The notes: generated by a model not told the origin, from the sequence alone. Counted from the first letter of the stretch, positions 1 through 64,000 are shown. The stretch: 64,000 bases of DNA from Bryobacteraceae bacterium (GCA_049511415.1 JBEKYC010000013.1:9176-73175); one strand, 5' to 3'. Translations and numbers: made by a program.

Positions 1-789
1 TCCGACTTCCTCGAAAAATTCGGTCAGACCATCTTCGAAACCCCCTTCGCCCAGGGCCAGGGCGCCGAGCCGCCCGAAATAGCCGAGATCCGCCTCGCGA
101 TCCTCGATCAAGTCCGCGCCAAAAGCTATCGCTCCGGCGGCAAGAGAGTGTTTCCCTCCAACGTCGTCCACATCCACGTGCGCGGGATCGAAGACAGCCG
201 CGCACCTGTGTTCTCCGGCAAATTCTTCCGCACATACTTCGAGCAGGAACTCCGCCAGCATCTGGACAAGAATGAGATCCGCTATCCTGAGGATCTGCAC
301 ATGCAGGTGCACGTGTTGCGGGAACTGCCCGTGCCCGGCGAACAATGGGTCTGGGTGGAAGTGGAATCGCAGGAGCGCCCGTCCACCGCGCCGCGCCGCG
401 CCGCGCGCTTAATCGTCGTCGAAGGCAAAGCCAACGAAGCCGAGATCACGCTCTCCAAATCCCGCACCAACATCGGCCGCGCGGTGGACGTCTACCGCTC
501 CGAGGGCCTGTTCCGCCGAAACGACTTAGCCTTTACGGAAGATACGGATATCAACCGCACCGTATCCCGCGAACACGCCCACATCCTGCACGACAAAGCT
601 GCGGGCGAGTATCGCTTGTTCAACGACCGCTGGTATTCCCGCGACGAAGCCGGCTCGCCGGCCCCCGCCACCTGGATCGTGCGCGACGGCTTGAGCCACG
701 AAGTGCACCGCACCGCGCGCGGCGCTAAGCTGGAACATGGGGACGAGATCCACTTCGGGAAGGCCGTAGTGCGGTTTCAGGCCAAGTGA
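1..789 (+). CDS. FHA domain-containing protein (FhaA-like, N-terminal DUF3662-type region + C-terminal FHA); 5' end lies outside the window
   Basis: Frame 1 is open from nt 1 (SDFLEKFGQT...) into listed ORF 148..789. C-terminal 'TNIGRA..NDLAF..VSREHAHI..YRLFND..GDEIHFG' is a typical FHA signature. Confidence 0.8.
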   Translation, partial: SDFLEKFGQTIFETPFAQGQGAEPPEIAEIRLAILDQVRAKSYRSGGKRVFPSNVVHIHVRGIEDSRAPVFSGKFFRTYFEQELRQHLDKNEIRYPEDLHMQVHVLRELPVPGEQWVWVEVESQERPSTAPRRAARLIVVEGKANEAEITLSKSRTNIGRAVDVYRSEGLFRRNDLAFTEDTDINRTVSREHAHILHDKAAGEYRLFNDRWYSRDEAGSPAPATWIVRDGLSHEVHRTARGAKLEHGDEIHFGKAVVRFQAK

Positions 790-805
790 TCCGGCAACCA
801 AGCGC

Positions 806-1579
806 TTGTCGGAAACATCTACAGAGTGGTACATTCTGTTATCCTGGTTTAATATATTGCGATCCGATCTGAAGCCACGTCTTTTGTGCGTGTTTGCTTT
901 GTCTTGTGGAGTGCTGAGCGCAGCCACGGCATCCGCGCCGGACGCCATTGTCGAGAACTACCGGACGGCCGCGCGGCAGCAGGAGCGCGCCCTGAATGGC
1001 GCTTCCATGGAAGTCGATATCGCCGCTTCGTTGCCGAAACTGAACAAGCAGGGCCGTCTGCACGCGTTACGCCGCGTCTCGCGGTTGGGCCACATTACTT
1101 ACGAAGCGTTGCACTTTGAAGGCGACAATACGGTCAAGAACCACGTCATAGCGAAATATCTGTCCGCCGAGGCCGAGGCGCAATCCGACGGCGCCGACGC
1201 ATTTGCGGTTACTCCCGCCAACTACAAATTCAAGTACAAGGGAGTCATCCAGCACGGCGACGAGACCGCGCACGTCTTTGAGGTGACCCCCCGTCACAAA
1301 CTGGTCGGACTCTTCAAAGGCGAAATCTGGGTCGACGCCGACTCGTTTCTGCTGCTTCGCGAATCCGGCCGGCTGGTGAAAACACCTTCCATCTTCTTGA
1401 AGAAAGTCGAATTTGTCAGAGAGTACCAGATTCAGGGTGGTGTTTCGGTTCCGCGCCAGCTGCACACCATGGTGGATACCCGGCTGGTGGGGCCCGCGGA
1501 GCTTACCATCGACTTCCGGAATGTGTCCCTGTCCGAAAATCCCAAAGAGGCTAGCGTTGTGGATTTAGGCGATCAATAG
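806..1579 (+). CDS. secreted protein, outer-membrane lipoprotein-sorting (LolA-like) fold suspected
   Basis: 257-aa ORF with a hydrophobic signal-like segment (LLCVFALSCGVLSAATASA). The body 'HVFEVTPRHK..LFKGEIWVDADSFLLLRESGRL' resembles LolA-like/DUF-type sorting proteins. Start uncertain: TTG 806 or TTG 857. Confidence 0.5.
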   Translation: MSETSTEWYILLSWFNILRSDLKPRLLCVFALSCGVLSAATASAPDAIVENYRTAARQQERALNGASMEVDIAASLPKLNKQGRLHALRRVSRLGHITYEALHFEGDNTVKNHVIAKYLSAEAEAQSDGADAFAVTPANYKFKYKGVIQHGDETAHVFEVTPRHKLVGLFKGEIWVDADSFLLLRESGRLVKTPSIFLKKVEFVREYQIQGGVSVPRQLHTMVDTRLVGPAELTIDFRNVSLSENPKEASVVDLGDQ

Positions 1580-1604
1580 CGGCTGCTATGCCAAGTGACT
1601 ATTC

Positions 1605-3077
1605 ATGAGAACACTGTTTCTGAATCCTCCGTCCTTTGAAGGCTTCGATGGCGGCGCCAGTTCCCGCTGGCCGGCCACGCGGGAAATCGAGTCCTACTGG
1701 TATCCCGTTTGGCTGTGCTATCCGGCCGGCATGCTGCCTGATAGCAAGGTCGTCGATGCGCCGCCGCACAAGATCTCCATCGAGCAGACCGTGGCCATGG
1801 CCAATGACTTCGAACTCCTCGTCCTGTTCACCTCCACACCCGGATTTCATGTGGACGTGAAGATGGCTGAGATGATGAAGGACACAAACCCGAAGCTGAA
1901 GGTAGCCTTCGTCGGTCCGCCGGTCACGGTCGAGCCCGAAAAATCGCTGCGCACGTCGCCGGCTATCGACTTCGTGGTGCGCCGCGAGTTCGATTACCAG
2001 ATCGCCGACTACGCCAACGGCAAGCCGCTCGAAGAACTGCCCGGCGTCAGCTTCCGCAAGAACGGCCACATCGTCAATAACCCGGAGCGCGCGGCCATCG
2101 AGAATCTGGATGAGCTGCCCTGGGTCACCAAGGTTTATCAGCGCGATCTGGACGTGAAGCGGTATAACGTGCCGTTTCTGCTGAATCCGTACATCGCGCT
2201 CTACACGTCGCGCGGCTGCCCCGCCATGTGTACCTTCTGCCTGTGGCCGCAGACGCATTCCGGCCATCGCTGGCGCTTGCGCTCGGCGGACGATATCGCG
2301 CGCGAAGTGGCCTTCGCCAAAGAAGCATTCCCCTACGTCAAAGAGATTTTCTTCGACGACGACACGTTCAATTATCAGAAGGCGCGCACCATCGAGCTGT
2401 GCAAGAAGCTGAAGCCTCTGAACTTCACCTGGTCCTGTACCTCGCGCGTGACAACGGATTACGACACCCTGAAGGCCATGAAGGAGTCCGGCTGCCGCCT
2501 GTTGATCGTGGGCTATGAATCCGGCGAGCAGCAGATCCTGAAGAACATCAAGAAGGGCGCCACCGTGGATATGGCGCTGCGCTTCACCGATAACTGCAAG
2601 AAGCTGGGACTGTTGGTGCACGGCGATTTCATCATCGGGCTGCCCGGCGAGACGCGCGAAAGCATCCGCAAGACCATCGACTTCGCCAAACGCCTGGATA
2701 ACGAAACGATTCAGGTCTCCATCGCGCATCCTTATCCCGGCACTGAGTTTTACGATTACGTCAAGAACAACAACTTGATTACCATCGATGCCATGACGGA
2801 TGAGACCGGCCATCAGCTTCCTAACATCACTTACCCGGGGCTCGACCGTGGGGAGTTGGTGGATTGGGTGGAGCGCTTCTACGGCGAATATTATTTCCGC
2901 CCGCGCGTAATCTGGCGTGTAGTGCGCAAGGCCATTTTCGATTCCACCGAACGCAAGCGTCTATCAAAAGAGGCGCGCGAATATATGGCTTTGCGCTCCA
3001 AGCGCAAGAAATTCGTAGCCGCTGAACGCAAGGCCGACACCCGGCCCGCTCCGGCCACGGCCAGCTCCGGTGACTAG
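1605..3077 (+). CDS. hpnJ: hopanoid biosynthesis-associated B12-binding radical SAM protein HpnJ
   Basis: 490 aa. N-terminus 'MRTLFLNPPSFEGFDGGASSRWPATREIESYWYP' and radical SAM motif 'CPAMCTFC' match my memory of HpnJ (TIGR03471). hpnI lies nearby. Confidence 0.88.
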   Translation: MRTLFLNPPSFEGFDGGASSRWPATREIESYWYPVWLCYPAGMLPDSKVVDAPPHKISIEQTVAMANDFELLVLFTSTPGFHVDVKMAEMMKDTNPKLKVAFVGPPVTVEPEKSLRTSPAIDFVVRREFDYQIADYANGKPLEELPGVSFRKNGHIVNNPERAAIENLDELPWVTKVYQRDLDVKRYNVPFLLNPYIALYTSRGCPAMCTFCLWPQTHSGHRWRLRSADDIAREVAFAKEAFPYVKEIFFDDDTFNYQKARTIELCKKLKPLNFTWSCTSRVTTDYDTLKAMKESGCRLLIVGYESGEQQILKNIKKGATVDMALRFTDNCKKLGLLVHGDFIIGLPGETRESIRKTIDFAKRLDNETIQVSIAHPYPGTEFYDYVKNNNLITIDAMTDETGHQLPNITYPGLDRGELVDWVERFYGEYYFRPRVIWRVVRKAIFDSTERKRLSKEAREYMALRSKRKKFVAAERKADTRPAPATASSGD

Positions 3078-3083
3078 TTTCGA

Positions 3084-3494
3084 ATGAACGGACACGCGGC
3101 GCGCCTGCGTCTGAAAACCAGGTTCTTCACGGCGCTGACCGTGCTCAGCAGCGTGTGCGGGGATTTCTCCCTGACTTGCGGGATGCGGCAGGTCGGCCGC
3201 TTGGTCACACTTTCTCCGTTGGCCTATATGCGGGCCGTTTGCAACCCGCTGGTGGCGCTGGGCATTGCCTTGTTGATCCTGTGGCTGTTGCTGCATATGG
3301 CTTTGTTGAGTTGGGCTGACCTCAGCTATGTCCTACCGGTAACCTCGGTTGGCTATGTGCTGGCCGCCTTGGCGGGCCGGTTATTCCTGCACGAGAATAT
3401 TTCGGCCTGGCGCTGGGCCGGCATTCTCTTGATCGTTTCCGGCGTGGCCCTGGTGGCGCGCACGGGCTCGCATGCGTCGGGAACCGCCTCATGA
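3084..3494 (+). CDS. half-size DMT/EamA-like membrane protein (about 4 TM)
   Basis: 136 aa, hydrophobic, EamA-like N-terminus (..GDFSLTCGMRQVG..). Starts 6 nt after the hpnJ stop. Its stop overlaps the next start (ATGA at 3491-3494). Confidence 0.6.
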   Translation: MNGHAARLRLKTRFFTALTVLSSVCGDFSLTCGMRQVGRLVTLSPLAYMRAVCNPLVALGIALLILWLLLHMALLSWADLSYVLPVTSVGYVLAALAGRLFLHENISAWRWAGILLIVSGVALVARTGSHASGTAS

Positions 3495-3853
3495 GATGGC
3501 TGCTGGTAGCGGTGATCGCCTTGGCCACCACCATCGCGGACGTGGCGCAGGCGGCGGCCATGAAGCGTCACGGGGAGATTCGCGATTTCCGGCCGGGCGC
3601 CATCCGCCGCCTGCTGGCGTTGCTGGCCCGCAATAAGCTGATCATCGCATCGGTCGCCGCGATGGCCATCTCGTTCTTCGCTTTCATCGCGCTGCTCTCG
3701 ATCGCCGATCTCAGCTTCGCGGTGCCCGCCACCGCCGCCAGTTACGTGATCGAGACCATGCTCGCCAAATACCTGTTGAAGGAACCCGTAACCCCGGGGC
3801 GCTGGGTGGGCGCTTCCCTGGTGGCCTGCGGCGTCCTGTTGCTATCCCGGTGA
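3491..3853 (+). CDS. half-size DMT/EamA-like membrane protein (about 4 TM)
   Basis: 120 aa, 'IADVAQAAAMKRHGEI' EamA-like start, hydrophobic. Overlaps neighbours by ATGA (3491) and GTGA (3850). Confidence 0.6.
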   Translation: MRWLLVAVIALATTIADVAQAAAMKRHGEIRDFRPGAIRRLLALLARNKLIIASVAAMAISFFAFIALLSIADLSFAVPATAASYVIETMLAKYLLKEPVTPGRWVGASLVACGVLLLSR

Positions 3854-4953
3854 CCTGGCTCGCCCTGCCCGCTCTGGCCGCAACCGCTTACTGGCTGCTC
3901 GTGCTCATCGCCGCCCTGCGATGGCGCAAGTCATCTCCCATCAGCCAGGAGCGGCCGCCGATCACGATTCTCAAGCCCGTGCACGGACGCGATCCGCACT
4001 TCTACGCCGCCATCCGTTCGCATGCGCTGCAGGACTACCCGCGCTACGAAATCCTGTTTGGCATCGCCGATCCGGATGACCCTGCCGCGGACGATATCCG
4101 GCGCCTCATCGCCGAGTTTCCCGCCGGCGATATCCGCCTCATCGTGACGTCCACGATATTTCCCAACCGCAAAGTCGGCGTGTTGGCCGGCCTTGCCGCC
4201 CAAGCCCGCTATCCGCTGCTCCTGATCAACGATAGCGACATCAGCGTTCCCCCGAACTACTTGCGCCAGACCACTGCCGTGCTGCAACGCCCCAGCGTGG
4301 GTTTGGTCACCTGCCTCTATCGGGCGCAATCCGGCGCTGCGCCGGGCCAATGGGAAGCATTGGGCGTGGCCACCGAATTCGTGCCCAGCGTTCTGGTGGC
4401 GCGCATGCTCGGTTCCGTGGAATTCGCCCTGGGTTCCACCATGCTCCTGCGCGCGGCGGACTTGCAGCGCATCGGCGGATTCCCCGCAATTGGCGATTAC
4501 CTGGCCGACGACTATCAACTGGGAAGGCGCATCCACGATCTGGGCCTGCGCGTCGAGTTCGCTTCTCCGATTGTCGAAACCCATCTCGGCGGCCAGACCT
4601 GGGGCGCTGTCTGGCGTCATCAGTTACGCTGGTCGCGCAGCATTCGGGTGTCGCGGCCGGGAGGATACTTCGGCTATCTGGTCACGCACGCTACCTTCTG
4701 GTCACTGGTCGCCGCGCTGGGCGGCGCCTGGCCCGTCGCACTGGCCGTTCTGGCCGTCCGTTTGGCCGCCGGACTCCTGGTTTGCGCGCGCGTGCTCGAA
4801 GATCGCGATTCCATACGCCGCGCCTGGCGGATCCCCTTCCGCGACCTGTGCGGCTTCGCCCTTTGGCTCTCCGGCCTGTGCGGTAATACGGTCGAGTGGC
4901 GCGGGGCTAGGATAAAAATCAGGTCCGATGGTAAGATAGTATCGGATCTTTAA
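3850..4953 (+). CDS. hpnI: hopanoid-associated family-2 glycosyltransferase HpnI (ceramide glucosyltransferase-like)
   Basis: 367 aa. 'ITILKPVHG.DP..Y...S...QDYP..EILFG..DP.DPA', 'GLVTCLYR', 'LADDYQLG', 'HQLRWSRSIR' match the HpnI/GT21-like pattern. Co-located with hpnJ. Confidence 0.8.
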   Translation: MTWLALPALAATAYWLLVLIAALRWRKSSPISQERPPITILKPVHGRDPHFYAAIRSHALQDYPRYEILFGIADPDDPAADDIRRLIAEFPAGDIRLIVTSTIFPNRKVGVLAGLAAQARYPLLLINDSDISVPPNYLRQTTAVLQRPSVGLVTCLYRAQSGAAPGQWEALGVATEFVPSVLVARMLGSVEFALGSTMLLRAADLQRIGGFPAIGDYLADDYQLGRRIHDLGLRVEFASPIVETHLGGQTWGAVWRHQLRWSRSIRVSRPGGYFGYLVTHATFWSLVAALGGAWPVALAVLAVRLAAGLLVCARVLEDRDSIRRAWRIPFRDLCGFALWLSGLCGNTVEWRGARIKIRSDGKIVSDL

Positions 4954-4980
4954 CTACTGTTATTGATTAGGGAGGTCACC

Positions 4981-5649
4981 GTGATCGTGCTTCTCTTCGG
5001 TCCGCCCGGATGCGGCAAAGGCACCCAGGCAACCGCGATCGCTCGCCGTTTCCGCATCCCCGCGATCTCCACGGGTGAAATGTTCCGCGCCGAATGCCGC
5101 TCCGGAACGGAACTGGGCCGGCTGGCCTGCTCCATACTCAAATCCGGAGGCCTGGTCGGCGACGGCATTGTGAACCAGATCGTCGCGGGCAGAATTCAAC
5201 AGCCGGATTGCGAATTCGGATTTCTTCTGGATGGCTACCCGCGCACGCTCGAACAGGCTCATTTCCTGGATGCGCTGGTGACGAAACTGGGACTGCCCAG
5301 ACCCGTCGCCATTCACCTGGACGTGCCGCCGCAGGTGCTGGTCGCGCGCATTACCGCGCGCCGCCAGTGCGGGTATTGCGGGCGCATCTACAATATGCTG
5401 TCGCAGCCGCCCCGCAACGGCGAAATCTGCGACGAGGACGCGACGCCGCTCATCCGCCGCGACGACGACACCGAGGCCGTGATTCTGGCGCGCCTGCAGG
5501 CCTACCACGACGCCACCGGTCCGGTGGTCGACTATTATCGCGATGCCGGCTGCTTCCGCGTGGATGCCACCGGCACGCCGGAACAGATTTTTGCCCAGAT
5601 CGAGCCTCTGCTGGCGAATTGCCGCGAGCCCGTCCTACTATTGCGATAG
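4981..5649 (+). CDS. adk: adenylate kinase (Zn-lid type, CxxC...CxD)
   Basis: 'LLFGPPGCGKGTQA', 'LLDGYPRT', lid 'CGYCGRIYN...CDEDATPLIRRDDD'. GTG at 4981 sits 6 nt after the AGGGAGG Shine-Dalgarno, so the ORF-track TTG at 4963 is probably not the start. Confidence 0.95.
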   Translation: MIVLLFGPPGCGKGTQATAIARRFRIPAISTGEMFRAECRSGTELGRLACSILKSGGLVGDGIVNQIVAGRIQQPDCEFGFLLDGYPRTLEQAHFLDALVTKLGLPRPVAIHLDVPPQVLVARITARRQCGYCGRIYNMLSQPPRNGEICDEDATPLIRRDDDTEAVILARLQAYHDATGPVVDYYRDAGCFRVDATGTPEQIFAQIEPLLANCREPVLLLR

Positions 5650-6825
5650 CGAATAGCCTAACGACTCCGCGCCCGCCGCCACGGTCCGTGCCTGGCGCGC
5701 CGGGTCTTTCACCGGATTCGAGGCGGCCCGGTCCAGCCTGCGCCATAGCCCCACTCCGGGAATCACCGTTAGTAGTGTAGCCGCCCAAGGTACGATCAGG
5801 GATGTTAGAAACAGACCGGTGCCCCACCGCAGCGCTACTAGCCAGACCGCGACCGCCAGAAATCCAAAGCCCGCCGCCGCGCGGCGCTCCGGAGCCGACC
5901 ATGGAACTTCACCCTGCGTGATCGCGTACAGAGCCAGTGTGAATGGCACGGCCACGATCATATCGGCCAGGTAGTGGAAGACGAGCGTCTGCAACAGCAT
6001 GATCGCCAGCAACGCGCGCAGCGCCGTGCGCCACGGACGGCTGCATTTGCCGGCCGCCCAGAAGACCACCAGTGCCCAGGCCGTGTGCAGCGAGGGCATG
6101 CAGTTGCGGGCCACCGCCGCGGCGATGTAGGTAGGTGCCACCGGCACGGCGTTGAGAGCCGGCGGATGCCACGGAAAAGATCTGGCGAACAGCCAGTATG
6201 CTCCCACGGCCGGGAATACCACGTAACAAGCCGCTCCACAAACTCCCACCAACACAATAAACACAAACAGGCGCAGCGCCTTGGCGGAGCTTTGCCTCTC
6301 CGCAATGACGTAGGCCGTCATCAGAAATACCGGTAGGGCCTCGTAGAGCGTGCGCGAGAAGTCGCTGACCGCGGGCGTCACCGCAACCAGCCTGCCGGCC
6401 CAAAACGACGGCTGAAATCCCAGGCTGCCGTCGAACGCGTAGAGGTAATGATCGTAGGTCACGCCATGCGAACCGGAGTTCAGGAACAGTGCCGTGAGGA
6501 TCCCGAAAACGGGCGGAAAGGAAAGCTTGGCCAGCAGTTTCAGATCGGAGCGGCCGGTGAGGAACGGCATGACGAAAACCGCCGGGATGGCCCCCGCGCC
6601 GCAATAGGAAAGCGCTTCCAGAACGCGATGCCACAGGTTGCCGCTAAAGCCCAGATACGCGCCCAGGCACGCCGCCGCCGCGGTGGCTGCCAGCAGCACG
6701 CGAAACTTGGGCCGGTAGGCCAGAAACAGCACCAGACATGCCAGGAAATTCATGTTTGCGCTGGCGCCGATAGGCTCCGTCATGTCTTCAGTCCGTCGGC
6801 CGGCGCGCGCGCCGACCCGAGGCAT
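5638..6825 (-). CDS. PAP2-superfamily polytopic membrane protein (lipid phosphate phosphatase/phosphotransferase-like), paralog A
   Basis: 395 aa, multi-TM. 'NCMPSLHTAWA' and 'FHYLADMIVAVPF' give the His/His/Asp PAP2 triad. Aligns with 9986..11236. Start could be ATG 6783 instead of 6825. Confidence 0.7.
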   Translation of the reverse strand: MPRVGARAGRRTEDMTEPIGASANMNFLACLVLFLAYRPKFRVLLAATAAAACLGAYLGFSGNLWHRVLEALSYCGAGAIPAVFVMPFLTGRSDLKLLAKLSFPPVFGILTALFLNSGSHGVTYDHYLYAFDGSLGFQPSFWAGRLVAVTPAVSDFSRTLYEALPVFLMTAYVIAERQSSAKALRLFVFIVLVGVCGAACYVVFPAVGAYWLFARSFPWHPPALNAVPVAPTYIAAAVARNCMPSLHTAWALVVFWAAGKCSRPWRTALRALLAIMLLQTLVFHYLADMIVAVPFTLALYAITQGEVPWSAPERRAAAGFGFLAVAVWLVALRWGTGLFLTSLIVPWAATLLTVIPGVGLWRRLDRAASNPVKDPARQARTVAAGAESLGYSLSQ

Positions 6826-7009
6826 AGTAGCATGGCCGCCGGGGCCGGTTCATTATTAACGAAGGACAGTATACGGCGTGGAGTGTCAGGCCGCGATAAT
6901 GGTCGCTTGGATTGGGGCAAAAAACATTCCGCCGTAAGGTCTTGCCCCTGTTCCGTTCCCTCCGTTACCAAGCCGATCATAGAGCAGCGGGAAGTGTGGG
7001 AGTGAATTT

Positions 7010-8455
7010 GTGACACGCAGGCGCGCGATCGTTTACGGGGCTTTATTGACGGCGCTGCTGCTCGTCCCATGTTTCTGGCAACCGAGGATTGAAGCGGGCG
7101 ATTTGTCCAGTCACGTTTATAACGCCTGGCTGGCCCAGATCATCGCACGCGGCCAGGCGCCCGGCCTGGCGGTCGTGCGGCAAACCAACAATGTCCTGTT
7201 TGACCTGATGCTCTCCGGGTTGATGCGCGCCGTCGGCGCGGCGGCGGCCCAGCGTGCCGTGGTTGCTTGCGCCGTTCTGGTGTTTTTCTGGGGAGCTTTC
7301 GCTTTTATTTGGTCCAGCGCGCGGCCCCGGCGAGCCCCATGGCAACTGGTTCCGGGTCTCGTCATGCTCGCCTACGGATGGGTTTTTCGCATGGGCCTGT
7401 TCAATTTCTATATCGCTCTTGGCCTTTCGTTCGCAGCGTTGGCCCTGGCGCGGCAGAAATCACGGCGGGCTTGGGCCGGAGCGGGATGGCTTGCCGCCGT
7501 GGCCTACATTGCCCATCCTCTTCCAGTGATCTGGGCCGGGGGCCTCTATGTTTACGAGCGGATCGCCCGCACCATCGCACCGCGGCGGCGTTCCTGGCTG
7601 ATGGTCGGCATATTGGTGGCCTTTACGTTGGTGGGGCTTTGGATGGGCCTTTCCTTCAAAACCCGGCGCGGCTGGGATCAAATTGCGGCCACCACCGGAG
7701 CGGAGCAACTCTGGGTTTACGGCCTCCCGTATGTTGCCTTGTCGCTGGCATTTCTGGCCGTCGGAGCTATGGCTTTCTTTCGCGTCGTTACCGAGCGCGG
7801 CGCCTTGCGCACGGTTTTCGATATCCGATTTCAGCTTTGGGCTCTCACCGGGGCCGCTGTCGTGCTGCTGCCGGCCGCCGTCGTGCTGCCCGGCTACCGT
7901 TCCGGTCTCGACTTTGTCGCCGAACGTATGTCCCTGGGTGGAGCGGTTCTGATGTGCGGCCTGCTAATGACGGTCCGGTTACCCAAGCCTCTGGTTGTCG
8001 CTGTGACGGGGATGGCCGTGGTCTTCTTCGCGTTGTCCTATCGCGATGAGCGTGCCCTGAACCTCCTGGAGACCAAGATGGAGCGCGCCGTGGCGGTGCT
8101 GCCGCCAAACCAACGGGTGGTGAGCGCGCTGGAAGATCCCGAGAGCCGTGTGAAGAGCCTCGCCCATATGGTGGACCGCATCTGCGTCGGCCGATGTTTC
8201 AGCTATGCCAACTATGAGCCTTGCACCTGGCAGTTCCGCGTGCGAACTGAGCGCGCCAATCCCGTGGTCGTTTCCGAGTACCGCGATTCGTGGCGTATGC
8301 AGACCGGTAACTATGTGGTCAGGCCCGCGGATGTGCCGCTTTACAAAATTGACCTCTGTGATCCAGGCAAAGCGGATTTATGCGTAACACCGCTCGAAGC
8401 CGGCGATCAGTTACGCAACAGCGGCCTGCGAGTGGCTGCAGTACGGGGAGAATAG
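7010..8455 (+). CDS. polytopic membrane protein with Cys-containing C-terminal soluble domain, family unassigned, paralog A
   Basis: 481 aa. GTG start 7 nt after GGGAG. N-terminal 'CFWQPRIEAGDLSSHVYNAWLA' and C-terminal 'DRICVGRCFSYANYEP..FRVRTER..LYKIDLC' are shared with 11224..12699. Confidence 0.75.
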   Translation: MTRRRAIVYGALLTALLLVPCFWQPRIEAGDLSSHVYNAWLAQIIARGQAPGLAVVRQTNNVLFDLMLSGLMRAVGAAAAQRAVVACAVLVFFWGAFAFIWSSARPRRAPWQLVPGLVMLAYGWVFRMGLFNFYIALGLSFAALALARQKSRRAWAGAGWLAAVAYIAHPLPVIWAGGLYVYERIARTIAPRRRSWLMVGILVAFTLVGLWMGLSFKTRRGWDQIAATTGAEQLWVYGLPYVALSLAFLAVGAMAFFRVVTERGALRTVFDIRFQLWALTGAAVVLLPAAVVLPGYRSGLDFVAERMSLGGAVLMCGLLMTVRLPKPLVVAVTGMAVVFFALSYRDERALNLLETKMERAVAVLPPNQRVVSALEDPESRVKSLAHMVDRICVGRCFSYANYEPCTWQFRVRTERANPVVVSEYRDSWRMQTGNYVVRPADVPLYKIDLCDPGKADLCVTPLEAGDQLRNSGLRVAAVRGE

Positions 8456-8458
8456 GCC

Positions 8459-8563
8459 ATGACGCCTGCACAAGCAAAGGCCTTCGCCTGGCCGCGCCTG
8501 CTCGTGGACTTCCTCCTGTTGGCCGGCATGATCCTGGTGTCATCCAAACTGCTAACTCCCTGA
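8459..8563 (+). CDS. 34-aa single-pass micro-protein (not in the supplied ORF track)
   Basis: Hand translation gives ATG 8459 MTPAQAKAFAWPRLLVDFLLLAGMILVSSKLLTP TGA 8563. GGGGAG lies upstream and the ORF starts 3 nt after the upstream stop. 14/25 identity to the C-terminus of ORF 9770..9952. Confidence 0.45.
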   Translation: MTPAQAKAFAWPRLLVDFLLLAGMILVSSKLLTP

Positions 8564-8616
8564 TGGCTTGGCGTTAACCAAGGAGAGCGGACACTTCCGC
8601 CACTTGGACGCGGATA

Positions 8617-9765
8617 ATGTTTGCTGTGACAGACACTTCGCCGTCAGCGCGCTTGATCCTTGCTGCGGGCATCGCCGGCGCGTGTGTTTGTCTCTGGCTG
8701 GGCTTCAGCGTTCCCGAGCGCGGCGCGGACTTCAACCAGTTCTACGCGGCCGGAAAGCTCGCCGGTAGCGGCCATCTGTACGACTGGGATCGCATCCAGG
8801 CCATCGAACAACTAAACGGCGTGGCCATACCTTTCGGCCGCTTCCCGGTTTATGCGGTTCTGTTCAAGCCGTTGGCCTGGTTGCCTTTCGCATACGCGCG
8901 AGCATCTTGGCTGGCCATCAACCTGGCCGCGCTGCTGGCTTTCGCGGCCTTATGGCCAGTCACCCGCCGCGATCGCTTGTGGATGAGCCTGTGCTGGAGC
9001 TGTCCCGCGGCGCTGCTGCTTTCCACCGGCCAGGATACCGGATTGTTCCTGGCGCTCATAGCCCTGGGCATCCGGCTCCTGCAAGCCGGGCGTCAATTCG
9101 CCGCCGGCCTGGTTCTCTCGCTGTGCGCCGCCAAGATCCATCTGGCGTTAGGAATACCGGTCTTCCTGCTGGCCAACCGGCAATGGACGGCCCTGGCGGG
9201 TGGCGCTCTCGGCGGGCTAGTTCAGTTGGCCGTTTCGTTCGCGGCCGAAGGCGCAGGCTGGCCCACGAAACTGCTCCGCCTGGCTTCGATTTCCGAATTC
9301 AGCCCTGCCGTGCCGAAGATGCCCAACTTGTTTGGTCTGACACATTGGCTCCCGGGAGCCGGCATCATCGAAGCTTCCCTGGCTATTGCTGTCCTCGCGG
9401 CGGTGTGGCTGGTTTCCCGCCGTTCGACCCTGGCGGCGGGCGCTACGTCCGCAGTCATCGGCGGCCTGCTGGTCGGCCATCACGCCTACGTGTACGACGC
9501 CGTGCTCCTGCTGCCGGCGCTGGCGTTGGCCTGGGAAGTGCGCCTGCCCGATAGTCTGCGGTACTGGATCCTACTGCTCTCGACCCCGCTCCCGTATCTG
9601 GCTCTGATGCAGGATCATACGGCCGCTATCGCCCAGGCAAGCATCAGCTTGTTCTGCCTGGCGTTGCTGGCCGTGCTGGCGGCCGATTGCTGGCACATCC
9701 GCGCCGCTCGATTGTGTAATACACGGCCGCGCGAAGTCTTCGCGGCTCAAGCCCAAGGAGGATAG
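8617..9765 (+). CDS. DUF2029/GT87-like polytopic glycosyltransferase
   Basis: 382 aa, about 10 TM. 'ERGADFNQFYAAGKLAGSGHLYDWD' resembles the conserved N-terminal loop of GT87 (PimE-like mannosyltransferase) family proteins. Confidence 0.6.
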   Translation: MFAVTDTSPSARLILAAGIAGACVCLWLGFSVPERGADFNQFYAAGKLAGSGHLYDWDRIQAIEQLNGVAIPFGRFPVYAVLFKPLAWLPFAYARASWLAINLAALLAFAALWPVTRRDRLWMSLCWSCPAALLLSTGQDTGLFLALIALGIRLLQAGRQFAAGLVLSLCAAKIHLALGIPVFLLANRQWTALAGGALGGLVQLAVSFAAEGAGWPTKLLRLASISEFSPAVPKMPNLFGLTHWLPGAGIIEASLAIAVLAAVWLVSRRSTLAAGATSAVIGGLLVGHHAYVYDAVLLLPALALAWEVRLPDSLRYWILLLSTPLPYLALMQDHTAAIAQASISLFCLALLAVLAADCWHIRAARLCNTRPREVFAAQAQGG

Positions 9766-9769
9766 AAAA

Positions 9770-9952
9770 GTGACTAACGAAAGCACCGTAGATAGTCCGG
9801 TCGCCTTTGCGGCTTCCGACGTACAAGAATTGGCATCATCCGCAGCCTGGGTGTCGCGCCTGAAGGGCATTCCCTGGACCCGCGTGCTGGTCGACGCGCT
9901 CCTGGTGGCGAGCGTTTTGCTGGCCTCTTCCAGCCTGTTGACAGTGCGATAA
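9770..9952 (+). CDS. 60-aa single-pass small membrane protein, homolog of micro-ORF 8459..8563
   Basis: GTG start 8 nt after AAGGAGGA and 4 nt after the upstream stop. C-terminal 'PWTRVLVDALLVASVLLASSSLLTVR' parallels 'AWPRLLVDFLLLAGMILVSSKLLTP'. Confidence 0.5.
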   Translation: MTNESTVDSPVAFAASDVQELASSAAWVSRLKGIPWTRVLVDALLVASVLLASSSLLTVR

Positions 9953-9985
9953 GCGCGCTATAAAGCTATCCTAAGCGGCGACCGA

Positions 9986-11236
9986 TTGGAAGGCATGGCG
10001 GCCGTCCGGTTCCTCGCCAGGCTACTCGTATTTGCCGTTGCGCTGGCGCTGCTGGCCGGCCTGATGCTCTGCTTTCGCATCGCCTCGTACACCTATCTAG
10101 CTTCATCTCTTGCCGGTTCCCTCGTAATTTATCTTTGGAGCCGCCCCGGTCCGCGCTGGCTGGCCGCGACCGCATTTTCAGGCGCAGCCTGGGCCGGCGT
10201 GTACGCCGCCGCGCTCGGCGGTCCTATCCTGGCTGCCGCTCCTGCCTTTCTGGGCTTGGGCAGCTTGAGCAGCCTGGTCGGCGCGGCTTTGTGGGGCGAT
10301 CCGGCGCGGCGCGGCGCCAGATTGGATACCTGCCTGCTGGCCTGCATGTTTCCCTTGTTTCTGGTGATCTCCAGCTTCTCCCTGGCGGTTACGAGCGCCT
10401 CCCATGCCCGGACCTACGATCTGTTCTTGTACGCGTTTGATGCGCCATTGGGACCCGCCAGCTTCTTAGTCGGACGCTTCGTCACCGCTCATCCAATCCT
10501 GCAGCGACTGTGTTGGATGACTTACGAAGGCCTGCCGCTGGCTATGGCCGTCGCCTGTGCGATCGAACCGCGCCGCGCGGCCCGGCAGGCTCCCAGCATC
10601 ATGACGGCGTTCGTGGTTGCCGCCGCCGGCGGCTTTGTCCTGTACAATTTTTATCCCGCGGTGGGGCCGATTCACATCTTCGGCCCGTGGTTTCCGTACT
10701 CGCCGCCGCCTCCGGGTTCGCCTCCTTTCCGGCTGGCGGCGGCCGGCACGGCGCCCCGCAATGCCATGCCGTCCGTCCATGTCGCCATGGCCTTGCTGAT
10801 CCTCTGGCACTCGCGCGCGGCGCCGCGCATCTGGCGCTGGATCGCCGCGGCCGTCCTGGCGCTGACAGTGCTGGCCACCCTGGGATTCGGCGAGCACTAT
10901 CTGGTGGATTTGTTCGTGGCCGTACCGTTCGCCCTGCTGGCGCAAGCCCTGGCGGCGCCCGCTTTGGCAGATGCCAACCGGATTCGTTTCGCCGCCGCCG
11001 GAACCGGCGCTCCACTGGTGATCGGATGGCTCGCCTACTTGCGGCAGCCGTGGCCTCCGTTGTACGGGCACCCAACCGTTGCATGGACCTTCTTGCTGGC
11101 CACTGTGCTGCTGGCTCTGTGGATGGAACGCCGGCTCGATCGCGCCACGGCGCTCGTTAACCAAGGACAACACAATCGCGGACAACACAACCGAGCCACC
11201 GCGTCTCACCAGATAATGGAAGCTTGCCGGCCCTAG
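9986..11236 (+). CDS. PAP2-superfamily polytopic membrane protein, paralog B
   Basis: 416 aa. 'RNAMPSVHVAMA' and 'EHYLVDLFVAVPF'. 'YDLFLYAFDAPLG' aligns with 'YDHYLYAFDGSLG' of paralog A. The tail has an in-frame GQHNR GQHNR duplication. Confidence 0.7.
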   Translation: MEGMAAVRFLARLLVFAVALALLAGLMLCFRIASYTYLASSLAGSLVIYLWSRPGPRWLAATAFSGAAWAGVYAAALGGPILAAAPAFLGLGSLSSLVGAALWGDPARRGARLDTCLLACMFPLFLVISSFSLAVTSASHARTYDLFLYAFDAPLGPASFLVGRFVTAHPILQRLCWMTYEGLPLAMAVACAIEPRRAARQAPSIMTAFVVAAAGGFVLYNFYPAVGPIHIFGPWFPYSPPPPGSPPFRLAAAGTAPRNAMPSVHVAMALLILWHSRAAPRIWRWIAAAVLALTVLATLGFGEHYLVDLFVAVPFALLAQALAAPALADANRIRFAAAGTGAPLVIGWLAYLRQPWPPLYGHPTVAWTFLLATVLLALWMERRLDRATALVNQGQHNRGQHNRATASHQIMEACRP

Positions 11237-12699
11237 CGCGCATCCGCCACCGCCTGATTCCCTATCTCGCAATCTCCCTGGCCGTGCTGACGCCTTGCTT
11301 CTGGCAAAAGCGCATTCAGGCGGGCGATCTCTCGAGTCACATCTATAACGCCTGGCTGGCGGGATTGATCGAGCAGGGGCGAGCCGAAGGCCTGACCCTC
11401 GTTCCGCAGACCCATAATGTGCTGTTCGACCTGCTGCTCAGCGCACTGCTGCGCGCCTTCGGACCCGGACCAGCACAGCGCATCGCTGTATCGGCCGCCG
11501 TGCTGGTTTTCTTCTGGGGAGCATTCGCGTTTGTCTGGAGAATTTCGCGGCGAGGTCCGGCCGAGGCTCCCTGGGAATGGACGCCCTGCCTGGCCATGCT
11601 GGCCTATGGTTGGGTCTTTCACATGGGACTGTTCAACTTCTATATCTCGCTCGGACTGGCCCTTTGGTCTCTGGCCGCCGCGCCCTGGAGGACTCGTCGC
11701 GGCTTGTTGACAGCCGCGCTGCTGTGGATTCCAGCCTATGTGGCGCATCTGTTGCCCGTCGTGTGGGCGGTTGGCGTGACCGCCTATCTGCGTTTGGCCC
11801 GAGCTATCCCTCCCCGGTATCGCGCCTGGCTCGCCGGCGCCGCGGTGGCGGCCATGGCCCTTTCCGGTCTGCTGCTGAAGCTGCTATTCCACGCCCAATG
11901 GACTTCCGGCCCAAACCTGTCTTTCACCGGCGCGGATCAGTTCTGGGTCTTCGGAGAGCGCTACCTGCCGCTGGCCCTGGCCGTCCTTTTGCTATGGGTT
12001 TTCGGGTTTCAGGCCGTGCTCCGGAGGCGTGGACCGCGCCGTACCTTGCTGGACGCGCGCTTGCATCTTTGCATTCTGAACGCGGCCTGTATTCAGTTAT
12101 TGCCCAGCGTGATCGTGCTGCCCGCCAGCGGGCAGGCCGAAAGTCTGCTCATCGGACGGATGTCGCTCGCCGGCGCCGTGCTGTACGCCGCACTGGCGGC
12201 TACCGCCCGCCAGCCCAAATGGTTGTCCGCCGGCATGTCGGCCGCCGCCGCCGTCTTCTTCATCTTCATTTATCAGGACGCCGGGGCTTTGAACCGCGTG
12301 GAAGACCGCATGGAACATGCCGTGGCGCAACTGCCGCCCGGACAGCGCGTCGTCAGCGCTTTGATGGATACGAACCTGCGCGAGTTTTCCCTGCTGCACA
12401 TAGTCGATCGCGTCTGCGTGGGGCGCTGTTTCAGCTATGCGAACTATGAACCGTCGGTGGGCCAGTTTCGCGTGCGCGCCGAGCGTCCCAACCATATCGT
12501 GACGGCCGACTTTCGCGAGTCCTGGGCCATGCAGGCTGGAGGATACGTCGTGCAGCCGCGCGATCTGCCCCTGTACCGCATCGACCTGTGTAGCGGCGCG
12601 GAATTGTGCGCGTCTCCGGTCGCCGCCGGTGTCGCCCTGCAGCGCCACTGGCTGCGCGTCACGCCCGATTTGTGGAAAGCGCAAAGGGGAGAAGAATAA
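11224..12699 (+). CDS. polytopic membrane protein with Cys-containing C-terminal domain, paralog B
   Basis: 491 aa. 'CFWQKRIQAGDLSSHIYNAWLA', 'DRVCVGRCFSYANYEP..FRVRAER..LYRIDLC'. The TTG start overlaps the upstream PAP2 gene by 13 nt and is uncertain. Confidence 0.75.
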   Translation: MPALARIRHRLIPYLAISLAVLTPCFWQKRIQAGDLSSHIYNAWLAGLIEQGRAEGLTLVPQTHNVLFDLLLSALLRAFGPGPAQRIAVSAAVLVFFWGAFAFVWRISRRGPAEAPWEWTPCLAMLAYGWVFHMGLFNFYISLGLALWSLAAAPWRTRRGLLTAALLWIPAYVAHLLPVVWAVGVTAYLRLARAIPPRYRAWLAGAAVAAMALSGLLLKLLFHAQWTSGPNLSFTGADQFWVFGERYLPLALAVLLLWVFGFQAVLRRRGPRRTLLDARLHLCILNAACIQLLPSVIVLPASGQAESLLIGRMSLAGAVLYAALAATARQPKWLSAGMSAAAAVFFIFIYQDAGALNRVEDRMEHAVAQLPPGQRVVSALMDTNLREFSLLHIVDRVCVGRCFSYANYEPSVGQFRVRAERPNHIVTADFRESWAMQAGGYVVQPRDLPLYRIDLCSGAELCASPVAAGVALQRHWLRVTPDLWKAQRGEE

Positions 12700-12740
12700 G
12701 CCGCGTGTGGAGAGATGTTACAATTCATTTTCCGGCGGCG

Positions 12741-13340
12741 ATGCGAGCTTTCAAGCATGGTTTGATGTTCGTGCTGATCATGCAACTGGCAGGTTGCACG
12801 TTGCACGACAAGAAACAAGCCTCGGCGCCGCCGCCTCCCAAGCCCGCGGCGGTCGCGCCCCCCGCTACGGATCCCCAGCCCCTCTCTTCGCCGCAGACGT
12901 CCGTCACGTTGCCCAGTCCGCAGCCGGTAAACCCAGACGCTATTCCGCCCGTGAAAACGGAAGCCACGCCCGCGCCGGCGGAAAAGCCGGAAGTTCAGGC
13001 CGTGCCGCAGCGTTCTACACGCCACGCCAGCAGTCCACAGAGGTCGGAAGCCGAGCCAGAGGCGGAAACCCCGGCGGCCCCTGCCGAAGAACAACCCGCA
13101 TTTCAGCCCATCCTGACTCCCGAGGAACAGAAGCGTATCGCCGGCCTGATCGAGTCCCGCAAGAAGGAAATCGGCGCACTGCTCGTTAAGGCCAAACACA
13201 CCACGGCGGATCAGACCAAAACGCAGCGCATCAATTCTTTCCTCAGTCAATCGGATGAAGCCCGGCAGCGCGGCGACTATGCGCAGGCCGAATCGCTCTC
13301 GGAGCGCGCCGTGATCCTGGCGCGGGAACTGGGTGAATAG
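12741..13340 (+). CDS. lipoprotein with Pro/Ala-rich linker
   Basis: ATG 12741 gives MRAFKHGLMFVLIMQLAGC (lipobox LAGC). This is followed by a low-complexity PPPPKPAAVAPP linker and a helical C-terminus. In frame with listed ORF 12606..13340. Confidence 0.7.
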   Translation: MRAFKHGLMFVLIMQLAGCTLHDKKQASAPPPPKPAAVAPPATDPQPLSSPQTSVTLPSPQPVNPDAIPPVKTEATPAPAEKPEVQAVPQRSTRHASSPQRSEAEPEAETPAAPAEEQPAFQPILTPEEQKRIAGLIESRKKEIGALLVKAKHTTADQTKTQRINSFLSQSDEARQRGDYAQAESLSERAVILARELGE

Positions 13341-14412
13341 CGAGTTCTCGGCGCGCCGCCGTCTGGTCAGCGACGGGCTCGAGAATCGCCAGCTCGATGC
13401 CATGCTGGTTTCCTCGCCCGCCAGCGTCCGCTACCTGACCGGATTCACCGGCAGCAATGGCGTGCTGTTGGTCATGCCCGGTGAAGCCGTCTTCTTTACC
13501 GATCCGCGATACGCCATCCAATCGGGCCAGGAAGTCTCATGCCGGACTCAAGTGTGTAGGGGTCCGATTCTGCCCGCGGTGGCCGCGCTGGCCGGCAAAA
13601 AGCGCGTGCGCCGCATGGGCTTCGAACGCGCGCATCTGAGCTTTGACGCCTTCGATACCCTGCGCGCCAAAATGCCCCTGAGCGCCTCGCTCGAGCCGGT
13701 GGTGGGCTGGATGGAAGCCCTTCGCATGCTGAAATCGCCCGCCGAAATCGCGCGCATCCGCAAGTCCGTGGACGTCAATTCGCAGGCCTTCGAGAAAGCC
13801 GCGCGCAGGCTCCGGCCCGGCACGCGCGAGCAGGATCTGGCCGCCGAAATCGAGCATGCCATGCGCCGGTTGGGAGCGGAAAAGCCGTCGTTTGAAACCA
13901 TCGTGGCCTCGGGCGCCCGCTCTGCCTTGCCCCACGCCCATCCCACCGGTGCGCGCCTCAAATTGGGGCAGTTGCTCCTCATCGACATGGGCGCGTTCGT
14001 GGATGGTTACGCCAGCGATATGACGCGCATGCTCTTCCTGGGCCGCCCCGGCGCCCGTGTCAAGCGGCTCTATCGCGCCGTGCTGGAAGCCCAACTGGCC
14101 GCCATCGATGCCGTCCGTCCGGGCGTGACCACATCGCACGTGGACCGCCAGGCTCGCCACGTCTTGAAGAAATTCGGCCTCGACCGCGCCTTCGTGCATT
14201 CCACCGGGCACGGCTTGGGGCTGGAGATCCACGAATTGCCGCGCATCGGCCGGAAGGACAAAACACTCCTCGCCGCCGGCATGGCCATCACCATCGAGCC
14301 CGGCGCTTACCTCGAAGGCTTCGGTGGCGTGCGCATCGAGGACACCGTGGTGGTCACCGCCGGCGGCTGCGAAGTGCTCACGCCCACCAGCAAAGAGTTA
14401 CGGGTTCTATAA
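13333..14412 (+). CDS. Xaa-Pro aminopeptidase/dipeptidase, peptidase family M24B
   Basis: 'DMGAFVDGYASDMTR', 'HSTGHGLGLEIHE', 'ITIEPGAY..GGVRIEDTVVVT' are canonical M24 metal-ligand motifs. Confidence 0.9.
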   Translation: MNSEFSARRRLVSDGLENRQLDAMLVSSPASVRYLTGFTGSNGVLLVMPGEAVFFTDPRYAIQSGQEVSCRTQVCRGPILPAVAALAGKKRVRRMGFERAHLSFDAFDTLRAKMPLSASLEPVVGWMEALRMLKSPAEIARIRKSVDVNSQAFEKAARRLRPGTREQDLAAEIEHAMRRLGAEKPSFETIVASGARSALPHAHPTGARLKLGQLLLIDMGAFVDGYASDMTRMLFLGRPGARVKRLYRAVLEAQLAAIDAVRPGVTTSHVDRQARHVLKKFGLDRAFVHSTGHGLGLEIHELPRIGRKDKTLLAAGMAITIEPGAYLEGFGGVRIEDTVVVTAGGCEVLTPTSKELRVL

Positions 14413-14425
14413 TAGGCTTCGGATT

Positions 14426-15340
14426 ATGTCTAAACTTTCAATCGTCCTGGCCGCGTTGCCGGCGTTTCTGATTTCGTCGTTCGCGCAAAGCCCCAGCCCC
14501 TTCGTGGGGCGCTGGGATTTCAACCTCAAGACCCCGCGGGGCGCCGCCGCCTGCTGGCTGGGCATCACCGAGAAAGACGGCATGCTGGACGTGTGGTATC
14601 AGCCGGCCGGAGGCAACGTCTATCAGCTCAAGGATGTCAAGGTGGCGGAATCCCATCTGATACTGAGCCTGTCACCGAATCAAGCCTGGGATCTGACGGC
14701 CGCCGGCGACAAGCTCACCGGGGTGTCGAAACGTGGCGACAACACCACCGAACTGACCGGCGTGCGCGCCCCCGAGTTGAAGCGCAAAGAGCCCAAAGCT
14801 TGGACCAAGCCGGAGCCGCTCTTCAACGGCAAGAACCTCGATGGCTGGGAACCGATTGGCGATGCGGCCCATAACCACTGGACCGTAAAAGACGGCCTGC
14901 TGGTGAACGAAGCCCACGGCGACAATCTGCGCACCACTCGCAAGTTCGAAGATTTCAAGGTGCATTACGAAGTGAACTGCCCCGAAGACGGCAACAGCGG
15001 CTTCTACCTGCGCGGCCGTTATGAAGTGCAGATCGAATATGAGCCGCTAAGCCAGAATCCGCCGGAACGCCGCATCGGTTCGGTCTACGGGCGGATCGCA
15101 CCCACCGGCGATCTCCCGCGCACGCCCGGCAAGTGGGAGACGTTCGATGTCACCCTGGTGGGACGCATTGTGACCGTGCTGCACAACGGCGTAATGACCA
15201 TTGACCACAAAGAGATCGAGGGCATCACCGGCGGCGCGTTGGACGCCAACGAAGGTGAGCCCGGCCCGTTTTATATACAGGGCGATCACACCGGCGGATT
15301 GCAGTTCCGCAACATCACGGTTTCGGTGGCTAAGAAGTAA
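14426..15340 (+). CDS. DUF1080 (3-keto-disaccharide hydrolase-like) domain secreted protein
   Basis: ATG 14426 gives signal peptide MSKLSIVLAALPAFLISSFAQ. 'GWEPIGD..HWTVKDGLLVN', 'NSGFYLRGRYEVQI', 'IQGDHTGGLQFRNI' are DUF1080 hallmarks. Confidence 0.85.
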   Translation: MSKLSIVLAALPAFLISSFAQSPSPFVGRWDFNLKTPRGAAACWLGITEKDGMLDVWYQPAGGNVYQLKDVKVAESHLILSLSPNQAWDLTAAGDKLTGVSKRGDNTTELTGVRAPELKRKEPKAWTKPEPLFNGKNLDGWEPIGDAAHNHWTVKDGLLVNEAHGDNLRTTRKFEDFKVHYEVNCPEDGNSGFYLRGRYEVQIEYEPLSQNPPERRIGSVYGRIAPTGDLPRTPGKWETFDVTLVGRIVTVLHNGVMTIDHKEIEGITGGALDANEGEPGPFYIQGDHTGGLQFRNITVSVAKK

Positions 15341-15353
15341 TCGGGGAGCCTCC

Positions 15354-16421
15354 GTGAAAGTCCTGCTGCTGGCCTTCGCCGCGGCTCTCGGCTTGGCGCG
15401 CGGCGCTCAGCCTTCGTTCGAAGATCTGCTCAGACAGATATCCTCCGCACCGGGCGATACCTGTGCCGATCCAAACGACTACCACGATCTGGAGTGGCGT
15501 ATCTTCGACGCGGCCGATCAGGCCGTTGTGCGGAAGCTCAACGAGGCTGGGGGCGCACGTGAGGCGCTGCAGAGCCTGGAACGTTTGAGCGCGGAGATCA
15601 ATAAGGGCTGGCCCGAGGATAGTCGGTTTCATTTCCAGATACTCGATTTCTCTCCTCTGGTCGTGGTGGAGATGAGCGTTCGTGGCCGCGAGACATTCTC
15701 GGCTTTTGCCGTTGCCAGGCACAACAAACGATGGGGGACCGTCAGCTACTACGACGAACATTGGGATAAGCGCGCTTTCCGAGATTCGCTGGGTCTCTAT
15801 CCGCTGCAGCGCGGCCCGGCCAACAGGCCGCGCTTCCTGGTCGCTTTTGCCGCGGTCGGCTGTGCAGGCAACAGCTACGAGACCGCCTATTACGCTTACG
15901 AATGGGATGCGGAGCGTCCTGCCGGCCTGGATGAAGTCATCAAAATCGAAGGCGCCGAGGGCCTTGACGGGCCGGACAACCCGGATCCGGACCCGCTGAA
16001 AGCGTATGTTCCGATCGGCGAGCTGCACACCAACGGCCCGCGGATCAGCTTGCCATATTGCTGGTTCTCGGCGATCGACACGTGGGACAACCCGAGCCTT
16101 TGCGCCATGGATACTTACGACTTATCAGGCGATGACGTGCGCTTCGTTGGCAGAGTCTTAAACCGCCCCGATTTGTTGCCGATTGCGAAGGCCATCCAGT
16201 ATGCGCAGGCGAGAGATTACCCGGCTGTGCTCGCTTACTGCGCATCGCCGGAAATCGCCTCGCGCATGGTGAGAGACGTCCCGCCCTTCGTCTTTGACTC
16301 TGGCCCGCACCTGTCGATTCAACGATCCGGCGGGGCCACGGAGCGGGTGGAAATCGAGCCGTTCCAGTTCAACGTAGAAAAGCGTGGTGATCGCTGGCTG
16401 GTGGTCTCGTTCCGGAAGTAG
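15354..16421 (+). CDS. hypothetical secreted protein
   Basis: GTG 15354 after GGGGAG. Signal-like VKVLLLAFAAALGLARGA. Coding-like composition, no domain recognised. Confidence 0.65.
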   Translation: MKVLLLAFAAALGLARGAQPSFEDLLRQISSAPGDTCADPNDYHDLEWRIFDAADQAVVRKLNEAGGAREALQSLERLSAEINKGWPEDSRFHFQILDFSPLVVVEMSVRGRETFSAFAVARHNKRWGTVSYYDEHWDKRAFRDSLGLYPLQRGPANRPRFLVAFAAVGCAGNSYETAYYAYEWDAERPAGLDEVIKIEGAEGLDGPDNPDPDPLKAYVPIGELHTNGPRISLPYCWFSAIDTWDNPSLCAMDTYDLSGDDVRFVGRVLNRPDLLPIAKAIQYAQARDYPAVLAYCASPEIASRMVRDVPPFVFDSGPHLSIQRSGGATERVEIEPFQFNVEKRGDRWLVVSFRK

Positions 16422-16423
16422 CC

Positions 16424-17683
16424 TTACGACTCTTTTATTAGGCGCCGTGAATTGGGCGCGTAACCTGGAAACACGGTCGCCAAATCGCGATTACCCGACT
16501 GGCGCATCACCAGTTCCCCCAGCACATCGCGAAAATCGGTAGTTAGCGCGAGATCCCGTCCTTCGTATAGTTGCTCCTGCTCCAGGCCCGGCCACTTGCC
16601 GTACACCTTGCCGCCGCGCACGTCGCCGCCCATGACGAACATGCAATTGGCATGGCCGTGATCCGTGCCGCGGTCGCCATTCTCGCGCGCCGTGCGCCCA
16701 AATTCCGACATCGTCACCAGCGCCACGTCGCCCATGCGATCGCCCAGGTCCGTCCAGAACGCCGCCAGCGATTGCCCGAACTCGCTCAGACGCGCGGCCA
16801 GTTGCCCTTGCGAGGCGCGCGGCCCCACCTCGTTGACGTGATGATCCCATCCGCCCACGTCGGCAAAAGCCATTTCCACGCCGACATCGGCCTTGATGAG
16901 CTGCGCCACCTGCCGCAACGAATCGCCGAAGCGACCTTTGGGATAGTTCGCGCCCGCGGCCGGCTGATACGGACGCTTTTGCACCGCCTGCAGCAGCGAC
17001 ACGGCTTCGAATGTCGAGCGTCCCGCGGATTGGAGCAGCGGATCGCGGCTGTCCGTATACATCGCGGCAAACTCCGTGGCCGCCTGCGCATTGCGCACCT
17101 GAAAATCGCCCAGATTCTGAACCGCTACCGCCGGAACCGGACCGCGCATGGCGCGCGGCAGCGTGGGGCCCATCGAGACGGCGCGCACCGGCGATGCAGT
17201 CGCGCCGGCAGCCAAATGCGGCAGCGCGCGATTCATCCAACCGTCGCCGGTAACCTTGATTCCCGGCGTGCCAGACTCCATGAAATCCTGGGCGTCGAAA
17301 TGCGAGCGCGTGGGATCGGGTGACCCGGCCGCTTGTACGATGGCCAGGTGACCGCCGTCCCACACCGGTTTGAGCGGCGCGAGCGACGGGTGCAGCCCGA
17401 AGAATCCATCCAAGTCGATCGCCGCATCTTCCCGCCGGTCGCCAACCGGCGACGGACGCGGCACGGCGATCGTCGGACGCAAATCGTAGTAGCGCCTCTC
17501 GCCGTGCGGCACCACGATGTTCAGGCCATCCGCCGCGCCGCGCTGGAAAATGGCAACCAGTATCTTCTTGCGCGGCGAAGGCGCGCCGTCGGCATACAGC
17601 GCGCGCTGCAGCCATAAAGGAGCGGCCCCCACGCCGACCATGGCCAGCGCGGAGTTACGAAGAAAAATCCTTCGGGTAGACAT
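16424..17683 (-). CDS. DUF1501 domain-containing protein (sulfatase-like fold), Tat signal
   Basis: 'MSTRRIFLRNSALAMVGVGAAP' is a twin-arginine leader. 'GGWDHH', 'SEFGRT..ENG.RGTDHGH' are typical of DUF1501. Directly downstream of DUF1800. Confidence 0.9.
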   Translation of the reverse strand: MSTRRIFLRNSALAMVGVGAAPLWLQRALYADGAPSPRKKILVAIFQRGAADGLNIVVPHGERRYYDLRPTIAVPRPSPVGDRREDAAIDLDGFFGLHPSLAPLKPVWDGGHLAIVQAAGSPDPTRSHFDAQDFMESGTPGIKVTGDGWMNRALPHLAAGATASPVRAVSMGPTLPRAMRGPVPAVAVQNLGDFQVRNAQAATEFAAMYTDSRDPLLQSAGRSTFEAVSLLQAVQKRPYQPAAGANYPKGRFGDSLRQVAQLIKADVGVEMAFADVGGWDHHVNEVGPRASQGQLAARLSEFGQSLAAFWTDLGDRMGDVALVTMSEFGRTARENGDRGTDHGHANCMFVMGGDVRGGKVYGKWPGLEQEQLYEGRDLALTTDFRDVLGELVMRQSGNRDLATVFPGYAPNSRRLIKES

Positions 17684-17689
17684 GATGGT

Positions 17690-19402
17690 TCACTTCTTTT
17701 GAAAATCAGGCGATCCCAGCGCGACGCCCGCGTCAGGGCCGGCGTTCTCCACCTTCACGCCGGGCACTTTATTATTCGCCAGCGCCACCGCGAAGTTCAT
17801 GCGCGCCAGCAATCCGGCCGAATTCAGCCAATCCTGGCTGGTGTTCGGATACCCGGTCGGCTCGGTTTTCCGGTACAGCGGCTGCCCCAGTTGCACCAAT
17901 TGATTGTTCAGACCGAACGTGAAATCCACGTCTCCGCCCACCTGGCGCACCGAACTGGCCACCATTTCGAGCGGCGATTTGATCTTAGTGCGATACGCGC
18001 CGCGCGACCAGAACTCCGGCGAATCGAACATGGTCTTCAACACCGCGCGGATGTCGCCATCCTTCTTCAGGAACGTGGCCGCCATGCGATCCACCAGCGC
18101 GGCGGGCGGATCGTCGGCCACGAAACGGGTCGCCAGCTCTCGCGAAATAAAATGCGCCGTGGAGGGATGATGCGCCAGCAACCGGATCACTTTGTGCCCA
18201 TCCTCGATGCCGCCGCCCGCCGGGATTCTCTCTCCCAGTACGATCTTTTCGCCGTTATCATGCATGCGCGGGTTGAACTCGAACTCCGCCGCCACTTGCG
18301 GTTGGCGAATCGTCCATCCCGTGAAACAGCGGGCCACCTCGGTGACATCCATCTGCGTATAACCGCCATCCACGCCGAGCGTGTGCAGTTCCAGCAATTC
18401 GCGCCCGTAGTTCTCATTCAATCCGCGATGCTGCCGCATGCCGCCCGGCGTATCCGCACCCGCGGATTGCCAGTTGTCGAGATAAAACAGCATGGCGGGG
18501 CTTTGTGCCGTGGCGCGCAGCAAATCTTCGAAGCGCCCCAAGGCGTGCGGACGAATCGCGTCGCGCTCGTACGCCGTCACCAGATAATGATCCGCGCCCT
18601 TCTCCAGGAACACGTTGAAGTGGTTGTACCAGAAATCCGTCAGAACCTCTTCCAGTTGCCGGCCGCTGTAAACCGCGCGCAGAAGCTTGGCCTCCAGCAG
18701 ATCCTGCGCCACCACCGCCTGCGGTCCATTCGAGGTTTGAATCCGGCGGCGCAGTCCTTCGGGTGCGGCTGCATAGAGTTGCATCCGCATTCCTTGTCCC
18801 ATGGACTCCAGCAACTGATCCTGGCGCTCCCGCGGCAGCGACGCAAACAGATCCAGCTTCTCCGTGGGAGTTCCAGCGCGAAAAGCGCGCAGTTCCTGCG
18901 GATCCATTAGTGTCTCCAGCGCCGGTGCGGATGGGGACGCGCCAGCCTGGCCGTCTTTGCCCGCCAACCGCTCCACCAGCTTGTGGATCATCATCTGCTT
19001 ATCGGGATCTTCGGGATAGGGCAGCTTGCCCGCCACCATAGCCTTGACGATGCCTGGAGACGGATAGCTCTTCAACATGTTCGCCGTGCTCATGCGGAGC
19101 GTGTCGAGCGGCCGGAGTTTGGCTTCCAACACCGGATTCTCCGGGATGCGATCCGGATGCAGTTGCAGGTCGATCCATTTCTTTAGACCCAACCTTCGCA
19201 CCTGCTCCGCATCCCCCGGCCGGGGGCCGAACGTCAGCCGGTTGAGCGCCTGTTGGATCTTCTCATCGTGGCTCAGCGGTTGGCGGAACTGCGCGCTCGC
19301 CAGAGCTGGTGTCTTGTCCTTCCGGGCGATCGCCGGGATGCCCGCCCCCAAGTAAACGGCCAGAATCACGACGGCGGCCGAAAACGATTGTGTGCGGGGC
19401 AT
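17690..19402 (-). CDS. DUF1800 domain-containing protein
   Basis: 570 aa. 'LTDFWYNHFNV', 'NENYGRELLELHTLGVDGGYTQ.DV' are typical DUF1800 motifs. Forms the classic DUF1800-DUF1501 pair. Confidence 0.9.
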   Translation of the reverse strand: MPRTQSFSAAVVILAVYLGAGIPAIARKDKTPALASAQFRQPLSHDEKIQQALNRLTFGPRPGDAEQVRRLGLKKWIDLQLHPDRIPENPVLEAKLRPLDTLRMSTANMLKSYPSPGIVKAMVAGKLPYPEDPDKQMMIHKLVERLAGKDGQAGASPSAPALETLMDPQELRAFRAGTPTEKLDLFASLPRERQDQLLESMGQGMRMQLYAAAPEGLRRRIQTSNGPQAVVAQDLLEAKLLRAVYSGRQLEEVLTDFWYNHFNVFLEKGADHYLVTAYERDAIRPHALGRFEDLLRATAQSPAMLFYLDNWQSAGADTPGGMRQHRGLNENYGRELLELHTLGVDGGYTQMDVTEVARCFTGWTIRQPQVAAEFEFNPRMHDNGEKIVLGERIPAGGGIEDGHKVIRLLAHHPSTAHFISRELATRFVADDPPAALVDRMAATFLKKDGDIRAVLKTMFDSPEFWSRGAYRTKIKSPLEMVASSVRQVGGDVDFTFGLNNQLVQLGQPLYRKTEPTGYPNTSQDWLNSAGLLARMNFAVALANNKVPGVKVENAGPDAGVALGSPDFQKK

Positions 19403-19436
19403 TTGTATTTATAAACGCGGTTGCCCCACGGCAAGT

Positions 19437-19490
19437 TGCGGAACGGCGCATTAACTCCTGGTAATCCGGGCTTTAATTCACCGTTCCGCA
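19437..19490. repeat. 10-bp perfect inverted repeat (TGCGGAACGG / CCGTTCCGCA) with 34-nt spacer containing an inner ATTAA/TTAAT pair
   Basis: Read directly. Lies in the 136-nt gap between the stop of 19539..21842 and the start of the DUF1800 gene. Confidence 0.6.
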
Positions 19491-19538
19491 CGTAGGTCGC
19501 GCAACGTCTGGCTGGCTATTCCATAGCCCACGCAGCAC

Positions 19539-21842
19539 TCATGGTTTGGCGGCCGCGCCACAAGGGCAGCGTTGGACGACGTGAAGCTTCTCGGGGCTGG
19601 TGCTGGCCAGAAACACGCTGTGCGGACCGGGCATATAGCTGGCCGTCACCTGATGTGTACCTACCTTGAGCCGCGAGGTCTCCCATGTTGCCCGGCCCTT
19701 GGAGTCGAGCGGGACAGGTTTGCCCGCGTCCGCGCGGTCAACCGCAAACTGGATGGACCCGGCCGGAGCGCCCGTTGCCGTCGACGAACTTGGTCTGACA
19801 AAAGCGGTGAAGGTGACAGATTCTCCGACCTGTGAAGGATCGGGATCATCGGCCAAGGTCGTGGTCGTCGAGTCGTTCTGGACCCGCTGGGCGGCCACGT
19901 AAGCGGTGGCGAAGCCGAGGTTGCCGGTGGCCCTCACGTCGAAGATACAGTCGGCGTGCGTGTTCTTGTCCGTAACTTGCCGGCACGCTTCTTCGGCGGC
20001 GCCCGCGCTGACTGGCCGTTCCGCCTTTGAATTCGGAGCAACGCAGGGAGGCTCCTCGGAGGGCCAATCCCTCATTGTGAAGGTATTCGTTGACGTGCCC
20101 GGCGCGTAGTCGAACAGGCTATCTCTGTCTGAGACGCGCCAAGCATCCGCGAATTTCTTGTAGAGAGCGATGTAGCGATCTTGCAGGGAAGCCGGCATCG
20201 GCCCCATCGATGTTCCGTCCGGGAGCGAGGGCAGCCAACTGCCCGCGGCAATAGCGCCCGCTATCCCACGCCCGGTATCTGCGCTGTCCGCGCTCACGAG
20301 ACCGAGATTGAGGACATTCACATCAAGGAACCATTTGCTCTGTGAAGTCCACCACTCTGGGGTCACGAGGAGGGTTTTGCCGTCGGGAAAATCAACTTCC
20401 AGAGCGCCGCCGGCTGCGGGGACAACGCGCCCGCCGCTACCGAGAGCCATTCCCTGCGGGCCCACCGCAGTCAGGGCGCCATCGATGCGAAGCTGGAGCC
20501 CGCCGGGATCGGGCACGCCGTTCAGATTGGGCTCCCAGGTAACGCGGTGCTCACCGACGCGAGCGGCAACGGCCGTATTGATGCTGACACAAGTCGCGAG
20601 ACCGTCATGCGCATCGGGATTGGGGAAGAAGTTGGTCGAGATGGGCGTTTGGCGCGTCTGAATCTCTAAACCGCCGGCATCCCGCAGAGACACGAACTCT
20701 CCGGCTCCCTGGAAGTCGTAATGTGTTCCATCCGTGGTGGTGATGTGAGGGTCGCCTACCAGTCCCGCGCTGCCGCACGTCGCCGTATGGCCGGCATTGG
20801 TTTCCATAAACTGGACGTTCGGCGATGCCCCGCCGTAGGGACAGCATGGGCTGACTAGGGTGAGGTTGTTCGTCTCACCCGTGAAGCTGGCGCTCAAGCA
20901 GGAGGGGGCAGCCGTGCTGGTCCCACTATCCACGCTGGTCTTGACCACTACTGTCGAACCGCCGCCGAAGTTGGCCTCGGATCCACATCCGTCGCCGAAG
21001 ATATTGAACTCGGCGTCCTGCCAGGATTGCGACAGATTCAGAAGACTGGCCGCGCCCACCGCGTTCAGATTGCCGTCCGGCGTCGTCAGCAGCAGCGTAT
21101 CGTTGCCGCCCGAGTCAGCCGTGGCGGTCAGAACGGTTTGGGTCAGATCCGCAATCGTCAGGGCGCCGGAGATGCCCACGCCAATGCTGCTGTTTGTATA
21201 GCAATCGACCTCGCTGGCATTCGATGGCGAAGGAAACGATCCCCACCCTGCCAGACACGCCGTCCCGGTTGTGCCGTAGTTTTCCAGCCAGTACTGCATG
21301 TATGCTTGCTGGGCGTTGTTGTCGTACACGAACTGCTGCCAACCCCGGCACAACGCCGGTGTCGAGCCGACAACCCCGCTATTGCAGACCGAGGTTGTGA
21401 AGGTGTTCGCGTTGAGCTGGAGTGTAAATGCGTTGGCCACATTCGTCGCAGTTGGGACGCTGCAACTGGCTCCGCTGTAGGTATTTCCCGTCTCGGTTGC
21501 CCCAGGAGTGATTCGCAGGAACGTGCCCTCCGCCGTGGAGATGAGACCCGACACCTGAGCCGAGATATCGTTAGTGCCACCCCCACCCACGGTATTCGGT
21601 TTGGGTTTTCCCCCGCGCCCCGGCAGCGGATAGGATGGCGGGGCCTTGCACGGAACCTCCCGCCATTCGGTGCTCGGATACGATGCCTGGAAGCACCCTT
21701 TCTTCGGCAATGCGGTGCGCGACATGGATTTACGCCACGCCGTCCGCGCCTCCTGATCCGTGGACTGCGCCAGGCACAGGCTACTGCTTGCCATCCACAT
21801 CAAAGCTACAGCGACGAACGACAGATACCCGCGGTTGCACAT
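19539..21842 (-). CDS. large secreted protein with von Willebrand factor type D (VWD) domain and C-terminal bacterial Ig-like domain
   Basis: ATG 21842 after AAGGAG gives signal MCNRGYLSFVAVALMWMASSSLCLAQS. 'GDPHITTTDGTHYDFQGAGEF' is the VWD GDPH motif. C-terminal 'VTFTAFV..GSIQFAVD..GTHQVTASY' is Big-like. Confidence 0.8.
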   Translation of the reverse strand: MCNRGYLSFVAVALMWMASSSLCLAQSTDQEARTAWRKSMSRTALPKKGCFQASYPSTEWREVPCKAPPSYPLPGRGGKPKPNTVGGGGTNDISAQVSGLISTAEGTFLRITPGATETGNTYSGASCSVPTATNVANAFTLQLNANTFTTSVCNSGVVGSTPALCRGWQQFVYDNNAQQAYMQYWLENYGTTGTACLAGWGSFPSPSNASEVDCYTNSSIGVGISGALTIADLTQTVLTATADSGGNDTLLLTTPDGNLNAVGAASLLNLSQSWQDAEFNIFGDGCGSEANFGGGSTVVVKTSVDSGTSTAAPSCLSASFTGETNNLTLVSPCCPYGGASPNVQFMETNAGHTATCGSAGLVGDPHITTTDGTHYDFQGAGEFVSLRDAGGLEIQTRQTPISTNFFPNPDAHDGLATCVSINTAVAARVGEHRVTWEPNLNGVPDPGGLQLRIDGALTAVGPQGMALGSGGRVVPAAGGALEVDFPDGKTLLVTPEWWTSQSKWFLDVNVLNLGLVSADSADTGRGIAGAIAAGSWLPSLPDGTSMGPMPASLQDRYIALYKKFADAWRVSDRDSLFDYAPGTSTNTFTMRDWPSEEPPCVAPNSKAERPVSAGAAEEACRQVTDKNTHADCIFDVRATGNLGFATAYVAAQRVQNDSTTTTLADDPDPSQVGESVTFTAFVRPSSSTATGAPAGSIQFAVDRADAGKPVPLDSKGRATWETSRLKVGTHQVTASYMPGPHSVFLASTSPEKLHVVQRCPCGAAAKP

Positions 21843-22204
21843 AGGTTCTCCTTTGCCCGGCGTTGAATTTGCGCCTGGCTCTCTGCTCTTCTGACGGGTT
21901 GTGATTCCCCGTACCACGCTGGAGTGACCGGGAGGAACGAAACGTTTCACATCGCGGCTGCGATGCCGCTAACTATGGTTGCGGCGGGCACAGTCATTCC
22001 GGCCTGCCAGCGCATCTCCGGGCCGCACTGCAAGATAAGCCGATGCATAAAAATTCGAACACGAGCCGTAACGAATTCTCCACTCGATTCACTCTGCAAA
22101 CGAGAAGGCCGGGACACAGAGCAGTTGTGGAGGCACGCGTGACCGGATCTTGTCCAGAATGATTCCTAAGTACGCCAGATTCTGACGAAAGGAAAGGTTG
22201 AATT

Positions 22205-23347
22205 ATGCCTATCGGATTCAGATACCACTTCGAAGAAATCGGGCCGCTGCCTCTTAGCGGCTACGATCCTGACAACGTTGCATGGTTCCCGTCCGCCATA
22301 AACGACGAGGGAACCGTAGTCGGCGGCGCATATCTCGATGCCGCGCAAGCCAGTAACCTCCATGCTTTTTCGTTCACGACGAGGAGGCGCGTCGTTTTTC
22401 TGAGCGTCGGACTGCCTCCCGGTCCGGCCAGCAACGCGACAGGGATCAACGCCGCGGGCCAGATAGGGTACTGGATCGATCAGAGCGGCGGCGAAGGGGG
22501 CTACGCGCCTGGGATCTTCACCGACCACCACCCGGGCGGGCCACATGTGACCCCATTGCCGCTCGTCCCCGGCTACACGAACTTCCCCCCGCCCGTCAAT
22601 CCATACCCGACGACATACTTCACATTCGGAATCAACGGCCGCGGACAGGTCGTTGGTTATGCGGCCACACTCAATCCCGGTGGCTCATGGAATGCGGGCG
22701 GCTATTCCCAGGTTCCATTTTTGTCTGACAATCGAGCGGCAATAAGCCTCGGATCTCTCGGCGATATTAGTGCCGGCCAGATTGGAATCGCGTACGCGAT
22801 AAACGATCGCGCCGAGGTTGTTGGTTCTTCCCAAACGGGCGCTGACCTGGGGCCGTCGCCGCCGGCGGGGCCCGGGCACGCATTCCTTTATCGCGCAGCA
22901 ACCGGGATTCAGGACTTGAATAACCTCACGAATAGTCCCGCGTGGTTACTACAACAGGCGCGCGATATCAATGCGCTCGGCGAGATTGTCGGCTATGGGA
23001 CGTTGAATCCATCAACTGTGCAACGAGCCTTCCACTACGAGCACGGCATCGTCCGCGATCTGGGTACGTTCTGGAATGGGGGAGCCAGCCAGGCCAACGG
23101 CATCAGCAATCGCGGCGAGATCGTTGGCTATGCTACCTTGAGTTCCGGCAGCCAGGTAGCATGCATCTTTTTCGAGAGGTTCGGTCCGGTGGACCTGAAC
23201 CATTACATCGACCCGGCGCTCGGATGGCACCTTACCGATGCGGTGGCCGTCAATAACGTGGGTCAGATCGTCGGTTACTGCGTTCGCAAGCACGATGCCG
23301 GCCTGCCCCAACGCGGGTTTCTATTAACCCCGGCGACGCATTTTTGA
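22205..23347 (+). CDS. HAF-family repeat protein
   Basis: About 7 repeats ending in 'G(Q/E)(I/V)VGY', with interspersed 'HAF' motifs (LHAFSF, GHAFLY, RAFHY). An in-frame TGA lies 2 codons upstream of the ATG, so no signal peptide is possible. Confidence 0.75.
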   Translation: MPIGFRYHFEEIGPLPLSGYDPDNVAWFPSAINDEGTVVGGAYLDAAQASNLHAFSFTTRRRVVFLSVGLPPGPASNATGINAAGQIGYWIDQSGGEGGYAPGIFTDHHPGGPHVTPLPLVPGYTNFPPPVNPYPTTYFTFGINGRGQVVGYAATLNPGGSWNAGGYSQVPFLSDNRAAISLGSLGDISAGQIGIAYAINDRAEVVGSSQTGADLGPSPPAGPGHAFLYRAATGIQDLNNLTNSPAWLLQQARDINALGEIVGYGTLNPSTVQRAFHYEHGIVRDLGTFWNGGASQANGISNRGEIVGYATLSSGSQVACIFFERFGPVDLNHYIDPALGWHLTDAVAVNNVGQIVGYCVRKHDAGLPQRGFLLTPATHF

Positions 23348-23412
23348 GAATGGCCGTCGCGCGAGGCCGTCCTATCCGGATATGGACTGAAGAATGCGCC
23401 AACCCACCGATG

Positions 23413-23733
23413 CTATTGGCGCTGTTCGGGCGGTTGCGGATATGACGGCGGGGTCGTGCACGGAACCTCCTGCCACTTGGTGCTCGGATACGATGCCTTG
23501 AAGCATCCCTTCTTTGGCAGAGGGGTCCGTGACATGGCCGCGCGCCAAGCCTCCCGGCTCACGGGCTGCGCGGGTGGCCGCTTCTTGGTCGCCCGCGAAG
23601 AGGAAGGACTCTGCGTTGCGGGTGCGGGCCCCGTCTGCTTGGAAGTTTGCGCCACGAGTGGGGAAAGCAGGCTCGCGACGACCATAATCCCAGGGATTGT
23701 GACGCGTCCGAGAGATGCTCCCGAAGATCTCAT
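23413..23733 (-). pseudogene. truncated paralog of the N-terminal module of the VWD protein (signal peptide + conserved 45-aa module only)
   Basis: 'EAWRAAMSRTPLPKKGCFKASYPSTKWQEVPCTTPPSYP' versus 'TAWRKSMSRTALPKKGCFQASYPSTEWREVPCKAPPSYP' in 19539..21842. DNA identity is also high. The ORF stops after 106 aa. Confidence 0.5.
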
Positions 23734-24029
23734 GGGCTGCCCTCTTTGACGACCGATTCGAGTCGTTCGTCCGCTTTGAGCCTAGCATCTGTAGAAATCC
23801 AAATCAACGCCGGTGGCCGGGCACCCGTGATTCTCTATACCGGGCAATGGCACACGCGACCCACCGTCTCACATCCCGCGTGCATTTCTTGAGCAGGCGA
23901 GCCGCATGGCTGCCTCCGGTGTTCTCGCCAGCGCCGCAGTCTCATTCGGCAAGCGCGTGGTGCAGATCCTCCAGCGCGGCTGTGCGCCGGCGTTGCCACT
24001 CCGGGTTGTGCGGCGAAACAAAATCGCGG

Positions 24030-24298
24030 GATGAGATTGACGTGGACGACGTCGCCGACCACATCGGCCACATTCGCAAAATCACGGGAATCGATCACAG
24101 CGGCTCGGATTTCTACGATATCGCTGCGGATTCGATGGCCATCGCTCTCGAAGATTTCACGCGAGGTCCGTATTTTGTTTTGCGGAGCTCCTGCGCCGCG
24201 GATATTCAGATAACGATCTTCAAAAATTCGCTGGACGCAATCACTTGCGCGCCATGCGCCGCATGGAGACGGTGACCGAACGCCTGCCGCGAAGCTAA
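24030..24298 (+). pseudogene. 3' remnant of a membrane dipeptidase (peptidase M19) gene, frameshifted
   Basis: Frame 3 reads 'DVDDVADHIGHIRKITGIDHSGSDF...ALEDFTR.PYF'. After about nt 24175 the homology continues in frame 2 as 'FAELLRRGYSDNDLQKFAGRNHLRAMRRME..*' (TAA 24296-24298). The N-terminal two thirds of the gene are absent. Confidence 0.55.
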
Positions 24299-25254
24299 CT
24301 CCGTAGCCGCATCACGAACCACGCCAGTCCGATCGCCAACAAGACCGACGCCGACACCGGTACAGGCTTTAGCGCCGCCAGGTGCCTCCTCAGATAGCCA
24401 AAGACCAGCGCGCAAACAGCGACCAAAACAATTTCCGCCAGCGCCGCGCCGGGCAGCACATACCAGTCCATGTACCCCGTAGCCCGCAGGAACAGCGCAA
24501 AATACAACCCGTGAAATGCGCCCAGGATCGTCACGATCAGCCAGCGCATGCCCGCTTTCGGCAGCAGCAGGATCTCCATCGCCAGATACGCAATCGTCAG
24601 CGCCGACGCGGCTTCCACGAATCGCGGCGCGGGTTGCCACGCGGTCCCGCGGACCACGGCCGCCGCTACCATCTGGCCCGCCAGAAACATGCCCGTCAGT
24701 AGAACCAGTTCCCGCCGGCTGCGCGCCGCCAGCGCCAGGCTGGCCAGAAAGAGCACCTGAACCGGACCACCCAGCGCCCGCAGAAAGCCGCCGCCAGCCT
24801 GCGTCACGGCGGTCTCCAGCACTGTCGGCGGACGAAAACGTAACGTCGCCCGCGGAAACGAAATGTCGAAAACCGCCTGGTCCCGTTTGCCGCCGTTGTC
24901 TGCGCGCAGCAAATGCACATGCGTGGGCACCGTGACGGCGGCAAAGGTGCAGTCGACTTCCAGGCTGTCCACCGGCGCGGCGAATTCATAGTCCGCCGCG
25001 CATACATAAGATCCCTGCGGCGCGTCCTCGTGGCACGATCCGCCCAGCATGCGCGCCGGCTGCCCCCCGCTCGTGAAGCGAATATGCGCAAAAAGCGATT
25101 GCTTGGGATCAGTGACGTGCGGCATCTCGTAGAGCGGCATGCGCAATTCGTAATGCCCGTGCGTGCCCTGGATGGTCAGGTCCCCCGAACTCATGCTCAT
25201 CACGTGCGCCGGCAATGCGTAAGGGATCAGCAGGAATCCGGCCGCGAGTTTCAT
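24295..25254 (-). CDS. membrane protein: His/Met-rich periplasmic N-terminal domain + about 6 TM C-terminal module (layout weakly HupE/UreJ_2-like)
   Basis: ATG 25254 overlaps the upstream stop (ATGA). Signal MKLAAGFLLIPYALPA, then 'HVMSMSSGDLTIQGTHGHYELRMPLYEMPH'. The listed 487-aa ORF is an artefactual upstream extension. Confidence 0.6.
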   Translation of the reverse strand: MKLAAGFLLIPYALPAHVMSMSSGDLTIQGTHGHYELRMPLYEMPHVTDPKQSLFAHIRFTSGGQPARMLGGSCHEDAPQGSYVCAADYEFAAPVDSLEVDCTFAAVTVPTHVHLLRADNGGKRDQAVFDISFPRATLRFRPPTVLETAVTQAGGGFLRALGGPVQVLFLASLALAARSRRELVLLTGMFLAGQMVAAAVVRGTAWQPAPRFVEAASALTIAYLAMEILLLPKAGMRWLIVTILGAFHGLYFALFLRATGYMDWYVLPGAALAEIVLVAVCALVFGYLRRHLAALKPVPVSASVLLAIGLAWFVMRLRS

Positions 25255-26321
25255 GTCACACTGGCGGGCGCCGGCGGCAGCCCAACCACCGTCACATGGC
25301 GTCTGCGGATGCGCCGGTACACCACCCGGATCAGCGCCAGCACTGGGACCGAAAGAAAAGCGCCCGGAATGCCCGCGATCTCGGCGCCGGCGAATACCCC
25401 GAACAACACCAGCAAAGGATGCAATTGGACGCCGGCCCGCATGACAAAAGGAGCCAGACCATAATCCTGGAAAACGCGATAGATCAGCAGGAAAATCAGT
25501 GCGCCCACTATCGGGCCGCTGCTCGCCGCGGTCACGATCAGGATGATAACGCCGGCCGTAACCGGGCCTATCATCGGTACGATCTCCAGCGCGGCCGCCA
25601 CGGCTGCCAGCAGAATGCTGTAGGGCACCCGCAAAATGGAAAAGAAAATCGAGTACGACGTGAAAGTGGCAAACGAAAGCGTCAGCAGCGACCGCATGTA
25701 CTGGGCCAGCAACAAATTCACGTCCGCCAGCAGATCGTCTACCAGCGTGCGCTGCCATTCGTCGTCTATCAAATCCAAAAAGTGCCGCGGAATCTCCCGG
25801 CCATCCTTCAGGAAGAAGAATCCGAGAATAGGAACAATGACTACGTAAACGATGTTGCCCGCTACACTGAGAATCTTGGCTCCCACGTTCGGCAGGTAAG
25901 CGAACAGGCTTCCGGAGCTCTTGGCGATCTGCCCCTGCACAGCTTGCACGATTTGCTGCTTGAGCGAATTGGCGCTCGCCGGAATGGCCGGCGCCGGCTG
26001 TCGCAGTTTGTCCAGCAGCGCCGGCATCGATTTGGCTAGTGCATTGGCCTGCTCGATGGCCCGCGATCCGATCTGTGTAATCGCCACGAACAGCACACCG
26101 ATGAAGATGACATAGGCGATGCCCAGAGCCCAGTTCCGCGTGCGGTCGGCCGGAATCAGGCGGTCAATCATGTTGACCAGCGGTGCTAACAGGTAGGCAA
26201 ACAGCAGTGCCACGATGAAGAGGAACAAAGTCCGCCGCATCAAATACACCAGACACATCAGCAGCAGCACCAGGGATGCCGTCCAGGTGTAGCGCGCGGC
26301 GCGCTTATCAATGCCCAGCAT
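25251..26321 (-). CDS. AI-2E family transporter (PerM/YhhT-like)
   Basis: 356 aa, 8 TM. 'LEIVPMIGPVTAGVI', 'RVFQDYGLAPFVM.AGVQLHPLLVLFGVFAGAEIAGIPGAFLSVPV' is the family signature. Confidence 0.9.
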   Translation of the reverse strand: MLGIDKRAARYTWTASLVLLLMCLVYLMRRTLFLFIVALLFAYLLAPLVNMIDRLIPADRTRNWALGIAYVIFIGVLFVAITQIGSRAIEQANALAKSMPALLDKLRQPAPAIPASANSLKQQIVQAVQGQIAKSSGSLFAYLPNVGAKILSVAGNIVYVVIVPILGFFFLKDGREIPRHFLDLIDDEWQRTLVDDLLADVNLLLAQYMRSLLTLSFATFTSYSIFFSILRVPYSILLAAVAAALEIVPMIGPVTAGVIILIVTAASSGPIVGALIFLLIYRVFQDYGLAPFVMRAGVQLHPLLVLFGVFAGAEIAGIPGAFLSVPVLALIRVVYRRIRRRHVTVVGLPPAPASVT

Positions 26322-26341
26322 AATCGCCTGTAGGCATTCTA

Positions 26342-27715
26342 TCAGGGGCGGGGCGGCGGGGCGGACGCCGGCTTCTTGTTGTCTGCCAGAGTCTCGACGC
26401 GCACCCGGGCGATGCGGTTGCGCTCCATCTCCAGCACCGTGTAGCGCCGTCCGCCATACTCCACGTGTTCGCTGGCGTGTGGAATGTAGCCCAACCGGTA
26501 CAGCAGGAAACCTGCCAGCGTCTCGAAGCCCGCCTCGGCCGGTATTTCGATACCGTACTCGGTTTCCAGATCGCGAATGCGTGTGGCCCCGTCCAGTTCC
26601 ACTTCGCCCTTATCCGCACCGGGCGGGGCCTGGCTGGTTTCGTCGTACTCGTCCTGGATCGGCCCCACGATCTGTTCCAGAACGTCTTCCACCGTAACCA
26701 GCCCCCCGATGGTGCCGAATTCGTCCACCACCATGGCCATATGCGATCGGCCCTGCTGGAACTCGGCCAGCATCTGGCCCACGGGTTTGGTCTCGGGCAC
26801 CACCAGGTGCTTGCGCAGCAGCCGGCGGATCCGGAACGCGCGGCTGGGACGGCCCACCCGAATGGCCTCCCGCCGCTCCTCCCAGACCGGCAGCAGGTCC
26901 TTGTAATGCAGCAGGCCGATAATCTGTTCCGGCTTGCCTTCGTAAACCGGTACCCGCGAATGCTGATGCTCGACCATGGCCCGTAATACCTCGTCGAGGC
27001 TAGCTTCGGCCGAGACCGAGATGATATCCTTGCGCGGCACCATGATCTCGCGCACGGATAAATCGCCCAGATCCAGTACCCGGTGGATCATGTCTTCCTG
27101 GGCTTCCGGCAGATAGCCCAAGCCCCGGCTCGACGTCACGATCAACTTCAGTTCTTCGGCCGAGTGGCCGCCCGTGCGATGGTGCCCGCCGGCGCGTAAC
27201 AGATTCGTAATCGCGCCGCTGGACTTCTCAATCACCAGCACGAAGGCGATGGAAATGCGGTAGAACACCAGCAAGACCGGCGCCACCGCCAGGGCCAGCC
27301 GGTCCGCCGTGGCGATCGCCAGATTTTTGGGCACCACCTCGCCAATCACCACGTGCAAATAGCTAATGGCCAGAAATGCCAACACCAGATTGGCGCCGCG
27401 TACCACGGCTGCCGCCGTCGGACCCCAAGCCGGATGCACCACCGATTCGATGATGTGGAATAGCGTTTCTTCGCCCGCCCAGCCTAAACCCAGACTGCTC
27501 AGCGTGACGCCGACTTGCGTCATGGAAAGCAGGCGCTGTGGATTTGCCAACAGGCTGAGAGCGGCATTCGCCCCGGACTTTCCCTCTGCCGCGAGCTGCC
27601 GCAGCCTCGACCCGCGCACCGAGAGCAGGGCTACTTCCGCTGCGGCAAAAAAGCCGTTCAAGGCAATCAGCAGCGCCACCAGAATCAGTCGAAATCCAAG
27701 GTACGATTGGTGCAT
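26342..27715 (-). CDS. hemolysin-family/CNNM transporter (DUF21 + CBS pair + CorC_HlyC)
   Basis: 'FFAAAEVALLSVR' (DUF21), 'VREIMVPRKDI' (CBS), 'HMAMVVDEFGTIGGLVTVEDVLEQIVG', and a C-terminal CorC/HlyC domain. Confidence 0.9.
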   Translation of the reverse strand: MHQSYLGFRLILVALLIALNGFFAAAEVALLSVRGSRLRQLAAEGKSGANAALSLLANPQRLLSMTQVGVTLSSLGLGWAGEETLFHIIESVVHPAWGPTAAAVVRGANLVLAFLAISYLHVVIGEVVPKNLAIATADRLALAVAPVLLVFYRISIAFVLVIEKSSGAITNLLRAGGHHRTGGHSAEELKLIVTSSRGLGYLPEAQEDMIHRVLDLGDLSVREIMVPRKDIISVSAEASLDEVLRAMVEHQHSRVPVYEGKPEQIIGLLHYKDLLPVWEERREAIRVGRPSRAFRIRRLLRKHLVVPETKPVGQMLAEFQQGRSHMAMVVDEFGTIGGLVTVEDVLEQIVGPIQDEYDETSQAPPGADKGEVELDGATRIRDLETEYGIEIPAEAGFETLAGFLLYRLGYIPHASEHVEYGGRRYTVLEMERNRIARVRVETLADNKKPASAPPPRP

Positions 27716-27904
27716 GAATCGGCCAAAGCCGGAATTCCCATTTTAGGCGTTAGGCGGCGTTCTGCATTTCACAGAATGCTGCTAACCTTAGCGGCTCCGC
27801 GTGCGTCTGTATAGGTAACTCCGTTACACCTGGCGGGCGCTGGCTCACCGTATCCCTAAGGCCTCGCGCCCGCATTCATCCCGCCACTTGGCGGGTGGGC
27901 AGAC

Positions 27905-29060
27905 CTACTCATCGCGTGTGGGACCAATAGGAGCCCAATCCTGACCGTCAAACCGGATCAAAAACAATTGCTTGATCGGCTGATAATCCGTCGGACTAGT
28001 TGTGATTTTAATACCGAAACGCAGCATTCCAAGTTCCAAATTCAGGCTGGCCGCCTGTTTCATCACATTCGCGCGCGTCAGATTATCGCCGCACTTCTGT
28101 AGCACTTCCGTCACCGTCTGCGCCACTTCGTAACCATAGACATAGTTGGCGTCCCGCAGGTTCGCCTCCGGATTATACTTGCCCATCCACTCGACAAACG
28201 CCCGCACCGCCGGGTCTTGCCTGGATTGCGGTGTCAGCCAGCCCTTCGACCTGGCATTCGTGATCACCCCGGCAGCCTTCTTAAGCCCGGCTGGCTCCAG
28301 GAACGCGGTGACCGAGAGGGAGGCGTTCGGTATGAACTGCAGCGGATGCCAGCCGATGTCGTAAGCTTTCCTAATGGCGCGGGTAGCCAGCCGGCCCACC
28401 GCCAGATTCATGAATACATCCGCGCCCGAGTTCTGCAGCGACACAACCTGCGCGTCGAACCCTTCCGGAGCGGCGTAATCGAAGGATGCCTCCTTCACGA
28501 TCATGGCCGCCGCTTTTCCGCCGAAGCCCTCCCGAATGCCGCTCAGCCACTCCTGGCCGGATTCATCCCGCGCGAAGAGAATCCCGACTTTCGCATTCGG
28601 TCTGGTCCGCAAAACATACCGCGCATACGCCAGGCCCTCCGTCCGCTTGCTGGTTTGAAAGCCCATGGTCCACGGAAAGCGCGCCGGATCGTCGAACGCC
28701 GCATCCGTAGCCGCGACGAAAAGCTGTGGAACCCGTTTTTCGTTCAGGTAAGGGCGCAGCGCCATATTGACCGCGCTTCCCCAGATACCCGCAGTCAGCA
28801 GAACCTGATCCTGTTCCACGAGTTGGTGTACCAGTGTCACGGCCCGTATCCGATACCGAATCCAGGCTGATGAATTTGATCTTACGGCCGTGGATGCCGC
28901 CCTGCTCATTCACCATCTGAAAGTACGCCGCCTCGGCTCGCCCCGTGGCGCCGTACTCCGAGAACCCGCCCGTATAGGGCATCACGTTGCCGATCTTGAT
29001 TTCGTTGTCCGCGCCCGCCAGCACGAACACGAAGACAAAGGCAGCGGCCCATCGGAACAT
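27905..29060 (-). pseudogene. ABC transporter substrate-binding protein (LivJ/branched-chain amino acid type), interrupted by a frameshift
   Basis: N-terminus (signal + 'IKIGNVMPYTGGFSEYG..GGIHGRKIKFISLD') is in the frame of ORF 28563..29189. Homology continues ('RAVTLVHQLVEQDQVLL..VPQLFVA..FPWTMGF') in the frame of ORF 27905..28909. The break lies between about 28843 and 28862. Confidence 0.7.
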
Positions 29061-29073
29061 ATGAAATGACCGG

Positions 29074-30363
29074 CTAAGAGCCTTCTCCACTCGGCCAAAC
29101 CACCTTCCCGCCCACGATCGTGGCCACCGGCCCGCCCGTGAATTCGTGCCCGTCAAACGGTGAATTCCGGCTCTTGGAGAACGACGCATTCACGTCATAC
29201 TTCCATTCCACACTGGTGCTGAAAATGGTGACGTCCGCCGCGGCGCCCGCCGCCAGCGTGCCGCGATCCAGATGCAGCACGCGCGCCGGTCCGATGGTGA
29301 ACAGTTCCACCAGCCGCGTCAGCGTAATCTTGCCCGGGTGGACCAGATGTTCCAATGCCAGACCTAATGCCGTCTCGAGCCCGATAATGCCGAACGGGCA
29401 TTTTTCGAACTCCTGCATTTTTTCGCTGCCGGGATGCGGCGCGTGATCCGTCGCGATAACGTCCACCGCGCCCGAAACGATGCCATCCACCACCGCGACG
29501 GCATCGCAGGCGCTCCGCAGCGGCGGCTTCATTTTGTAGTTACTGTCGTAGGGCGGCATGCACCCGTCGTGCAGTGCGAAGTGATGCGGCGTGACCTCGC
29601 AGGTCACCGGCAGCCCGCGTTGTTTGGCATACGCGACCATGGCCATGGCGTTTCGTGTAGAAATGTGCGCCACGTGAAAACGCGCTCCGGTCAACTCCGC
29701 CAGCAGAATGTCGCGCGCCACCATCACGTCCTCGGAACTCGCCGGTATGCCCCGCAGCCCCAGCCGCACGGATTCGTAGCCTTCGTGCATATCGCCGCCC
29801 GCGCTCAGGTTCAGATCTTCGCAGTGATCGATTACCGGCAGGTCAAAGGAGCGCGCAAACTCCATCGCCCGGCGCATCACCCGCGCATTCATGACCGGCC
29901 GGCCATCGTCTGAAATGGCCACCACCCCCGCCGCCTTCATGGACCCGATCGCCGCCAGTTCCTCGCCCGCGCTGTTCTTGGTGATGGCGCCGATCGGAAA
30001 AACATTCGTCACCGCCAACTTGCGCGCGCGCTCGATAATGTAGCTGGTGACCGTGGCATTGTCGTTCACCGGCAGCGTATTGGGCATCGAGCAGATCGAG
30101 GTGAATCCGCCCGCCGCCGCCGCCCGTGCCCCGGTTTCGATGGTTTCCGCGTGCTCGATACCCGGCTCGCGCAGGTGTACGTGCATGTCGATGAATCCTG
30201 GCGCCACGATCAAACCCGCCGCGTCGAAAGTCCCCGCGCCGGCTGCTTCCAGATTCGGTCCTACGCCTTCGATACTGCCGTCGCGAATGAGCACATCGGC
30301 CAGCATATCGGTTGCCGAGGCCGGGTCAATCACCCGTCCGCCCTTGATGAGAAGTTGTGACAT
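29074..30363 (-). CDS. pyrC: dihydroorotase
   Basis: ATG 30363 ([14 protein letters not shown]..). 'PGFIDMHVHLREPG', 'ATDHAPH'. Start overlaps the pyrB stop (TGATG). The listed 548-aa ORF is an extension into pyrB. Confidence 0.92.
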   Translation of the reverse strand: MSQLLIKGGRVIDPASATDMLADVLIRDGSIEGVGPNLEAAGAGTFDAAGLIVAPGFIDMHVHLREPGIEHAETIETGARAAAAGGFTSICSMPNTLPVNDNATVTSYIIERARKLAVTNVFPIGAITKNSAGEELAAIGSMKAAGVVAISDDGRPVMNARVMRRAMEFARSFDLPVIDHCEDLNLSAGGDMHEGYESVRLGLRGIPASSEDVMVARDILLAELTGARFHVAHISTRNAMAMVAYAKQRGLPVTCEVTPHHFALHDGCMPPYDSNYKMKPPLRSACDAVAVVDGIVSGAVDVIATDHAPHPGSEKMQEFEKCPFGIIGLETALGLALEHLVHPGKITLTRLVELFTIGPARVLHLDRGTLAAGAAADVTIFSTSVEWKYDVNASFSKSRNSPFDGHEFTGGPVATIVGGKVVWPSGEGS

Positions 30364-31271
30364 CAGCCGATCACCCGCTCCAGCACCGCCATGCGCACGG
30401 CGACGCCGTTTTCCACCTGGTTCAGTATGACCGAACGCTGCGAATCCGCCACTTCCGACGACAGCTCCCGCCCGCGGTTGATGGGCCCGGGATGCATCAC
30501 GATGGCATCCGGCTTGGCCAGCGCCAGGTGCTGCAGCGTCAGCCCGTAAAATTGGAAGTACTCGCTCGCCGGGAAAGCCGCCTCGTGCTGCCGCTCCAGT
30601 TGCACGCGCAGCATCATGATGACATCGGCGTCCCGGATGGCCTCCCGAATATCGTTGGTGAGCACCACCCCCGGCGCGATCCGCGCCAGTTCCCGCGGCA
30701 GGAGCGAAGCCGGTCCGCACAACACGATCTGCGAGCCGAATTTCGAAAGCAGATAAACATTCGACCGCGCCACCCGGCTGTGCGCGATATCGCCGATGAT
30801 GGCCACGCGCAGCCCTTCCAGGCTGTGCCGCCGGTCCAGGATAGTGCGTGCGTCCAGCAGAGCCTGCGTGGGATGTTCATGCGTGCCGTCGCCCGCGTTA
30901 ATGATGGGCATGGCCAGGTAGCGCGCCAGAAAGTGCGGCGCCCCAGATGCCGAATGCCGCATCACAATCGCGTTGGGACGCATGGCTGCCAGTGTGTTGA
31001 GCGTATCCACCAGCGACTCGCCTTTCGATACGCTGGAAGCCGAAGCCGCAATCGAGACGGCATCCGCGCCCAGGCGCTTGGCGGCGATTTCAAAACTGGT
31101 GCGGGTGCGCGTCGAGGCTTCGAAGAAGAGATTCACAATCATCTTCCCGCGAAGCGTGTCCAACTTCTTCTGCGGTTGGTGCTGGACGGGTTGAAACTGC
31201 TTGGCGCGCTCCAGGATGGCTTCGATCTCGGCGCGGTCCAGTTCTTCGATTCCGAGCATTCCTGCCGGCAT
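30363..31271 (-). CDS. pyrB: aspartate carbamoyltransferase catalytic subunit
   Basis: '[13 protein letters not shown]', 'HPTQALLD', 'HPGP' motifs. 302 aa. Confidence 0.95.
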
Positions 31272-31274
31272 GGT

Positions 31275-31841
31275 TTAAACAGCTTCGCCCGCGGCGGTTC
31301 TTTCCACCAGCAGCACCTTCTCCATCTCATCGATCTCCTGAAACTTCACTTCGATGATTTCGTCGTCGGTGGTCTGCACGACGCGCCCCACGAACTGCGC
31401 CTCGATGGGCAGTTCCCGGTGTCCCCGGTCGATCAGCACCAGCAGGTGTACGCGCGCCGGGCGGCCATGATCGAACAGCGCATCCAGCGCCGCGCGAATC
31501 GTCCGGCCCGTGAAAAGCACGTCGTCCATCAGGATGATGTTCTTCCCTTGCACCGGAAAGGCGATTTCGGTGGCGCTGACCACGGGTTTGATGTCCACGG
31601 TGGTTAGGTCGTCGCGGTAGAGATTGATGTCCAGAATGCCCACCGGCACGGCGCGCTTTTCGAGCGATTCGATCTTGCGCGCCAGGCGTTGCGCCAAAGG
31701 CACGCCACGACGGCGAATGCCGATGAACGCTAATTTGTCCAGATCCGGATTTTTCTCCAGAATCTCATGCGCCAGCCGCACCAGCGTGCGGTCGATTTCC
31801 GAAGCGCTCATCAGTTGGCCTTTGAGGCGTGTGAGGGGCAT
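31275..31841 (-). CDS. pyrR: bifunctional pyrimidine operon regulator / uracil phosphoribosyltransferase PyrR
   Basis: 'FIGIRRRGVPLAQRLA', PRPP motif 'IILMDDVLFTGRTIRAAL'. Heads pyrB-pyrC. Confidence 0.9.
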   Translation of the reverse strand: MPLTRLKGQLMSASEIDRTLVRLAHEILEKNPDLDKLAFIGIRRRGVPLAQRLARKIESLEKRAVPVGILDINLYRDDLTTVDIKPVVSATEIAFPVQGKNIILMDDVLFTGRTIRAALDALFDHGRPARVHLLVLIDRGHRELPIEAQFVGRVVQTTDDEIIEVKFQEIDEMEKVLLVERTAAGEAV

Positions 31842-31880
31842 GGTCGGGTAAGCAACAGCGTAGCATAGCCGTCCCTGCTC

Positions 31881-34673
31881 CTAGCGGAACCCCGCGGTAC
31901 CCTTGCCATCCACCACCAACTCGTACGCCCCGCTCTTCCAGCCGTGCGCGCTCATTGCCAGCTTGACCGTTCGCAGCGCATCATTGCCCGCCACCACCAG
32001 AACCATATGCGCCGCGTCCAGCGGACTCTTGCCCGCCAGCAGCAGCGCGTCCCGTTCCGACCCGTACGTTTCCCCGCCGATGCGGAACACGTCCGCGCCA
32101 TAATCCAGCCCCAGACCGGCGCTCCATGCCGCCAGCGCCGAATTGGCCTCCGGACGCCCGACAAAAATCACATCGTGCGTGCGCAACTCCGCCTCCGTCG
32201 CCTCGAAATCCTTGCGTATCGGAACCGCGCTCTCATACATGTCCAGGAACTGATTCTGCAATTGCTCGGCGGCATATCGATTGGCGCCTGCCTCCCTCAC
32301 CGTGCCGTACACCAGCATCGCGGAGCGCAGCCGGCCGCGCATGTCGGTCGTCAGGTAAACTGGACCCTCGCCCGCATCCACCGCGAACGGCACGCCCGCC
32401 TGCTCCACGAACGACTGCGCCGTCAAGGTCTTCGTCGTTTGCGCCGCAAAATAATCCCGCATCAGTTTCAGGAACGCTTCGTCGCCCATCTTCCGCCGCA
32501 GCATGTCCAGATACAACACGCCTTTGGCCCGCTCGAATTCGAATCTTCCCGCCGGCTCTGTGGCGTTCCGCGACTCGCGATATTCCACCCGCCGGATGTT
32601 CATGCGCAAGTCCAAATCGTCCGTCAACAGGTCCTGATAATACGCGGCGGAACCCGCTACGAACCAGACATCCGCCTCGCCGGCCGGCAGAATCCAGCCC
32701 TTCCAAAGCTGGTCCGCCTCGAACGCTTTATCGTGCGCCCGTTTCTCCTTGGGCGCCTCCGCCTTCGCCGCCAGCCGCGCCGTCTCATTCTCCTGAACCG
32801 CGGCGCGCAGCCCCTCGGAAGGCTCGCCACGGAAAAGCTGGTAGCCGGCTGGATACAGCCCGTCGTTCTTGGCGTAGCCGCCCCGCCCGCGATCGGGTGT
32901 CCACTCGCGTTGGTTCGGCTTGCCGATCGCCGCCCACAACATCAGGTTCTGCGCCATGTCCGCCGTCGCGATCTTCGCATCCATGGTGGACGCGCTCACC
33001 AGCGGCGCCGTCCGGAAAGCCAGAAATCCGAACTGTTCGTCGATCTGTCCGCGATACTTCCGATACAGGCCCTGCCACGCCTGGTCGCGCGTGTACGGCA
33101 CATACGGCACATACTCCGGCGCGCCTTGCGGATCGGGCACATATTCCAGTCGCACGCCCAGATCCTTCGCGTTATTGTCTCCCCAGTAAAACCCTTCCGT
33201 CCCGCCGAACCATTCGTTCTTTGAGCTGCGCCACAGCTTCGTGCGCCCCGTGCCTAGCTCGTACATGGCGATCTCGTTGTTCTTCGCGTCGCCGATCAGC
33301 CATTCGTTCGTGTACAGGCCGTTGTTGTGCGCCCCCAGCCGCTCCACCATTTCGTCCACGTTGCCGGCGTATTGGATCGCGTCGCGCGCCCGAAATGCCA
33401 CCGGCGTGCCCGCCGCGTTGAACGGCGATTGCCGGATGGTCGTCTCCGTCAGCACCATCCCCGCATCGTTCTGATACCAGTCCGTGCCGCTTTCGATGCC
33501 GCCCGGATAGCTTTGCATCAGTATGCGATGGCCTTTGACGGGCTGCACGTCCAGCATCACGTTGGTCTGCTCCGCCAGCGTCAGCGGCCACCACGTCACA
33601 TGCCCGATCACCATCTTGCCGTCCCGCGTGGCCGGACCGGTGGCCGCGAACGCACTGCAATGATCCATCGCCGAATCCCGCTTGCGCTCGAAATATGACG
33701 GAGCGCCCAACGGCAGACCCTCCAGGCCCGTCGGCGTCATCGGCATGGCCTCGCCCAACTCGCCCAGTTCCACCGTCGTGTTCGCCACCACGATATCCAC
33801 GAGGTCCACGCGGCGATCCAGCCATTTGGCGCCCGCGTCCGACGCTCCGTCCGCGATGCCCTTCATCTCTTCCAGGATCTCCTGGCTGAAGCCGCGCAGG
33901 AACAGCGCATTCACCGTGGTGCGAAGCTGATCCCAGGAATCCGGATCCGCCTTGGCGCTCAGCTCGGCGGCGCAGCGCGCCAGGTATTCCGGAATCTCCC
34001 GCGCCATCAGGTGGCCGTGCTGATAGCCGCGCTCGTACGGCTGCCCTTCGATATGCAGATAAATCCAGCCCGCCCGCGGGTAGCGATAGGCTGGACCGAA
34101 CGTCGTCACCGTGGCCGCCGGCGGATCGTCCGCGGCGGCCACTTCGTCCAGTGTCACGCCCGAAAACCAGGCCTTGCCCGTAAACGCGCCGCCTTTGGCG
34201 ATCGTCAGCAGGATGCGATCCTCCGCGCGGCTGGCCACGAAGCGCAGTGCCAGTCGCGTCCATGCCTGCGTGCCACCCACTGCCGCCGAATGCACGTCGA
34301 ACGGCATCGAAGCCATGGTCAGCACGGCCCCTACCGCGATCGGCGACCGGTCCAGATCCCGCACCGCCAGATTCTCCGTGCGCACCCAACCGGCCACTTC
34401 ATAGCTCCTGCCGATGCGCAGCGGCACCGGCGCGGACTGGATCGCGGCATCCGTCGAATTCCCCGCTTCCACGCGCAGCGACTTCGTGCCCTCGTGCAAC
34501 ACGGAGCCATCCACGGATAGCGCGCCCCGCTCGGCGGTCCAATTCCCGCTTTGTTCCATCGTGGGCCGGAACGGAGTCCCGGCATAGAGCAGGGCCGTAG
34601 CCAGAAGACAGCAGAATAGACGAATCACAGACGGACAGCCTCCTTTCCGTAAGTGTAAACGACTCCGGGACAA
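31881..34673 (-). CDS. large secreted multidomain protein: CBM-like N-terminus, C45-type Ntn (autoproteolytic acyltransferase/hydrolase)-like core, M1-peptidase-like helical tail lacking HExxH
   Basis: 930 aa with signal peptide. 'PYERGYQHGHLMAREI' and 'DHCSAFAATGPATRDGKMVIGH' resemble peptidase C45. 'LYLDMLRRKMGDEAFLKLMRDYF' resembles an M1 accessory region. Confidence 0.55.
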   Translation of the reverse strand: MSRSRLHLRKGGCPSVIRLFCCLLATALLYAGTPFRPTMEQSGNWTAERGALSVDGSVLHEGTKSLRVEAGNSTDAAIQSAPVPLRIGRSYEVAGWVRTENLAVRDLDRSPIAVGAVLTMASMPFDVHSAAVGGTQAWTRLALRFVASRAEDRILLTIAKGGAFTGKAWFSGVTLDEVAAADDPPAATVTTFGPAYRYPRAGWIYLHIEGQPYERGYQHGHLMAREIPEYLARCAAELSAKADPDSWDQLRTTVNALFLRGFSQEILEEMKGIADGASDAGAKWLDRRVDLVDIVVANTTVELGELGEAMPMTPTGLEGLPLGAPSYFERKRDSAMDHCSAFAATGPATRDGKMVIGHVTWWPLTLAEQTNVMLDVQPVKGHRILMQSYPGGIESGTDWYQNDAGMVLTETTIRQSPFNAAGTPVAFRARDAIQYAGNVDEMVERLGAHNNGLYTNEWLIGDAKNNEIAMYELGTGRTKLWRSSKNEWFGGTEGFYWGDNNAKDLGVRLEYVPDPQGAPEYVPYVPYTRDQAWQGLYRKYRGQIDEQFGFLAFRTAPLVSASTMDAKIATADMAQNLMLWAAIGKPNQREWTPDRGRGGYAKNDGLYPAGYQLFRGEPSEGLRAAVQENETARLAAKAEAPKEKRAHDKAFEADQLWKGWILPAGEADVWFVAGSAAYYQDLLTDDLDLRMNIRRVEYRESRNATEPAGRFEFERAKGVLYLDMLRRKMGDEAFLKLMRDYFAAQTTKTLTAQSFVEQAGVPFAVDAGEGPVYLTTDMRGRLRSAMLVYGTVREAGANRYAAEQLQNQFLDMYESAVPIRKDFEATEAELRTHDVIFVGRPEANSALAAWSAGLGLDYGADVFRIGGETYGSERDALLLAGKSPLDAAHMVLVVAGNDALRTVKLAMSAHGWKSGAYELVVDGKGTAGFR

Positions 34674-34678
34674 ATCCG

Positions 34679-35137
34679 TCAGTACAATTGGAAAGCCACC
34701 GGCGAATTCGCCGTCTTCGTAACCGTCCCGCCGGCAAAGGTCGCGGCCACCGTGATGCTCACGATCTGCGCGGTGTTCAGATCGGCGGTCGAGTACGGTT
34801 TGATCACCACCGACGCCGCGCTACCAGGGGCTGTCGCGGTGGCCGTGTGCGTGACTCCGCCAAGCTGATATTTATACGTGACCGAATAGCTCTCCACTTT
34901 CTGATTACCCCAATGCGACCCGGTCGTCTGGTCGAAGCCATTGAACATGACGTCGATGCCCGCCTCTTGCGCGAATACTCCCTCGTTGCCCGGAGGAGGC
35001 ATGCGGGCGCAGGCCACACAGCCGCCGTCGCGCTGAAACCAGAAGTGAAAGTCGTTGGAACTCGCAGCCCGGGCGGACGGCAATACCGATGCCAGGGCCA
35101 GCAGAAATGATAGCTGTTTGATTTGGTTGATCCTCAT
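34679..35137 (-). CDS. hypothetical small secreted protein
   Basis: 152 aa. Signal MRINQIKQLSFLLALASVLPSARA. 5 nt upstream of the 930-aa gene and 15 nt downstream of the 608-aa gene. Confidence 0.6.
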   Translation of the reverse strand: MRINQIKQLSFLLALASVLPSARAASSNDFHFWFQRDGGCVACARMPPPGNEGVFAQEAGIDVMFNGFDQTTGSHWGNQKVESYSVTYKYQLGGVTHTATATAPGSAASVVIKPYSTADLNTAQIVSITVAATFAGGTVTKTANSPVAFQLY

Positions 35138-35152
35138 CCTAATCCCTTCCGC

Positions 35153-36979
35153 CTACTCCCAAGTAACGTTCACACCCGCGACATATTGGTAAAAGATGTA
35201 GGCCGCGTCCAAGCCGCTGGGTACCGGAGTGACTTCCACAGCCCCGCTCGCCGGCCCAACCTGCAACGAACCCGGCGGTATCGCCGCCGTGCTCCCCGCG
35301 GTGGAGGGCAGCGACTGCAGCACATACACCGGAATGGTAAACTCCCCGGCGCTTGAGGGCGCAATGCATTCCACGTATGCGCCAGGCGTTGTTTCCGTCG
35401 GCGTGAGCCCGGACTGTAGCGTCGAGCTGATGGCAAGGATATCCACGAAGCCGTTGGGGTCGCCGCCCGTCCAGGTGATGGTCAGCGGCGTCGCTCGGGA
35501 TATCGGGGCCGCTGTTATGATCTGGTTCGTCCATTGAAACGACGAAGCGGCCGCAGAAACGTCCAGACTCGCCGAAAACGCTCCCACGTTCCCGCCGCCA
35601 GGGCCCGTCACCGTGAACCCGCCGGCCAGTATGTCGTAACTCCACGAAGAAGTGCCCCATCCCTGTGCGCTCAGATAGAACGGCGCAAGACCGGTGCCCG
35701 CCAAGAGTTGAGCTAGGGTTGATCCGCCCACCAGCCCGTTGTATCCATCGCCATCAGCGAGCTTGGGAACAGGCTGTGTTCCGTTGGTACCTTCGATGCT
35801 CAGACTGGTTCCGGCGTCCAGCCACGTTACCGGTCCCAAGGCCCCTCCAAGCACCGGGTCCACCGGCGGCGGGTATGCCATGTACGTATAGACTGCGCAA
35901 TTATTCACCGTAGGTATATCGGTGAGTCCGAACGAAGCGTCCAATTGTTGCGTGTTCAGGTTGACGATCTCGCCGTTGACCGTATCGTTATCCCACTGAA
36001 AAGGAGAGCCAAAAATATACAAGGTTGTGTAATTGCTCAGCAAACCAATCGCCCCGACATTCACCGACCCCTTGCTGTCAATCGCCCCCGCCAGTTCGTT
36101 CATGTTGATGCCATCGGCATCCTGGCACGGCGCGCCCGCGGGATCTACGGCTAGGCTGGTGAAGTTACTGACAACCTGCGCCCCCGGCGCACCCGCGTAT
36201 ACAGCCACCTCGTTGTAGCAGCCGGACACTCCCTCCGGAACCGTGAACGCGATCAGGTCCTCCGCGGTGTAGCTGGATCTCCCGGCGTACTCCACGGTGG
36301 CTGGCTGGCCCCCGATCCACACGTTTACCAGGAAACTGGTGGTGCGCAGATCCACCTGGTACGGCGCTTGTTTGCCCTCCTGCCCGGGTTCGACCGCCGG
36401 ACCAAGTCCCGTGCCATGCAGTTCCACGATCTGGCCCGGCTTTGCCGTTTGAAATAAGGTGTTCTGCGTGGTGGATCCATCCGTGGCAATGTTGTAGAAC
36501 AGCCCGGCGCCTGATCCGGCCCCATTCAGCGCATAGCCGCCAGGCGAACTCGCCACGACCGTAACGGGCGCGGGATCGCTGCCGACGCCGCTCTGCGTCA
36601 CCACTACAGTGCCGGTGCCAGTGGGCATGCCGGATGGCATCACGGCGTCAATTTGGGTATTCGCCGAGCCCCAGGATGGTCCGACGTAGTAAATCAGAGC
36701 AGGCTTAGTTACGTCGCCAACCGACACCGTGACCGACGTCCCGTCGAGTGCAGTCGGCAAGGGATAAGTTCCCCAAGCACTCGTGCCGGTGCTGGTCGCA
36801 CTGCCATTCCCCAGAATGACGAAGAAGGCGCCCTGTGCGATAGAAGAGTTGGGCAGCGGAGAGTAGATAAAGCTCGCTGCGTTAGTGATGGAATTGATCG
36901 TCAGCTGGGCGTCGGCGACATCTGCCAGCAACCCAAAGCTCAGAACTAGAGCGCACACAACCTTCGCGGCTAGGTTCAT
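35153..36979 (-). CDS. secreted protein with N-terminal Solibacter-type TIGR03437-like domain
   Basis: 608 aa with signal peptide. 'INSITNAASF..IAQGAFFVILG..YPLPTALDGTSVTV..ALIYYVGP..QIDAVMP' follows the TIGR03437 pattern as I remember it. Confidence 0.65.
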   Translation of the reverse strand: MNLAAKVVCALVLSFGLLADVADAQLTINSITNAASFIYSPLPNSSIAQGAFFVILGNGSATSTGTSAWGTYPLPTALDGTSVTVSVGDVTKPALIYYVGPSWGSANTQIDAVMPSGMPTGTGTVVVTQSGVGSDPAPVTVVASSPGGYALNGAGSGAGLFYNIATDGSTTQNTLFQTAKPGQIVELHGTGLGPAVEPGQEGKQAPYQVDLRTTSFLVNVWIGGQPATVEYAGRSSYTAEDLIAFTVPEGVSGCYNEVAVYAGAPGAQVVSNFTSLAVDPAGAPCQDADGINMNELAGAIDSKGSVNVGAIGLLSNYTTLYIFGSPFQWDNDTVNGEIVNLNTQQLDASFGLTDIPTVNNCAVYTYMAYPPPVDPVLGGALGPVTWLDAGTSLSIEGTNGTQPVPKLADGDGYNGLVGGSTLAQLLAGTGLAPFYLSAQGWGTSSWSYDILAGGFTVTGPGGGNVGAFSASLDVSAAASSFQWTNQIITAAPISRATPLTITWTGGDPNGFVDILAISSTLQSGLTPTETTPGAYVECIAPSSAGEFTIPVYVLQSLPSTAGSTAAIPPGSLQVGPASGAVEVTPVPSGLDAAYIFYQYVAGVNVTWE

Positions 36980-36987
36980 AAATACGG

Positions 36988-37018
36988 ATTATACGCCCGG
37001 TTAATCGCCGGTTAATCA
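36988..37018 (-). promoter_or_regulatory. candidate promoter: tandem direct repeat GATTAACCGG-C-GATTAACCGG, then GCG, then TATAAT 8 nt upstream of the ATG (leaderless-like)
   Basis: Minus strand reads TCTGATTAACCGGCGATTAACCGGGCGTATAATCCGTATTTATG. There is no Shine-Dalgarno before ATG 36979. Confidence 0.3.
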
Positions 37019-37122
37019 GAAACTCAACCGGAAAGACGCCCGACAGCGTGCCACGCAGCACAAACGCGAGAATAAAAACGCAAGTTGACGTCGCGTACGG
37101 CAGCCGGCTCCGCCGGAAACTC

Positions 37123-37281
37123 TCACCTAATCCGGTTTATCAAGACCGCGAATCCTGTATACTCGCTGACGTCCACCAGGTCCGGCTTTCCATCGTTGTT
37201 GAAGTCGGCCGCCTGTGCCCACGCCGGCAAGTCGCCGGCCGTATAGCTCACCGGCGGCTGGAAGTATCCATTACCGTTGCC
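37123..37281 (-). pseudogene. single FG-GAP/VCBS repeat (52 codons), in frame immediately after the GH5 TAG stop; probable fossil 3' end of another gene
   Basis: Hand translation gives GNGNGYFQPPVSYTAGDLPAWAQAADFNNDGKPDLVDVSEYTGFAVLINRIR*. This matches the consensus 'GNGDGTFQ..V.Y..G..P..VAVADFNGDGKPDL......V.VLLN'. Confidence 0.5.
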
Positions 37282-38313
37282 CTACTTCACGTTGCCCATG
37301 AGCGCCTGCCGGGCAAATTCACCGGACGGCGTCAGCTTGTACTCCCAATTGCTGATCAGCGTGGGTCCCCACTCCGGATCGAAGCACCAGACCATCCAAC
37401 TGATGCCTTTGCCTTCGAGATATTTGATGATCGACGAGCCGTAATCCGCCACCGTGAATCCACCGAATTCGGTGGCTACCACGGGATACTTGGCAGATGC
37501 GAAGCCGAAGTCCTCTTCCCACTTCGGCTCCCATGGCCGCGGACGCTTGTTGGAATAAGGATGCGTGACGTAACCGATCCCATCGGCATTGACCGGCGCC
37601 AGGAGCAGCGGCGTCAGGTCATAAGCCCAATCAAAACCAGCCACCAAAGGAATGACCTGCGGATTGTAAGCCCGGATGATCGCGATCAGATCTTCCTGCA
37701 TTTTCTTCCACTCCATCCAGTTGACCGGTCCGAGTTGGTTGCGGAAAGTAGTGGGTTCGTTGAACAGCTCGAAGAAGGCGATGGTGTTATGGCCGGCGAA
37801 ATGCCGCGCGGCGGTGCGCCAGAAATTATAAGTCTCCTGCTGCGAAGTGTCGTACATCGGGTCCTGGAACAGCCCCGTAGTCAGGTTGCCGATGGAGTGC
37901 CAGTCGATATCGATGTACAAATCCAAGTCGGTACACCACTCCACGGCCTGATCGAGAAGTTTCAGATATTCGGCCGGCGTGCGTTCGCGCCACGCCACCG
38001 GATGCACGGGGATGCGCACGATGCGCGCCCCGAATTCCTTCACCTTTACGAAGTGGTCCTTATTCCAGTGGCCCTGGCCTGCGAGCTTATCCGGATCGGA
38101 TATCGACACGCCGCGGAACAGAACGGTGTTGCCTTGAGGGTCGACGAATTTGTTGCCTTTGACGGAGACCAACGGCATCTTCCTGGCGTTGGCGGTGTAG
38201 GGGCGGGCCCCGGCGGGCCGCTCGTTCCACCATTGATGAGTGCGCTGGTCCGCGGGAGTCTGCGCGGATAGCAGCGCAGCGCTCAGCAGGACGCAACATA
38301 TTAGAAGTCGCAT
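37282..38313 (-). CDS. glycoside hydrolase family 5 (cellulase/mannanase-type) secreted enzyme
   Basis: Signal MRLLICCVLLSAALLSAQ. 'VLFRGVS', 'IVRIPVHP', 'YIDIDWH', catalytic 'FELFNEP'. The antisense 407-aa ORF is rejected. Confidence 0.85.
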   Translation of the reverse strand: MRLLICCVLLSAALLSAQTPADQRTHQWWNERPAGARPYTANARKMPLVSVKGNKFVDPQGNTVLFRGVSISDPDKLAGQGHWNKDHFVKVKEFGARIVRIPVHPVAWRERTPAEYLKLLDQAVEWCTDLDLYIDIDWHSIGNLTTGLFQDPMYDTSQQETYNFWRTAARHFAGHNTIAFFELFNEPTTFRNQLGPVNWMEWKKMQEDLIAIIRAYNPQVIPLVAGFDWAYDLTPLLLAPVNADGIGYVTHPYSNKRPRPWEPKWEEDFGFASAKYPVVATEFGGFTVADYGSSIIKYLEGKGISWMVWCFDPEWGPTLISNWEYKLTPSGEFARQALMGNVK

Positions 38314-38361
38314 GCAAGCTCCAATTTAACTCCGAATCGGCAATTGACTAGACGTGAACTA

Positions 38362-39879
38362 TCAGATCAGCCCGTGCTCGCGCAGGACCGCGTCCACCTC
38401 GGGACGGCCGGTCGGCAGATCCACACTGGGGATAGCGGCGCCCGCCTCGATGAGCGCGCGCGCTACGCCGGCATAGTCGCCGCCAGGTTCGGCGCAATTG
38501 TGCGAACCGTGGCCGAACCAGCCCGGAGGCGTGCCATGAAACTGCTCGTCTTCGATGGCCAGCGACGCGCCATGCTGCAGCAGCAGGTCCACCAGGTCGG
38601 CATAGCCTTTCCAGCAGGCCCAATGCAGCGCCGTCGCTCCCATATCGCCGCGCGCGTCCACCGGCATGCCGGCGGCCAGCAGCCCTCGCACTGCCGCCGT
38701 GCGATGGCTCATGGCGAGATCTGGTAGTAGATGACGGCAGTTCACCGGCAGTTTCGCGGCGGGCTGGTTTGCGGCGAGGCGATCGAGTTCCTGTGCATCG
38801 GCCGTGGCGCACGCGCCCAGCAGGCGATCCAGCGGTGAAGCGTCCGTGCTGGCGCCCCGCGCCCCCAGGAGCGCGGCGATCGCCGTCTCGCCGCTGCGCA
38901 CAGCCAAGGCGTACGGCGTGCAGCCGTCATGGCGCGGCGGGTCCGGATTCGCGCCGGCATCCAGCAGCGCGCCTACGACGGCCGCGCTGCGTCCCCTCCA
39001 GAGCGCCCAGTGCAGCGCAGTTTCGCCGCGATGATTCTTTTCGTTGGGGTCCGCGCCGCCCGCCAGCAGCAAATGCACACCCGCCAGGTCCTCGCGGTCC
39101 AGCATGTGATTCAGCGCATTCGTGCCACCCGGTTTAGCCCCGTGGCTCAGTAGCAGCTTCACGCACTCGAGATCGGGGTGCTCGATGGAATGGTACAGCG
39201 ATTCGCCATCGTCAGGATTAGCGCCCGCTTCGAGCAGCACGCGCGCCAGCGCGGAATTGTTGTTGAGACCCGTAGCCGCGTAGAGACAGGAGAGAGGGTT
39301 GTCGGGATAGCCTTCGCTGATGATCGAAGCGTTCGGATCGGCGCCGCTCTGCAACAGGACGCGCGCGGTTTCGGCGAGATCGGCAGCCCGCGGACAGCCT
39401 CGGGCGGCGAAGCGGGAGAAACAGGCGTAGGCAAGTGGTGAGTAGTTTTGCGGGCCACCGCCGACGCGCGCCAACGCCGGCGCCGCAGCCAGCGTCTGGT
39501 CGACGGCGCGCCAGTTTCCCAGAACCAGGTCTACATAGAACCCGCCACGAGCCACACCAGGATGTGCGGCAAGCAGTTCTTCGGCCCGCCGCAGATCGGA
39601 AACGGCGGCGTCAATGAACGCCGCTACTCGGCCAGGGTCGTCCAGGCGCGACTGGACGATAAACGTACGAAAGCGGGGCCAACTGCGAAACCCTTGCTCC
39701 CGCGCCACGGTCAGTTGCGCGTCATGCAATTGCAGCGCCACGGGATCGAAGTTCTTCAATTGCCGCGCGATGCGCTCGCGCGCGGAAGAATCGCCCGTTT
39801 GGGCGGCTTTCAGCAAGGCTTTGGCCTGCTTGCGATAGTATTCGAGATTGAGGCTGGACGCCTCGGGATTGGCCGGCAT
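38362..39879 (-). CDS. ankyrin repeat protein
   Basis: Repeated 'LL.AGA(D/N)P(N/D)' ankyrin units (at least 7). ATG 39879 sits 4 nt after AAAGGAGG, so the listed TTG 39894 is less likely. Confidence 0.85.
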   Translation of the reverse strand: MPANPEASSLNLEYYRKQAKALLKAAQTGDSSARERIARQLKNFDPVALQLHDAQLTVAREQGFRSWPRFRTFIVQSRLDDPGRVAAFIDAAVSDLRRAEELLAAHPGVARGGFYVDLVLGNWRAVDQTLAAAPALARVGGGPQNYSPLAYACFSRFAARGCPRAADLAETARVLLQSGADPNASIISEGYPDNPLSCLYAATGLNNNSALARVLLEAGANPDDGESLYHSIEHPDLECVKLLLSHGAKPGGTNALNHMLDREDLAGVHLLLAGGADPNEKNHRGETALHWALWRGRSAAVVGALLDAGANPDPPRHDGCTPYALAVRSGETAIAALLGARGASTDASPLDRLLGACATADAQELDRLAANQPAAKLPVNCRHLLPDLAMSHRTAAVRGLLAAGMPVDARGDMGATALHWACWKGYADLVDLLLQHGASLAIEDEQFHGTPPGWFGHGSHNCAEPGGDYAGVARALIEAGAAIPSVDLPTGRPEVDAVLREHGLI

Positions 39880-40028
39880 ACGACCTCCTTTCAATTTGTG
39901 CCAATCGTCCGCATGACGGGCTGAAAGAAGGTTCGTTGAACTGCAGAAACTTCAATGGTGGGAAAGTCCCTTTCCGCGGACTGGCAGCGCCCATGTGCGC
40001 TTTCCGCATAATAACAAATCGAGGTCGT

Positions 40029-41282
40029 TTAATTGGCCCCACAGTCGGCGGCGCGATCCAGCAACAGTTTACGCTCGCGGGTGTTCCGCGTGAGAGCAGC
40101 CGCCCGCTCGAATTCGGCGCGCGCTTCGCCGAAGCGGCCCAGCTTGGCCAGTAGATCGCCGCGCACGCTGGGCAACAGGTGATAGTTCTCCAGCACCCGC
40201 GCGCCGATGAGCGTGTCGATGATTTCCAAGCCGGCTTGTGGACCGGCCGCCATGCCCACTGCCACGGCGCGATTCAGTTCCACCACGGGCGATGGGGTGA
40301 CCTCCGCGAGCGCCGCGTAGAGCATGGCGATGCGCGCCCAGTCCGTCTCGGCTGCATCTCGCGCCCGTGCGTGGCAAGCTGCAATGGCGGCCTGCAGCGT
40401 GTAGCGTCCACGCGCGCCGCCCAGTTGTTCGGCGCGAGAGAGAGCAGTCAGGCCGCGTCTGATGAGGAGTTGGTCCCATTGCGCGCGGTTTTGATCCAAC
40501 AGCAGGACCGGTTCGCCCAACCCGTTCACGCGCGCCCGCGCCCGCGATTCCTGGATCTCCATCAGCGCCACCAGCCCGTGCACTTCCGGCTCGCGCGGCA
40601 CAAGCTCGGCCAGGATGCGTCCCAGGCGCAGAGCATCCTCGCAGAGTGCCGGCCGCATCCAATCGTCGCCGGCCGTGGCCGAATAGCCTTCATTGAAGAT
40701 CAGGTAGACGACTTCCAGTACGGAAGACAAGCGGGCTGTCAACTCGTCGCCGCGTGGAACCTCGAACGGCACGCGGGCTTCGGCAAGTGTCCGTTTCGCG
40801 CGCACGATGCGCTGCGCGATGGTTGGCTCGGAAGCCAGAAATGCGCGCGCGATCTCGGCGGTAGTTAATCCTCCGAGCAGACGCAGCGTCAGCGCCACGC
40901 GGGCTTCCGTCGAGAGCACCGGATGACAGGCCACGAACACCAGGCGCAGGAGGTCATCGCCGATGGGATCGTCTATCGACGTATCTGGATACATCCGCTC
41001 CGCGCCAATCTCGCGGCCTAGCTCCTCGTGCTTGCGCTCGAGCATCTTGTTGCGGCGCAGCCAATCGAGTGCGCGATGTTTGGCCGTGCCCATCAGCCAG
41101 GCGCCGGGTTTCTCCGGTATGCCTTCCTCGGGCCACTGCTGCAGCGCCGCCAGCAATGCGTCCTGCGCCAGATCCTCTGCCACCCCGACGTCGCGGACCA
41201 TACATGCGAGCGCGGCGATGATGCGGGCAGATTCGATGCGCCAGATGGCGTCAATAGCGCGATGTGAGTCGGTAGTCCCCAT
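40029..41282 (-). CDS. ECF sigma factor with long C-terminal TPR-like extension (ECF42-type)
   Basis: 417 aa. Region 2 'DLAQDALLAALQQW', 'PGAWLMGTAKHRALDWLRR'. Region 4 'TAEIARAFL.SEPTIAQRIVRAKR'. Has a roughly 200-aa helical tail. Adjacent to DGPF/YCII genes. Confidence 0.85.
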   Translation of the reverse strand: MGTTDSHRAIDAIWRIESARIIAALACMVRDVGVAEDLAQDALLAALQQWPEEGIPEKPGAWLMGTAKHRALDWLRRNKMLERKHEELGREIGAERMYPDTSIDDPIGDDLLRLVFVACHPVLSTEARVALTLRLLGGLTTAEIARAFLASEPTIAQRIVRAKRTLAEARVPFEVPRGDELTARLSSVLEVVYLIFNEGYSATAGDDWMRPALCEDALRLGRILAELVPREPEVHGLVALMEIQESRARARVNGLGEPVLLLDQNRAQWDQLLIRRGLTALSRAEQLGGARGRYTLQAAIAACHARARDAAETDWARIAMLYAALAEVTPSPVVELNRAVAVGMAAGPQAGLEIIDTLIGARVLENYHLLPSVRGDLLAKLGRFGEARAEFERAAALTRNTRERKLLLDRAADCGAN

Positions 41283-41325
41283 CGACTACCGATCACATCA
41301 CTTTTTGTGACTCAGGCGCAACCGA

Positions 41326-41733
41326 TCACTTTGGCTGCATCTCGGGATCCTTGCCGAGGGCCTCCAGTACGTCGGCTGGGAAGTCGCCGATCTCCAGCAT
41401 CTGGCGGATCTCGATCACCTCGTTTTCCGAACCGGGGCAGCGGGAGGCCCATTCGATGGCTTCCTCCTTCGATCGCACCTGGATCATCCAATAGCCGCCC
41501 ACCACCTCCTTCGCTTCGATGAACGGCCCGTCGGTCACGGTGGGCTTGCCGCCGGCGAAGGAGACGCGCGCGCCCATGGAAGGCGGATGCATGCCATCGA
41601 GGGCCAGTAGTACGCCAGCCTTCTGCAGGCTCTCGTTGTACTGCCTCATGGTGGCTATCGCCTTGGCGTCCGGCAGGGTACCGGGAGCTGCCTTTTCATA
41701 GCCGTGCGGGATCATCAGCATCATGAAGCGCAT
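41326..41733 (-). CDS. YCII-related (DGPF) domain protein
   Basis: ATG 41733 gives MRFMMLMIP.., parallel to the MRFLSMYTP start of its neighbour. 'TDGPFIEAKEVVGGYWMIQV.SKEEA'. Confidence 0.85.
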   Translation of the reverse strand: MRFMMLMIPHGYEKAAPGTLPDAKAIATMRQYNESLQKAGVLLALDGMHPPSMGARVSFAGGKPTVTDGPFIEAKEVVGGYWMIQVRSKEEAIEWASRCPGSENEVIEIRQMLEIGDFPADVLEALGKDPEMQPK

Positions 41734-42092
41734 GTCTGCTCCCCCTGGGACGGGTCCATAATCTGACGGATTTCGCACTCGCCGTCGCCTGCGATGGCCA
41801 GGAACTGGCGTGTGATCTCAACCACGTGCTCCCGCGATTTGGCTTCTAAAATTGCCCAGCCGGCGATCACTTCCTTCGCTTCCGCGAACGGGCCGTCAAC
41901 CATGGCAACCTGGCCGCTCGTGCTGCGCACGCGCGCGCCGCCTTGCGAGACCGGCAGCAGCCCGCCGGTCGACACCAGGATGCCAGACTTGATGGACTCG
42001 GCCATGAACTGCCCCATCTTGGCCATTTCCTCTTTGCCGGGCGGCAAGGGCGATCGCGCGGGGTCCGGTGTGTACATCGAAAGGAATCTCAT
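41721..42092 (-). CDS. YCII-related (DGPF) domain protein
   Basis: 123 aa. 'VDGPFAEAKEVIAGWAILEAKSREH'. Overlaps the next DGPF gene by 13 nt. Confidence 0.85.
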   Translation of the reverse strand: MRFLSMYTPDPARSPLPPGKEEMAKMGQFMAESIKSGILVSTGGLLPVSQGGARVRSTSGQVAMVDGPFAEAKEVIAGWAILEAKSREHVVEITRQFLAIAGDGECEIRQIMDPSQGEQTCAS

Positions 42093-42151
42093 AGTTTTAT
42101 GTCTCGTGTTTACGTTTGTTCGGCTCGGCTATTGTGCCGGCCTCTATTCAT

Positions 42152-42180
42152 ACATCGAATGGGAATCGGCCGGATCGACA
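42152..42180 (-). promoter_or_regulatory. candidate ECF42-type promoter (TGTCGA - 17 nt - CGATGT) upstream of the DGPF-DGPF-sigma operon
   Basis: Minus strand reads gcTTGTCGAtccggccgattcccattCGATGT, about 60 nt upstream of ATG 42092. It matches my recollection of the ECF42 -35 TGTCGA / -10 CGA/TC motif, which I have not verified. Confidence 0.4.
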
Positions 42181-42217
42181 AGCGAATCACGTTATGATAA
42201 CCCGTTCAATCCTCAAT

Positions 42218-43396
42218 ATGACAGACATGTTTCGACAACGGCTGGAAGGGCTGGTTCGCGATCATGAACAGCTTATACAGCAACGGAATGAGCCGGTTCC
42301 CGAGGCGAGCGGCTGGTTTCAGCGCTACCGCTATCCGGTGCTAACGGCGGCCCATGCTCCGCTCGCGTGGCGCTACGATTTCGATCGGGAGGCCAACCCG
42401 TTTTTACTGGAACGGCAGGCGGTGAACGCCGCGTTCAATGTAGGCGCCATGGAGTGGCAGGGCAAAATCGTGTTGATGGCGCGGGTGGAGGGCGCCGACC
42501 GCAAGTCGTTTTTCGCGGTGGCGGAGAGCGCTACCGGCGTGGACGAGTTCCGCTTCTGGGACTATCCGGTGGTGATGCCCGAGGGCGCGGACCCGGAGAC
42601 CAACGTTTACGACATGCGGCTGACGGCACACGAAGATGGCTGGATCTACGGCCTGTTCTGTGCCGAACGCAAGGAACCCAATGCGCCGCCGGGCGATCTG
42701 TCGTCGGCCGTGGCGCAGTGCGGCATCGCACGCACGCACGATTTGCAGACGTGGGAGCGGCTGGACGATTTGCGTACGCCATCGGCGCAGCAGCGCAATT
42801 GCGTGCTGCATGCGGAGTTTGTGGATGGCAAGTATGCTTTCTATACACGTCCGCAGGATAGCTTCATCGAGGCGGGGCGCGGCGGCGGCATCGGCTGGGG
42901 CTTGGCCGCGAATATGGAGCACGCTGTGATCGAAGACGAGGTCATCATGGAGCGGCGCGCCTATCACACCATCAACGAGGTGAAAAATGGCCTGGGTCCG
43001 GCGCCCATCAAGACCGCGCGAGGTTGGCTGCACCTGGCGCATGGCGTGCGTAATACCGCGGCCGGTCTGCGTTACGTCTTGTATTGTTTCCTCTGCGACT
43101 TGGCCAAACCGTGGGAGGTGACCGCCCACCCCGGCGGATACTTCCTGGCGCCGCGGGGCGAAGAGCGCGTGGGCGACGTTTCGAACGTGGCGTTTTCCAA
43201 CGGCTGGGTGGCGCGCGGGGACGATGTTTTCATCTATTACGGCGCGTCCGACACGCGCACTTACGTCGCCACGACCACGGTGGAGCGCTTGCTCGATTAC
43301 GTGCTGAACACGCCGCCCGATCCGCTGCGCAGTGCATTGTGCGTGGCGCAACGGATCGCGCTGATCGATAAGAACCACCACCAGGCCCGCCAATGA
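42218..43396 (+). CDS. GH130 glycoside phosphorylase, 4-O-beta-D-mannosyl-D-glucose phosphorylase-like
   Basis: 'RYRYPVLTAAHAPLAWRYDFD.EANPFLLER', 'RVEGADRKSFFAVAES..G.D.FRFWDYPV' closely recall Bacteroides MGP. Start ATG 42218 (alternative 42194). The listed 42116 start is an extension. Confidence 0.88.
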   Translation: MTDMFRQRLEGLVRDHEQLIQQRNEPVPEASGWFQRYRYPVLTAAHAPLAWRYDFDREANPFLLERQAVNAAFNVGAMEWQGKIVLMARVEGADRKSFFAVAESATGVDEFRFWDYPVVMPEGADPETNVYDMRLTAHEDGWIYGLFCAERKEPNAPPGDLSSAVAQCGIARTHDLQTWERLDDLRTPSAQQRNCVLHAEFVDGKYAFYTRPQDSFIEAGRGGGIGWGLAANMEHAVIEDEVIMERRAYHTINEVKNGLGPAPIKTARGWLHLAHGVRNTAAGLRYVLYCFLCDLAKPWEVTAHPGGYFLAPRGEERVGDVSNVAFSNGWVARGDDVFIYYGASDTRTYVATTTVERLLDYVLNTPPDPLRSALCVAQRIALIDKNHHQARQ

Positions 43397-44592
43397 TCGC
43401 GAACCAGGAGTGGACGGAGCGGTTCCGGCGGGAACTGACCGGAAACATTCTGCCGTTCTGGATGCGCCACACCGTGGATAGGGAAAACGGCGGGTTCTAC
43501 GGCGAGGTAGACTGCGACCTGCGCGTAAACCAACAGGCGCCCCGCGCATCGGTGATCAATTCGCGCATCTTATGGACTTTCGCCGCGGCGGCGCGTATTT
43601 TGCGAGATGCCGCCTACCGCGAGATGGCCGATTGGGCGTACGCCTATACCATCGATAGCTTCCTGGACAAGCAGTTCGGTGGCGTCTACTGGATGCTGGA
43701 TTACCTGGGACATCCCATTTCGGATCGCAAGCAGATTTACGCCCAGGCGTTCGCCATCTATGGCTTGGCCGAATATTTCCGGGCGACCGCACGCGCCGAG
43801 GCCTTGGATTGCGCGAAACAGCTTTACCATCTGATCGAAGAGAACAGCGGAGATCCCGAGTATGGCGGTTATCTGGAAGCCCGCGCGCGGGATTGGAGCG
43901 CTCTGGGAGACTTGCGCCTGAGCCAGAAAGATCTGAACTGCCCGAAGTCGATGAACACCCATTTACACGTGCTGGAAGCCTATACCAACCTGTTGCGCGT
44001 GTGGGATGATGCCGGCTTGCGGGCGAGTTTGCGCACGCTGCTCGCGATCACGTTGGATCGCATCGTGGATGGCGCGCACTTCAAGATGTTCTTTGACACG
44101 CAATGGGCGCCAATCTCCGATCATGTCTCGTTCGGACACGACATTGAAGGCAGTTGGCTGATCCAGGAGGCGGCAGAGGTGCTGGGTGATCCGGCACTGA
44201 TCGGCCGCGCCCGTGCCTTGGCCGTGCGTATGGCGCTGGCGGTTTACGACGAGGGTTTGGATGCGGACGGCAGCCTATTCTATGAGGCCTCCCACGGCCG
44301 CTTGGTCGATCCCAACAAGCACTGGTGGGCGCAGGCGGAGGCGGTCGTCGGCTTTTACAACGCCTGGCAGGTTTCCGGACAAGAGAAGTTCCGCACGGCA
44401 GCTTGCCGCGCTTGGGAGTATATTGAAAACAGTGTGGTCGATAAGGTCCACGGCGAATGGCACGCCAAGTTGAAACCGGACGGCGCCCCGTGGAAAGCCG
44501 CGGAAGATCCGGATGCGTGCCTGGTAGGCGCCTGGAAATGCCCCTATCACAACGGGCGCGTCTGCTTGGAAATGTTGGCACGTCTGCGGTAG
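43393..44592 (+). CDS. AGE-family epimerase (cellobiose 2-epimerase / N-acylglucosamine 2-epimerase family)
   Basis: 399 aa. 'ILPFWM.H..D.ENGGFYGE', 'K.IYAQAFAIYGL.EY', 'MNTHLHVLEAYTNL', 'HWWAQAEA..G', 'W.CPYHNGR'. ATGA overlap with GH130. Confidence 0.85.
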   Translation: MIANQEWTERFRRELTGNILPFWMRHTVDRENGGFYGEVDCDLRVNQQAPRASVINSRILWTFAAAARILRDAAYREMADWAYAYTIDSFLDKQFGGVYWMLDYLGHPISDRKQIYAQAFAIYGLAEYFRATARAEALDCAKQLYHLIEENSGDPEYGGYLEARARDWSALGDLRLSQKDLNCPKSMNTHLHVLEAYTNLLRVWDDAGLRASLRTLLAITLDRIVDGAHFKMFFDTQWAPISDHVSFGHDIEGSWLIQEAAEVLGDPALIGRARALAVRMALAVYDEGLDADGSLFYEASHGRLVDPNKHWWAQAEAVVGFYNAWQVSGQEKFRTAACRAWEYIENSVVDKVHGEWHAKLKPDGAPWKAAEDPDACLVGAWKCPYHNGRVCLEMLARLR

Positions 44593-44642
44593 TTGGGATT
44601 CTGAACGGATCACGTCAGTAAGGGCTGCGGGGTGGGTGTGTC

Positions 44643-46886
44643 ATGAGGGGGACAAGCAGAGGTGTTGGCTGGTTGTGGCTGGCTTTCGTTTGCCCGGTCG
44701 GGATTTTGCAGGCACAGGCCGTCCCCGAGATCGTGATTCATGACTTCGGCTACTTCCCCAAAGGTGCTGCCCCGTATGGCACTTTGATCCGGGATGCGGA
44801 AGGCAACCTTTATGGCACGGCGTATCAGGGAGGCGCCGCCGCCGAAGGCGCGGTATTCGAATTGGATCCATCCGGCCACTACACCCTTCTGTACAGCTTT
44901 ACGGGCGGAGCCGACGGGGCCAACCCATACGCCGGGTTGATGCGCGATTCCGCGGGCAACCTCTACGGAACCACATACCAGGGTGGCGCTTCGGGCCATG
45001 GCGTGGTGTACAAGTTGAACCCTTCGGGGGTCCAGACCGTTCTGTATACTTTCACCGGCGCCGCGGATGGCGCCAACCCCTACGCCGGAGTCATCGCGGA
45101 TGCGGACGGCAATCTCTACGGCACGGCTTCGGCCGGCGGTTCGGCGAACGCCGGCGTGGTTTACAAGCTGGACCCATCCGGTAACGAAACCGTGCTGCAC
45201 AGTTTCACTGGCGGAGCTGACGGAGGTGACCCCTACGCCGGTGTGATCGCCGATGAACAGTGGAATCTCTACGGAACCACCCGCGGGGGTGGTAAAGCCC
45301 TTGCGGGCGTCCTGTACAAGCTGGACCCATCCGGCCGGGAAACCGTGCTGCACACTTTTGGCCCGCCCTCCGGAGAGACCCCCACTGCGGGCGTAGTCCG
45401 CGACCCGGCAGGCAACCTCTATGGGACCGCCACCACCGTAATCTATAAACTGGATGCCGCCGGCCATTATTCGGTGCTGCACTTTTTGCCATACGGCACG
45501 ACGGGCGGTCTGGCCTCGGCGGGGCTGGCCCGCGACGCGGCAGGCAATCTGTACGGAACGTCGGACCCGGCGGAGGGCCCGTTCCCAACGGAGGCGCCAT
45601 TTGGCGCGGTCTATAGGTTAGAACCTACAGGACGATTCACCGCGCTCTACAGCTTCCCAGGCGCGCCCCAAGCCGGAAATGTTGCCACGGGACCTAACCC
45701 AGGAGTGGTGCTCGATTCCGCGGGCAACATCTACGGAGCCACGCCTTACGGAGGCATCGGTGGAATGTTGTACCAGCTCGACACGGCCGGTCAGGAGACG
45801 ACGCTGTATAGTCTGCCGTCGGCGCATCACGGAAGTTTCCCCCGCTCGGCCGTCACCATCGGGCCAGCCGGTGACTTATTCGGCACGACTGCGGCAGGCG
45901 GCGCCGCGAACGCCGGCGTCGTCTACGAGATGGATTCCACGGGCCGCGAGAAGGTATTGTACAGCTTCACCGGTGGAGCCGACGGGGCCTATCCCCAGTC
46001 TGGCGTGGTCTTCGACCTTGCGGGCAATCTCTATGGCACTACCGAATTCGGCGGTCCCGCGAACGCCGGTCTGGTCTTCAAACTAGACACCTCCGGACAT
46101 GAAACGGTTTTGTACAGTTTCACGGGAAGGGCAGACGGGGCTTATCCCGTTTCCGGCGTTATCCTCGATCCCGCCGGCAACCTCTACGGGACCACTTTGG
46201 GCGGCGGATCGGCAAGCCAAACCGGCATACCCGAAGGTGTGGTCTTTAAAGTGGACCCATCCGGCCAGGAGACCGTGCTCTACAGCTTCACGGGCTTGTC
46301 GGATGGAGGCGCTCCGGCGGCCGGAGTGATTCGGGATTCCGATGGGAATCTATACGGCACTACGATTTACGGCGGGCTCGGCGCAGGTGTCGTCTATGAG
46401 ATCGGCGCCGCTGGCGGAGAGACCGTGCTCTATAGTTTTACGGGCGGGTCCGATGGCGCCAATCCCTTTGCCGGCTTGATTTCCGACTCCTCCGGCAACT
46501 TCTATGGAACCAATGTCAATTCCGGCGCAGGGGGCGGCGGCGTAGTGTTTCAACTGGATGCGGCCGGGGATTACACGGTTTTGTATAGCTTCTCTGACGG
46601 ACGCGGCGGAAACTCTCCATTCGCCGGCGTGATTCGCGATGAGAATGGAAATCTCTTCGGGACTGCGGAATACGGCGGCGATACGGGTTGCATCTTTGGC
46701 TGCGGAGTGGTGTACGAATTGAATCCGTTAGGCCAGGAGCGGGTCCTCTATTCGTTCACGGGTGGGCCGGACGGTGGCAGCCCGCTGGCGGGCGTGACGC
46801 GGGATGCGGAGGGCAATCTGTACGGAACAGCCATGGAGGATGGCGCGGGAGGTGGCGGCGCCGTGTACAAACTGATCTTGCCGTAG
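44643..46886 (+). CDS. GloVer-type tandem repeat secreted protein (14 repeats)
   Basis: Signal peptide, then 14 units of about 48 aa: 'P.aGv..D.aGNLYGTT..GG..g.GvVykLd.sG.etvLysFtGgaDG'. Confidence 0.8.
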   Translation: MRGTSRGVGWLWLAFVCPVGILQAQAVPEIVIHDFGYFPKGAAPYGTLIRDAEGNLYGTAYQGGAAAEGAVFELDPSGHYTLLYSFTGGADGANPYAGLMRDSAGNLYGTTYQGGASGHGVVYKLNPSGVQTVLYTFTGAADGANPYAGVIADADGNLYGTASAGGSANAGVVYKLDPSGNETVLHSFTGGADGGDPYAGVIADEQWNLYGTTRGGGKALAGVLYKLDPSGRETVLHTFGPPSGETPTAGVVRDPAGNLYGTATTVIYKLDAAGHYSVLHFLPYGTTGGLASAGLARDAAGNLYGTSDPAEGPFPTEAPFGAVYRLEPTGRFTALYSFPGAPQAGNVATGPNPGVVLDSAGNIYGATPYGGIGGMLYQLDTAGQETTLYSLPSAHHGSFPRSAVTIGPAGDLFGTTAAGGAANAGVVYEMDSTGREKVLYSFTGGADGAYPQSGVVFDLAGNLYGTTEFGGPANAGLVFKLDTSGHETVLYSFTGRADGAYPVSGVILDPAGNLYGTTLGGGSASQTGIPEGVVFKVDPSGQETVLYSFTGLSDGGAPAAGVIRDSDGNLYGTTIYGGLGAGVVYEIGAAGGETVLYSFTGGSDGANPFAGLISDSSGNFYGTNVNSGAGGGGVVFQLDAAGDYTVLYSFSDGRGGNSPFAGVIRDENGNLFGTAEYGGDTGCIFGCGVVYELNPLGQERVLYSFTGGPDGGSPLAGVTRDAEGNLYGTAMEDGAGGGGAVYKLILP

Positions 46887-46888
46887 AC

Positions 46889-49438
46889 CTAGAACGGGGC
46901 TGTGCCCGCTGCGGAAACCACGACTTTAACTGGACTGGACGAAATTCCGTTCTGCGGATTTGTCACCGCGAACGTCAGGTGGTCGCCCGTAGCTACCGGA
47001 CACGCAGATGCCGCGGCCAGCGTCAAAGGACCCAGATCGACCAGAGGCGATAGCGGGGATCCATAGCCGTCTGTCAGATCCACGGCCAGGTTGGCCACCA
47101 GAGAAATGCTCGCATCGGTCCAGTTGGCTACGTACATCTGGCAGTCAGCACGGCCGGCGCTGCTCCAACCTCCGCCGGATGCCTCGGAATCGCTGATTTG
47201 AAGATAGGGCGAACCTTGCGCCGCCATCGGCAGTCCCAGATTCGGCAAAGACCCGAACCCTGTGCCAATAATGCTCACCGGTAATGACGGCGGCCATGGC
47301 GCGGAGAACTCCGTCGATTGCGGCGTTTGTACGATGATTTGATTACAAACGCTGGGCTGTTGCGGCGTGGGGGGCGAGCTGCAGCTTGAATTGTATTCCA
47401 GAGCCGGTGTAGGGAACTGCGTCGCCACAAAATAGATCTCGGGCGCGGAGGCGGTGTTGCCTGTGCAATTCAGATAGGGCGGCGATTGGTTTCCCGCGAG
47501 CGGCCAGGATTGATTGGGCCAGTCAACCGGATTCTCGGAAAGGTTAGGGCTATTCAAGCCGGGCCGTACGGCTGGCAGCACGCCACAAGAAGCGGCCGAC
47601 GGCAAATCGCTGCTCGCGAGCACCGGAGCGGTTGTCGGCAGGCTATTCGGGTCCACATAATCGATCAGCGGTATGTAAGGTCCCATCAGGCCGCCGCCAT
47701 TCCCGTCCACATTCGTGTACTCGGCCGTCGAAAACGGCACGGCAACTCCGGAGCAGGCGAAGGTTGTGGCCGGCAGTGTGTTTCTTACCGTCAACAGCAG
47801 GGGATATGTAGTGGAAAACGTGCTCAACTGGCTGAGATCCAGCACCGTGTAGCCATTCAACGTCCACACCGAGTAGAAATCTTTGGCATTCCTGACCGGC
47901 TGAACTCCTTGCGCCACGCCCGTGCCGCTGGTCTGCCGGAGCCACGCCGGCAGCGTGGCGCCGACGTTTACCAGAAGCGTCACGTAGCCTTCGGTCTGCG
48001 TGAAGGCGGAATCGGCCAGCGTGGCAAGCGAAACAGGGGAATCGCCATTGTTATCGGGGCCGGACCAAGTCGCCGGTGGCGGCGAAGACTGATACCAAAA
48101 CGTCAGGCTCGAATACCTGAGTGGTGTGCCGGCGCTCAGCGAACAGTTATAAGGCGCATTGCAGGGTGTGTTGGGAGTCGGCGGAACCTGGAAGCGGAAT
48201 CGCATCACACAACCATCTCCACTTTGCTTCTGTTGGCACACGCCGCCGTTCAACAATCCCGATAGATCGCTGGTGGAAACCGCCCCGCCAATGTAGCTGT
48301 CATCTGGTCCGGGACTGCCCTCCCACTGCGCCACGCGGGCCCACGCCACGCGATTGGCGAAAGGTAGTGCGGCTGGAAGAGTCGCATCGCCATCCGCATA
48401 GCAGGCCTGCGGGGTAATATTGGCATTGTTGGTGTGCTGTTGTTTCTGGCTTTGATCCAGCCATTTAGCGCTCGACTGCGATAGATCCGCCAGAGAGACG
48501 ATCGCACCGCACGCCGGCGGGTCCGCACCCGCGCAGTTGCCGGAATTCAAGTTCACCAGCTTGGCGCTCTGCAGATAGCTGGCCGTGTACGCGCAGCCCG
48601 TTTTTACGTCGCGCACGATCACGTAGGGTGTCGGCGGAGGATTGGGTTGGGTGCACGTCAGGCTCACTCCCGGCTTGCCGGTGCAGGTCTCCGGAGGAGC
48701 CAGATAACTGCGGACGATGATGCTTCCGGCTGTGTTCGGGTTGCTGTGTCCGGGTGTGTCAACCACATGCGCGGCCAGTCCGCTTTCGACACTGGGACCC
48801 TGCACGTTGGTGTTCCAATCCATGGATAGGTGCCGCTGGGTCGCGTCCAGAACATTATCGCTTTCCGGCGCGTTGATCGCACATCCGGTAATGACGCCAG
48901 TTGGTTGTGGAATGTATCCCAGGCTGATAGGAACCAGATACTGCTGCGTCCCGGTGTATGCCGGGCTTTGCCCGCCGGGTCCCGGCACGAAAGGGTTGGA
49001 AGCGCTGTTGGCGGGGTCCACGGCTGCGTCCGCCAAATGCTGCGTGGCGGTATAATGCATGTCGTTATCTGTGATAGAAAAATAGCGCGCATCCGGGAAG
49101 GTGCCCACCATAACCAGCTCCACCGGGCAATAGTGGTTGCTAGCCATCCAGGCGTTGAGATTGGTGATACTGTAATACAGCGAGAAATAGGTGGCGTTCA
49201 AATCGCCTGCCGCTTCGGCGCCGCTCGACCCCGGAATGGCGATTTCATAGGCCGAGATCGGTGCGCCAGGCGCACTGGCGAAACTCTCGAAAAAATTCGC
49301 GCCCGTCGGACTTTGGTCCACGCCCGGCGGGATCGTGCAAGTAGCGGCATCCTGCGGCCACGCGGGAGAGGCCATGAGGCAGCACGCAGCTATCACGGCG
49401 CAAGCCGCGGGGATATGGAGTCCGCCCCTCAGCGACAT
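46889..49438 (-). CDS. large hypothetical secreted protein (849 aa), Cys-rich, Ig/IPT-like C-terminus
   Basis: Signal MSLRGGLHIPAACAVIAACCLMASPAWPQD. Long uninterrupted ORF with coding-like composition. No catalytic family recognised. Confidence 0.7.
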   Translation of the reverse strand: MSLRGGLHIPAACAVIAACCLMASPAWPQDAATCTIPPGVDQSPTGANFFESFASAPGAPISAYEIAIPGSSGAEAAGDLNATYFSLYYSITNLNAWMASNHYCPVELVMVGTFPDARYFSITDNDMHYTATQHLADAAVDPANSASNPFVPGPGGQSPAYTGTQQYLVPISLGYIPQPTGVITGCAINAPESDNVLDATQRHLSMDWNTNVQGPSVESGLAAHVVDTPGHSNPNTAGSIIVRSYLAPPETCTGKPGVSLTCTQPNPPPTPYVIVRDVKTGCAYTASYLQSAKLVNLNSGNCAGADPPACGAIVSLADLSQSSAKWLDQSQKQQHTNNANITPQACYADGDATLPAALPFANRVAWARVAQWEGSPGPDDSYIGGAVSTSDLSGLLNGGVCQQKQSGDGCVMRFRFQVPPTPNTPCNAPYNCSLSAGTPLRYSSLTFWYQSSPPPATWSGPDNNGDSPVSLATLADSAFTQTEGYVTLLVNVGATLPAWLRQTSGTGVAQGVQPVRNAKDFYSVWTLNGYTVLDLSQLSTFSTTYPLLLTVRNTLPATTFACSGVAVPFSTAEYTNVDGNGGGLMGPYIPLIDYVDPNSLPTTAPVLASSDLPSAASCGVLPAVRPGLNSPNLSENPVDWPNQSWPLAGNQSPPYLNCTGNTASAPEIYFVATQFPTPALEYNSSCSSPPTPQQPSVCNQIIVQTPQSTEFSAPWPPSLPVSIIGTGFGSLPNLGLPMAAQGSPYLQISDSEASGGGWSSAGRADCQMYVANWTDASISLVANLAVDLTDGYGSPLSPLVDLGPLTLAAASACPVATGDHLTFAVTNPQNGISSSPVKVVVSAAGTAPF

Positions 49439-49514
49439 GGCCGGATTCTATTTGAAATCGGACCTGTTTGTCAAGCGGCGGATACGATTTGAAACTGCGT
49501 CCTACTAAATAAAT

Positions 49515-51959
49515 ATGCAATACGGTTACTTCAATGATGACGCCCGGGAATATGTGATCACCCGGCCAGATACCCCCCTGCCATGGATCAATTATCTGGG
49601 ATGCCAGGGTTACTTCGGCATCATTTCCAATACCGCCGGCGGCTACTCTTTCTATCGCGACGCCCGTCTGCGTAGGATTACGCGATACCGCTACAACAAC
49701 GTCCCGTTCGACACCGGCGGACGTTATCTGTACTTAAGAGATAACGAAACCGGCGACTATTGGTCTCCCTCGTGGCAGCCCACGCAGAGTGATGTGGAAC
49801 AGTACATTTGCCGTCACGGCATGGGCTACAGCGTGATCGGTTCGCGCCGCCGGGGCATCGCCGCGAGCACCCGCTATTTCGTGCCGCTGGATGAGAACCT
49901 TGAAATCTGGCAGCTCACGGTGTCAAACCAACGGCTGATGCCGGCGGCATTGTCGGTCTTCTCGGCGGTGGAATTCTGCTTGTGGGATGCCCAGGACGAT
50001 GCCACCAACTTCCAACGGAATTTCAGCATCGGAGAAGTAGAAATCGAAGAGGGCGTCATTTATCACAAGACCGAATACCGCGAGCGCCGCGATCACTTCG
50101 CCTGGTTCGCCTGCTCTTCGGAACTGGCGGGCTTCGACACGCAGCGGGATGTGTTTCTGGGTTCCGCGCGTGGATGGGACCGTCCCCAGGCGGTGGAGCG
50201 CGGCGAATCGTACGGTTCCGTGGCCCATGGCTGGGCGCCCATCGGTTCGCATCACGTGCGTCTCGTGTTACAACCCGGTGAAACCCGGCAGATACTTTTT
50301 GTCTTGGGCTACCACGAAAATCAGCGGGACGCCAAGTTCGATCCGCCGGACTCTCAGATCATCAATAAGAAAACCGCCAAGCCGATAATTACGCGATATC
50401 TCGTGCCGGAGAATGTCGAGGCGGCTTTCCAAGGCCTTCGAACCTACTGGGACGGCCTGCTGGGAATCTGCCGGGTCGCCACGCCCGACCCGCACACCGA
50501 CCGCATGGTGAACATTTGGAATGCTTACCAGTGCATGGCCACTTTTAATATGTCCCGCTCGGCATCCTTTTACGAGTCCGGCATCGGACGCGGCCTGGGT
50601 TTCCGCGATTCCAATCAGGATCTGCTGGGTTTCGTCCACATGGTGCCGGAGCGCGCCCGCGAGCGTATCCTCGATCTCGCGGCCACGCAACTCCCGACCG
50701 GGGGCGCCTATCATCAATATCAGCCTCTTACGAAGAAAGGCAACAACGACGTCGGCGGCAACTTCAATGACGATCCCCACTGGTTGATCCTGGGCGTGGC
50801 GGCGTATCTAAAGGAGACAGGTGACTGGAGCATCCTGCATGAGCCGGTGACCTATGACAATCAACCCGGCTCTGAGAAGCCGCTCTTCGATCACCTGCGG
50901 CGCAGTTTCCGCTATACCTTGGAGCGGCTGGGGCCGCATGGGCTGCCGCTGATCGGCCGCGCGGATTGGAACGATTGCCTGAACCTGAACTGCTTTTCGG
51001 ACACGCCCGGCCAGTCTTTCCAAACCACCACCAACAAAGAAGGCAAAGTCGCCGAGTCGGTCTTCATCGGTGGCCTGTTCGTATTGGCGTCGAAGGAACT
51101 GGCGGCCATCGCGCGGCACAGTGGACACGCCGAGGAATCGCCGGGCTACCTGGCTGAAGGCGCGCGCATGGAAGAAACCGTTCGCAAGCACGGCTGGGAC
51201 GGCGAATGGTTCCTGCGCGCGTACGACGACTTCGGCAACAAGGTGGGATCGAAAGAGTGCGCCGAAGGCAAGATCTTCATCGAGACACAGGGCTTTTGCG
51301 TATTGGCGGGTATCGGCCTGGAAGACGGCATGGCGCGCCGCGCGCTCGAATCCGTGCGCAAGCATCTGGCCACGCCGCACGGCATCGTGCTGCAGCAGCC
51401 GGCTTACTCGCGATACTATTTGCACTTGGGTGAGATCTCGTCGTACCCGCCCGGCTACAAGGAAAACGCCGGCATCTTCTGCCACAACAACCCGTGGGTG
51501 ATCATTGCCGAAGCCATGGCCGGAAACGGCGAGGCCGCGCACGATTACTATTCGCGCATCAACCCTTCAGCCCGCGAGCCGATCAGCGACGTGCATCGCT
51601 GCGAGCCCTATGTTTACGCACAGATGATCGCCGGACGGGACGCGCCCACTCATGGCGAGGCTAAGAATTCGTGGCTCACCGGAACCGCGGCCTGGAATTA
51701 TTACGCCATTACGCAATGGATATTGGGCATCCGCCCGGCTTACGACGGCTTGCAGATTGCGCCGGTCATTCCGGAACGATGGGCGGGCTTTCAGGCCGTG
51801 CGGCGCTTCCGGGGCGTAACGTATCGCATCACGGTGCGGCGCGAAGGGCCGGGCAATCGGGTGAAATTGTTCGTGGACGGCGCGGCAGTGCCCGGCGCCA
51901 TAGTGTCTGCACCCGCCGATGCGCGCACGGAAGTGATAGTGGAAGCTGTATTGAGCTGA
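49515..51959 (+). CDS. GH94 glycoside phosphorylase (cellobiose/chitobiose phosphorylase family)
   Basis: '[29 protein letters not shown]...[34 protein letters not shown]' is near-diagnostic for cellobiose phosphorylase-type enzymes. 814 aa. Confidence 0.9.
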
Positions 51960-51988
51960 TCCCTGTATTGAGCTGATCCCTGTATTGA
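51946..51988. repeat. 17-nt tandem repeat CTGTATTGAGCTGATCC x2.5 spanning the GH94 stop codon
   Basis: Read directly: units at 51946-51962 and 51963-51979, partial unit 51980-51988. Confidence 0.9.
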
Positions 51989-51997
51989 ATTAAACCT

Positions 51998-52999
51998 ATG
52001 TACTCCCCTGACGACCAACGTTACGATCGCATGCCATACCGCCGCTGCGGCGCCAGCGGACTGCGCCTGCCGGCCATCTCCTTGGGCCTCTGGCACAATT
52101 TCGGAGGGGTCGACACGTTCGAGAACATGCGCGCCATGCTGTGCCGCGCCTTCGATCTCGGCATCACGCATTTTGACCTGGCCAATAACTACGGCCCTCC
52201 GCCGGGATCGGCGGAAGAGAATTTCGGAAGGGCCTTGCGGGCCGGCCTGTCCGCCTGGCGCGACGAATTCATCGTCTCAACCAAAGCCGGCTATCTGATG
52301 TGGCCGGGACCCTATGGTGAATGGGGATCGCGCAAATACCTGCTGGCCAGCCTCGACCAAAGTCTGCGCCGCATGGGGCTTGACTACGTCGACATCTTCT
52401 ACTCCCACCGGCCCGACCCGGACACGCCCCTGGAAGAGACCATGTCCGCCCTGGATAGCGCCGTCCGTTCCGGAAAGGCGTTATACGCCGGCATATCCAA
52501 CTACAATCCGGACCAAACCGCCCGCGCGGCTGCCATACTCAAGCGGCTTGGCACTCCCTGCATGATTCATCAGATGAAGTATTCGATGTTCGTGCGGACG
52601 GCAGAAGACGGCCTGTTCGAGCGGCTGGCTGCAGAGGGCATCGGCGGTATCGCATTTTCACCTCTGGCCCAAGGTTTGCTCACAGACCGATATTTGGCCG
52701 GTATCCCGGAGGGATCCCGCGCATCCAAACCCGGTACTTTTCTGAAGAGCACGGATGTCACGGAAGGGCGCCTCGCTCAGGTGCGCGCGCTCGACGAGAT
52801 CGCCCGCAAGAGAGGCCAGAGTCTGGCCCAACTGGCATTGTCCTGGGTACTGCGGCAACCAGTCATGACCAGTGCCCTGGTCGGTGTCAGCCGCGTGGAG
52901 CAGTTGGAGCAGTGCGTGGCGGCCGTCGACCGCCTGGAGTTTGACGACGCCGAGTTGCAGAGGATCGACCAGCTGGCGCCGGCTAGTACCAAGAATTGA
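51998..52999 (+). CDS. yghZ: aldo/keto reductase, L-glyceraldehyde 3-phosphate reductase (YghZ)-like
   Basis: 'SGLRLPAISLGLWHNFG', 'AFDLGITHFDLANNYGPPPGSAEENFGR' are almost identical to E. coli YghZ as I remember it. Confidence 0.9.
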   Translation: MYSPDDQRYDRMPYRRCGASGLRLPAISLGLWHNFGGVDTFENMRAMLCRAFDLGITHFDLANNYGPPPGSAEENFGRALRAGLSAWRDEFIVSTKAGYLMWPGPYGEWGSRKYLLASLDQSLRRMGLDYVDIFYSHRPDPDTPLEETMSALDSAVRSGKALYAGISNYNPDQTARAAAILKRLGTPCMIHQMKYSMFVRTAEDGLFERLAAEGIGGIAFSPLAQGLLTDRYLAGIPEGSRASKPGTFLKSTDVTEGRLAQVRALDEIARKRGQSLAQLALSWVLRQPVMTSALVGVSRVEQLEQCVAAVDRLEFDDAELQRIDQLAPASTKN

Positions 53000-53045
53000 C
53001 TTGCAGCGTGGGAGTAGCCCGTCCATCGGGTATAATCGCGGCAGG

Positions 53046-54392
53046 ATGTTCATAACCAGGAGGCATCTGTCCCGCCGCTCGGTTCTACGCGGCATCGGGG
53101 CGACTATCGGGCTTCCTCTGCTGGAAGCGATGGTGCCTGCGCAAACCCTCTTGCGCAAGACGGCGGCTGCTCCGCCCAGCCGGCTGGCGTGCATCGAAAT
53201 GGTGCATGGCGCCGCCGGCAGCACGGACGAAGGCGTTCGCAAACATTATTGGAGTCCGCACCAGGACGGCTCGAACTTCGAGTTCTCTTACTCGCTCGAA
53301 CCGCTGGCGCCGCTGCGCGAGTACGTGACCATTATCTCGGGTACGGACGCGCGGCAGGCGGAAGCCTTCGCGCCCATTGAGGCCGGCGGCGACCACTTCC
53401 GATCGAGTGCCGTCTTCCTGACAGCCGCGCATCCCAAACCAACGAACGGCCCAGACGTTTGCGCCGGCACCTCCATCGATCAACTCTACGCGCAGCGCAT
53501 CGGCCGGAATACGCCGCTGCCGTCCATCCAGCTTTGCGTGGAAAATATCGGGCTTAACGAATCGTGTGCCTGCGACTATAACTGCATCTACTCGGAAACC
53601 ATCAGTTGGGCCTCGCCGACCGCGCCGCTAACTATGACCGTGAACCCGCGGGTGGCCTTCGAACGCCTCTTCGGGACCGGTCCCAGCCCGGCGGGCGCCA
53701 GCATTCTCGATGCCGCGTTGCCGGCGGCTTCCCGCCTGCAGACCCGGTTGGGACCGCGCGACCGCGCCCGATTGCAGGAGCATCTCGATGAAATCCGCGC
53801 CATCGAACGGCGCATTGAAACCATCGAACGGCACAACGCCGGCCTGCGCGAACGGGAACTGCCCGCCGCCCCGCTGGGCGTTCCCGATTCCTGGGAACAG
53901 CACGTGAAACTCATGTTCGACCTGCAATTATTGGCGTTCGCCGCCGATATCACCCGCGTATCGGCTTTCAAACTCAGCCGCGACACCAGCAATCGCATAT
54001 TCCCGGAAAGCGGCGTGCGCTCGCCATTTCACTCGCTATCACATCACACGGAGACGCCCGAGCGAATCGCCGAATTTGCCAGACTCAATCGCTATCACGT
54101 CGCTACCACGGCGTACTTCCTGCGCAGACTCGAGGAGACCCCGGATGGCGACGGCAACCTGCTGGATCACTCCCTGGTGCTGTACGGCAGTGCCATGGGC
54201 GACTCCAATCTGCACGATCATCGGCGCGTTCCGCTGTTCCTGGCCGGGCACGCCAGCGGCGCATTGAAGGGCAACCTGCACCGCGTCTGCGCCGGCGGCA
54301 CGCCCCACGCCAACGCTTTGCTGGCCGTCATGCGCAAATTGGGTTTGGACGTCGACAGCATCGGCGACAGCACCGGAGAAATCGATGTTTAG
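53046..54392 (+). CDS. DUF1552 domain-containing protein, Tat signal
   Basis: ATG 53046 gives MFITRRHLSRRSVLRGIGATIGLPLLEAM. The length (448 aa) and 'HHTE', 'LYGSAMGDSNLHDH..P' fit DUF1552. Confidence 0.85.
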   Translation: MFITRRHLSRRSVLRGIGATIGLPLLEAMVPAQTLLRKTAAAPPSRLACIEMVHGAAGSTDEGVRKHYWSPHQDGSNFEFSYSLEPLAPLREYVTIISGTDARQAEAFAPIEAGGDHFRSSAVFLTAAHPKPTNGPDVCAGTSIDQLYAQRIGRNTPLPSIQLCVENIGLNESCACDYNCIYSETISWASPTAPLTMTVNPRVAFERLFGTGPSPAGASILDAALPAASRLQTRLGPRDRARLQEHLDEIRAIERRIETIERHNAGLRERELPAAPLGVPDSWEQHVKLMFDLQLLAFAADITRVSAFKLSRDTSNRIFPESGVRSPFHSLSHHTETPERIAEFARLNRYHVATTAYFLRRLEETPDGDGNLLDHSLVLYGSAMGDSNLHDHRRVPLFLAGHASGALKGNLHRVCAGGTPHANALLAVMRKLGLDVDSIGDSTGEIDV

Positions 54393-54438
54393 TTTAAGAA
54401 CAAAGCCGGCCATACATGGCCGGCGCGGAGGTCAGAGC

Positions 54439-56397
54439 ATGTTTCGACAAGCGTCTCTCGGGTTCGTTCTCCTCAGTGCTGCGTCCGCGATGGCGGCGCA
54501 AAACTTCCGGCTCGGCGTGGATTTCTCCCAGCCGATCGGCAACGGTTCGCATATTGCTACCAACGTGGCGGTCGCGACGGATGCGCAGGGCGGCATCTAC
54601 ACGCTGGCGAGCATTGGTTCTCCACCAACGTCACAAAGCTATCTGGTGAAATTGACCCCGGCAGGGGCTGTGGTTTACCAGACGACGCTGCCATTCTTCG
54701 CGCCATATATGGCGGTGGACGCGGCCGGAAATGTATATCTGGCGGCAGAGAATGCAAATACTTCCAACTTTTTCATCGAGAAGTTGGGAACAGACGGCGC
54801 AACGGTCCTTTATCAAACCCCGATTGGCGTGGTGTTGGGTCCAGCCGGTATCGCCGTTGATTCGAGCGGGCGTGTATATGTCACCGGCGTCCCGTCTCTG
54901 GGCATGCCGGCGACGCCCGGCGCCTATCAGTCAACCGCCACCAACTCCAATGCCTACAACGGAGCGGTAGTGCGACTCAAGGCGGATGGCTCCCTCGATT
55001 ACGCAACCTATTTAGGCGGCGGCGTGCCTGTCGGGATTGCGGTAGATAACTCCGGAGAGGCGTTCGTTACCGGGAATGATTACCTGGGAGGCTACCCGAC
55101 CACGCCCGGCGCTTACCTTCCGAGCGCTCCTTCGGGCGGTCCGTACCTCACACGCCTGAATTCCAGCGGCACGGGACTCGTTTATTCCACATATACCCCG
55201 GGCACCGCAGCCTGCTGTGTCGCGGTGGATTCCGCGGACAATGCGACGATAGCCGTCCGGGGTAACACTGCCGCGGATTTCCTGGTCACGCGCTTCAATG
55301 CCCAAGGCGCCGGGCTGATCTTCTCGCAAGATCTGCCTGGGTCGTCGCTGCCGGCCGCCGTGGGGCTGGACGGGGCGGGCAATAGCTACGTGGTGTTGTC
55401 CTCCGGTCTGACGAACGGCCTCATTGAGTCGCCGGTCGCCGCCAATTTCCAGGCGAAGAATAGTGTTACGCCATGCTCCGCCGGTATGAACTCCGCGCTC
55501 GCCGTGCTCGGTCCGAATGGTAATCTCTTGCAGGCAACCTATATCCCCTCCCCGGAAGGGTTCGCCGGGTACGTACCTGCGATGACCGTGAGCGCGAATT
55601 CAACGGTAGACGTGCTCGATGGGACGTTGGCAGCCGGTGCCGAGTCGCCGGTTCTCATCCAATTCTCCCCGAACCTGAGCGCCCCGCCCGTGCAACTCGC
55701 GTGTGTAGGCAATGCCGCCAGTTACGACAGCACGGCGATCTCCGGCGGTGAGTTGGTCAGCTTATTCGGACAGGGACTGGGACCGGCCACTGGCACGCAG
55801 CCGACGGTCAGCACGCAGACCGGATTTCCGTCCGAATTGGCTGGCGTCCAAGTGACCTTTAACGGGACGCCGGGACCGCTGTTATACGTGCAGGACGGCC
55901 AGATCAACGCCATCGCCCCGTGGTCGCTTACGGCCGGCCAGAACGTGGACGTTTGCGTCAGTTACAATGCTTCCCCCACAAACTGCATCACGCGGACTGC
56001 CGTGAATGCGCACCCCGGCGTTTTCATGTTCAACGGTTCTACGCTCGTAGTGAATCAGGATGGAAGCATCAACTCGGCGTCCCACACGGCGCCAACCGGA
56101 AGCGTTGTGACGTTTTACGCCACCGGGCTTGGGCCCATCACACCGGCCGAGCCCGATGGCGGCATCGTAGGGGATCCTTTGCCGGCCAATGTGCTGCCGG
56201 TGACCTTGACGTGGGAGTTGCAGGGCATGCCGATTCTCTGGCTGGGCCCAACCTCTGGTCCGGTCACTGTTCAGTATGCCGGTCCGGCTCCCTTCGAAGT
56301 GGCCGGTGTCAGCCAGATCAACTTCGTGATTGGCCAGTATACTTGGCCCATCTCGCTGGCTGTCGGGACGGGTCAATGCTGGATCTACGCATGGTAA
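54439..56397 (+). CDS. secreted SBBP beta-propeller repeat protein with C-terminal TIGR03437-like domain
   Basis: ATG 54439 after GGAGG. Repeats 'VD..GNVY(L/V)', 'VDSSGRVYVTG', 'VDNSGEAFVTG'. C-terminal 'VGNAASY...GELVSLFGQGLGP....AGVQVTFNG.PGPLLYVQDGQINAIAPW'. Confidence 0.75.
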   Translation: MFRQASLGFVLLSAASAMAAQNFRLGVDFSQPIGNGSHIATNVAVATDAQGGIYTLASIGSPPTSQSYLVKLTPAGAVVYQTTLPFFAPYMAVDAAGNVYLAAENANTSNFFIEKLGTDGATVLYQTPIGVVLGPAGIAVDSSGRVYVTGVPSLGMPATPGAYQSTATNSNAYNGAVVRLKADGSLDYATYLGGGVPVGIAVDNSGEAFVTGNDYLGGYPTTPGAYLPSAPSGGPYLTRLNSSGTGLVYSTYTPGTAACCVAVDSADNATIAVRGNTAADFLVTRFNAQGAGLIFSQDLPGSSLPAAVGLDGAGNSYVVLSSGLTNGLIESPVAANFQAKNSVTPCSAGMNSALAVLGPNGNLLQATYIPSPEGFAGYVPAMTVSANSTVDVLDGTLAAGAESPVLIQFSPNLSAPPVQLACVGNAASYDSTAISGGELVSLFGQGLGPATGTQPTVSTQTGFPSELAGVQVTFNGTPGPLLYVQDGQINAIAPWSLTAGQNVDVCVSYNASPTNCITRTAVNAHPGVFMFNGSTLVVNQDGSINSASHTAPTGSVVTFYATGLGPITPAEPDGGIVGDPLPANVLPVTLTWELQGMPILWLGPTSGPVTVQYAGPAPFEVAGVSQINFVIGQYTWPISLAVGTGQCWIYAW

Positions 56398-56442
56398 CTG
56401 ACTAATAAACAGGGCCCAGAGCGCGGTGGATCGCGGCCGGCT

Positions 56443-57612
56443 TTAGTGGCTGGTTTCGTACGGCACGGGGTGGGAACGCAGTAATTCGGAGACCCGTGGC
56501 CGCACGCTCTCCGCGTTCAGGGGCGCGGTAAGCAGAGCTTGCGATCCGATTATGTCGGCGGCGCGCAAGCTGCCGGTGCTCTCCTTTTCCGCCGTCGCTA
56601 CGATCTTAAGCAAGGGACGCAGCGCTTGCATCTCGCGCACAGCCGCCAGGCGCTCGGTTTCCGGCTCCGCCAAGCTGAAAATCGCCAGGTCGATCGGGTG
56701 CTCCCGCGTCTGCGTCAGCGCATCCCGTCTGCTGCGTGACGCGAGCACCGTGTAACCGGCCCCGGAAAGAATATCCATCAACCGGTTGCGCCGCGCCGCA
56801 TCGGGTTCCACCACAAGCACCATCTGCTCCCGTGATCGCACCGCCATCGTCGCGCTCGCTGGACTGCTGTTCTGGCCCACGGTCAGCACCAGGGGAACGG
56901 CGTCCCCTACGGGAGCATCGGTGGGTACTCGAATGTTCACCTGCATCATGCTCACCATGTTCGGCGCCGCCCCGGCGAAGACTACCTCGGCTGGAACTCC
57001 GCCCAGAGTCACTTTCACCGGCAACCGCGGCCGGGGAAGAGCGCCCAGAGTGACATAAGGGATCACCCGGCCATCGATACCCGCGGGCGACGTCTGGCCC
57101 TCGCCGGTGGCATACAGCGCCACAATCGAACCGCGCATCGCCGGATTGCGCGGCGAATTACAGCAACCCATTTCGTTCAACATCCCCGCTTGGCCCTTGC
57201 CGGAAGAGTTCAATGTGAACAGCGCCGGAGCGGTGCGCACGACGGGAAGCCTCACCGGCGGCGACCGCAGGCCCCGGTATTCCACAGCCACCTCCGTCGT
57301 TTCGCGCCCCGCCAGTTCGTAAGGCGCCACAACGCAAATCTGCCCGCGCGCCGCATAGGCCAGCGGCGCGGCGATCCCATCAAACCAGACGCGGGTGTCA
57401 TCCAGCACTGTGATCGCCTTTCCCTGACGGTCCAATTGCGCATGCGCCATAACCTCGGGCCCCGCGCCGGCGGCAAACAGCACCACCAGTTCGCCCGGGG
57501 CGACCGCCCCCGGCAAGAAACTCGCCGCATTCACAACCTGGGACGCGGATAGTTGCGGCGGCGCTATCGGTTGTGCCACCCCGGCATAAAACAACAGAGT
57601 AGTCAGCCACAT
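56443..57612 (-). CDS. fusion protein: N-terminal TIGR03437-like domain + C-terminal degenerate receiver (REC-like) domain
   Basis: 'VVNAASFLPGAVAPGELVVLF..', 'QVNIRVP' (aa 25-258). aa 264-378 read 'MVLVVEPDAARRNRLMDILSGAGYTVL..IDLAIFSL..KIVATA..LLTAPL' with Ser at the phospho-Asp position and Ala at the conserved Lys. GGAG lies 7 nt before the ATG. Confidence 0.7.
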   Translation of the reverse strand: MWLTTLLFYAGVAQPIAPPQLSASQVVNAASFLPGAVAPGELVVLFAAGAGPEVMAHAQLDRQGKAITVLDDTRVWFDGIAAPLAYAARGQICVVAPYELAGRETTEVAVEYRGLRSPPVRLPVVRTAPALFTLNSSGKGQAGMLNEMGCCNSPRNPAMRGSIVALYATGEGQTSPAGIDGRVIPYVTLGALPRPRLPVKVTLGGVPAEVVFAGAAPNMVSMMQVNIRVPTDAPVGDAVPLVLTVGQNSSPASATMAVRSREQMVLVVEPDAARRNRLMDILSGAGYTVLASRSRRDALTQTREHPIDLAIFSLAEPETERLAAVREMQALRPLLKIVATAEKESTGSLRAADIIGSQALLTAPLNAESVRPRVSELLRSHPVPYETSH

Positions 57613-57627
57613 CGCGATTCTCCAGGG

Positions 57628-57951
57628 TCAGGCGTTAGCGGGTTCCACAATGGCCGACATCGAACCGGCGCACCGCGCCAGACGCGGGTCGGGACCATAG
57701 GCGTGGATCTGATCGCGCGCAAATTCGGCCGGTTCGCGTTCACAAGTGAGTAGCACCGTGCGGCCGCACCGGTCCACTTCTTCGGCGTGCCGGAACGCCT
57801 GCTCCAGCGTAAAGATGAACAGACGCTGCAGCATTTCGATTACGTAGTCGTAACTGTGATCGTTGTCGTCGAGCAGGACGACCCGGTAAAGCGGGACGAG
57901 CGGCGCCCGCTCGATAATGCGGGTCTCCGGAGCGACCGTGGTCTTCGGCAT
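57628..57951 (-). CDS. clpS: ATP-dependent Clp protease adaptor ClpS
   Basis: 'LYRVVLLDDNDHSYDYVIEML..F......A......VD..G' is the canonical ClpS core. 107 aa. Confidence 0.9.
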   Translation of the reverse strand: MPKTTVAPETRIIERAPLVPLYRVVLLDDNDHSYDYVIEMLQRLFIFTLEQAFRHAEEVDRCGRTVLLTCEREPAEFARDQIHAYGPDPRLARCAGSMSAIVEPANA

Positions 57952-58002
57952 AGCCGGCTTACAGTTTAGTATGCCACGTGCGGGCGGCCGGGGAAAAGAG
58001 CT

Positions 58003-59343
58003 TCAGGTACGGGATAGTAGCAGGTCGCGCAAAGTGTGCACCAGGATATAGGCGTCCAGACCGCGCGAGAAATTCTTCAGATAATAAAAATCGTACTCGA
58101 CCCGGCGTAGCGTGTCTTCGGGCTGGTCGGCGGGCGTGTTAATCTGCGCCCAGCCCGTGATGCCCGGTTTCACCCGATAGCGCTGGCGGTAAAACGGGAT
58201 CTTCTCGGACAGAACCTTGGCGAACTCCGCGCGCTCGGCGCGCGGGCCGACGAAGCAAATCTCCCCGCGGAGGATGTTCCATAAGTGCGGCAGGGCGTCC
58301 AGACGCCAGCGTTCGACGAAGCGTTGCGCAGGATTCAAGTGCCGGCCGGTCCGCCGCGTCAGCCGGAGGCTATAGAGACCGAATGGCTTGCCGCCCAGCC
58401 CCAGACACTCCTGACGGCTAAGAAGCGGACCGCTCGCGGAAAGTCTGAGCACCAGGGCCGCCAGCAAAAGGAGAGGCGCGGAAAGCAGCGTCGCAATCAG
58501 CGCCAGCAGCCAGTGGGTCAGCGTCTGATAGACCTGGCGCTGCCCGCGCGGCTGAAAAGCACCCGAGAGCAGCAGTTGGGAGGGCCGCAATTCACTGAGA
58601 AGGACGCGACCGCATAACTGCTCGTGTGCCACCGTGGCTTCCTGTATGGTGTAGCCGCCGTAGCGCAACTGCAACAGGTCGGCTAGGGGCATCTGGCCCC
58701 GGCGCTCCATAAGACCCACCACGATTCGGTCCGGCTTTAACGCCGCGGCGATCTCTTGCAATTCGGCCAACCCGCCCAGTAGCTTACCCGCTTCCGGCGG
58801 CGCGGCGGTTGTGTCGTCCGCGGCGTAGCCGATCACCACCAGGCCCAAATCCGGATGTCCGGCGATGTGACGGGCCATTTCCTCGAGCACCGGACACATT
58901 CCGGCAAACAGAATGCGCTGTGGGCCGACCACCCGCAGCACGGCCAGTCCAAAAGCGATACGCCACGCGAACAGAATCAGGACGAGTGCCGCGCAGGCGG
59001 GCACCATCAGGCGGATGGGCAGCCGGAAGCCGTCATTGACATAACCGGCCAGCCCTTGCACCAGCAGCGCTATGCCCATCACCAGCGACAGTTGCTGGAT
59101 CAGCAGTACGCGCGACTTCACGTGGATATGAATATACAAATCTTCGAAATACAAGCCGCACAGAACGCTCGCGCCCGCCAGGCCCAGACGCCACAACCCG
59201 TTATCCGCGAGCAGGAATACCACCGGATCGACGCTCAGAATCAGAAATGTGACACCCAAAAATGCCGTGGCGATGAGCAGGACTTCCGACACAAACAGTG
59301 CCAGCGCACCTACGGGCAGAAAGACGCGTGACGATCGGTTCAT
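58003..59343 (-). CDS. polyprenyl-phosphate glycosyl-1-phosphate transferase (bacterial sugar transferase, WbaP/EpsB-like)
   Basis: N-terminal TM block + '[21 protein letters not shown]', '[11 protein letters not shown]', '[11 protein letters not shown]' (PF02397-type). Confidence 0.85.
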
Positions 59344-59399
59344 GGGCCGGACACCGGAAGAGCCATCATTATAAACTGCATCGCGCGATAATTGAAGAG

Positions 59400-60560
59400 T
59401 TGGAAAAACCGGTCTATCTCGATCACCACGCCACTACGCCCCTCGACCCGCGCGTATTGGCGGCCATGCTGCCCTTTCTCACCGCCAAATTCGGCAATGC
59501 CGCCAGCCGCAATCACTCCTTCGGATGGGAAGCGGAGCGGGCAGTCGAAGAATCTCGCAAGCAGATCGCGCACTTGATCGGCGCGGACCCGCGCGAGATT
59601 GTCTTTACCAGCGGCGCCACCGAATCGGATAATCTCGCGATCAAGGGCGTCGCGGAGGCGCACACCGCCAAGGGCGATCACCTGATTACGAGCACTATCG
59701 AGCATAAAGGTGTCCTCGATTGTTTTCGCCGGCTGGAACAGCGCGGTTGGCGCGTGACCTGGTTGCCAGTTGGAACCGATGGCCTGGTGGACCCAAGCGC
59801 GGTGGCCGCTGCGATTGGCGAGCGGACGGTCCTGGTGTCCGTTATGTACGCCAACAACGAAGTGGGAACCATTCAACCGGTGGCCGAAATCGGCCGGATC
59901 TCCCGCGAGCGCGGCGTGCTATTTCATACCGATGCCGCGCAGGCTATCGGAAAAATCCCCGTCAGCGTGGAGGCGGATTCCGTCGACCTGCTTTCGATCT
60001 CCGCGCACAAGCTATATGGGCCCAAAGGGGTCGGCGCGTTGTACGTGCGGCGCAATCCGCCGGTGCGGTTGACCGCGCAGATGGATGGCGGCGGCCATGA
60101 GCGCGGCATGCGATCCGGCACGCTAAACGTCCCAGGCATCGTCGGCTTGGGTGCGGCGTGCGCGATCTGCGCGCGGGAGATGCCTGCGGAAAGTGCGCGC
60201 CTAACCGAGCTGCGGGATCTCTTACGGGCAAAACTGGAGGCGGGGCTGGCGGGAGTGCGCGTAAATGGTGCCATGCAACCCCGCCTGCCGCACAACCTGA
60301 ACATGAGTTTTGCGGGCGTGGAAGCCGAATCGCTCATGATGGGCCTCAGCGATGTGGCCTTATCGAGCGGCTCGGCATGTACATCCGCTACCATGGAACC
60401 TAGTTACGTATTGAAGGCCATGGGACTCGATGATGCGGCCGCCTACAGTTCCCTGCGGTTCGGGTTGGGCCGGTCAACCGCTGGGGAAGACATCCATTAC
60501 GCCGCGGCGCGCATCATAGAGGTAGTACACAAGTTGCGGGAACTTAAGGAGGCAGTGTGA
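59400..60560 (+). CDS. iscS: cysteine desulfurase, group I (IscS/NifS type)
   Basis: '[15 protein letters not shown]', '[10 protein letters not shown]', '[15 protein letters not shown]', 'SSGSACTS'. Start uncertain: TTG 59400 is chosen because the listed ATG 59298 overlaps the divergent gene and adds non-homologous residues. Confidence 0.85.
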
Positions 60561-60880
60561 TTCAGGTGACGGACAAAGCGGCGGTGCGGATTCGCCAGAT
60601 ACTTGATAAAGAAGGAGTTGTGGGTGGCCTCCGGCTCGCGGTGCAAGGCGGCGGTTGTTCCGGCTTCTCGTACGTCTTCAAGATCGAGACCCGCGAGCGC
60701 CCCAGCGACCATATTTTTCCGGCCGGCGATACCAAGGTCCTCATCGATCCGAAAAGCTTCGTCTATCTCGACGGCCTGACCTTGGATTATAAAGAGTCGA
60801 TCATGCAGTCCGGATTCGTGATCGATAACCCGAACGCCCAAAAAACCTGCAGTTGCGGCACGTCCTTCTCCGTGCAGTAA
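60557..60880 (+). CDS. iron-sulfur cluster assembly/insertion protein (HesB/IscA/ErpA family)
   Basis: 107 aa. '[15 protein letters not shown]', C-terminal 'CSCGTSF'. GTGA overlap with the desulfurase gene. Confidence 0.9.
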
Positions 60881-60891
60881 GCCCGAAGAGC

Positions 60892-61563
60892 GTGGATCTC
60901 AATAGCGACATGGGCGAATTGCCCGACGCAGCTATCGAAGAAGCCCTGATGCCCTTCCTCACGTCCGCCAACGTGGCGTGCGGCGGCCATGCCGGCGATG
61001 AGACGACCATGCGGCGGACGGTGGACCTGGCCCGCCGCTATGGCGTGGCGGTCGGCGCGCATCCCGGATACCCCGATCGCGCGAACTTCGGACGCCTGGC
61101 GGTGTCCCTGTCCGCCAGCCAGATCGCCCAAACCGTGTACGAACAGATCTGCGCCCTGGCAGCTATTGCCGGCCAACTGGCCCACGTGAAACCGCACGGC
61201 GCCCTATACAACGTCGCGGCAAAGGAGGTGGAAGTGGCCTGGGCAATCGGCGAGGGTGTGGCGCGTTACGCACAAAACCTGACGCTGGTGGGACTGGCCG
61301 GATCACGGATGTTGCATATCTGGGAAGCCATGGGCTTCCGGACGTTAGCCGAAGGTTTTGCCGATCGCCGCTACGAGCCGGACGGCAGTTTGCGGCCGCG
61401 GAGATTCGCGGATGCCCTGATCACCAATCCCGCCGGCGCGGCCGCGCAGGCCCTGCGACTTATGCACGAAGGACGCGTGCAGACCATTTGCATCCACAGC
61501 GATACACCCGGATCCGCAGCCATTGCCGCCGCCGTCTCCGCGGCGTTGCGAAAACCAGCTTGA
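60892..61563 (+). CDS. pxpA: 5-oxoprolinase subunit A (LamB/YcsF family)
   Basis: GTG 60892 gives 'VDLNSDMGE', 'SANVACGGHAGD', 'GAHPGYPD', 'KPHGALYN'. No pxpB or pxpC adjacent. Confidence 0.8.
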   Translation: MDLNSDMGELPDAAIEEALMPFLTSANVACGGHAGDETTMRRTVDLARRYGVAVGAHPGYPDRANFGRLAVSLSASQIAQTVYEQICALAAIAGQLAHVKPHGALYNVAAKEVEVAWAIGEGVARYAQNLTLVGLAGSRMLHIWEAMGFRTLAEGFADRRYEPDGSLRPRRFADALITNPAGAAAQALRLMHEGRVQTICIHSDTPGSAAIAAAVSAALRKPA

Positions 61564-61575
61564 TTCCCTGCCCGC

Positions 61576-62229
61576 CTACTTGCTCGCGATCCGGAAATCG
61601 TCGAAATAGGTCACGCTGTCGGATTTAGTCCAAAGCCCGACTTTTCCCGGCTGGCGAAAGGTGGAGTCTAATACTTCGAAGAGGCGCTTATGGTTGAAGT
61701 ACACACTGAACAGCGGACCGCGAAACTGGACCTTCAACACGCTCCACTCATTAGCCGGCACGGGATGCTTGACTCCAAAACTCGTCGGCGGCGCGCCCCT
61801 GGAGGCTAGCGGAGTGCGCTTGCCATCCTCCACCTTGTAGAGCACGACGGTGTTCTCCAGTGCATTGGCGCGCACCAGATAGTAATTGCGCGCATCGCGA
61901 TAACGCCAAACTAAGCCACCGTCGCGGTTCGCTTTGCCGCCTACCGGTTTCACTTTGACGCTCAAATCGCCGTCTTTCACGTCGGATTTGTCGAAGATGG
62001 CCAACGGGCAGCGGCTAGCGCCCGCGTCATTGGATACCTGCGCAAATACGTAGGGGGGACTCGGCGCGCTGGGGTCTCTGACAATCTGCCACTTGGAAGG
62101 GGCGCCGGTATCCGGCACAACCGCAGTCCATCCCGGCGGAACCGCGCCAAGCTTGGCGGAATCGAAGTTGATTGTTTGTGTGGCTGTGCCCCATAGCGCA
62201 AAGGACAGCAACCAACCAATAGTCCTCAT
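61576..62229 (-). CDS. secreted concanavalin/LamG-like jelly-roll protein
   Basis: ATG 62229 gives signal MRTIGWLLSFALWGTA. 'GGLVWRYRDARNYYLVRANALENTVVLYKVEDGKR' and 'GKVGLWTKSDSVTYFDDFRI' are typical of LamG/DUF1080-like folds. Confidence 0.55.
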   Translation of the reverse strand: MRTIGWLLSFALWGTATQTINFDSAKLGAVPPGWTAVVPDTGAPSKWQIVRDPSAPSPPYVFAQVSNDAGASRCPLAIFDKSDVKDGDLSVKVKPVGGKANRDGGLVWRYRDARNYYLVRANALENTVVLYKVEDGKRTPLASRGAPPTSFGVKHPVPANEWSVLKVQFRGPLFSVYFNHKRLFEVLDSTFRQPGKVGLWTKSDSVTYFDDFRIASK

Positions 62230-62332
62230 ATCCCAGAACGCCAATCCCGTTCGACCTTGGCGTCGCCTACCTTGGTTGTAACACCCATAGCCTCCCCGCC
62301 ACAAGCCATTTGTGCATGTTACATTCGGAGCC

Positions 62333-63028
62333 GTGCGACTCCTGTTAATCGACGATGACACCGAACTCTGCTCCCTGCTGGCGGAGTTTCTCAAAGGCGA
62401 GGGCTTTGCGGTCGATTCCGCCCACGAGGGGCATCGCGGGCTGGATCGCGCCCTGCATGGCGGTTACAACCTGGTGATTCTGGATGTGATGCTGCCCGGA
62501 TTGGACGGTTTCGAGATCCTCCGCCGGCTGCGCAAGGAAAGCCGCTTGCCCGTGTTGATGCTGACCGCCCGCGGCGAGGATGTAGACCGCATCGTCGGCC
62601 TCGAACTGGGGGCCGACGACTATCTCCCCAAACCGTTCAATCCCCGCGAATTGGCGGCCCGCGTGCGTGCCATTCTGCGGCGCTACGAGCCCCCCGAGGC
62701 TCCGGGGATACATGTGGAAGTCAATGGCGTAGCGCTCGATCCCGGCACACGCCAGGTCAGCGTCGACGGCCAGCCCGTGGACCTTACCACCTTTGAGTTC
62801 GACATCCTGGAGGCCCTGATGCGCGGGGCCGGCCGCGTGCTCTCCCGCGACGACCTGATGGAGAGCCTCTACAGCCGTAAAGCCACGCCTTTCGATCGCT
62901 CCATCGATATGCACATCAGCCACATCCGCCGCAAGCTGGAAACGCACCGCCCGCTCATCAAGACCATTCGCAGCATTGGCTATCAGTTCATGCGCGGCCC
63001 GCAGGATCAGGATGAGGTGCCGGAATGA
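62333..63028 (+). CDS. OmpR-family response regulator (CpxR-like)
   Basis: GTG 62333 after GGAG. 'RLLLIDDD', 'LVILDVMLPGLDG', 'LMLTARGE', 'DDYLPKPF', winged-helix 'LT..EFD.L..L......VLSRD.L'. Confidence 0.92.
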   Translation: MRLLLIDDDTELCSLLAEFLKGEGFAVDSAHEGHRGLDRALHGGYNLVILDVMLPGLDGFEILRRLRKESRLPVLMLTARGEDVDRIVGLELGADDYLPKPFNPRELAARVRAILRRYEPPEAPGIHVEVNGVALDPGTRQVSVDGQPVDLTTFEFDILEALMRGAGRVLSRDDLMESLYSRKATPFDRSIDMHISHIRRKLETHRPLIKTIRSIGYQFMRGPQDQDEVPE

Positions 63029-64000
63029 GGTCGCTCTTCGCCAAAATCCTGGTATGGTTTTGGGCCACCCTGATCATAAACACCATTGGCTCGGCTTTAA
63101 TCTCCGGGCTGTCGGGGCCGCGGCCGTATCTGCTCTCCAGGTTGGTGGCTTTCCAGTTGATCGAAGCGCGCACCGCCTACGAAAGCGGCGGACGTCCCGG
63201 CCTGCAGCAGTTTATGCAGCGTTTCCGGCATGTGTTTGCCGGCGAAGGCGTGCTGACGGATGCTTCCGGCCACGACTTGCTGACCGGCGCGGACGAATCG
63301 GCAGTGCTCGCCAAATCGGTTCAGGAGCCGCGTTATCCGGCGTTCCGCCCGCGCGGCATCGTGGTCTCGCGCGCCTCCGAAGACCGCCGGTTTTACTTCC
63401 TGTTTGCCATCCCGCACGAGCGCCTGGCGTATTGGTTCCTGCTCCCGCAGCACTGGTGGATGATGGCGGCGGGTGTCTTCCTATGCTATTTGTTGGCGTT
63501 TTATTTGACCTATCCCGTGCGGCGCCTGCAACGGGCCGTGGAGCGCTTCGGCCACGGCGACTTTACGGCCCGCGCGGACCCTCGCCGTCATGATGAACTG
63601 GGCGATCTGGGGCGTACCTTCGACCGCATGGCGGACCGTATTCAAATCCTTCTGGCGGCTCAAAACCGGCTCTTGCTGGATATCTCCCATGAACTGCGTT
63701 CGCCCCTGGCGCGATTGCGTGTGGCCGTGGAACTGGCCCGATCGGGGCAGAATCGCGAAATGGCCTTGACCCGCATCGATCGCGAAGCCGAACGTTTAAA
63801 TGCGCTGGTCAGCGGGCTGCTACAAGTGACGCGGGCCGAGGGCGATCCAAACACTTTGCGCCGCCAGCCCGTGCGGCTCGATCGACTGCTTGACGAACTG
63901 GCAGCGGATGCGGCAATTGAAGCGCAAGCGCACGGCGCGGACGTACGGCTGGCCGCCGCGCCGCCGGTAACCGTCGAAGGCGATGCCGAACTGCTCCGCC
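63025..64000 (+). CDS. sensor histidine kinase (CpxA-like: periplasmic loop, HAMP, HisKA); 3' end outside the window
   Basis: Hand translation of frame 1 from ATG 63025 (ATGA overlap). MRSLFAKILVWFWATLI.., HAMP 'PVRRLQRAVERFGHGDFTARA..DELGDLGRTFDRMA', H-box 'ISHELRSPLARL'. Open to nt 64000. Not in the ORF track. Confidence 0.85.
   Translation, partial: MRSLFAKILVWFWATLIINTIGSALISGLSGPRPYLLSRLVAFQLIEARTAYESGGRPGLQQFMQRFRHVFAGEGVLTDASGHDLLTGADESAVLAKSVQEPRYPAFRPRGIVVSRASEDRRFYFLFAIPHERLAYWFLLPQHWWMMAAGVFLCYLLAFYLTYPVRRLQRAVERFGHGDFTARADPRRHDELGDLGRTFDRMADRIQILLAAQNRLLLDISHELRSPLARLRVAVELARSGQNREMALTRIDREAERLNALVSGLLQVTRAEGDPNTLRRQPVRLDRLLDELAADAAIEAQAHGADVRLAAAPPVTVEGDAELLR

What the first reader, a model, noticed from the sequence alone, without database searches (positions are those of the whole stretch)
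5638..12699. Duplicated membrane locus: two PAP2-type transferase paralogs, two unassigned polytopic paralogs and a GT87-like gene, next to hopanoid genes
Two paralog pairs are present. The PAP2-type proteins (5638..6825 minus; 9986..11236 plus) align over more than 200 aa (YD..LYAFD..LG, N.MPS.H, HYL.D..VAVPF). Both keep the His/His/Asp triad used by lipid phosphate phosphatases and by head-group transferases of the sphingomyelin/IPC-synthase type. The 481- and 491-aa polytopic proteins share CFWQ.RI.AGDLSSH.YNAWLA at the N-terminus. They also share a four-Cys soluble C-terminal domain (DR.CVGRCFSYANYEP..FRVR.ER..LY.IDLC). I cannot place these two proteins in any characterised family. A DUF2029/GT87-like glycosyltransferase sits between the pairs. 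The whole set lies under 1 kb from hpnJ/hpnI. This looks like an uncharacterised envelope lipid or glycolipid head-group modification system, but that is a hypothesis.
Basis: partly seen in the sequence, partly recalled or inferred. Interest (0 to 1): 0.7.

Follow-up and report, generated by a model that had tools for sequence, protein, structure and literature searches.

The report
Membrane glycosyltransferase and PAP2 gene island
A peat-soil acidobacterium carries a cluster of membrane enzymes, among them a previously unrecognised family with an ArnT-like sugar-transferase fold, that most likely decorates a cell-surface molecule from the periplasmic side. In related genomes this cluster travels with Tad pilus genes, not with the hopanoid genes it sits beside here.

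Summary
Two PAP2_3 paralogs (36% identity, E 1e-29), two 481/491-aa polytopic paralogs (52%, E 7e-144) and a GT87 gene lie at the stated coordinates, 685 bp from hpnI with adenylate kinase between. Three independent peat/wetland assemblies show the same junction.

New here: the "unassigned" proteins (family B) match no Pfam, NCBIfam or PDB sequence. A confident AlphaFold model (pLDDT 87) matches only GT-C glycosyltransferases: ArnT (probability 1.00, TM 0.50), AftD and EmbB. Their topology is N-in, C-out, with an invariant Asp in the first periplasmic loop.

Synteny is conserved, but not with hopanoid genes, which adjoin the locus only in this organism (0 of 85 other loci). In 52 of 63 Bryobacterales species representatives the B gene follows tadZABC, an α/α-toroid protein and DUF362. 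PAP2_3, GT87, a second B and an MBL-fold gene form a variable cassette downstream in the clade nearest the window.

Best reading: a periplasm-facing glycoconjugate-modification island with three GT-C-fold transferases and two Aur1/SMS-type His-His-Asp enzymes. The acceptor is unknown; a Tad-pilus-linked target is the leading guess. It is a new sequence family and a new variant of a known kind, of moderate interest.

The parts
5638..6825 (-). A1: PAP2_3-type polytopic membrane enzyme (395 aa as the longest ORF, 381 aa in other gene calls). It runs divergent from B1, and its 3' end overlaps adk by 12 bp.
   Evidence: Pfam PAP2_3 E 5e-14, 53 bits. 36% identical to A2. Keeps S/H...H-Y-x-x-D. An orthologue (phmmer 525 bits) lies next to B in L001.
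7010..8455 (+). B1: 481-aa member of an undescribed family with a predicted GT-C (ArnT-like) fold. It has about 11 TM helices, is N-in, and has a periplasmic Cys-rich C-terminal domain. It is the orthologue of the Tad-linked B gene of relatives.
   Evidence: No Pfam, NCBIfam or PDB sequence hit. AF2 pLDDT 87, pTM 0.89. Foldseek hits ArnT 5ezm (probability 1.00, TMq 0.50) and AftD (0.96). The tree places it with the Tad-linked B of L025. Metatranscriptome contigs cover 7582..7920.
8459..8563 (+). Micro-protein 1: 34-aa tail-anchored membrane peptide immediately after B1 (…W.R..VD..L…SS..L motif).
   Evidence: Sequence. Called as a gene in three independent assemblies. The same motif follows B in 23 of 91 B genes, including distant clades.
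8617..9765 (+). C: GT87-family (PimE-like) GT-C mannosyltransferase homologue, 382 aa.
   Evidence: Pfam GT87 E 5e-19, 69 bits. Weak NCBIfam mannosyltransferase hit. The family profile weakly hits a solved 415-aa mannosyltransferase, 9dm5 (E 0.013). Invariant D38 in the first loop. RNA contigs cover 8651..9143.
9770..9952 (+). Micro-protein 2 (s59): 60-aa tail-anchored membrane peptide, a paralogue of micro-protein 1.
   Evidence: phmmer family of 16 members, always in the cassette after B or GT87. The C-terminal TM segment is conserved.
9986..11236 (+). A2: PAP2_3-type polytopic membrane enzyme (416 aa, or 413 aa in other calls). Its stop overlaps the start of B2.
   Evidence: Pfam PAP2_3 E 1e-21, with a weak PAP2_C hit. 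AF2 pLDDT 93.5. Foldseek best hits are IPC synthase 9vj4, A. aeolicus LpxE 6ebu, Aur1-Kei1 and SMSr. The same overlapping PAP-B arrangement occurs in L010 and L095.
11224..12699 (+). B2: 491-aa second copy of family B. It belongs to a distinct subclade of 'second copies'.
   Evidence: 52% identical to B1. Groups with the second B genes of L025, L010, L022, L005 and L021.
3084..3853 (+). Possible accessory, membership uncertain: two overlapping 4-TM EamA/SMR-type genes resembling ArnE/ArnF lipid-linked-sugar flippase subunits. They sit between hpnJ and hpnI.
   Evidence: Weak NCBIfam ArnE/ArnF hits (E 6e-6 and 6e-5, far below the cut-offs) and Pfam EamA. A homologous pair lies next to a B paralogue and a ManC-like gene in L043.

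Best explanation
The region is a periplasm-facing island for modifying a surface glycoconjugate. It is not a hopanoid system.

Components and proposed action:
- B1, B2 and the GT87 protein are integral-membrane glycosyltransferases of the GT-C fold. B1 and B2 found a sequence family not described before.
- Enzymes of this fold take sugars from polyprenyl-phosphate-linked donors at the outer face of the inner membrane. They use an acidic residue in the first periplasmic loop (here invariant D31 in B, D38 in GT87).
- The Cys-rich C-terminal domain of B would bind the acceptor. The small tail-anchored peptides are probably B-associated subunits.
- A1 and A2 place a His-His-Asp triad at the same face. 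They lack the Lys/Arg phosphate-binding motifs of hydrolytic PAP2 enzymes.
- A1 and A2 therefore most likely transfer a phospho-alcohol head group from a membrane phospholipid to the acceptor, as Aur1, Ipt1 and sphingomyelin synthase do. Less likely, they remove a phosphate.

Evolutionary context:
- The island is a derived copy of a module that, in most Bryobacterales, follows a Tad pilus operon in the order tadZABC, toroid protein, DUF362, B.
- PAP2_3, GT87, a second B and an MBL-fold gene form a variable downstream cassette.
- The acceptor is therefore most plausibly a Tad-pilus-associated or other cell-surface molecule that varies between lineages.

Shown: paralogy, family membership of A and C, fold of B, and the synteny statistics. 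Inferred: donor, chemistry, topology and acceptor.
For: - Fold of B: AF2 pLDDT 87, pTM 0.89. The only credible Foldseek hits are the GT-C enzymes ArnT, AftD and EmbB.
- Topology of B: the Arg/Lys clusters fall on alternate loops, and four conserved Cys lie in the C-terminal domain.
- C is GT87.
- A1 and A2 are PAP2_3 with an invariant S-x-H...H-Y-x-x-D. The His-to-His spacing is 39 residues, as in Aur1 H255/H294/D298 (PMC13133130). They give no hit to canonical PAP2. The best Foldseek E-value is an IPC synthase.
- Operon-like layout: B1, peptide, GT87, peptide, A2 and B2 lie on one strand, and A2 and B2 overlap.
- Neighbours of B: 52 of 63 species-level loci have tadA upstream and 48 of 63 have the toroid gene.
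- PAP2_3 and GT87 occur next to B in different orders in L001, L003, L006, L008, L010, L014, L017, L019 and L093-L108.
- In L087 two PAP2_3 genes are embedded between the toroid and DUF362-B genes.
- B paralogues away from tad lie next to PMT_2 GT-C and MBL-fold genes.
- GT2 genes occur in some cassettes.
- More distant PAP2_3 genes lie next to GT87 and tad genes even without B: L141, L159, L115, L161.
- Low-level metatranscriptome coverage of B1, GT87 and the s59/A2 start.
Against: - No sequence-level link ties B to any GT-C family: hhalign probability is 0.4 against GT87 and 0.6 against PMT_2. The fold match is modest (TM 0.50, E 3e-3).
- The window itself has no tad, toroid or DUF362 gene in 64 kb. 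The Tad link is by orthology only.
- The solved Caulobacter Tad pilus shows no glycan density (PMC10710030).
- No donor-synthesis gene (a polyprenyl-phosphate sugar synthase) is clearly part of the window's locus.
- Transferase versus phosphatase chemistry for A1 and A2 cannot be decided from sequence. A. aeolicus LpxE is an equally good structural match.
- Conserved gene order within a single order could partly reflect shared descent rather than function.
Confidence: 0.55

Rival explanations
1. Lipid A or LPS-core remodelling. The two PAP2 enzymes act as 1- and 4'-phosphatases (like LpxE and LpxF). The two B enzymes then add a sugar at each freed position, as ArnT, RgtD or FlmK do, and GT87 extends the structure.
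For: The two PAP2 plus two ArnT-fold pairs fit the two phosphate positions of lipid A. A. aeolicus LpxE is a top structural match (probability 0.98, TMt 0.59) and ArnT is the top match for B. An ArnE/ArnF-like pair lies 3 kb upstream. The known pathway logic comes from the Rhizobium, Francisella and Aquifex lipid A literature (own knowledge).
Against: A1 and A2 are PAP2_3 and lack the K-x6-R-P and S-R phosphate-binding motifs of LpxE/LpxF-type hydrolases. Most relatives have B without any PAP2_3: only 9 of 64 have one downstream. No lpx or LPS-core genes are conserved nearby. The dominant neighbours are tad genes.
Confidence: 0.13
2. Synthesis of a free phosphoglycolipid of the IPC/M(IP)2C or PIM type. 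The PAP2_3 enzymes put phospho-head groups on a lipid and later on a sugar, as Aur1 and then Ipt1 do. The GT-C enzymes add sugars in between, as PimE does.
For: PAP2_3 is the Aur1/Ipt1 family. An IPC synthase is the best Foldseek E-value. GT87 is the PimE family, which acts on phosphatidylinositol mannosides (own knowledge). One distant PAP2_3 gene lies two genes from a CDP-alcohol phosphatidyltransferase (L086).
Against: No inositol-phosphate synthase, serine palmitoyltransferase or PI synthase lies in the window or in the conserved neighbourhoods. This reading does not explain the Tad linkage.
Confidence: 0.12
3. Hopanoid head-group modification. The GT-C and PAP2_3 enzymes would decorate bacteriohopanepolyol glucosamine or cyclitol ether made by HpnI and HpnJ next door.
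For: hpnJ and hpnI lie within 1 kb to 5 kb on the same contig in three assemblies. A possible flippase pair sits between them.
Against: hpnI and hpnJ are absent from all 85 other B loci and from the 80 PAP2_3 loci. adk separates the two sets and A1 converges on it. The closest Tad-linked relative (L025) shares the downstream flank but has tad genes upstream.
Confidence: 0.05
4. Oligosaccharyl transfer with carrier recycling. B would be an en-bloc transferase using undecaprenyl-diphosphate-linked glycans. The PAP2 enzymes would simply recycle the released undecaprenyl diphosphate.
For: Periplasmic PAP2 enzymes (PgpB, LpxT type) do recycle Und-PP (own knowledge). PgpB appears among the weak fold matches.
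Against: A1 and A2 lack the hydrolase C1 motif and the C3 Arg. B resembles ArnT, AftD and Emb, which use monophosphate donors, rather than PglB or STT3. Three divergent PAP2_3 subtypes diversifying inside one cassette argue for substrate-specific roles, not housekeeping recycling.
Confidence: 0.08

Closest known systems
ArnT (GT83; PDB 5EZM) and the mycobacterial arabinosyltransferases AftD and EmbB
   Same: They are the best and only credible structural matches to B1. They share polytopic N-in topology, a catalytic acidic residue in the first periplasmic loop followed by juxtamembrane helices, and a periplasmic C-terminal domain. They use lipid-phosphate-linked sugar donors.
   Different: No detectable sequence or profile similarity. 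B is shorter (about 11 TM helices plus a 120-aa four-Cys domain). The acceptor is unknown. B comes with a conserved micro-protein and with Tad, toroid and DUF362 neighbours instead of arn or cell-wall genes.
PimE and other GT87 polyprenol-phosphate-mannose mannosyltransferases
   Same: Gene C is a Pfam GT87 member with the invariant first-loop Asp.
   Different: It is only a distant relative of the mycobacterial enzymes (NCBIfam 32 bits against a 413-bit cut-off). No phosphatidylinositol-mannoside pathway is evident.
Aur1/Ipt1 inositolphosphotransferases and sphingomyelin synthases (PAP2_3 / LPT head-group transferases)
   Same: Pfam family, the His-His-Asp triad and the 39-residue His-to-His spacing (PMC13133130). 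The active site is predicted on the non-cytoplasmic face. Yeast alternates PAP2_3 and glycosyl transfers (Aur1, then mannosylation, then Ipt1; own knowledge).
   Different: Bacterial origin. About four extra N-terminal and two extra C-terminal helices. Substrates are unknown, and no Kei1-like partner has been identified.
Lipid A remodelling sets (LpxE/LpxF phosphatases with ArnT, RgtD or FlmK)
   Same: A PAP2-superfamily enzyme paired with an ArnT-fold transferase, acting at the periplasmic face.
   Different: The PAP2 subfamily differs and lacks the hydrolase motifs. There is no LPS gene context. Most B genes have no PAP2 partner.
Pilin glycosylation by a GT-C enzyme encoded beside pilus genes (TfpW of Pseudomonas aeruginosa group IV pilins); three-component periplasmic glycosylation systems (GtrABC; GT136, PMC11127046)
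   Same: A GT-C enzyme with a C-terminal acceptor-binding domain, encoded next to the genes for its target structure. The cassettes are variable. A small flippase is sometimes nearby (L043).
   Different: The linkage here is to Tad (Flp) pili, for which no such enzyme is known. No synthase or flippase is firmly assigned. There are additional PAP2_3 enzymes.

Membership tests
GT-C glycosyltransferase superfamily (for B1/B2) | Polytopic membrane core whose first extracytoplasmic loop carries a conserved acidic residue followed by juxtamembrane helices | tested here: met
   AF2 elements: TM1 at 4-22, loop with helix 32-46, second amphipathic helix 62-75. D31 and D65 are invariant in 34 sequences. 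Positive-inside charge pattern (sequence).
GT-C glycosyltransferase superfamily (for B1/B2) | Three-dimensional similarity to solved GT-C enzymes | tested here: met
   Foldseek against PDB: ArnT probability 1.00, E 3e-3, TMq 0.50; AftD probability 0.96; EmbB ranks lower. All other hits have probability 0.10 or less. The match is modest in strength.
GT-C glycosyltransferase superfamily (for B1/B2) | Sequence membership in a described GT-C family (Pfam PMT, PMT_2, GT87 and others, or NCBIfam) | tested here: not met
   No Pfam or NCBIfam hit for B1, B2 or 34 relatives. No PDB sequence hit. hhalign probability 0.4 against GT87 and 0.6 against PMT_2.
GT-C glycosyltransferase superfamily (for B1/B2) | Transfer of sugar from a lipid-phosphate-linked donor | not testable with these tools
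   Needs a biochemical assay.
GT87 (gene C) | Pfam GT87 domain above the gathering score, with a conserved first-loop Asp | tested here: met
   69.4 bits against 25. D38 is invariant in 14 sequences.
PAP2_3 / Aur1-SMS-type head-group transferases (A1, A2) | PAP2_3 domain above the gathering score, with the C2 His and C3 His-x3-Asp triad | tested here: met
   53 and 78 bits against 27. S263, H265, H304, Y305 and D308 are invariant in 35 sequences, including A1.
PAP2_3 / Aur1-SMS-type head-group transferases (A1, A2) | Phospho-head-group transfer rather than hydrolysis | not testable with these tools
   Inferred only, from the missing hydrolase motifs and the family assignment.
Canonical PAP2 lipid phosphatases (LpxE, LpxF, PgpB) | C1 motif K-x6-R-P and the C3 Ser-Arg that bind phosphate; PF01569 membership | tested here: not met
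   No invariant Lys and no Arg at the C3 -6 position in the family alignment. No PF01569 hit at E up to 1. The core fold is shared (LpxE TMt 0.59).
Hopanoid (hpn) biosynthesis-associated genes | Recurrent co-location with hpn genes across genomes | tested here: not met
   HpnI and HpnJ homologues were found only in the window, among 86 B-containing sources. None was found in 80 PAP2_3 loci.
Tad-locus accessory module (tadZABC - toroid - DUF362 - B) | B gene immediately downstream of DUF362, the toroid gene and the tad genes | tested here: not met
   Met in 52 of 63 species-level loci but not in the window, which has no tad, toroid or DUF362 gene. B1 is nonetheless the orthologue of the Tad-linked copy.
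Three-component periplasmic glycosylation systems (synthase + flippase + GT-C) | A dedicated polyprenyl-phosphate sugar synthase and a small flippase encoded with the GT-C gene | tested here: inconclusive
   An ArnE/ArnF-like pair lies at 3084..3853, inside the hpn pair. GT2 genes occur in the L011 and L012 cassettes. L043 has an SMR pair plus ManC. No synthase is assigned in the window.

The most novel reading that the evidence does not exclude
The module is a dedicated maturation system for Tad (Flp) pili or a Tad-dependent surface structure. A new GT-C family (B, with its micro-protein subunit) and GT87 or PMT_2 enzymes would glycosylate the target. Aur1-type PAP2_3 enzymes would add phospho-head groups taken from membrane phospholipids. 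That would be a 'phospho-form plus glycan' decoration analogous to Neisseria pilin modification, but made with entirely different enzymes. It would also be the first protein-directed use of PAP2_3 transferases.
Probability: 0.15. Interest if true: 0.8.

Novelty: new variant of a known kind. Interest (0 to 1): 0.45.

Why it matters
Family B holds about 1,170 clusters at 50% identity, almost all from soil and peat Bryobacterales. It would add a sequence-orphan family to the GT-C superfamily, whose members build key surface structures: LPS modifications, arabinogalactan and protein glycans.

Its tight linkage to Tad pilus operons, together with diversifying PAP2_3 and GT87 genes, points to an unstudied surface-decoration pathway. 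The organisms concerned are among the most abundant bacterial groups in acidic soils and peat. It also offers a concrete candidate for post-translational modification of Tad pili, which is so far undocumented.

For annotation, the result shows that the hopanoid neighbourhood here is incidental and should not be propagated as a functional link.

Tried and rejected
- Sequence searches of B1 and of the B profile against PDB, Pfam and NCBIfam found nothing meaningful.
- Profile-profile comparison of B with GT87 and PMT_2 alignments built from neighbouring genes found no relationship.
- The PAP2_3 single sequence and profile against PDB sequences gave no hits.
- The exhaustive representative search listed only strong full-length relatives. 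It therefore could not be used to walk to a named family.
- Rfam, tRNA, tandem-repeat and promoter/terminator scans of the region showed nothing informative. Base composition is uniform, so there is no sign of recent horizontal transfer.
- Literature searches for PAP2_3/PF14378 in bacteria and for Tad-associated GT-C enzymes found no description of this module.
- The minus-strand ORF 12444..13403 was rejected as a gene, in favour of the conserved plus-strand lipoprotein at 12741..13340.
- The hopanoid-system reading was rejected on synteny.
- A chimeric-assembly explanation for the hpn junction was rejected.

Full report
**1. What is there**

The stretch 5638..12699 holds five long ORFs at exactly the coordinates given (translations).
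- A1 (5638..6825, minus strand) and A2 (9986..11236, plus strand) are 36% identical over 284 residues, E 1e-29.
- B1 (7010..8455) and B2 (11224..12699) are 52% identical over their full length, E 7e-144.
- Pfam places A1 and A2 in PAP2_3 (53 and 78 bits; cut-off 27). It places the gene between the pairs (C, 8617..9765) in GT87 (69 bits; cut-off 25).
- B1 and B2 hit nothing in Pfam or NCBIfam.

- HpnJ lies at 1605..3077 (TIGR03471, 798 bits) and HpnI at 3850..4953 (TIGR03472, 354 bits).
- Two small overlapping EamA/SMR-type genes sit between hpnJ and hpnI.
- Adenylate kinase (4963..5649) separates hpnI from A1.

- One is a 34-aa ORF right after B1 (8459..8563). The other is a 60-aa ORF after C (9770..9952).
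- Both end in the same transmembrane motif, W.R..VD..L...SS..L.
- B1, peptide, C, peptide, A2 and B2 all lie on the plus strand with short gaps. A2 overlaps B2. A1 is divergent from B1.
- The real gene between B2 and the M24 peptidase is a Pro-rich lipoprotein on the plus strand (12741..13340). It is conserved in a relative.

The sequence comes from peat and wetland metagenomes.
- The junction hpnI-adk-A1-B1 is present in three independent assemblies, so it is not an assembly artefact.
- Metatranscriptome contigs cover parts of B1, C and the peptide/A2 start at low depth.

**2. What the unassigned proteins are**

Family B is sizeable but narrowly distributed.
- It has 1,469 hits in the 90%-clustered database, all unnamed.
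- It has 1,166 clusters at 50% identity with E up to 1e-3.
- It has 218 hits among 185,579 species-representative genomes. Nearly all of the best 80 are labelled Bryobacterales, Solibacteraceae or Terriglobia.

An AlphaFold2 model of B1, built on a 34-sequence alignment, is confident (pLDDT 87, pTM 0.89).
- Against the PDB, the only credible matches are GT-C glycosyltransferases: ArnT (probability 1.00, E 3e-3, TMq 0.50), AftD (0.96) and, lower down, EmbB.
- Everything else is noise.

The secondary-structure map and charge distribution fit a GT-C layout.
- An Arg-rich N-terminus lies inside the cell.
- TM1 is followed by a long first periplasmic loop that carries the invariant AGD31LSSH.YNAW motif and a juxtamembrane helix.
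- Arg/Lys clusters fall on alternate loops.
- About eleven TM helices are followed by a 120-residue periplasmic domain with four conserved Cys.

No sequence method connects B to any described family.
- PDB phmmer and profile searches found nothing. Pfam on 34 members found nothing.
- hhalign against GT87 and PMT_2 alignments gave probabilities of 0.4 and 0.6.
- I therefore treat B as a sequence-orphan family with a GT-C fold. It works like a GT-C enzyme, but membership of any existing family is not met.

**3. The PAP2 proteins**

The family alignment (35 sequences, including A1 and A2) has these invariant residues: D145, D152 (YD..LY.FD), PS.H265 and H304-Y-x-x-D308.
- There is no conserved Lys-x6-Arg-Pro. 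There is no Ser-Arg six residues before the second His.
- Canonical PAP2 (PF01569) is not hit, while PAP2_C, the sphingomyelin-synthase family C-terminus, is weakly hit.
- The His-His-Asp triad and its 39-residue His-to-His spacing equal those of yeast Aur1 (H255, H294, D298; PMC13133130).

The A2 model is very confident (pLDDT 93.5).
- Its best Foldseek E-value is an inositol-phosphorylceramide synthase. A. aeolicus LpxE, Aur1-Kei1, SMSr and PgpB follow, all weak.
- Walking the predicted helices from an N-in start puts all three motifs on the periplasmic side. This is an inference.
- A1 and A2 thus look more like head-group phosphotransferases than hydrolases, but sequence cannot settle the point.

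**4. Synteny**

I tabulated neighbours in 85 loci that carry a B gene, plus the window.
- HpnI and HpnJ occur only in the window.
- The dominant arrangement is tadZ-tadA-tadB-tadC, a 32-aa peptide, a roughly 300-aa α/α-toroid protein (weak squalene-cyclase-repeat hits), DUF362 and then B. DUF362 carries a Tat/lipoprotein signal, and its stop overlaps the start of B by 4 bp.
- Among species representatives with enough upstream sequence, 52 of 63 have tadA and 48 of 63 have the toroid gene.

A neighbour-joining tree separates the two window copies.
- B1 groups with the Tad-linked copy of its closest Tad-linked relative, L025. L025 shares the window's downstream lipoprotein and M24 genes but has tad genes upstream.
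- B2 groups with the 'second copies' found in a few genomes.

In the clade nearest the window, the space between B and a convergent MBL-fold gene is a variable cassette.
- It contains the small peptide, zero to two PAP2_3 genes of at least three subtypes, zero to three GT87 genes, sometimes a second B, and sometimes a GT2.
- Downstream of B, PAP2_3 is present in 9 of 64 loci and GT87 in 7 of 64.

From the PAP2_3 side, I scanned 80 metagenome loci.
- Relatives at 41% identity or more to A2 are almost always next to B and the Tad module.
- More distant relatives are mostly alone. Several of those still sit beside GT87 and tad genes without B (L141, L159, L115, L161).

Other contexts point the same way.
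- In a more distant Acidobacteriia genome, two PAP2_3 genes are inserted between the toroid gene and DUF362-B (L087).
- B paralogues away from tad sit with PMT_2-type GT-C and MBL-fold genes.
- One B paralogue lies beside an ArnE/ArnF-like pair and a ManC-like gene (L043).

Shuffled order with retained partners argues for functional coupling of B, PAP2_3, GT87 and the Tad-adjacent module. It argues against any coupling to hopanoid genes.

**5. Mechanism proposed**

The locus encodes three GT-C-fold enzymes, two periplasm-facing His-His-Asp enzymes and two micro-proteins.
- The simplest model is stepwise decoration of one surface acceptor at the outer face of the inner membrane.
- Sugars would come from polyprenyl-phosphate donors (B1, B2, C). 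Phospho-alcohol groups would come from phospholipids, or phosphates would be removed (A1, A2).
- The diversifying cassette resembles glycan-variation loci.
- The acceptor is not identified. The conserved Tad linkage makes a pilus-associated target the leading candidate.
- Against that candidate, the window lacks tad genes, and the Caulobacter Tad pilus shows no modification (PMC10710030).
- Lipid A remodelling, an IPC/PIM-like glycolipid, carrier recycling and hopanoid decoration are kept as rivals with lower weights.

**6. Comparison and novelty**

The components resemble ArnT/AftD/Emb (fold), PimE (family), Aur1/Ipt1/SMS (family) and periplasmic three-component glycosylation systems (PMC11127046).
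- Nothing in the literature searches describes family B or a Tad-adjacent GT-C/PAP2_3 module.
- It is a new sequence family within a known fold class, in a new combination. I rate it a new variant of a known kind.
- Interest is moderate. The finding is solid and the Tad link is intriguing, but the function remains inferred.

Noticed in passing
window 3084..3494 and 3491..3853 (+): Two overlapping 4-TM EamA/SMR-type genes with weak ArnE/ArnF flippase similarity sit between hpnJ and hpnI, where hpnK might be expected. They could flip a hopanoid-sugar or polyprenyl-sugar intermediate. A homologous pair lies beside a B paralogue and a ManC-like gene in L043.
   Followed up: partly
L001 6852..6950; L003 5928..6026; L005 4377..4475: A highly conserved 32-aa membrane peptide (MNGT.MQV.IWVAAGVVLLLLLQRRRRRKV.R) follows tadC in Bryobacterales Tad loci. 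It is not annotated with any family.
   Followed up: no
L004 7033..8004; L087 9386..10357: The DUF362 proteins of the Tad-linked module carry a twin-arginine plus lipobox signal (TRRELL...LAPAC). They are therefore probably cofactor-bearing periplasmic lipoproteins. The preceding ~300-aa protein has squalene-cyclase/prenyltransferase-type α/α-toroid repeats.
   Followed up: partly
window 12741..13340 (+): A Pro-rich lipoprotein (lipobox LAGC) is conserved with L025 upstream of the M24 peptidase. The longer minus-strand ORF 12444..13403 over the same DNA is probably spurious.
   Followed up: partly
L089 2232..9442: Four tandem PAP2_3 paralogues lie in one Acidobacteriota contig, near a GT2 and an acyltransferase_3 gene. 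This is a further sign that this PAP2_3 subfamily expands by local duplication.
   Followed up: no
window 16424..19402 (-) and 19539..21950 (-): A DUF1501/DUF1800 gene pair is followed by an 803-aa protein with a Big_3_5 Ig-like domain. These are common but uncharacterised Acidobacteria/Planctomycetes genes, unrelated to the finding.
   Followed up: no
window 38362..39894 (-): A 510-aa protein with multiple ankyrin repeats, which is unusual but not rare in soil bacteria.
   Followed up: no
window 51946..51988: The only tandem repeat in the window: a perfect 17-bp unit in 2.5 copies, between two long ORFs.
   Followed up: no
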